From contig JYFJ02004054.1 of assembly GCA_000934665.2 (NCBI GenBank), positions 1 through 35,742 of the forward strand: 35,742 nucleotides of DNA, read 5' to 3'. The stretch's first letter is position 1. Every line of letters begins with the position of its first letter. This DNA comes from Catajapyx aquilonaris. Its lineage: Eukaryota. Of the stretch, positions 1 through 35,742 are shown in pieces. The notes beneath the pieces were generated by a model. The model was given only the letters and a program-made list of their open reading frames with translations. It had not been told where the DNA came from and searched no databases. Both the position numbers and the translations under genes were made by a program.

Positions 1-234
1 GGGCAGTATGACTCACGTAGTATACAGTAACTGGATAAACCCTTTTTCTACTCACACTACTAACGACTCCGTTACAACATGGCCACTCTATACGACACAG
101 CTCGGCTGCGGGGTTTTTAGATGGGGAGGGACACCACCTGGATGTCCTGCCTCCTGTCTTCTGGCAGGACGACGACCACCTGGTTATCTGGCCGGCGAAT
201 GTTGAAGGTGATCACCTCCTGCGGGCATCTCACC

Positions 235-1148
235 TCATCCACTCGCGCCATCCCGTGGATGACAATGGGCGGCGTGGTAATGCGGGTCTGGATGGTCCCC
301 TGCCAGCGTAGATGATCCCACGGGACCGGGGACAAGCGAGATGTCGGCGGGGTCTGCCGGCGTTCCGGGGAGGAGGTCCACGCCTCTTTCTTTCTTTATT
401 TTAGACGGTGTCAGTAGGGCAAATCGTTCCCCAGTTTCTGGTCCCCGTGCTATCTCTTCCGCCTCCGACAGAGTTTTTGGTTTCTTCAGGGCTATCATCA
501 ATTTAGCTCGTTCTGATAAAAGCCCTTCCTTGAATTGTGCCAATATCTGTACATGAGCATTTCATTCGGCTCGGGGATCGCGCTAGCCTTTGCCAATTCC
601 CTTCGGACCTTTTGCAACCGCATACAAAAATGTGCTATACTTTCTCGTGGATCCTGTACCAAATACCGCAAATCTTGCATTAAGTCTGCTACTTCACGCT
701 GCACAGAAAACCTATCCTTCAGAGCTGTACTGAATACTGCCCAATCCGTAGCATTCCGTAACTCATCATTTACATTGACGTAATTGGCGGCTTCCCCTCG
801 CAGTTTAAGAAGTGAGCATTTAATTTTTTCAACATCACCCCAGTTACTTAAACTTCCCGCCTGATCAATAAATCCTAGAAATTCCGAAATTCCTACGTCT
901 CCGTCTCCAGTAAAAATCGGTACTGACATTAGCAGCACGGTTGAAATTCTCACAGCGTCGGTCATATTTGTCCGCGTTTGAGGGGATGTCCCTAACAATT
1001 CTCGTAATATAGCGTTTTGTTCGCGCAGCGCAGCTAATTCCAATTCTAATTGTTGATCCTCCTCTTCCTCTGATTCCTCCTCCAAAATATTCTTAATAAT
1101 CTTATCGCAACATGCTTTTAATTCCCCAAATTCATCCCCTTTCTCCAT
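235..1148 (-). pseudogene. Ty3/Gypsy-type Gag, frameshifted near 540
   Basis: ORF 498-1148 has a capsid-like motif (VPIFTGDG..SEFL..I...W...KIK..LLKLRGEAANY..W..F..AL..RF; L.Q...ESIAHFCMRL). It continues in another frame (235-543: QFKEGL...KPKTLSEAEEIAR) and lies just downstream of a PBS. Confidence 0.8.
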
Positions 1149-1217
1149 GCATTACTCCAGTTTTTTATACTCCTTAGTGCCCAGCGAGACGTATTGACCT
1201 TCAGAGGTCAGAGGTCA

Positions 1218-1235
1218 ATCCTGTTCACGACGCCA
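1218..1235 (-). promoter_or_regulatory. Primer-binding site of the LTR retrotransposon (TGGCGTCGTGAACAGGAT, probably tRNA-Ser-type)
   Basis: TGG-starting 18-mer ending GGAT, 3 nt after a ...TGTCA LTR-like end and ~70 nt upstream of the gag ATG. The tRNA identity is inferred. Confidence 0.7.
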
Positions 1236-1238
1236 GTC

Positions 1239-1785
1239 TGACATTGGGTCATGACCTATGACCCTTCACCCACAAATTCGTATTTCGTCTCGCGGGTTAC
1301 ACTTTGGGAGATAAGAACTGAGTTTCTGTTCCATCTTTATTTATCGTGCACAATGTATTTGTATATGACAGTAGCCACTCGGGCATCATCAACTCACAGT
1401 TAGAACCCTTTAACTCTGACCTGGGATATGCCGGTGGGCCACATCGCCTGGGCTGTCGGTTGAGACGGGCTGTTCTCCTGGTCCAGTCCTTCGGTGGGAA
1501 TGGCCTGGGGGTTGATTGGGTAGTCGAGTCTGGTCCCACCAGGCTCCTCCGTCCTGTCTCTCTGCCTCTCCTCTGGGGTGTGCTTTTTTTTTCTTAGTAG
1601 CGGGGTTTGCTTTTATAGTCTCTCCCTCATCTCGGGTCAGAGTTAGGATTCCCTTCTCCAATTACGCGGCTCATACTGGTGGCATGTCCAAATCTGGTCG
1701 CGCCTATTCGCGGATTCTGACTCTAGCGCGCTTCCTGGTTGACCTACATGTAGTTTTAGCTGGTTCCAAAAAACCCATGACTGTT
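1239..1785 (-). repeat. Probable 5' LTR of the Gypsy element (upstream boundary uncertain)
   Basis: Ends in CA next to the PBS. On the minus strand TATAAAA (1611-1617) precedes AATAAA (1336-1341) in U3-R-U5 order. Confidence 0.55.
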
Positions 1786-1789
1786 GTTG

Positions 1790-3410
1790 CACCGCGGAAA
1801 TAGCGGTTAGTGTTGGAACAGGCCGTAGACGACCATTTTCCAGCCCCACTCGATTGGGTCAAGTTCCACCCCTCCCCACTGCTGGACTTGGTGGTACACG
1901 CGCAGGGAGTGCTGGCGAGCAGCTGCGGAAGTAGGTGGAAGGACCGCAAGCTCGAGCTTGGCATTGACCGGCTGTTTGGCCACCATCCTGAGGTACTGTC
2001 GGTACCTCCAATTGTCCAGTGTCTCAAGAGATTATGCTGGCTATTTATGGAGGAAACTATGGAGACCATGGTTTCCTCCATAAATAGCCAGCATAATTTC
2101 TTCGCCAGCTTTCGCTATCTCGTCAGGTGTGGAAGCTTTGTTGAATACGTCCATGTGGGTTCTATAGCAGAATCATCCTTGAGTTTTTGAAATGATTTCT
2201 TTTTGCCTCTCCTGAAAGGAGCGGACACAGTGTCGCAACCCGTCACTGCGTGTACTACCAGCATGTAGTTGGCCATGTCACCCAAGCGGGACTGCAAGTC
2301 CTTGCTGCTGAAGACGCGTTGAGTGGCAGTCTTTGTGGCGCTCATAAGCATGTACACATCTTTTGTTGCAAGAGAACTCATCAGAACAAGGAGGTCAGTA
2401 TCCTCTCCTACGATAACAGATGGAACTTCACGAAGAGAGACCTCTATTGCTGTAGTCACAATGAGAGTGTCGGCATCTGCGAGAGCCTTATGAACTGTGC
2501 ATCCCGATTCCTGGAGCTTCTTAGCTAGTAGATTGATGAACCTTGCCTTGTTCGTTGGATTTGCGAGGAAACTTTGCTGAGCAAAAGTTTCATCGGTGAT
2601 GTCAGTAACAACAACGTCTGCCGATGACGTCTTGCAGCCAGATTCCCGCCGGAAGTGTTCTTCGTCCTTGGTGCTATGCCCGCCATACCCATCGAAGACA
2701 ACATGAGCACATCCGTAATGTGCTTTCACAAACGAAACATATTGCTGGCAAATCTGTCCATGTGTTGCTGGACGGAGCCACACAACACGGTGAAGAAGAT
2801 AGCCACCGTCCACTGTGAATATGGCACCAGTGGGTACTTCAGAAGTAGGTGGTGCAACACCTTCCAGGAGATGAACTAGCGCAGACTTCGTCCCTTTTCG
2901 GATGGAGACATCATCAAAAAGTGATGGTGGTCGTGAAGCCAACTCGTATTTAAGGTAATACGCAAGCTCCTCGTCACTTCTGACGACACTCGTGATGCGG
3001 TGAAATAGCTGATTGGGGTTCACTACGATGACGTTGTCATTGATCTTAACAGCTCTAGTCACTGTGGCCAATGACCGCACGGTGGTTTTGCGCTGAAGGT
3101 GCAGACCACTGAACACTTGTCCCTCGATACTCTTAATACATGCTAGTCCTACTGTTAAGGCCTGATCACAGTTAACAGAACTGTCAGCTTCGATACCAGA
3201 GGAGAGAGATGCCAGGACTTGAGAGGGATGCTGGAAAGGGCTGTGAAGTCGTATCCAATCCAGAAAGGTGTTGAAATCTGTTGCATCTCGATTCACTCTG
3301 GATTCTCTCAGCTCGATGTCCTGCTCCGAAGTGCTGGAGTAAACCCCGCTGAACTCTTCAACTGCGTCGATCACTCTGACTGTTGCTGGCATTGAGTTCA
3401 CCCATCGGGA
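1790..3410 (-). pseudogene. AcademX-like transposon protein, C-terminal XPG/PIN-like part, 5'-deleted and frameshifted
   Basis: ORF 2115-3401 has VDGGYLLH, VVFDGY, FLANPTNK, ADADTLIV, GEDTDLLVL, HAVTGCDTVS..RGKKK. A shifted frame gives LPPTSAAARQHSLRVYHQVQQW...DPIEWGW down to ~1800. Confidence 0.75.
2031..2097. repeat. Perfect 27-bp inverted repeat (13-nt spacer) inside the Academ coding remnant
   Basis: attatgctggctatttatggaggaaac (2031-2057) is the exact reverse complement of 2071-2097. Confidence 0.95.
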
Positions 3411-4161
3411 TATACAAAATTTCTATTGGTTTTTGACCCCTCTGTATACCGTCATATAAATAAAATAGCGAAATGTGAATGCATTTCTGTCTTGTGAATA
3501 CTCCCCCATTTGTTTGTTTGTTTGTTTGTTTGTTTGTTTGTTTGTTTGTTTTTTGAAGCGAAGGTACTTGTGAGTGAATGAGTGAAAAAAATGTCCAGGA
3601 TAGGCCAGGGAGGCAGCGTAGCGAGCGCGCGCGATGGCTCGGGTTGGGGCCTCCATAGCACCGAATGTATTATTCGGACAAGAAAAACCTAAGAGACGTT
3701 TCATACTTAGAAAGCTCTGCTCTGAAATATTTATTGGAAACTTTTCGTCATAAAACGCCTAAGTGTTGAGTAAAAGACCATTTAACGTAACACACACTGG
3801 AAAAAAAACACACCTCGTAGTACTTCATTGACTATTTGCAAAATAAAAGCAGCACATATGACTGTTACGAGGACATCACTTCGAAAGGGCGTTTCAATAG
3901 GAACTGGTTAAAGAAGGAATCATCGCTCTAGCTTCACTGGTTCGCCCGCTACAAGTGTGGAAAGGGTACCGTGTAATTTTCCAATATGGCCGTTACATAA
4001 TCCAAGATGGCGGCTAAACCCGCCTCCGGAATTTCGGGGAACTTTCGTTTTGGCTTCAGGAAGACCCAATAAACATACCCAATAAACATACCCAGTAAAG
4101 GAACCTTAGTTATTATGAATTTCCGGGTTAGGCCGAAATTTCTCCTAAATGCACCGTACTA
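3411..4161 (-). mobile_element. Probable Academ terminal/subterminal region
   Basis: Minus strand begins TAGTACGGTGCATTTAGG at 4161 (TAG terminus, as in Academ). It has aatatggccg/aagatggcgg subterminal motifs and directly adjoins the Academ-like ORF. The partner TIR is not seen. Confidence 0.5.
3508..3551. repeat. (TTTG)n microsatellite
   Basis: About 11 perfect tetranucleotide units. Confidence 0.97.
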
Positions 4162-4770
4162 TTAGAAATCACGTTCGAATTTTGAAATGGAACAGTTCCA
4201 AGGCCGGCATAGTGGGGCGTAGACGGTCCGGGGTTGGGTGCCGAGTGCTACTACTGCTGTTCGCGCACGGGGTCTCGGATCGCATTATTTTCATTACCAA
4301 AGGACCCTCCACGGCTCTCGAGTTCACGGTAGAAGAACAAGCCCGTCCCGCCACAAGATGGACATAGCAGCGGGGGGTACATCTTCCTGTCATGACCATG
4401 TTCAGCATGCATCATGACCAGTGTGTACAGTGGCCTACCGTGGTGTGTATTGTATAGCGCAGAGTGTGGGATTGTAGTGGAAATCAATAAACTTCTGGCA
4501 AATAATATTTGCTTTTCGTGATGGTTTTTTATTCACAGGTCTTCTACATCGTGTTTTGTCGTCATTTTTTACACCAACGAGAGTATACTAGTACCTATGA
4601 CTTATTTCCAACCTCTGGGGCTTTTATTGCCATATTTCCGGCACTGCCTCGATCTACCGTATTGTACAATACAGTATCGAGTTTGGCTGCCGACTCGCCA
4701 GGTGGCAGGTCAGTCGATTGGAGACACGGTTGCTATGCTACCAGCTGTTTTTTCCACTCTTCCTATAGGT

Positions 4771-7485
4771 CAGTGGTCCCCAACCTTTTTATCGCCCCGG
4801 ACCGGTCAACGTCTGATAATTTTACCGCGGCCCGCTGGGGGGGGGGGGGGNGTAATGGCAATCTCAGGGTATTCCGCCATGACTTTAATCCAGAACACCG
4901 GCAGAGTTGTTGTCTCGAACGTAGTCTTGAGGCCCCCGTCATTTGCAATCTCCAGCAGTTGATCTTCTTCTTGCACAGACATGCTAGATTCGCCTGGTTT
5001 GGTGACAAATGGGTCGCGGATCCATTCCTTACCAGTTCGTGGGTCTTTTGTGGTTGGGAAGTAGCGCTCGAACTCTTGTAAAAGCAAAGACAGGTGATCG
5101 TGCACCAACTGGGAAAATGAATGCTCAGGCACAGTCTCGCCTAAAATCCCCGCTAATGTCTGAAACATGTCCAAAATGCCTCTGTTCACGCGCCGTCCCC
5201 ACAGCTCCAGTTTGGCTTTAAATGCAGCTACTTTGTCTGCCAACTTGAAAACAGTTGTCATTTTCCCCTGAAGGGACAGATTTAGTTCATTGAGCAGGCT
5301 GAATATGTCGCACAGGTAAGCTAGTTTTGCGACCCATACCTTGTCACTGAAATGTGCTGCCAGTGGTGACTTCTTTTCTGAGAGAAATCTTTGCAATGGC
5401 TCTCGTAATTCAAATACTCTGGTTAGCGATTTCCCTCTGGACAGCCATCTTATTTCTGTGTGTAAGAGTAGGCATCTGTGCTCTGCGTCCATCTCCTCAC
5501 AAAGCTGCTCAAACAAGCGCGAGTTAAGGGCGTGTGCTTTGATGTAGTTAATAACTTTAATGACTTCATTCAATACAGTGTTAAATTCCGGTGACATTTT
5601 TCGGCTTGCCAGCATTTCCCTGTGAATGATACAATGCGTAGATTCACTCTCAGGTGCAACCTCCTTAATCCGAGCAGTTAAACCAGACAGTCGTCCGGTC
5701 ATGGCAGCAGCTCCGTCTGTGCATATGCCGACACAAAAGGACCATTTCAGTTGTCCTGATATGTAACCATCCAGTGACTTGAACAGTTCTGCTCCTGTGG
5801 TGTGGGTTGGCAAAGATAGTGCACATAACAAATCCTCATGCAAATCCTGCTGATAAAGATATCGCACATAAACCAATAGTAGTGCCCTGTTGTCGATATC
5901 TGTAGATTCGTCAACCTGGAGTGCGTACCACGGTGATGCGTTAATCCTCTCCAACAATTGCGTCTCAATGTCTTCGGCTATTTCCTCAATGCGCCTAGTC
6001 ACAGTGCTAGCCGACAAAGGCACATGTGCTATCTTTTCCACAGCAGCCTCTCCTAGAAGTTCACGGCAAATGTCTTTAGTGGAGGGCAAGATCAATTCTT
6101 CGCCGATAGTGAATGGCTTTTTAGCCTTAGCAATACGGTTAGCCACCAAATAAGATGCTCTCAGTGCATTATCATTTATTGATGTGGTGGCCCTCATAAA
6201 TTTCTTCTGTCCTTCGTGTTCCCGTTTTTTCCTTTCAAAATACTCCAGGGGCTTGTCTTTTAATCCAGGGTGCTTGGCGTTCAAGTGGCGAAGCAGTTTT
6301 GAAGGTTTCATTGCCTCATTAGACAGCTGGTCGCCGCAAACTATGCAGAGCGGGGTTGGTGTGTGGGAATCACCTGTCCCGATAAATCCATATTTCAAGT
6401 AGGACTCATTGTATTGTCTGTTAAAAGTTTTATGTTTCTTTGATGTTGAAGGCTCTTCTTCTGTTTCTTCACTGGGCCTTTTCTTTTTCCCAAGGAAACT
6501 ATCTAACGACGTCTGTTTCGTACTCATTTTTGCTAATCTGTGGATTAAATTCGAGCAAACACAATATTATACACGTACACCAAGCACTGTTAAACATGAG
6601 AAAGTACCGGTGAACAGAGAGAAGAGCGATACACACCTTCTCTCGACCAAAGCTACAACGCCCCTGCCGCTTGCAGTCGCTCAGCTCCAGACGTCACCTA
6701 AGCCTAAGGTCCTAAGCCGCGGCGACGTAGTCGTAGAGGAAAACCCAGGCAGTGGATTCGAAGGCGCCAGAAGAGGGGAGTTTACACAAACTTGCTAAGT
6801 GCTTAGTCTTAGTGAACTCCGACTCGAGGCCACTCTGGGCGCAGCCATCTTGGAATGTGCCTGGCGCTAGGGTGACGAGCAAGGTGTATAGAGGGCCGGT
6901 GGCTCCTCTCCAGGCTTGTTTGTGCAGCCCGTCACCAAGGCAAAAGCGGGTTCAAATTTTCTCCGCCTAGACCTAAGGTCGACGCAAGTGCGCTCTGGCT
7001 GAGGCCCAGGCGTTGATAAATATGTTCACTTCTCTACTTTCAGTCTATGGTTCTTGGCCTGGTCAAGCGTCTGTGGTCTCAAAGATTAGAAAATAGAAGA
7101 GAGCCTATTCACTTTTTTGGGGGGGGTGGGCGCCCTAATGTCGATTGTCGCGCGCTCTGTCGGCAGATTTCTAAGCTGATTTCCCCTTCGAGAGGGACCT
7201 CACGAATAAGCAGCTATTTCGGCCCAAGTGAAGGCACCGGAATAGCTGCACCGTGGTGACGAGATAGCGGTGATAGCCAATAGCGTAACTGCTGTAACAT
7301 GAATGCCCGACAACAGCGTTGAAAATACCCTGCCAAGGCCAGAAATACCGGACTACGGCCCCAGATTAGACGATAACGTCGATAAATGTAGAAAAAAAAT
7401 CATGAAATGGAACTAATTGGGCGGCCCGGTACCATTTGATCCACGGACCGGTACCGGTCCGCGGCCCGGGGGTTGGGGACCACTG
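4771..7485 (-). mobile_element. hAT transposon, Buster/Charlie group
   Basis: TIRs cagtggtccccaacc (4771-4785) and ggttggggaccactg (7471-7485). Subterminal palindrome ggaccggtaccggtcc near 7445-7460. Both flanks fit nnnTAnnn. Encloses a hAT transposase. Confidence 0.92.
4852..6527 (-). CDS. hAT (Buster/ZBED5-ZBED8-like) transposase, C-terminus lost at assembly gap
   Basis: BED finger (CIVC...RHLNAKH), QVDESTD, CTDGAAAM, HCIIH, RWLS. No stop until the N at 4851. The final catalytic E is not visible. Confidence 0.9.
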
Positions 7486-7559
7486 GTGTAGGCCACACCT
7501 GTGCAAGGAACAATGGAATATTACTGTGGATTCCTCTGCTATACCACATTATTTATAGG

Positions 7560-8218
7560 CTATTCATTGACTGCTCAAGTGACAACTTTACTTCTTGCAG
7601 GTGCCTCTTGTGGATACTTTCCAGGCCTTCGGTGACGGTTTCTTCTCTCGTCCGTCGTGTGTACTCGTGCAATCAGCTGGTTTACCGGAGGCAATATCAA
7701 TACGTGATGGGCCAGCAGTGGGCTCCTCGGCCTCGTCGTCCATTGCAGACAATGTAGAACTAACCGTGCTCTGCTGAAACGCTCGTTCATTACAATGAAG
7801 ATGCTTCATAATGGAGGTTTTCGATGGTCTGCTTGACGCTGCGCACCCCCCCCCCCCCTCCAACGAATGTGACTCAGACGGAGCTGTCAGAAACATCGTC
7901 AATGTCATTGTCATTCGTCGCACTTGCAATACTGATGCCCACCTCAACAGCAATCGATGGATCCTGGCGATCTGTTACATATGCTGTTTCGCAGTAAATG
8001 CAACCCAAGACCATGCTCTAAGTAACTCAGTTTTATTCGTCCTAGACACGTGCCTCTTGCCATGAAATCTGATGGTTGAAATGCAGCCTTATTGAATGGC
8101 CAGACTCCTGGCTTTGATAAACCAGACAGGATGTTTGACATTGAGAAAGAAGCAATAAAAGCAGATCCTGCAAGTTCGGCTACTTCATAAATAGTGATTG
8201 CCTTGCCAGGGTGAACAG
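7560..8218 (-). pseudogene. Degenerate pogo/Tigger-like (DDE_1) transposase C-terminal region
   Basis: Minus strand reads HPGKAITIYEVAELAGSAF...SNILSG..K.GVWPFNK..F.PSDF, later PSPKA plus a basic stretch. Many stops. Confidence 0.65.
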
Positions 8219-8828
8219 TCAGTCAAAATAATTAGTTTTAGTACTTATTTAAAAATTATTTATGGTCGAAAACGCGTACAAATGTCACATAGGTGATCAT
8301 GTAATGGCCCAATATTGATGTCCTTATTATAAGTCCCACGGCTGCCTAATTTACTGTGGGCTTCCTCTTCTGCAAGTAGCACACCGCACATTCACAATTT
8401 TGATCCCATCTGATTTGGACAGTTTTTGTGTTCCAGTCGATCCTTCCTTCTCCACCAGGCCTGGAAAAAAGGACACATTTGGTAAACTTGCTAATTCACT
8501 AACTGATATTAATGGGCCATCCAAACAGTAGTCAACATAATTTTAGACTCGTCATCCAAGAAAATTAAGACCGTAACATTCCACGAGGATCATGTACACA
8601 ATGGTGTACAGCATTGTTGTTTGGCACACAATGGGTTTAGGGAACAATATTTACGTAGACAAAGATTTAATTTACAATTTTCACTCCTATTCAAATTAAT
8701 ATTCTGAAAGGATCCTCCCATCCATGATGAAAAATTGTCATGTTGAACAATTAACTGCATCATGTGATGACTTGTTATGAGCTTCATGCTGCCTCAACAA
8801 AATTAAGTGCTCTCGTAACTACACCATC

Positions 8829-9814
8829 TCATTTCCTAAGCTTCGACCGCATTGGCCTGAATCGGCTCTTCCAAATCCCAAATGCTTTCTCCACCTTGCC
8901 TCTTGTGTACTTGTGGACGCGGTTGTACCTGATTTCCCCAGGTGTCCTTGGGGTCCTTAGTGGTGTCATCAGGTAAGGGGTACAGGCATAGCCACTGTCC
9001 CCCAACAGTAGGCCAGAGAGGAGTTTCCTCTCGAACTTCGCCTTCAATCGGGATTCATTAAAAATCCTGGAGTCATGTGCACTGCTCCGCCAACGTGCCA
9101 CGACATCCAGGATTATGTTATCAGCACCAGTTACTATCTGCAATTTACAAAAACTTATAGAACAGTACATTGGTGTTTTGTGAATGAACATGACCGTAAG
9201 GCACATCATTGCAAATCATTCTTGCTTGCTTATTAATTAGTAATTGCTACCTTGCTAGAAAAGGAATCATTTCATGCCACTATGCACGTTTATTAATATT
9301 GGTATATGAATACATGAAACTACCTTGGTCAATGGTCACAAATGATTTCCAATGTTTGTCTGTCCCATACGGCAATTTTTATCAAGTGGAGCAATACCAT
9401 TACAATTACGTAGGTTGTTAAAAAATTCATTTTACAGCCATCACGAATCAACAACTGTGCAGTTCACCTTTGTGAACCGATAGCGCCGCTTAAATTCCGA
9501 GCCCGTGTACTCGACGTACGGATCCACCCGCTCCCGGTACACTCGAAATCGGCGTCGCCGGTCCCGTATGTCTCGTACTGCTCGAGCTGCACGTATGTGG
9601 TCAATGATGTCCGCCATCTTCACATACCTAGTCCAGAGCAAACCTACCCCCTACCCTAGTCTAACTTTCCACAGGGAACTAGTCTCAGCCTAGCCCCAGA
9701 CTAAGGCCGGTTCAGTCCTAGGCCATGTCTCTGAATGAAAATTTGCTAGTCCAAACTTAGTCTGGGCTGGCCTAAAGTTAGGCCTGCGCTAGTCCGAGTT
9801 TCTGAATACGACCC
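8829..9814 (-). mobile_element. PIF/Harbinger transposon remnant with spliced HARBI1-like nuclease exons (9468-9617, ~8830-9137) and one terminus
   Basis: Exon 1 MADII...EFKRRYRFTK|gtgaac. A later exon after ttgcag has ARW.SSAHDSRIF, LLGDSGY, LMTP, YN..H..TR..VEKAFGIWKSRFR. Terminus GGGTCGTATTCAGAAAC at 9814 with ctagtc-rich subterminal repeats. Middle exons are absent. Confidence 0.85.
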
Positions 9815-9815
9815 A

Positions 9816-10003
9816 CAGTATATTGCTTCCAGCTCCTCAGCTGGAAGCCCTTGTCGATCCTTAGACCCTCTTCTTTCGTGTGCAAGATGTTTAAAATCAT
9901 TCTGATCATGCCAGCAGCCGATTTCCTCCCACTGACTGTGAGTTGGATGTTGACCTTTTGGGTCCTCGTCACATAAATGCGACTGCCCTCCACAAGCTCC
10001 ACC
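9816..10003 (-). pseudogene. Possible BEN-domain-like exon interrupted by the Harbinger end
   Basis: After a tttcag acceptor: IYVT..Q......A..MIRMILNILHTKEE, resembling the start of a BEN domain. Weak. Confidence 0.25.
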
Positions 10004-10299
10004 TGAAATGTTAATAATAATATTAATCAAGCTTACACAGCGGTAAAATTCTTGAATCCACAATATACACACAATATTGAGTGATTTGAGTCATTATTGT
10101 ACTGCCCAAACCCATAATTATTCGGCTACCCCCAAGAAATGGAGTGGTGGGGTTATAAAGAAGATGTGATAAAAATTACTATTAAGATTACCTGGACTTT
10201 ATAATGGCTAATTATGAATAGCAACAATTTATCTAGGAGGATACGTGACACTCGTCGCTGTTGTCCGAAGTTGGTGTTTCACATTCTTGGCTAGGTACA

Positions 10300-12094
10300 T
10301 CCAACAAGTGTAAAATTTCAGGTGTCAATTTCCCACGCTTTGTTTTTGGAGCCTTCCTCAAACTTGCCATTTTCGGATCTGTGGACCAAGTCTGTGTTGG
10401 TGTGTAAACGAGATGTCTTCCTCGTGAACAATTCCCGATATTTCCGAGTGTCTTTATTCCTGGCCTCTTGTGCTTCTTCCGATAGCTGGCCTATCGGAAG
10501 AATACAAGAGGCAATGACGTCCTTCCCGTGAAATAACACCTTGTGAACGCTCACTGGCATTGCATACCAGTGATATTCTTTCAAGTATAAATCGCGTGTT
10601 TCATTTGTGTATGTTGCAAGCCTATCCGCAGATATTGGAAAACCACAACCTAAACATTCCTAAATGACATGCAATCGCTTGATGAGCTCGACATTGATAC
10701 CAGTTATTTCTCCTACTTTTCCAGCATTTCTGAAGAACCGGCGCGGAGAGCCGTGTTGCCGTCATTGGTGTTGCCTGATTTTTGCTTTGGAATATCGACC
10801 AAAATACCAATTTCGTTTCTGAGCCTCTCTTGCACGTAGTGCTTTCTTTCAGCCACCTTTTCTTTCTTTTCGGGACCTCGAGCTTGCCATGTATTAATTT
10901 CTAGTCTATAGGATATATGCAGTATGCATTCCAAGAAACGTATCCAAGAATGCAAAGGAGACAGCTCGAATGCTAGCATGGCCGTATCCAAATTTTTTTG
11001 TGAAATTATTTCCGGCTTGTTCATGTCACGAGGAGTTTCACCGCACAAGTAACATTTTTGGGCTGATGGACACGAAGCTACGCCATTGCATACCTTTCCA
11101 TCTATCATGGAAAAGATCAGAGTAGCCTCTACAAGAACTTCTATGTCATTTACAACTACTTTAGTTGCAAACAGTGCATTGCATTGTTCCTCAACATGAT
11201 TTACCTCCTGCGTTTCTTTTGCGAAGATAAACTTAATGGGACGACAATACCTTGTAGAAGAAGGAGCAGAGTTTTGCCAAATTACCATTTTGTCATCCGC
11301 ACTTTTGAAATACATTTGTATGGGCACCATTGAAACACTAAATAAACTTTCATCTGTGTGGTGTTCTTCTGAAAATTTTTGCTGGTATCTATTTTGGTCT
11401 GCACCATCACACCCCCACTTGATTATTATGTGAAAAGTCCCTTCAGACAAAGGCAACGTTTTCGAAACGTCTTCCACTTCCCACAATCTTTGTACTGTGT
11501 AATCGACTAGTGACTGCAATTTTATTTCTGCCGAAGTTTCCGTGACGTTGATGTCAGTCGGGTAGCACGATTTCTTTGCTTCCTTCACCACGTAATATAC
11601 GGTAGAAAAAATTTGGGGGAGATGTCTTTAACCTGCTGCCTGATGGTATTGTACTGGTGAGTAGAGAGATTGGCGTCAACCAGAATTGCCAGAGCTTGGT
11701 TTCCAGTCATGGTGTTCGGTTTCCTAAGAAAGGATTCTCTGGCCCGTTTTATTGGGGTTCCTCGATTCGGAGAGGCTGTATAGAGTTCTTGGACAATTTC
11801 AGCAGAGTCCCTTTTTCCTGCCTGATGTAATCTTGATCCTGCTGCCATGAATAACTGCTTGTCATACGTTGACTGTGCCAAGTCCCGGGCCTTGCGTAAC
11901 TGTGTCTTGAAAGAGCAATCCTGAAATGGTTTTTCTGGTCTTCCAGCTGTTGCCCTTGGACCATCTTCTTTTGAAGTTAAGGAGTCTGTTGGGTCATCTG
12001 AAGTTGACCGCAGGCCAGGAAATTCGATGTCTGAAGCTAACCAATCTTTGTTCCGCGAAACAAATAATTATCTGGGGCGATTTGCCTTTGCCCA
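10300..12094 (-). pseudogene. Transib (RAG1-core-like) transposase, frameshifted
   Basis: KWGCDG, WQN..PSSTRYCRPI, MIDGKVCN, CYLCG, LSPLHSWIR..E..LH.SY, GNTNDGNTA, MPVSVHKVL.HG, GQLSEEAQEARNK, spread over ORFs 11585-11881, 10713-11591 and 10318-10584. N-terminal W..ANR...F..RN..WL is cut at 12094. Confidence 0.93.
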
Positions 12095-13108
12095 TGTGAC
12101 GCCAGGTTGAAGGACGGTTACTCGTATGAGACACAGAGGAGAGTACGGCCAGTACTACATTGAACCGGACCCGGAGAACAACTCAATGACCTTGGACGTG
12201 ATTGAGAGTTGCGGTGTCGTTGAGACTTGACAATGGTCCGCAAGCTCCCCCTGTGTGGTCGTAAAACCAGGGGCTGGTTTAGTGCTTTCTTATTAGGTCT
12301 ACGGTGACGCTGCTTAGGACCGATCTTGAGGGGTCAACATCTATGATTACAGGTTGACTGTACGGAATTACCGGTATCAAAGGATCGTATATCCGGTTGT
12401 TTGGTTCTTCCATTGGAAGAGGTGAAAGTAATCCTGGGAATGCTTGGATTAGCTCACCATGCAGCTCTCTCCAATTGGACTTCTCTACCGCTCGTGGCAA
12501 TAAGGGTAAATAGTAGGGTGACAGTTGGGATCCCTCTCTGGTGCTGGAGTCCGAACCTACTTCAGTGTTGCTGGCGCGAGTTGTGAGTAACTTGGTAGTA
12601 GTGACCTCACAGCCATGCGGTGTGGACGATGCTTGACCCTCTTCTTCTACTGGTTTTGGAAAGGGTTGAAGACTTGACAAAGGGCTCAGCAGAGGCGGAG
12701 GAATGAATGGACGGTACTGTCTGACGGCCAATCTGACAGCCATCTGACCAGCCATTGACGTACTGACTGGATTTGTAGTACAAAAATAACAGGACCTTTT
12801 CTATTTACAATTCGATATGGCCCATCCCATACCTTGTGGAACTTGCGACTGAGACCCTTTTTATAGTGTGGCTGATGAATCTGTACAAGATCGCCATGTC
12901 TCAAATGTCTTGGACGGAAACCACGATCATGGGATTTATTTTGACGTAAGAAAGCCTTGTGGAGCCTGTCCTGAACTAACTGGTAGAGTGGTAGGAATCT
13001 TGGGAGGGTTTTAACCAGGTTTTCGGTATAGTTACTATTAGGTGATTGGGAACGTTTTAGGATGTCATGGAAAGGGAAAACCATGTCCCTCAATATCGGG
13101 GTCAACAT
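12095..13108 (-). mobile_element. 3' fragment of a Gypsy LTR retrotransposon (integrase GPY/F tail, probable 3' LTR end)
   Basis: ORF 12686-13108: Q...HD......GDLV.......KGLSRKF...WDGPYRIV. The minus strand ends ...GTCACA at 12095, exactly where Transib coding sequence resumes. Confidence 0.75.
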
Positions 13109-13297
13109 TTCGACATTTCATTTGATACAAACACATTTTTTAACCCGTTGACACTGCAACAATGTTCGATAGAAATAAACAAAGGGGGAGGGAGGGGGGG
13201 AAAAAGCCAAGTTGCCAAGGCAATCTCACCTGATGGCACTGAATGAAGACTGAAGCAAATGAATTTTTTTACCTTCAGCCTTCATTTCCACGACTGT

Positions 13298-13321
13298 AAC
13301 AACAACAACAACAACAACAAC
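13298..13321. repeat. (AAC)n microsatellite
   Basis: About 8 units. Confidence 0.9.
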
Positions 13322-13550
13322 CACACAATATTCACACAGTTTTACAGTATTATCACAATCTACACATTTCCGCATACCTGGCCCCATACTCGGGAAACTC
13401 TCAATAACATTTATAAGCTTGTAGGGCATCCTAGGAGAAGGTTGTGTAATACCCTCTGATGAGGGATGCCTCAAACTGTAAATGACATGAAAAGAATCAG
13501 GTTTAAGCAAAAGAGTAATAAAGGTCGAGTTGCAAGATAATTTATATTAT

Positions 13551-14088
13551 TTATTTCTTAGAAGCGAGGATTAACTCCATCATTTTAATTTGATGCTCCC
13601 TGTCTTGTGCCCTGCGTCTCTCCTCCCGAGCCTCCTCTTTTTCTCGTCTCGCATCTTCTCTCTCCAACTCCTGCTGCAGCCTCCTCTCCTCAAATTCAAG
13701 AAACCGCTTGTCTGAATCGTCTTGATATTTCATGAAGGAGTTAATTGTGACCTGCAGTGCTGCTTGAAGTTTCGGGTAGACTCTTGGCTTGCCTAGTAAG
13801 AGAGATAAGGACATGTCTTACTTGTAGGTAATTGCAGGGAGTGAGTGACGTCATTCCATGTTCAGGTGGAAAGCATGTAATCAAAGAAAAATTTAGTTGC
13901 ATACATGGAGTGGTGGAGTGTAGCAACCATTTGCCACACAAACCATGTAGTCGATGCAGAGAAGGTACACCTTAGTTTCAGTTCAGTGAGATTGGCATTA
14001 ACAAGATTAGCCTTGCTCATGTGTCCACTAGCTTCGTCTTCACTCACTTGGTGGGGGCCACTCATCCCTCCATCATCTGTCTCTGTGC
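13551..14088 (-). pseudogene. Terminal exon(s) of a coiled-coil protein, probably Myb/SANT-like (Harbinger ORF2-type)
   Basis: Acceptors ctcttactag (13793) and ctctctaaag (14089). Last exon F..YQ..SDKRFLEFEERR...E.R...REHQIKMMELI resembles trihelix/MSANTD tails. The DNA-binding domain is not in view. Confidence 0.45.
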
Positions 14089-14171
14089 CTTTAGAGAGAG
14101 AAAAATAGCTGAAGGGGGCATAACGCAGATATTGTTTCACATGACATGTATCTTAGGCCAAGCACAAATCA

Positions 14172-16189
14172 CGTGAGTCCACCTGTTGAGTTTATGCCGC
14201 ACACTCGGTATGTGGGGCTCCTGTATACAAAGAAGGTTCAACCCGCGCGACGCCCCCCACTCTATGGCCATCGCGGTCGAGTTGGCCCCTCTCCCAGCGT
14301 TAAACTGTCCGACCTTAAAACTGAACACCATAATCGGTTCGTCGCGCGAGTTGAACCTTCCTTCGCTGCCATACTGGGCAGATCTCCGCCCGTGGTTTGT
14401 GTCCCCGGCCTTTTCGATTTGACAGTTGGGACAACACAAGGCGGACTCCCTGCAATCTCTGGCCTCATGCTTACCCGAGCACCTACCGCAGCAAGGATCC
14501 CGAGCTTTGCAAAATTTTGCCAAGTGACCATACGCAGAGCACCGGAAGCAGCGATCTGTCCTGACTAAGTCCTCTAGATTACACTGCTCCATGGCCATGC
14601 GAATGCTGCCCAGCTTCCTGAAGTGACTGTGAAGTGCCGGCGTTACTTCGAGGAACCAATTAAGACGAGGTTGGTTCTGCCAATCCCTACTGCCGAGGAC
14701 TCTAAAATGTGCTCTTGAAGTGGCCGAAAGTCGTCCAAATCGCCCGCGTTGGCTGAGACCATCTCCGTTAACAGTGTGTCCGGGTCGAACCCTCGGGCCA
14801 CCCCTACCAGCCTAACAGTTGGTTTCCTCTGGGCGACTGCCCTTGCCTGAAACCCCTTTTCAGTGAAGGCCTGCAGTAACGCCTCCTTCTGAGCCATCGA
14901 TCGGCAGTTAACCATATATCCTCCTTTCGTCTGAGAGATGTTCTTAAAACCGTCCGATGCAACCTCAGCTGGGACGGTGTTCCTAAGTATGTCCCTAAAC
15001 GAGTAGGGATCAGGGGCCCTAGCCTCCTCGACCTCAATGACTACTGGGTGCTGCTGACTAACCGGCGCCCTCGGAGGAAACGCCTGGCGACCCCGTCCCT
15101 GACTAGTAGCGACCTGGGCAAACGTCGGAAGTGAGAGTGGGGCGGAGGTTGTGGACCCCGTACCCACCCCCTGCTGCTGCCTAACCAACGCTCCGGACTC
15201 CTGTTCCCTGCAGGCGACATCCTTTCTCAACTCCACAATCTCCCTACGCAGGCCCGCGCTCTCTGAGTCAGCGACTCTGGACAATTCTCTTTCCAGGGTG
15301 ATGCAAGCCAGCTCCGCCTTAAGCGCCTGGTTTCTGCTGACCACTAGAGCGAAGGCGTCTTTCATCCTCATCAAGGCATTTTTCGCGGATGTCTGATCCT
15401 GCCTCGTGACTGCAATCTTTTGATTAACCTCCCTTGAGATGGCGACATTAACGACCTCCGCGAGGACGGCCATCTCCCGCAGCCATCGCTCATCTGAGAG
15501 GTCAAATCGGCTTCTGATGTCCTTCTCCCGCTGGGGCCAGTCCTCGGTGAGGCCTCCCAATCCACTGAACTCCGATCCGGCCAGCCTAGTCGACGCCTCC
15601 TCCGTGGGGGCTACCTCCTCTCCTGAGTCCGAGTGATCATCTCGATCTCCATCCACGGCCTCAACCATCTCCACCTCCGAATCAGAGGAGTCCGCCTTCG
15701 CGGCTTCAGTCGTCGACTCTGTCTGAGTGGCCGAGGGGTCGGCGGTATCCTTCCCTCTTTTAGGCTCCGACTCCTTCACGGAGTTAGGAGAGGCCTTGTT
15801 GCCGCGGTGTTTCCGTTTCCTGTCTAAAGACAGTGTGCGTCCTGAGGATCCTGGGGATCCACCGCCAGCAGGTTTGAAGAAATCAGAAATGGTTGGAGTC
15901 CTCTTATCCAGTGGCTGTTGCTGACTGGCTGCAGGAGGCGTTCCTTGTCCTGGAATCTGGGGAGTCCGCGGTGCCCACACCGGAGGCCCGGACTTATCTG
16001 AAGCCGTTCGCAGTAGGACTGATGTGCAAGAGCCTGACAAAGCTCAAGTCAGGCCCCTTCCCTCAAAGAGGTTGAGCCTCAACGCCCTTCTGAGAGTTGA
16101 CACCCCGGTGCCTCAGCACCTATTAATCCCACACAAAAAGCAAAACTGCAAGGGGCTAAGACTCTCAGTCAGACGCTGAGCAGTCCAGA
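14172..16189 (-). mobile_element. R1-clade element A: 5' end, frameshifted ORF1 and first ~38 codons of ORF2, 3'-truncated
   Basis: Three zinc knuckles (CFRCSAYGHLAKFC, CGRCSGKHEARDC, CPNC...NH) and APE start GQFNAGRG...LCIQEPH. ORF1 is closely similar to that of element C. Begins right after the 28S R1-target motif. Confidence 0.92.
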
Positions 16190-16206
16190 CCGTGGATAGG
16201 GACAGT
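16190..16206 (-). repeat. 28S R1 target-site motif between elements A and B (ACTGTCCCTATCCACGG)
   Basis: Same motif at 23592-23606 and 30721-30738. Matches the 28S R1 site CACTGTCCCTATCTAC with one change. Confidence 0.9.
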
Positions 16207-17170
16207 TAAATGTAAAGTTTAAGGAGGACGGCCCGGCATAGCCTTTCATCCTCCGACCTGACCAAGGTCCTAAACAGCCAACAAGGACACTGTGAGCTTG
16301 GCCCAGTGGCCCAAAGTGCTCCTAATTCAATGCTTGAAGAGCGGTCCCAATTGCATCCAAGTTAATTCAAATATGTCCTGTAAAAGAATATGCCTCAGGA
16401 AGTGAGCAAAGAAAGTACAAGGAAAAATATGCCGGAAAAGAAAGGAAACAACATCAACCAACACTGAACGCCAAACTACAACAACACGAACGAAGGCAAC
16501 AGCACGTTGGACGATGGGCACGGAGACAACACGACACAGAGGCCCTCTGCAGGCACAACACTTACACAACAAACGGCGGGACCGGGGGCAGTAAACCACC
16601 CCCGGCCCCCCCGGTAAGGGCTCCAAACCCCCGTGGAAACCGGGCCAGCGCAGGGCGCGACCGGCCAGGGACCCCGGAGGTCCGGCCCCAACTAAGACCT
16701 AATCCTCCTAAAAACGCGCACTCGCCCCCCCGAGCCCAGCCACTACTACGGACCACTGGTCCCACTGACGCCAGGGCACCAATTCCCTGACACCCCGCCA
16801 GTCCCACCAATGCGCCCACCTCCACTGGGACGAGAGGGCGAGTCGCACACGTTAAAAGACGAATGCGGAGACTTACCGCTAATAAAAGTATAATTCACTA
16901 AAACAAGGAGGAACTAATCCCAACACGAACGTGACTTTAAAAACGCTGAAAACCTAAGCTGGACTAAAAGCCGTCCAGCAGCAGCAACGCCCGGGTCATG
17001 CCCCTGACACCCAATGAAAATGACCAACCAGGCCGGCAAAAACGCGCGTGCTCTTCCCATCGGAGGTTATCAACTTCGAGGCTGAAGGCATTGAATCCCC
17101 AAACCCCTGCACCGGCATGCTAAAACCAACTGGCATTCCGGGTGACTGGCCAACCGGCCAAGCCACTAGT

Positions 17171-20100
17171 CTAGACGTTCTCGTCGGCCAGAAAATCATG
17201 AACAGTAAGGCAAAATGCATTGAAGCTTTTAAAGATATCGGTTAGTAAGGAGGCTGCCCGGCATGGCCAGCCGTACCCCCCCCCCCCCACCACTGAGTCA
17301 CGCATGAGGGCCGTCCGGGCTTTCAGCACGACCGGGAGAACGCAGTCGGTCAAAGTATGCGCGGCGTCCTGGAGTCCCCTGCCGCACGGGCAAGCCCCAC
17401 CACAGGCCCATCGCTCGCCCAGTAATTTAAATCTGGCTAGATACGCCAAGTATGGGCCATGATCAGAAAGAAGCCGAGCCACGTGACCGTACCAATGTAC
17501 CCCCGTGGACACGGATGGGGCAAATCCCCTGGTCCAGGGCTTTCCCGCCCTATCCCACTCAGACTGCCACGCCGAAAGTATCTTCGCCTCATGAATGCCC
17601 CGGACGTAGGCCCCGGACTCCGGTACCTGGAAGACCTCGGGGGACTGCATGAGTGCCGCGGCTTTAGCCTCCGTATCCGCCGCCTCGTTCCCAGCCACCC
17701 CCGAGTGCCCCTTCACCCATACCAGCATGATCCGACCCTCCGCCTCGGCGAGCATCCTCTGGCCCTGAAGCACAACCCTGTCCCTTGTTCTAGGACTCAC
17801 GAGAGCCTGAAGGGCCGAAAAGGAATCCGAGATAATCCTGGCCCTGGGCGAACCCGGAATCTGCAAGATCCACTGCAGAGCTCTAATGATTGCTGTCAGC
17901 TCCGCCTGGAATATCGTGGCGTGATCCGGCAGAGGGAGACGCTCAACATGAATCTTTTGGCCCTGACAGTCGTACCCCACTACAGCCCCCCCAGTCCCGC
18001 CCCCTCCCTGCACCGAGCCATCCGTATACGCTTCTATCGCGTTCCCTTGTAGGGCGCATTCGTCCATCAGCCCGATCTCCGGGCAAAAACGCAGCCACGG
18101 GGGAAAGGACCGCCCGTCTCCCCTAGAGCCGAGAGAGGTGCGGTGCCCTGGGCAACCGCACCCGCCCTCCTCCGGTCGAATGTCCCCCGTGCCGATATGT
18201 CCGGAGGCACCACCCCTGCCAGCATCGCCAGGTTCAGGTTCGAGGTGGTTCGATATGTGCCAGTAGTGGCCAGAAGAAAAGGCCGTATGGCCGCCCTCGA
18301 CTTCTTCCTGATGCGAACGTCTCCGGCGCGGTGTCCCCAGACCTCGCCCCCATAGAGCAACATTGGCAAAATCGCCCGTGTAAGAACCACCTTCCTGCTA
18401 ACTGGGGTCATGCCCCATCTGCGACCAGCCACACTCCACACCCGTGAGGCAATGTCCCTGACCTTAGCCGATGCCCAGGTCGCTTGAGCTATCCAATTAA
18501 GCAGTGGGTCAACCATCAGGCCCAAGATGCGGATGGGACGGCCTGTTTCAATGTCCTGACCCAGGAAACTGATTACAGGGTTGCCATCCAGCTCCGGCCC
18601 CACGCGGGGGAGGAACAGGCCCTCCGTTTTGGCAGCGTTGTATTCCAAACCTTTACGTGCAGCCCATTCTCTTAACATAGGGGAGGTCGCTTCCCATTCG
18701 CGTTCTATCTCGCCAGAAGATCGTCCCGTAATGGCAATGATCTGATCATCGGCATAGGCTTGCATGTGGATGGCCGGCCGTCCAAAGTGTCCTATGTAGA
18801 ACCAGTCGTTCATTGCTAAGTTCCACAACAGGGGGCCCAAGCTAGACCCCTGTGGGCAACCACGATCCATGATGAACGTAAGGCCATCGCTGTGGACCTC
18901 CCGAGGTCCCAAGAAGCCACTAATGACCCGAGTGAGACGGCTGGGACAGCCGTGAGCGAGGAGACTGTCCAGAACGCACTGATGTGGAATCGAATTAAAG
19001 GCATTCTTAATATCAAGGGCTACTAATAAGACATGACGCCCCGATCTCCACGCGTCCTTGATCTGCACCACCAACGATTCCACTGCATCAACCACCCCTC
19101 TGCCAGGCCTGAAGCCGAATTGCGCATCATTAAGCCATTTACATGCCTCCGCCCAATACGCCAATCGCTTGCCCAGTAGCCTGTCAAAAACCCTGCCCAA
19201 TGCCGGTGCTAAGCAGATCGGTCGAACATTGCCTTTATCATCCTTGGGGATCCAGACGACCCTGGACTCTTTCCATGAGGCGTGGAAGAGGCCATGAAAG
19301 TAAAGCGAGCGCAATAAGAGCAGCCAGAAGGGAGCAACGGCCTTCAGTATGTGTTGCAGGCAATGGAGTGGCAGGCCCTCAGGTCCCACCGCTTTATTAG
19401 GTGACATGTCCGAGATTGTGGCCCGTAGCTCCTCCATGACTAACTCAGGCTCCTGAGGGGCACTCAGGCCCGATTCCCGACATGCCGCACCCGGGTTCCA
19501 AGACCCGTCGTCACCAGGGAAATATTTCCGAACCAACTGTTCATCCAGCCCCCGAAGTCCAGTGTCCCCCCTGTTTTGGGTCTCCGCTCCGCCTGATCCC
19601 TCAATGCTCCTGCCAAAGGTACCCTTCACTATTCGATAAGGAACCCCAAATGGATCCTCCGCTGAGCTCCGCTGACAAAAGGCATCCCAGCTGGTCCTCT
19701 TCGCCCGGCGAACCTCATCCTTGTACTCTCTCCTAATAGACGCCCAATGCGCCAGACCCCAGACGCACAGTGGAGGCCGCGGTTCGCCCCTTCTAACAGC
19801 CTGCCATCTGCGCCTGGCGGTTCGCTCCTCCTTCCGCAGCCTCGCAAGCTCCGGCGTCCAGCGCCAGGCAGCCTTGGGGCGAATCGTGGCCCTCGGAATG
19901 GTAGCCTCCGCGGCCCTCGTACACACCTCTCTAAAGCCGTCAGCCAAGCGAATCGAGTCCTCCGCTGAGAGGGTCAAGACTCCATCTGTTCCCTGTACCC
20001 CCACCCACTGTATCAAGAGGTCCCTGTATTCCGCCCAATGGGCCTTACCTATGATCCACCTCCGAGATGGGGCCGGGGCACAATTAATGGGAACGGACAT

Positions 20101-20775
20101 GGAGATGGCCCTATGGGCACTGGCCAGGTATGTCTCGTCAAGCCTCCAGCCTTCCGTCGTCATACCCCTAGTCCAGGCAAGATCTATCCAGCTTTGCCCA
20201 TTAGCAGACAAAAAAGTCGGAGGAGAGGCTGGTGGATTGGCCAACTGGAGATCTCTTTGAACTGCCTATTCCAAGAGTGACTCACCCCTGGCAAAGTCCT
20301 TGTAATCCCCCCAGAGTTCAGGCGCGAGTTAAAATCACCCATAAGCAGTATTCTGCGTGGATGAGTCGCAAAGACCTCGTCCAGAGCCAAGAGCCCTAGT
20401 TTGAGCCGCTCAACATTCCCCGGGACCAGGTACACATTTACAAGGGTAAATTCCATGTCCCCCACACGAACCTGGTAAACCCGGACCCCTTCCCTCGACA
20501 GGGAGCTCAGGTGGACCACTCTAGTCCTCCGAGTATATGCTATCAGTGCCACCGGCACCCCCACCTCCGCATGGGTGATCTGTGAACTCCGACGTTTCAT
20601 GACTGTAGGTATGTGAGGCTCCTGCATGCACAGACGATCAAGGTGCCGGGAGAGGCCCCAGTCTATGCCCATCCCCGAGGCTATGGCTCCCTTGTCAGCA
20701 TTAAATTGCCCAACTCGGAACTCGCCACCCACGGTGGGTCGTCCCTGCGTTGTGAAGGGAGGTTGTAAAGCCATG
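17171..20775 (-). pseudogene. Element B ORF2: APE endonuclease, RT, RNase H, CCHC finger (at least 2 frameshifts)
   Basis: GQFNA..QEPH..MGDFN; WIDL..SAH; RPICL, QFGFRPG, LDIKNAFN, GCPQGSSLGP, AYADD; YTDGS, QAEL, SDS, WVKGH.G..GNE.AD; CPCG....DAAH...C. Split over ORFs 20184-20843, 18067-20244, 17171-18067. Confidence 0.93.
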
Positions 20776-20779
20776 CAAG

Positions 20780-22482
20780 TTAGCGCCTCCCCTGCCCCAT
20801 ACGACTCTGGATTTGCTCCTTCCGTTTCATCCAGCAGGGACAATTAGCGGCCCACGCCTCGTGATCCGTGCGTTCGTGTCCCATCAAAACGCAATTAACG
20901 CACTTTTTGAACTCCCTCTTGCAATCGTTGGTCGGATGGTCCCCCCCGCAATATCCGCACCTACTGGGGAACTTACAACCCCCGGCCGTATGTCCATAAG
21001 CAGAGCAGTCAAAACATCGGTCAGAACGAATAATTTCTTCAACGTTCGAGAAGGTGATTCCCAACCGGACGCTGCCAGCCTCCAGTAAAACCTTTGCCAG
21101 ATCAGGGGCAACCTCCAGCGTCCAGTTTTCCCTGACCCCCGAAGCACAAAGCCTCTTCCCGAGTATCCCAACGTGATCCGAAACCGGCTGAAACCGCGCC
21201 AACAAGCTCTCATTATGGTCCGAGAGCATTGTCATGACCTCCCCCTCACTGTACCCTTCATCCACCCCAGTAAGGCGAAGGACCGGGCGCCGCGTCCCAA
21301 CCTCCTTGGCCTGATAGCCCTTCAACTTGAGCGCCTCCAGCACCGCGGTACTCTGGGCCGATGAACGACAGTTCACCCGAATCCCGTCCCCAGATTTTCC
21401 CACGGCCTTAAACCCCTCTTGTAGTATGGCCTGGGGTAGGTCCGCCATCAGCACTCCCCTCACCTCCGCCTGGGACTCAACTCTCTGCCCCTCCTTCAAC
21501 TGCAAGACCACTGGATGCTGTGGACTCCGTGGGGCTTTCCCCGCCGCCTGGGCAAACTATCTCGCCCGTCCACTGGTTCCCGCCGCGGTGCTGGATTTCC
21601 CCGGAGTGGGGCCCGAAGTACTGGCCGGCTTCCTCCGACTCCCCCCGGAGGGACCCGACTCCAACTCCCTAATCTTTACCTTGAGGCCATCTATCACTCT
21701 TTCCTTTTTTCAGCCTTTAGTTGAAGAGCAGCGATCTTCTGCTCCCTCCTGTGTATTCTGCACGAGAGGGCCGTAAAGGCGTCCTTAATGGAAACAATGT
21801 GAGCCCTAACCGCCGTTTGATCCGGCCTATTGAATGAGATCTTACTATTCTGCATCTCCCGGGCTGTGGCCGAGTAGATCCCTTCGCAGGCCAACGCGAC
21901 CCAGGGAAAGATATCAGTCTCGGTAAGGACGGAAATATCCGCGGCCGAGGGCGTCCCCTCAAGCCTGAACTCCTCCACGCCGGACAAGGACGCCAACGGG
22001 GGGGGGGGGGGGGGNGGGGGGACCACGGGCGACGCCATAAGACCCCCACCGCCAGTATCGCTCACTTCCGCCAAAGGGCGCGAAGAAGCCACCGCGGTCG
22101 CCCCCTCAAAGCCATCCTCCTCCCCAGCCTGGTCATCCTCAATAACAGACGAATCGTCCTCTTCATCCCCCGATTCGCTCATGGTGCCTTGTCTGGGTTT
22201 CTTCGCCCTTCCCTTCCCTTCATCCAACCCCCTCTTACGAGCCTTGTCCGTCCTGGCTGGGCCCTTCCCACTGGCTTCATCCGCAAAGAAGTCCGATGCG
22301 GTGGCCCGCCGCGGGCGCTGGTCCTGCTTCCCCTCTCCAAGCGCCTGAGGATCCAGACTCCCCCCCGCGGGGCCCTTCCCAAAGTAATCTGACATCGTAG
22401 TCGGACCCGAAACCCTATTGGCATGTACCGTCTCAGGGGGCGTCCTACTCAGTGAGGACCGTGGCAAAAAAGCATTCTCCAT
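20780..22482 (-). pseudogene. Element B ORF1 (gag-like, 3 zinc knuckles), frameshifted
   Basis: N-terminal RSSLSRTPP, then CFDCSAYGHTAGGC, CGYCGGDHPTNDC, CVNC...DH.A....CP. Pieces 21694-22605 and 20780-21511. Confidence 0.9.
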
Positions 22483-22679
22483 GCACTCCAACTCAGTAGT
22501 GCCAGACCCTCCAACAGCCATGCAATCACAAAGTGAGGCCCGTCCAGTAAGGCACGGCAACCCCGCACGCGACCACACGGGAGCGCCGCCACAGGAGCCG
22601 ACCACTCCACCAGTCGACTCGCCTGAGCACGCACCAAAATCCCCGAATCGCCAAATGGCGAAAAGCCGCTATCCGAATG

Positions 22680-22790
22680 GGCAACCGCCCAAAACCGAGA
22701 GCAGCCAACCCACAGGGCAACTGCCCAAAATCCGAAGGCAGCCGACCCACGAGGCAACCGCCCAAAATCCGAAGGCAGCCGACCCAGGGG
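22680..22790. repeat. ~36-bp tandem repeat (about 3 units) in the 5' UTR of element B
   Basis: ggcaaccgcccaaaa(t)ccga(a)g(g)cagcc(g/a)accca repeated, with nearby actcgccaa repeats to ~22905. Confidence 0.85.
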
Positions 22791-23591
22791 CCGCAACTCA
22801 CGAGGCAGTAAAGAACCGGTGTGCAGCAGCAACTCGCCAAATGGCCGAGAGCAGCTAATGCAAGGACCGCGACTCGCCAAGTACCGAGAGCAGCGACTCG
22901 CCAATTGTCCAGAAGCAGCTAAGGAGAGGAGCAGCGCCCTCAGTCACCGCTACGGCACCGAGTAGCCGCTACTACTAAAAAGCCGCTTCAAATAATCGCA
23001 AAAGTTCCATCCAAGAATTGGACCTAAATCCCACTGCGGCACCCAAACCGCGATGCGCCCAAATGGAATGACGTCACACGCACTTTAAAAATGACTCAAA
23101 AAAGGGAAATTTGGTATCCAGAGCCTCGCCGGTACCAGCTGAACACAGCCCCCTGGCCAAAAACGCACTATCAGCTCTCCACTTCTCTCACAAGCTACAA
23201 ACGTACTTCGTGCGTGACAAATGGTGACGTCACGTGCACCTTAAATGTTATTTAAAACACGAAAATCCGGCACCCACCGATGCGCCCGGACTAGCCGAGC
23301 ACAACGCACTGTCCGCCCGCCCAATCCGACCACAACTTTGTCCACAGGAGGTCAAAATCACCAAAAACCCACAGTTCACAAGTCCTCTAAAACCGCCCAA
23401 AATTGGGCACGGCACCCGTGCCAACCTGGCGAAGGCACCCTCAAAGAGGCCAACTCCTGGAACCACCGGTACCGAAGTAAAAACTAAAATAAAAACTAAA
23501 ACGGTCCAGCCAAACGCCACCCGCACAGCAGGGGATAACGGAGCTCGCTTCAGGCACGACTTTCCCTCTCGAGAGCTAGCTGCCGACTATC

Positions 23592-23606
23592 CCGTGGATA
23601 GGGACA
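23592..23606 (-). repeat. 28S R1 target-site motif between elements B and C
   Basis: TGTCCCTATCCACGG on the minus strand. Confidence 0.9.
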
Positions 23607-25855
23607 TATGAAATGTAAGTTTAAGGAGGGCCGCCTGGCATAGCTTTGAGCCCTCCTGACCTTCATCAAGGTTCCTGAAATATCGGTAAGACACTGTGTA
23701 CTCACCATAAGGGTCAAGTGTACCTAATTCTCCGCAATGCAAACGGCGTCCCTGGCATGCTACTGAATGCAAATATGTCTTTCAAAGAAATGGTCCAAGA
23801 AGTGGAAAACAATAGAGCAAACGCCCCCGGCCCTGAAGGGAAGCCGGGGGCAAAGGAAAATGCCAGAAAAAGAAAGCAATAAAGAAAGGACTACTCACTA
23901 CTTAAAACAGCGAACCCCTAATTACCACAACAGAAGTACAACCCGGCCCGCAACGAGCCCCCCGAGAAAGCCGGCGGGCGCAGGGCGCGACCCTAACCGG
24001 CAGCCAGGAGGGGCCCCGCAAAGCCGGGGAGGGACAAAACTACAAGGAACAGGCAGCAAAGGCGCCCGCGCCCCCGCCGGAGTGAAAGCGACTCTCACGG
24101 GGCCCGGGGGGACACTCGACCCCCCGCGACCCCGGAGGCACCCCCCACTCAAAAACCGAAAATCTTAATACCTTAAAAGCCGTGCATCTACTTCAATAGG
24201 ACCAGCCCTCCCCAGTCCCGCCACAGCTACAGGGGGGGCCACCCGGTGGATAGGCACCACCCCCGCACCTCGCCGGGTGCTCAAACCTACCCCCTGCCCA
24301 CGCGGGGTGGGAGGGGCGAGTCCATCAGGCCCTACGTGGGCCTTCCCCATTACTAATTAAATAATAATAATAAAAAAGAGAAGTTATGCTAAAAAGAAAA
24401 CCCGTATGAAGGGGAAGTGACTAGTATAGTGACAGTGAGCGCCAAGTGACTATGTCCGAGGGGCCACCAACCCCCTCCCCTCAGGGCCCGGGCACCCCCC
24501 CGGCCACCTCTCCAGACGCCTGTCCCTCACCCGTGTTTAGCCTCACGTCCCCCTTAGGAGAGGGACCACCGCAGCTCACTAGGTCCCGCTACGAGCGTCC
24601 CCACAAACTCCGCCGCGGGGGTGCCACCCCATCCGGCAAGTTACATGGTGTTAATTCAATTATGAAAGCGCCGCAAGGGATTGGTGTTGGCAAGTATTTC
24701 ATTAAGGGAGATCGCCGTAAGGGCTTCATGCTGACAAGCATGCATGTGAATCAGATGTTCTCTCGGCGTAAGAATTCGTCCACCGCAAGACAAAACAGAT
24801 TAAAGGAGGCAAAACCGCCCCCCAGGAGGACAGTCCTCGAGCACGGCCAGCCCAAGCCAGTCCGAACTGAAGGGTACTAGTGCAACTAGTGTTACCGTGG
24901 ATACACGGGAGTCCCAGCATGCTAATGAATTCGATCGTTCCCATAAAAAGAAATAAAGAAATGTGTGAGCCCATGAAGTGGAACAAATGAATAGTAGAAG
25001 GCTGGGGAGGCCTGAAGGGCCGCCCGAACCCAAAAGAAAAATGCCAGATAAAGAATAACGAATATAAAAAGAAAGTAGCGAACACCACACTACAAACAAC
25101 AGTATACGAACACCCCCGAGAACGGGGAACGAGAAACAGAGAGACACAGAAGCTACTGAGGCTACTTTACTCTGCACAAGCGGGGTTCTCGTGAACGAGA
25201 GCCCCAGGGGAAGGGCTGGGACCCAGGGAAACCGAGGCGTCGCAGGGCGCAAACGCCAAGGAACCCCGGGGCCAACCCCCCGCCTTAAAACAATGAAACC
25301 TAAACCTCCTAAAAACAGCTGCCTCCCCCCCAGCCCCGGCCACTACTGCAGGCCGCCGACCCCACCAGCGTAAAGGCACCACTGCCCAGACACCTCGCTG
25401 GTCCCATCGGCGCGCCCACCTCCACCGGTTCGGAGAGGGAGACCCAAACTAAAGGACGAATGCGAAAACTTATCGCTAATAAAAATTTTACTTGACTAAA
25501 AAGAGGAGGAACTAATAAAAAGAAAGACCCAATGAAAGAACCCCTTACTACCCCAACCCACCCAACCCGCTAAAAAGACGACTAATGCTGTAGCCAAAGG
25601 CAACTAAAATGGAGTCACCACCTCCTCCGGGGAGAGAGAACCTCGCCTGCCTGAGCCACTACTCCAAACGCCGGATCCTCGCCGGTGTGAAACCACACGT
25701 CCCCCTAAGGAGAGGGACCCACGCAGCTCACCTAACCCCGAACCAGCGTTCCCACCTCTCGCCCAGGCAGGGAAAGCTCCCCCCGGTGTAGACAAAGTGT
25801 ATAAAGAACTAAAGCTGGCGGCGACCGCGGAGGAGGCGGCAAGGCTTAGTGACTG

Positions 25856-28800
25856 TTAAGTATTCTCCTCCGCAAAAAATCGTTCCACCGTTAAACAAAA
25901 ATCATTGAAAGCCGCAAAACCCGACCCCAACCCCATAAGAGCCCTCCTGCCGCAAGGCCAGCCTAGGCCTAGTGTTACGGTCCTCGCCATCAACCGATCC
26001 CTGGCCGCACGGATCTCCGGGAGACGGCATTGGTCCAGGATGTGACCAGCATCCTGTATCCCGCGTCCAACCCCACAGGGGCATGCGCCGCAGCACGCCT
26101 CTCGGTCTCCTAGCAAGTTGAACCTGGCGAGGTAGCCCAAGTATGGGCCGTGTCCTGTAACCAGATGGGTGATGTGGCCATAGAAGAGGGTCTCCGTTGA
26201 TACAGCCGGCAAGAAGGTCCTCGTTGCACAGACTGCCGGCCGATCCCAGGCCGCCTGCCAGGCCACCATCATTGCCGTCCTGAACCTCCTGGTTATGGCT
26301 CCTCTGGTTTCCGGAATGTAGTGATCACAAAGAGGCGTTAGGCGAGCAGCCAACCCCGCCTCCCTGTCTGCAACTTCGTTACCAGGCACCCCCGCGTGGG
26401 CCTTCACCCAACGGAGAGCTACCCGGTCCCCCAGGCGATGTAAGAGAGCCTGTCCCCTGACTGCCATCGTCAGTGTTGTCCTAGGGTTCATCAAGGCTGC
26501 AATGGACGATCTGGAGTCTGATATCACACGCGCTGTGGTTTCCCTCCCAAGGCTGCCTTCCTCCAGTAGTTCCAGGGCCCGGATGATGGTGGCGAGCTCC
26601 ACCAAAAAGATGCCAGTCGAGGAGCAATAGGAGAGCCTCTCAAGGAACGTCGTCCTGCCGCAGGGGTCCACCACAACTAGCGCCCCGCCCGCCCCGCCAG
26701 CGGGGAGGACAGAGCCATCGGTATAGATGTGGAGGTCCGCTGATGCATCATCCGCCCCGTCGCCCCAGGTTATGACGTCGCCTCCCACCCGCTCCCACGG
26801 AGGGGGGAGCCCCATAGTAGAATGTAACGGGGTTGAAGCCAGGACCGCCTTGCGCCGCTCCCATACCGACCGAGCTACGATGTCTGGTGGGACGATCCCT
26901 GCAATAACATACAAAGCGTCATTAGATGTCGTACCAAAGGCCCCCGTGGTGGCAACAAGAAACGGCCGCAAGGCCGCCAGCAGCCGTCGTCGAACCAAGC
27001 ACGTGCCCGCTTTCACGCCCCACAACTCAGCCCCGAACAACATCATGGGCATGATGGCGCTCTGCAGTAAGACCTTACGACATTGTGGGGACATGCCCCA
27101 GTTGCGACCTGCGACCCGCCACAGTCGGTGTGCCATATCTCGACATTTGGCAGAGGCAATCTCGACATGTCGTTGCCACCGAAGCCGACCGTCCAGGTGA
27201 AGGCCAAGAACCCGCATCGTCCTGCCTAAGTTGATTCCGAGACCCCCAAATGAGACCGCCGGGACATCGTCCGTTGAGAGCCTATAAAAGAATAGGGCCT
27301 CCGTTTTAGAGGCGTTGTACGTGAGGCCGTGTTCTGCAGCCCAATTCGTGAGCATGGGCTCCAGGGCCCCCCAGCTCCTCTGAAGACTTATGCGTGACTC
27401 CCCCGACACCAGCACCAGCTGGTCGTCGGCGTAGGCTTGTAGGTGGACTCCAGGAACCAGCCCGGGGGCCCCCAGTTCGAACCAGTCATCCATTCCAAGG
27501 TTCCACAAGGCAGGACCCAAGCTGGACCCCTGAGGGCAGCCCCTATTCATCCAGAATTTATACTTTCCGGAGAGGACCTCTCTCGGCCCTAGGAAGGCGA
27601 TGACGTTCCTGGCGAGGAGCTCCGGGCACCCCCGACGCATGAGTCCCTGGATGATTCGTTGGTGGGGCATGCTATTAAACGCGTTTTTAATGTCGAGCCC
27701 GACCAGGAGGCACACGTCCCGGTTCCTCCAAGCCGACCCGACGCGTCCAAGCAGGGTTTCCATTGCTGTCGTCACGCTCCTCCCGGGTCGAAAGCCATAT
27801 TGCTGGGCATGGAGGGCGCCACTCTCCTCCATCCAGTGCGACAAACGCCTGTTAAGAACCCTATCGTACACCCGCCCCAGGGCTGGAGCCAGGCAGATTG
27901 GACGCACCCCACCGACGTCGTCTTTAGGCACCCACGCCACCCTGGACGCCTTCCACGAGTCTGGAAATAGGTGAACTCTGAATAAAGCACCCAGGAGGCG
28001 GGTCCAGAAGGGCCCCGCCGCCTTGTGAATGTGGCTCACGCAAGCCAGTGGAAGGCCGTCAGGGCCAGGTGCCTTGTTGCCCGTCATGTCTCGTGCAACC
28101 GACAGCAGCTCGACTGCAGCTATGTCGGCCTCCAGAGGACCGCCCTCGGCAGGTTCATAAGCAGAAGGGTCCCAGGTGCCGTCGTCCGGTGGGAAAAACC
28201 TGCTGACTAGCTCCCTATCCAGCGCCTCGAGGTCGGGTCCAACCGTCCCCTCGACCCCCCTGGAGGACTCAACCGGCTGACCAAAGGATCCCTTCAGGAT
28301 TCGATACGGAACGGAAAAAGGATTCTCGTCCGACGCCGTCTCACAGTATTTCCTCCAGCTGTCAACCCTATGCTCTCTGAGAGCAGTGTTGTACCGCCGG
28401 CGTGAGTCCCTCCACTCGTCGCCCTTTCTGGCCTCCAAAGAGGGATCGCCCCCACGAACAGCCTGGAAAGCTTTCCTCAGTACCCTCGTCTCCTTCCTGA
28501 GGCGGGCCAGTTCAGGGGACCAGAAGCCGTAGGCGCGGGTGCGGACCTTCCGTCGTGGGATGCATTCCTCCGCCGCTCGCATGCATTCCAGTTGAAATTC
28601 CATCGCTACGCCCTCCAGGTCAGCCGAGTCCCTCTCATAAGGGTCCGGTTGTTGATTCGCCCATTCCGCGACATGCTGCTCGTATTCGTCCCAATGAGCC
28701 TGAGACCAGGCCCACTGGAGGGTTGGAGCAACTGGGCCATCCCTGCAGACGCCGAACGTGATCATAGCATGATCGCTGGTAAGCTGTTCACGTGTGTTAG

Positions 28801-29386
28801 TCCATCCCACGATGTCCAGGTCCCTGTGCCATGAAAGGTCAATCCAGCTGGTTCGCCCTCCATGGTCGTAAGTGGGCGGCGATGGGACGACGTTCCCCAG
28901 ACTCAAGTTAGTAATGGTGGCCCAGTGGAGAACCGCCCTGCCCCGCGGAGAATCAAGCCGATCGCCCCAGCGCTGTAAGCGGGCGTTGAAATCCCCGAGC
29001 ATCAGAAGGCGGGTGGACGCGGCAGTGACAACCTCCTCGAGCCGAGTTAACCCCTCCTGGATGTCACTTTTGGGCGGCAAATAGATATTCACCAGCGTGA
29101 ACTCGAGATCCCCCGACCTAATGGTGTATGACATAATGGTGGGACTGGACAGAGTGGCCAGGTTGACGACCCTAATACCCCTGGAATAAGCGACCAGAGC
29201 TACCGATGCCTCCTCAGCTGTATGAGTGACCCTGTTGAGTTTATGCCGTAAGCTGGGAACGTGCGGTTCCTGGATGCAGAGGAGATCAAGGCCTCGAGCA
29301 GCTCCCCACTCAATCGAAGCACTGGTGGCGTTGGCCCCGCCCCCAGCGTTGAACTGGCCGATGTTGAGAGGTGAACTAGAGCCCAT
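25856..29386 (-). CDS. Element C ORF2: APE-RT-RNase H-CCHC polyprotein, 1176 aa
   Basis: GQFN, QEPH, GDFNA, WIDL, SDH; KAPGPDG, QYGFRPG, LDIKNAFN, PQGSSLGP, YADD; YTDGS, VEL, SDS, WVKAH.G..GNE.AD; CPCG......AGH...C. No stops. Confidence 0.96.
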   Translation of the reverse strand: MGSSSPLNIGQFNAGGGANATSASIEWGAARGLDLLCIQEPHVPSLRHKLNRVTHTAEEASVALVAYSRGIRVVNLATLSSPTIMSYTIRSGDLEFTLVNIYLPPKSDIQEGLTRLEEVVTAASTRLLMLGDFNARLQRWGDRLDSPRGRAVLHWATITNLSLGNVVPSPPTYDHGGRTSWIDLSWHRDLDIVGWTNTREQLTSDHAMITFGVCRDGPVAPTLQWAWSQAHWDEYEQHVAEWANQQPDPYERDSADLEGVAMEFQLECMRAAEECIPRRKVRTRAYGFWSPELARLRKETRVLRKAFQAVRGGDPSLEARKGDEWRDSRRRYNTALREHRVDSWRKYCETASDENPFSVPYRILKGSFGQPVESSRGVEGTVGPDLEALDRELVSRFFPPDDGTWDPSAYEPAEGGPLEADIAAVELLSVARDMTGNKAPGPDGLPLACVSHIHKAAGPFWTRLLGALFRVHLFPDSWKASRVAWVPKDDVGGVRPICLAPALGRVYDRVLNRRLSHWMEESGALHAQQYGFRPGRSVTTAMETLLGRVGSAWRNRDVCLLVGLDIKNAFNSMPHQRIIQGLMRRGCPELLARNVIAFLGPREVLSGKYKFWMNRGCPQGSSLGPALWNLGMDDWFELGAPGLVPGVHLQAYADDQLVLVSGESRISLQRSWGALEPMLTNWAAEHGLTYNASKTEALFFYRLSTDDVPAVSFGGLGINLGRTMRVLGLHLDGRLRWQRHVEIASAKCRDMAHRLWRVAGRNWGMSPQCRKVLLQSAIMPMMLFGAELWGVKAGTCLVRRRLLAALRPFLVATTGAFGTTSNDALYVIAGIVPPDIVARSVWERRKAVLASTPLHSTMGLPPPWERVGGDVITWGDGADDASADLHIYTDGSVLPAGGAGGALVVVDPCGRTTFLERLSYCSSTGIFLVELATIIRALELLEEGSLGRETTARVISDSRSSIAALMNPRTTLTMAVRGQALLHRLGDRVALRWVKAHAGVPGNEVADREAGLAARLTPLCDHYIPETRGAITRRFRTAMMVAWQAAWDRPAVCATRTFLPAVSTETLFYGHITHLVTGHGPYLGYLARFNLLGDREACCGACPCGVGRGIQDAGHILDQCRLPEIRAARDRLMARTVTLGLGWPCGRRALMGLGSGFAAFNDFCLTVERFFAEENT

Positions 29387-30617
29387 AGTCAGTTCGTCGC
29401 GCTAGTTGGACTTTGCGTTTTTGCCACGCTGGACAACTTTCCGCCCACGCCCCGTGGTCCGTCCTTGAGGCCCCCTCCAGTTTGCAGTTGGGACAGCATA
29501 GAATGGACTCTCGACAGTCCCGGGCCTCGTGCTTTCCCGAACATTTGCCGCAACAGGGATCCTTCGCCTTACAAAAGCGCGCAGTGTGGCCATAGGCCGA
29601 ACAGCGGAAGCATCTGTCGGTACGCACGATGTCCTCCAGACGACACACCTCCATGTCCACCCGGAGCGACCCAAGCTCCCGGAGGCAAGCATGTAGTGCG
29701 GGCGAGACTTCCAAGAACCAATTCTGCCTGTCTCCGAACTGCCAATCACGAGAACCCAGAACCCGCATGTGCTCCGGCAAAGGAAGAAACCGACCGAGAC
29801 TCTCGGCGTTTCTGGAAGCGATATCCGTTAGTAGGGTATCTGGGTTAAACCCGTCTATGGTGCCAACGAGCCGGACTGTAGGTTTGCGCTGGTTAGCTGC
29901 CCTAGCCGTGAACCCTTTCTCAGCAAGCACCTGAAGGACGTGATCCTTCTGGGCTGCGGAGCGACAACCGACCCGGAATCCACTTTTGATTTTAGAGACC
30001 GCCCTGAACCCCTCGTTGATGATGGCGGCTGGCATCACTCCCCGCAGGATCTCCCTTACCGCGTACGGGGTGGGAGCCACCGCCTCCTCTACATCAACTA
30101 TCACTGGATACTGAGGGCTCAAGGGAGCCCTTGGTGGGAAACTGGGACGAGAGGAAGAGGAACCCTGACCGCCCAACAATTGTGCAAATGTCGGCGCCGC
30201 TGCGCCCCCAGACGCCCCCGGAACGGCGGGTTGCTGAGACACCAAGGTGGCTGCCACTTCCGCTTGTCGAGTCAAGTCCTTCCGCAGGCCCGAAATCTCC
30301 TGACGGAGTCCCGCAGCCTCGGAGTCCACTAGTGAACCTGCCTCCTTCTGAATAGTCAGACAAGCGACCTCGCCCCTCAGTGCCAGATTCCTCCCGATAA
30401 CAACTGCGAAAGCGTCCTTAAGCCGGAGGAGAGCCTGCTTGGCTGCCCCCTGATCCTGCCGAGTCAAGGCGATCTTCCCGTTGACCTCCCTAGAAATGGC
30501 GGCATGTACGAGCTCGATGAGAACAGCGGACTCCTGCTGCCAGCCCTCGTCAGAGAGATCAAACCGGCTCCGAATGAGCGCTTCACGCAAGGGCCAGTCA
30601 TCTCCCAGGCCTGCCAT
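29376..30617 (-). CDS. Element C ORF1 (gag-like, 3 zinc knuckles), N-terminus incomplete
   Basis: CFRCSAYGHTARFC, CGKCSGKHEARDC, CPNC...DH.A..ESCP. Overlaps the ORF2 ATG by 11 nt. Alignment with element A shows roughly 160 N-terminal residues are missing. Confidence 0.92.
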   Translation of the reverse strand: MAGLGDDWPLREALIRSRFDLSDEGWQQESAVLIELVHAAISREVNGKIALTRQDQGAAKQALLRLKDAFAVVIGRNLALRGEVACLTIQKEAGSLVDSEAAGLRQEISGLRKDLTRQAEVAATLVSQQPAVPGASGGAAAPTFAQLLGGQGSSSSRPSFPPRAPLSPQYPVIVDVEEAVAPTPYAVREILRGVMPAAIINEGFRAVSKIKSGFRVGCRSAAQKDHVLQVLAEKGFTARAANQRKPTVRLVGTIDGFNPDTLLTDIASRNAESLGRFLPLPEHMRVLGSRDWQFGDRQNWFLEVSPALHACLRELGSLRVDMEVCRLEDIVRTDRCFRCSAYGHTARFCKAKDPCCGKCSGKHEARDCRESILCCPNCKLEGASRTDHGAWAESCPAWQKRKVQLARRTDYGL

Positions 30618-30722
30618 GCCGAATGTGGGACCCCCTGGGGGCTGATCTGCAGAACCACCGCCGTCACTTTGGGCGCGCGAAGTGCTCCCCCCCCCCCCCC
30701 CCCCCCCCNCCCCCCGGGCCCC

Positions 30723-30784
30723 GTGGATAGGGACAGTGCCGCAGTGGGAATCTCGTTAATCCATTCATGCGCGTCGCTAATTAG
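30723..30784 (-). rRNA. 28S: 28S rRNA fragment ending at the R1 site
   Basis: CTAATTAGCGACGCGCATGAATGGATTAACGAGATTCCCACTG[cggcactg]TCCCTATCCAC matches the conserved eukaryotic LSU segment downstream of the R2 site. Confidence 0.95.
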
Positions 30785-31050
30785 TTTAGTTTAGTTTATT
30801 CGGAAGAAGCCAAAGCAACTATGGCTATCTGGCTGTAAGAAGAAGCAAAGGTGGGACAGATGGAGGGAGAAACGAAGTGGAAAAAGAAGAGAGGAAAGAC
30901 TGGCATCTCTCTTAGTCTGTCTCCTATCCCAAAGACCTGTCCGGCTTGGGTGGCCCTACCAGTAGACGAAGCTACGGCCGGCATAGCTCTTGGGGTCACG
31001 GGAGAAACGCAAACCCCACCACCACGATAAGGTGGAGATACCATCGGGGG
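30785..31050 (-). mobile_element. 266-bp non-coding retroposon (SINE/SIDE-like) inserted in 28S with 12-bp TSD
   Basis: Exact direct repeat CTAATTAGCGAC at 30773-30784 and 31051-31062. 3' end AATAAA(CTAAA)2. The head resembles RTE-clade 5' UTRs. Confidence 0.85.
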
Positions 31051-31081
31051 GTCGCTAATTAGGCGACGAGGCATTTGGCTA
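31051..31081 (-). rRNA. 28S: 28S rRNA fragment starting at the R2 cleavage site
   Basis: TAGCCAAATGCCTCGTCGCCTAATTAGCGAC, the canonical downstream flank of R2 (TTAAGG^TAGCCAAATGCC). Confidence 0.95.
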
Positions 31082-32020
31082 TATAACTGATGTTTATTGA
31101 CCTCATGCGTTAGGTACAAACATTTTAAGACAACTTCCGGGTGAGTTTGTCCCCCCGTTGGGACTTACAAAATGACGGACTATTGTCCACAAACGAATTT
31201 ATATAATTAAAGACATCACACACTAACTAACACAACATACTCAATCATTGGGCGAAGTGGAAGGGTTTTCATTCATCCATAAAAACTTGGAGAATGTGCA
31301 CCGTGTCCGCGATTATGTCTCTGCTGATCGCTCTGAGCAGGCCCTTCCCACGAATGCCCAGTTCCTCCAGAGTTGTTACTGTTGCTCGGGGTATTAGCCC
31401 TGTTGCTCCAAACGCTAGTCCTTTTACGTCACCTCGTTGGCCTTGCAGTTCTTTGACGAAATAACGGTATCAGGGGACGGTACTTGTCTTCCTTCTCCCC
31501 AGCTGCCGCTTCCATGCTCCCTGCTGTCTCCATCCTTACAGTCACGTCGAGGATGATGACTCTTCCTTCCTCGGTTTTCACAACCAGGTCTGGAATCCAT
31601 ATTTTGCCACCTTTCTCCCTCCTGGGTTGTTCGATGATCTGGTGGCCCCGTATCTTAAGCGCGGCCACGATGTGCTGTTGTACTTTGTTGTGGCGCCCGA
31701 TTCTCTGCTTCTTCACGAATCGGCACCAGCCGGATATATGTCCCAAGGACTCTACCGGCCATCCACATCGTCGGCATTGCTTCTGGAGGTGCGGTCTTCC
31801 TCTCGTTGTCGCCTCTCGCACTGGATATGTGTTGGTCCTGACTTGCAGCGCCGCACACCAGGTTCCCGCCTGCATCCCTTGGCCTCTGAGGTTCGGCTCC
31901 ACCCACCAATTGGATTCTCTGTTGTCTTCTCCATGCAGCACTCCTCGTCCTTCGACTTTTAGTGCTGCCCACTTCTCTTGGTAGTGTTCCCGAAACTCCC
32001 CTGGATTTCTATAAGGGACA
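31082..32020 (-). mobile_element. 5'-truncated R2 retrotransposon (CCHC + restriction-like endonuclease, frameshift near 31430, stop 31241-31243, ~160-nt 3' UTR)
   Basis: SN.W, ALQVRTNTYPVRE, CRRC...ESLGHISGWC, RIGRHN, PDLV, ILDVTV, KEDKY, then FGATG in a shifted frame. The 3' end joins TAGCCAAATG precisely. Confidence 0.95.
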
Positions 32021-32152
32021 AACAAACTCTTAAACAAACTCTTAAACTCTCAAACAAACTTCCTTATGCTGACATGACATGAGAGTACAGTTAAATTTCC
32101 AATATTATTATAATATTAATAATTGTCTGTGACAATATATTCTCTCACTTAC

Positions 32153-33965
32153 CAAAGCTCTCTTCAATTGTGGGTTGGCCTGCTGCTTCTCCTCAATCTC
32201 TTGGAGGTCACCTTCACTCTTTGCAGGTAGCGATGGCAAATAAGAGGATGATGAATCTTTAGAATTTAAAAAAAAAAAGTGTTACTAAGAAAAATCACTC
32301 TCCTTTGAAGTATTATTACAGTCAATATAAGTTCCCGTCCCGGCCGCGGGAGGCTGGCAGGTGACACGGAGACAGGTGCTGCTGTGTTTGGCTGTGAGGT
32401 ACATTCGCAGTCGCCAACCTGGCCAAGAGTGAACTTGGTGTGCTGCGTAATAGCTGCGGTACACGGTCGAAAAATGTCCAAGGAGGACGAACGGCCAGTA
32501 ATTAAGTTCCTGTGTGCAGAGGGAGCGGCACCGAAGATGTTTCATACACGCATGAGGGCTGTGTATGGAGACACTTGCGTGGCGTACTCGACAGTGAAGG
32601 ACTGGGTACGCCATTTCCGCAGTGGTTGACAAGGCACGTCGGACATGGCACGGGCAGGCCGACCTGTTACCGCCTCCAACGATGCAAGCCTCTAGTGTGC
32701 GTCGAGGGGTTGGTTCAAAGTGATCGGCGCTTGTCCATCGACAGGATTGCTGAGCAGGCATGCATCAGTCACGGCACGGCGTACAACATCGTGAATAACG
32801 TCCTTGAGTATCGCAAGGTGTGTAACCAGTGGGTCCCACGCAACCTCACCGCAGATCAACGCACGTTGCGAATGAGCCTGTCATTGCAACACCTGCAGCG
32901 GTACGAGCAAGAGGGCAACTCCTTCCTCATGCGTGTTGTTGCGGGAGACGAATCATGGTGCTCTCCATACACAGCCCTCATGCGTGTATGAATCTCCTTC
33001 GGTCCCGCTCCCTCTGCACACAGGAACTGAATTACTGCCCGTTCGTCCGCCTTGGACACACCAGATATGGTGAACGACATTTTTCGACTGTGTACCGCAG
33101 CTATTACGCAGCACACCGAGTCCACTCTTGGCCAGGTTGGCGACTGCACCTCACAGCCAAACACAGCAGCACCTGTCTCCGTGTCACCTGCCGGCCTCCC
33201 GCTGCCGGGACGGGAACTTATTGACTATCGTATACCTAATATATATGTGGGTGAGAGTTGGATGACAATATATTATGTAGTGGTCAACCACTCTCAGGAA
33301 GGAACTAAGAAACTATAAGAGAATATATAGTGGCCATTAACTGTCCATTTGTGCACCATTTCTGAACTTTTAATTTGCCAGAAATTGTGGTACAGGTAAC
33401 TTTTAAAACTGAAGTTACCTTGCAAAGTAGCACATTGTGAGGTTACAGGAAAGCTAACGTATCTATTTGCTGGCGTATTAACTGTATAGTTTACCCTACT
33501 AACAATAATTGTATGCCGGAAATGAAGGGAGACTCTCACCTTGTGGGTCACTGCTTGCTGCAGTAGTTGATGGTAAGCTGCTCGTCCCAGTCGTCATTAG
33601 GTGTGTCAGGACAGAATCTACTGTCGCTTGTACTTGATTCACACCAACACGTAGGATTCCCAAGGTCCTCAACACTTGAGTTTGAAATTCTTAAAAATGG
33701 AAAATATATCAGTTAGTTTTTAAATTCATTCAATACATACAGGTTCAAGTTACAAGTCTTCCTGAGGCAGGGCAAGTGATAATGCCACAAAAAAACTTCT
33801 GACAATATATTGTTATACCCTTATGGTTCATCTGTCATGCTCAATGTAAAGTTTGGGAATGAAGTAATATGGCTCAGTGTGCCATACTAACCAGCTTGCT
33901 TCTGCTCCATTCGTCGCTCCCAATCAGCACGGTGTTCCACCAGTGACATAGTGTGTGGTTATTAT
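32153..33965 (-). pseudogene. Three in-frame spliced exons (33892-~33965, 33540-33689, 32153-32256) of a DUF4806-like protein, probably the accessory gene of an EnSpm/CMC transposon
   Basis: GT-AG junctions with compatible phases give ...WERRMEQKQA-EFQTQVLRTLGILR...DPQ-DSSSSYLPSLPAKSEGDLQEIEEK...LKRAL|gtaagt. The family call rests on the LP..S..DL..IE motif. Confidence 0.6.
32317..33232 (+). mobile_element. Fold-back mariner derivative (two 5' ends in inverted orientation)
   Basis: Arms ~32320-32570 and ~32962-33227 are inverted copies. Transposase remnant R.VIKFL...YG......TV..W...FRSG, GRP, DRR, WVPRNL, GDESW is cut at the second arm. TA at both ends. Confidence 0.92.
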
Positions 33966-34180
33966 TGTTGTATCCACGGGACGGTCGAAGGGAAGGGGGA
34001 GAACTAACTACTAGACGGGGTGTTTACGCACTGCTGTATTATACCCAACTACATGTTCACCCCGTGAAGGGTGGGCATGAAGTGAGGCCGAGGCCTGTAC
34101 ATGTTCCCTCGGGTCCCCCTTCTGCCGGCCCGGTGCTGCCCTCTCGTTGGTTGCCGCTTCACTCCCCCGGGTATACAGCA
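33966..34180. repeat. Possible solo LTR
   Basis: GC-richer 215-bp block with ends TGTTGTAT...ATACAGCA. It interrupts coding remnants on both sides. No TSD. Confidence 0.4.
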
Positions 34181-34578
34181 AGTGCCCACATTGAAAGTGA
34201 ATTTAAAAAACTGCCACTTGATGACTTGGTAGGTTGATCAATCTCATGAACAGTGGTTTCCTCTGCTTCTATATCTTCTATATAAATTTGTGCATCATTA
34301 TCACTTTCATTATCAGACCCATCATATTCAGCATCACTGCCCGTGCGGAGTGGATCGCCATCAATAATGCCCTGCACACCTACAGGGCACTCATTTTGTT
34401 CAGAACTGACTGATTCAGTGTCAGGGACCTTGTTGGAGCCTACAGATAATGACGAGAGAGATGATCCTCCAGTTGGAAGATCATTTCTGTCATCATTATC
34501 TGCACTGGCCAAGTTAATCAAGAAGAGCGACTCCGAAGTGTGGTACTGTCTTTTATAGGTTAGGTTATGTACAGGCAT
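34181..34578 (-). pseudogene. Acidic N-terminal fragment of a possible EnSpm/CMC-type transposase
   Basis: Acidic low-complexity ORF ending FLNSLSMWAL (L..WA motif), cut by the LTR-like block, upstream of the DUF4806-like exons on the same strand. Confidence 0.35.
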
Positions 34579-35297
34579 GGTGGGTAAGGATGGTGTGTAC
34601 GCTAGATACAGATATACAAGATAACAGGAAAGGCACGAGGCTGTTGACCAGTGCAGTCAACTTACAAAAGTAGGGGAATCAAAAGGGCTGAAGGCCAGGG
34701 TAAAATACAACGGTACGCACATGATTATTCCAATAGCAAAAAGTGTGATGACACGTGCGCTCATGTCTACAAATAACCGGATCACATACATCATCGTTAG
34801 ATACGGTCACAATATCATTAGCATATTATTATCTAAACCCATATATTCTCAGGCATGGATTCAGCATGATGGAGAACCCAACAGAAACTGAAACCAACCG
34901 TGCTGCCCATCCTCCTATAATGCATATTATGCATTGACTATTTGTTGCCAAAGGTGTCCTAGAGGTAACAAACCCCTGAGGAGCTTTCCCTGCAGAGACA
35001 TCTTCGAGAGAATAAGTTGGGAAACGGCCAGGATTCCTCTTGGGATTCTTAGTCCTTCTCATATTAGGACTTAATGTTGTATTGATGAGGTCCAAATCTT
35101 CATGTAATCCTTCCGGAGGTTCTTCCATTCTCGAAACGCTTGACGGCGAGTTACGGTTTAATTCCTCTGCTTCAGGATTGCAGTTTTTATTAGAAGCTAC
35201 ACCTTCATCCTCGCCTTCACCTTTAAGGCAGCTGTTCCCATCCTGTTCTTCAACTTGCAGCTTTCTAGTTGGTAAAACAGGCACCTTGTTGTAACAG

Positions 35298-35600
35298 CCC
35301 AGGTAGCACAGACATGTCGGCCCAATATAGGTAGAACGGCTGAGCCAATATCGGTACAATATTGGGTGACGATATTGGACCAACCTAAAAGTGTTAACCT
35401 TTTGCCTCAGTTGGCCCAATATTGGGTGACAATACCGGCCTAATATCGTCACCCAATATTGTACCGATATTGGGATTGGCGATTGGGGAGGCAAAATGTG
35501 CACTGCATGTCGGTCCAATATCTGCTGGCGACATTGGACCGATATATTGACTCATCCGTTATGCCAATATTTGGCCAGTGTCGCCAGTCAATCTATATAG
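35298..35600. mobile_element. Partial MITE with CCCAG terminus and ccaatat/atattgg palindromic repeats
   Basis: Starts cccaggtagcaca. 34-bp near-perfect inverted repeat 35345-35378 / 35440-35473. The second terminus is absent. Confidence 0.65.
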
Positions 35601-35635
35601 GTACGTTAACACACTGTAATAAAAATAGTTTTAAG

Positions 35636-35742
35636 GAAATCTCCGAACTGCGTATGCGTGCTGCGGGAAGACCGGAAGAGGCCAAGCTGGTGAAGGAGGG
35701 ACTTCTCAGTACACCAAAGCGTGCAAAGAAGATCAACGATGC
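35636..35742 (+). pseudogene. Possible second Transib transposase N-terminal fragment
   Basis: Translates MRAAGRPEEAKLVKEGLLSTPKRAKKI, paralleling LHQAGKRDSAEIVQELYTASPNRGTPI in the Transib at 11.8 kb. Runs off the window. Confidence 0.45.

Follow-up and report, generated by a model that had tools for sequence, protein, structure and literature searches.

An insert in a 28S rDNA remnant as a probable copy of a dispersed short retroposon family with an HDV-like ribozyme-type head

The window analysed in this study (the whole stretch of DNA, 35,742 nt) contains a remnant of 28S rDNA that is interrupted by a short insert. With a probability that we place at roughly 0.77, this insert belongs, as a fairly young member, to a family of short non-autonomous non-LTR retroposons that occurs genome-wide in high copy number. 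On this reading the family is not specific for rDNA, and its head, of the kind found in RTE-type LINEs, is predicted to form an HDV-like double pseudoknot, suggesting a life cycle that depends on a ribozyme and an RTE enzyme. Retroposons of this kind (ribozyme-headed and non-autonomous, belonging to RTE-like LINEs) are already known, and the family is a new member. Its anatomy comprises (i) a 5' module of 150 nt, (ii) a variable, pyrimidine-rich spacer, and (iii) a 3' end whose (CTAAA)n tail resembles a microsatellite.

The insert and the dispersal of its family

The first-pass annotation had described an insert of 266 bp, which can be read directly at positions 30785-31050 of the window, with the element sense on the minus strand. 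The exact 12-bp flanking duplication claimed for it is present (CTAATTAGCGAC at 31051-31062 and 30773-30784), and the duplicated site corresponds to bases 20-31 of the 28S-like piece starting at 31081 (TAGCCAAATGCC...), in agreement with the earlier placement. On the minus strand the insert starts with CCCCCGATGG..., and its G+C-rich head of about 150 nt contains the motifs quoted in that annotation. The middle part, previously called pyrimidine-rich, is indeed composed of 86% pyrimidines (insert nt 150-215), while the tail, said to resemble the start of the target, ends the insert as AATAAACTAAACTAAA and has CTAA in common with the start of the target, whose CTAATTAG follows immediately on the same strand. 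The following parts were distinguished:

31051-31062, minus strand: 5' copy of the target-site duplication (CTAATTAGCGAC), whose last C possibly belongs to the element
30902-31050, minus strand: head (insert nt 1-149), an HDV-like ribozyme-type module, predicted from helices, covariation, a covariance-model match and 22 related loci
30836-30901, minus strand: middle part, rich in pyrimidines (86% C+T), which includes a T5 run (30881-30885) and varies between contigs
30785-30835, minus strand: 3' region and tail, AATAAA(CTAAA)2, presumably where the partner reverse transcriptase recognises the element and primes
30773-30784, minus strand: 3' copy of the target-site duplication, read directly and seen in contigs

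The last C of the duplication (31051) can equally be assigned to the element as its first base; family copies match through this position, where contigs have loose ends, and their flanks differ beyond it. The empty 28S site was found in one of the DNA runs described below (X3), in which a single contig, of depth 3262, passes from 30772 directly to 31051; the 278 bases between them are missing, and 12 letters are shared at the joint. Since this contig carries only one copy of the 12-mer, the insertion and the duplication are real and not a product of chance, and the empty site is the common form.

The insert was matched in five DNA runs from two studies of one organism (that of the window), and the contigs were compared with positions 30717-31600. 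The numbers of contigs found on the insert were 1066 in X1, 1106 in X2, 1150 in X3 and 45 in X5, with likeness to the window copy ranging from at least 99% to below 90%; in X1, 194 contigs fall at 99% or more, 324 at 95-99%, 379 at 90-95% and 169 below 90%. The summed word depth on the insert is 44,000-115,000 (X1-X3), compared with 26.6-31.3 on the unique flank (31107-31600), a figure which is not a copy number and is taken only as indicating an order of a thousand or more. Beyond the 3' boundary (30784), the flanks of 17-22 contigs per run agree with one another at only 0.38-0.41; beyond the 5' boundary (31051), X2 and X3 each have 16 contigs that run on, with a flank agreement of 0.38. Partial copies of the insert also lie within contigs of 3.6-7.6 kb at single-copy depth, and no 28S-like flank occurs among the loose-end flank consensuses listed. 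These observations come from the best-supported of the assembled contigs, and a minority of copies may sit in rDNA.

The copies vary in several respects. Contigs swap or omit portions of the middle (30836-30901), and the number or variant of the tail unit differs, as seen at 30794, where 20-22 contigs per run have loose ends and the consensus ends with GTTTAGGTTTAG (plus strand). At 30866, 30878 and 30976 the window copy departs from almost every other contig; its duplication is intact, and it is fairly young. The commonest differences among the family copies (30835-30999) are G>A and C>T, some of them (e.g., at 30999) in CpG, a pattern that would fit cytosine methylation of repeats in this organism.

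The first-pass annotation had proposed a family targeted to rDNA, with a 28S-specific 3' end, and had itself named dispersed non-rDNA copies as the result that would speak against the proposal. The tabulation of flanks which it suggested, carried out on public DNA contigs, gave exactly that result: more than 1000 contigs per run (X1-X3) carry the element next to unlike flanks. The family extends beyond a single rDNA site, which refutes the idea of rDNA targeting, and the position of the insert between the R2 and R1 sites is a coincidental landing. The landing was helped by the AT-rich, tail-like CTAATTAG, lying in a non-functional, transposon-filled rDNA remnant of 60% G+C, and one copy per window of 35.7 kb is approximately what the abundance of the family predicts. 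We consider the insert to be probably a chance insertion of a non-autonomous, RTE-dependent retroposon, the dependence on RTE being probable from the head and the type of tail.

At the site itself, an undescribed non-autonomous rDNA family with a 3' end recognised by an R4-like or another 28S-specific enzyme would account for the rRNA sense of the insert between the R2 and R1 sites, the clean 12-bp duplication and the tail resembling the start of the target, and rDNA parasites with a ribozyme head do exist in the form of the Drosophila SIDEs (PMC3414825). We nevertheless give this explanation next to no credence, as the dispersed copies, including those inside long single-copy contigs, and the flank consensuses listed, none of them 28S-like, contradict it, and the dispersal also argues against a variant dependent on R4. 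The 3' end points in the same direction. Its tail shows no similarity to the 3' ends of the R2 element and of two R1-type elements of the window, 56-167 of 200 shuffles scoring as high, and in a set of 18 local alignments, which paired the head, the middle and the tail each with six ends of resident elements (the 3' end of R2, and two 3' and three 5' ends of R1 type), it exceeded the shuffles in none of its six comparisons. The best match of the set, one of 12 nt between the head and one R1-type 3' end, was reached by 1 of 200 shuffles in these 18 tests and is regarded as chance. A BLAST search with 7-letter words found nothing of the insert longer than 15 nt elsewhere in the window, and no element sharing the tail, which would be a candidate partner LINE, is present there, whether R4-like or another site-specific LINE. 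The insert thus has no 3' end in common with the resident R2 or R1 elements, as a SIDE-like element would. Both the SIDEs and the present family (W) are short and non-autonomous, with a ribozyme-type head joined to a 3' end of LINE type, and the insert adjoins R2 and R1; the SIDEs, however, have the 3' end of R2 or R1 and are confined to the R2 or R1 site (PMC3414825), whereas family W has dispersed copies and a tail without relation to the R2 and R1-type ends of the window. A false lead is thereby removed: instead of a new rDNA-targeting retroposon, the window holds a common repeat that landed in a dead scrap of 28S, and a repeat that appears site-specific in a single window should be checked against reads before a target is assigned to it.

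Homologues of the head in LINEs and short elements

The stretch of the head that varies least supplied a 20-mer query (insert nt 54-73; positions 30978-30997), which occurs exactly in 22 metagenome loci. All 22 match the insert only within nt 1-142 (75-89% identity); the middle and the tail of the insert have no match in them, and 11-mers of the 28S pieces are likewise absent from these loci. The loci give 18 distinct head strings and represent three families (A, B and C) in addition to family W of the window. At least four families of elements thereby carry the head, their bodies and tails being unrelated.

An endonuclease-first reading frame (AP-type N-terminus) begins 100-350 nt after the head in family A (L015, L022, L021 and L007), family B (L002 and L004) and family C (L014). 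The frame of L015 is 84-94% identical to database proteins, the named ones being 'craniofacial development protein 2-like [Montipora foliosa]', and its more distant relatives are proteins of about 1000 aa from contigs of 3.0-4.0 kb, combining an endonuclease, a reverse transcriptase and DUF6451. We take the name craniofacial development protein 2-like (CFDP2) to be a mark of similarity to the RTE-1 endonuclease, and a single endonuclease-first ORF of about 1000 aa is presumably the RTE layout. The database name and the domain order suggest RTE membership of the related LINEs, and the identification in the first-pass annotation of an RTE-type head is supported, the same head preceding endonuclease-first LINE frames in related loci. 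The head matches LINEs with an N-terminal AP-type endonuclease and not R2, whose copy in the window is 5'-truncated.

Besides heads followed by LINE frames, the loci include LINE copies with internal deletions (L016 and L018) and two short elements at non-rDNA sites, L008 (276-277 bp, with an 11-12-bp duplication) and L019 (252 bp, with a 10-bp duplication). Taken together, the loci support the view that the head is a 5' module homologous to the 5' end of RTE-type LINEs and of short derivatives in related, coral-like genomes. In the literature covered, which did not extend to Ruminski 2011, no description of this head in cnidarians was found, and its absence from print is not claimed.

Two loci have a peculiar structure. 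In L008:1-1020 (on the same contig as L009) the head is followed by about 125 nt matching the 5' UTR of the L014 LINE up to ...AAGGAATAA; with its exact 11-12-bp flanking duplication and no recognisable LINE 3' end, this element is a 5'-only piece. In L006:52-638 the head is split into halves (52-219 and 599-638) by an insertion of about 460 bp with repeated GGTCCAAATCCGC-like units.

Predicted fold of the head and proposed life cycle

HDV-like ribozymes are defined by a nested double pseudoknot, in which P1 stacks on P1.1 and P4, and P2 on P3; L3 and J4/2 form the core, P1.1 consists of one or two pairs, and cleavage occurs at the first base of P1 (PMC4908430). The strands of the head follow the same order in all four families: P1, J1/2 (2-3 nt), P2, P3, L3 (7-8 nt), P3', P1', the P1.1 base, a large P4, J4/2 and P2'. 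In the window copy the predicted parts are placed as follows:

31046-31052, minus strand: 5' strand of P1, whose first one or two bases are target DNA
31043-31045, minus strand: J1/2
31035-31042, minus strand: 5' strand of P2
31031-31033 with 31021-31023, minus strand: P3
31024-31030, minus strand: L3
31014-31020, minus strand: 3' strand of P1
31028 with 31013, minus strand: P1.1 pair
31001-31005 with 30920-30924, minus strand: P4a
30978-30997, minus strand: invariant 20-mer
30962-30975, minus strand: distal hairpin
30910-30919, minus strand: J4/2
30902-30909, minus strand: 3' strand of P2

The fold was compared in 12 sequences of the four families; seven distinct heads were omitted, five being 5'-truncated (L001, L007, L010, L014 and L015), one cut by a contig end (L005) and one interrupted (L006). 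The helix counts that follow use a hand-set, structure-fitted register, covariance-model realignment having left families C and W one column off. P1 is fully paired in 9 of the 12 sequences, in four different sequence versions, and pairs at five of seven positions in L013, L003 and the window copy. Full pairing of P2, again in four versions, was likewise found in nine sequences (8 bp in A, with one bulged base, and in C and W; 7 bp in B), and P4a, a 5-bp helix at the base of P4, is intact in 11 of 12, also with four different sequences. P3 (ACC/GGT) is invariant save for single mismatches in two sequences, and the third base of L3 has its partner immediately behind P1' in every case, this P1.1 pair being G-C in ten (A and B) and A-T in two (C and W). 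The distal hairpin covaries too. J4/2 has 8-10 nt, which we take to be longer than in the classic ribozyme, and starts with a C in 12 of 12 sequences, a candidate catalytic C only. The helices form a nested double pseudoknot, with P1/P1.1 crossing P2/P3 and P4 lying between P1' and P2'.

The uncorrected MAFFT alignment, whose P1 and P2 are shifted by one column in C and W, gave 90.1% of cells paired (82.0% in shuffled alignments) and 15 pairs changed on both sides (6.9 in shuffles), values reached by 0 of 500 shuffles in each case; a slid-partner control on the same alignment gave 42-54% paired. A covariance model of the head (named R1) matched the window at 30900-31053, on the minus strand (125 bits, E 1.6e-32), this being the only copy in the window; a second match at 4244-4379, also on the minus strand (10.5 bits, E 0.38), is regarded as noise. 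This comparative evidence supports an HDV-like ribozyme topology with compensatory changes across the four families, and with such a topology and covariation the earlier idea of self-cleavage appears well founded. What emerges is a well-supported comparative model of the ribozyme-type module with which RTE-like LINEs and their short parasites begin, together with a covariance model that finds it.

Other searches contributed less. No HDV-like family was detected with Rfam, either at E up to 10 in 30000-32000 or at gathering score across the window, and around the insert the matches at E up to 10 are chance matches of the lncRNA type only. A loose HDV descriptor scan gave 101 solutions against a shuffle mean of 28, was equalled by 4 of 100 shuffles and is not decisive; it listed the supported P2, P3 and P1', although with P1 one base off register and a longer L3. 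The minimum free energy fold of the insert (z = -1.56) was rejected, its hairpin GAGCTATG/CGTAGCTT being contradicted by the covariation.

Two other explanations of the head have to be weighed. The size and copy number of the family, its defined 5' end and its LINE-type tail are SINE-like, and a classical RNA polymerase III SINE with a head derived from tRNA, 5S, 7SL or snRNA, for which the likeness to LINE 5' ends would be secondary, could be imagined. We judge this very improbable: ARAGORN found no tRNA in the insert, Rfam gave no tRNA, 5S, 7SL or snRNA match at E up to 10, a T5 run, which is a polymerase III stop, lies in the middle of the sense strand, and the head, whose fold is a double pseudoknot, leads into LINE frames in related loci. 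An unlikely, if more serious, candidate is a conserved structured module of the LINE 5' UTR (acting, e.g., in translation initiation or protein binding), which has the shape of a double pseudoknot and either no longer cleaves or never did. The large conserved P4 with its invariant 20-mer, the long J4/2 and the lack of an Rfam match would agree with such a module, as would the weakened P1 of family W (five of seven pairs, the first position being target DNA, and an internal C-U mismatch, with no variant above 10% listed there), which indicates that the W-family ribozyme may be weak or dead; a possible role of HDV-like ribozymes in translation initiation has also been discussed (PMC4908430). The position of the 5' ends speaks against a module that does not cleave. 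The duplications of L008 and L019 place the start of each element at the first base of P1, and the similarity among the A copies L016, L018, L021, L022 and L011 begins at this same base behind unlike flanks, in both cases as cleavage predicts; the window copy starts one base inside P1.

A head of ribozyme type on an RTE-dependent retroposon, the reading that we prefer, has precedents. HDV-like ribozymes are borne at the 5' ends of RTE, R4, L1 and R2 elements, according to PMC3774820 and PMC6765202, the latter also noting that RTEs have no promoters of their own and that some SINEs use HDV-like ribozymes. The head resembles the ribozymes of RTE, R2, R4 and L1Tc in its extreme 5' position, the strand order P1-P2-P3-L3-P3'-P1'-P4-P2', a 7-bp P1, a 3-bp P3 and a 7-8-nt L3, one P1.1 pair, to which the base following P1' contributes, the start of the element at the first base of P1, and the association with RTE-type LINEs. 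It differs from them in its conserved P4 of about 90 nt with the invariant 20-mer, its long J4/2 and the lack of an Rfam match. The NARTc/L1Tc pair of trypanosomes (PMC3383444 and PMC3185411) is similar in that a dispersed non-autonomous element and a LINE have a ribozyme-type 5' end in common; there, the LINE belongs to a different clade and the module, of 77 nt, doubles as a promoter. RTE-mobilised SINEs, as presented in PMC6007223, have a short unit-repeat tail and a duplication start that matches the letters of the tail, as here, and polymerase III heads, unlike family W; a thymine-stretch signature is also described for them.

The life cycle that we propose is as follows. The element would have no promoter of its own and would be transcribed by read-through from neighbouring promoters, within longer host transcripts. 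The ribozyme would cut at the first base of P1, thereby setting the 5' end of the element, and an RTE-type LINE enzyme would recognise the 3' end and reverse-transcribe the RNA. The same enzyme would nick AT-rich DNA and prime where the nicked end can pair with the tail; in the window, a plus-strand nick after ...CTAATTAG-3' would expose 4 nt able to pair with CUAA of the tail, and a second nick 11-12 bp away would yield the duplication. The proposed priming fits a correlation reported for RTE-related retroposons, between their microsatellite-like tail and the base with which the duplication starts (PMC6007223).

A wider proposal is put forward only tentatively, as we think it more probably wrong than right. 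The head might represent an undescribed, anthozoan-wide subclass of large HDV-like ribozymes, a portable cassette whose expanded, sequence-invariant P4 would have a second function (translation start or recruitment of a LINE protein). Were this true, short ribozyme-headed retroposons would constitute a major repeat class in these genomes.

The 28S remnant and its neighbouring elements

The 28S sequence of the window consists of two pieces around the insert (31 and 64 nt) and two spacers of 14 and 16 nt, and no rRNA gene was detected by Rfam at gathering score in the whole window. The two pieces and the elements that adjoin them are:

31082-32049, minus strand: 5'-truncated R2 copy, with a C-terminal zinc-knuckle and restriction-like endonuclease region (31432-32049) and a 3' UTR
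31063-31081, minus strand: 28S remnant from the R2 3' junction to the duplicated site (19 nt)
30721-30772, minus strand: 28S remnant lying between the duplicated site and the R1-type 5' junction, ending ...GTCCCTATCCACGG
23606-30720, minus strand: full-length LINE at the R1 site, adjoining the 28S remnant on its downstream side (ORF1, 29376-30617; ORF2, 25856-29386)

In a search of PDB sequences the R2 frame (31432-32049) matched the R2 proteins 9nl3 and 9dou (R2Tg) with E of about 1e-25, and its C-terminal domain is far nearer to these than to 8gh6 (E 0.014). As Pfam revealed no reverse-transcriptase domain in 27 frames upstream of the R2 frame, the R2 copy is considered 5'-truncated. A homologue search gave no homologues of the R2 C-terminus among longer proteins.

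ORF2 of the R1-site LINE encodes an endonuclease, a reverse transcriptase and an RNase H. Its best database relatives are at most 28% identical, the sole LINE-type name among them being an R1DM-like spider protein, and in the protein atlas the R1-type ORF2 falls into unspecific clusters (endonuclease, reverse transcriptase and RNase H) whose taxa are uninformative. The 5' junction of this LINE (30686-30720) contains a run of about 30 G on the minus strand, including an N, whose assembled length is uncertain.

Contigs on the flank 31052-31600 have single-copy depth and zero differences. What surrounds the insert is the unique and decayed remainder of an rDNA unit that received two insertions and is filled with transposons, not a working 28S gene.

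Three LINEs of the same type (ORF1, followed by endonuclease, reverse transcriptase and RNase H) lie head to tail at 14140-30720, on the minus strand, divided solely by spacers with the 28S motif (...GTCCCTATCCACGG) of 14 nt (23592-23605) and 16 nt (16190-16205), as if each had entered the target duplication of the previous one. With protein identities of only 48-55% (the second and third LINE against the first), they represent distinct lineages. The spacers read as the duplication typical of R1 insertions, which is of 14 bp (PMC3414825).

The whole window is transposon debris. Fragments of a retrotransposon gag and of a DDE_Tnp_4 (Harbinger/PIF-type) transposase lie at 501-1151 and 8832-9215, on the minus strand. 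Just upstream of the R2 remnant, nested inverted repeats occupy about 900 bp (32327-33221), with arms of 72-97 nt that are 93-96% complementary; they may represent a foldback or MITE-like insertion that severed the R2 element.
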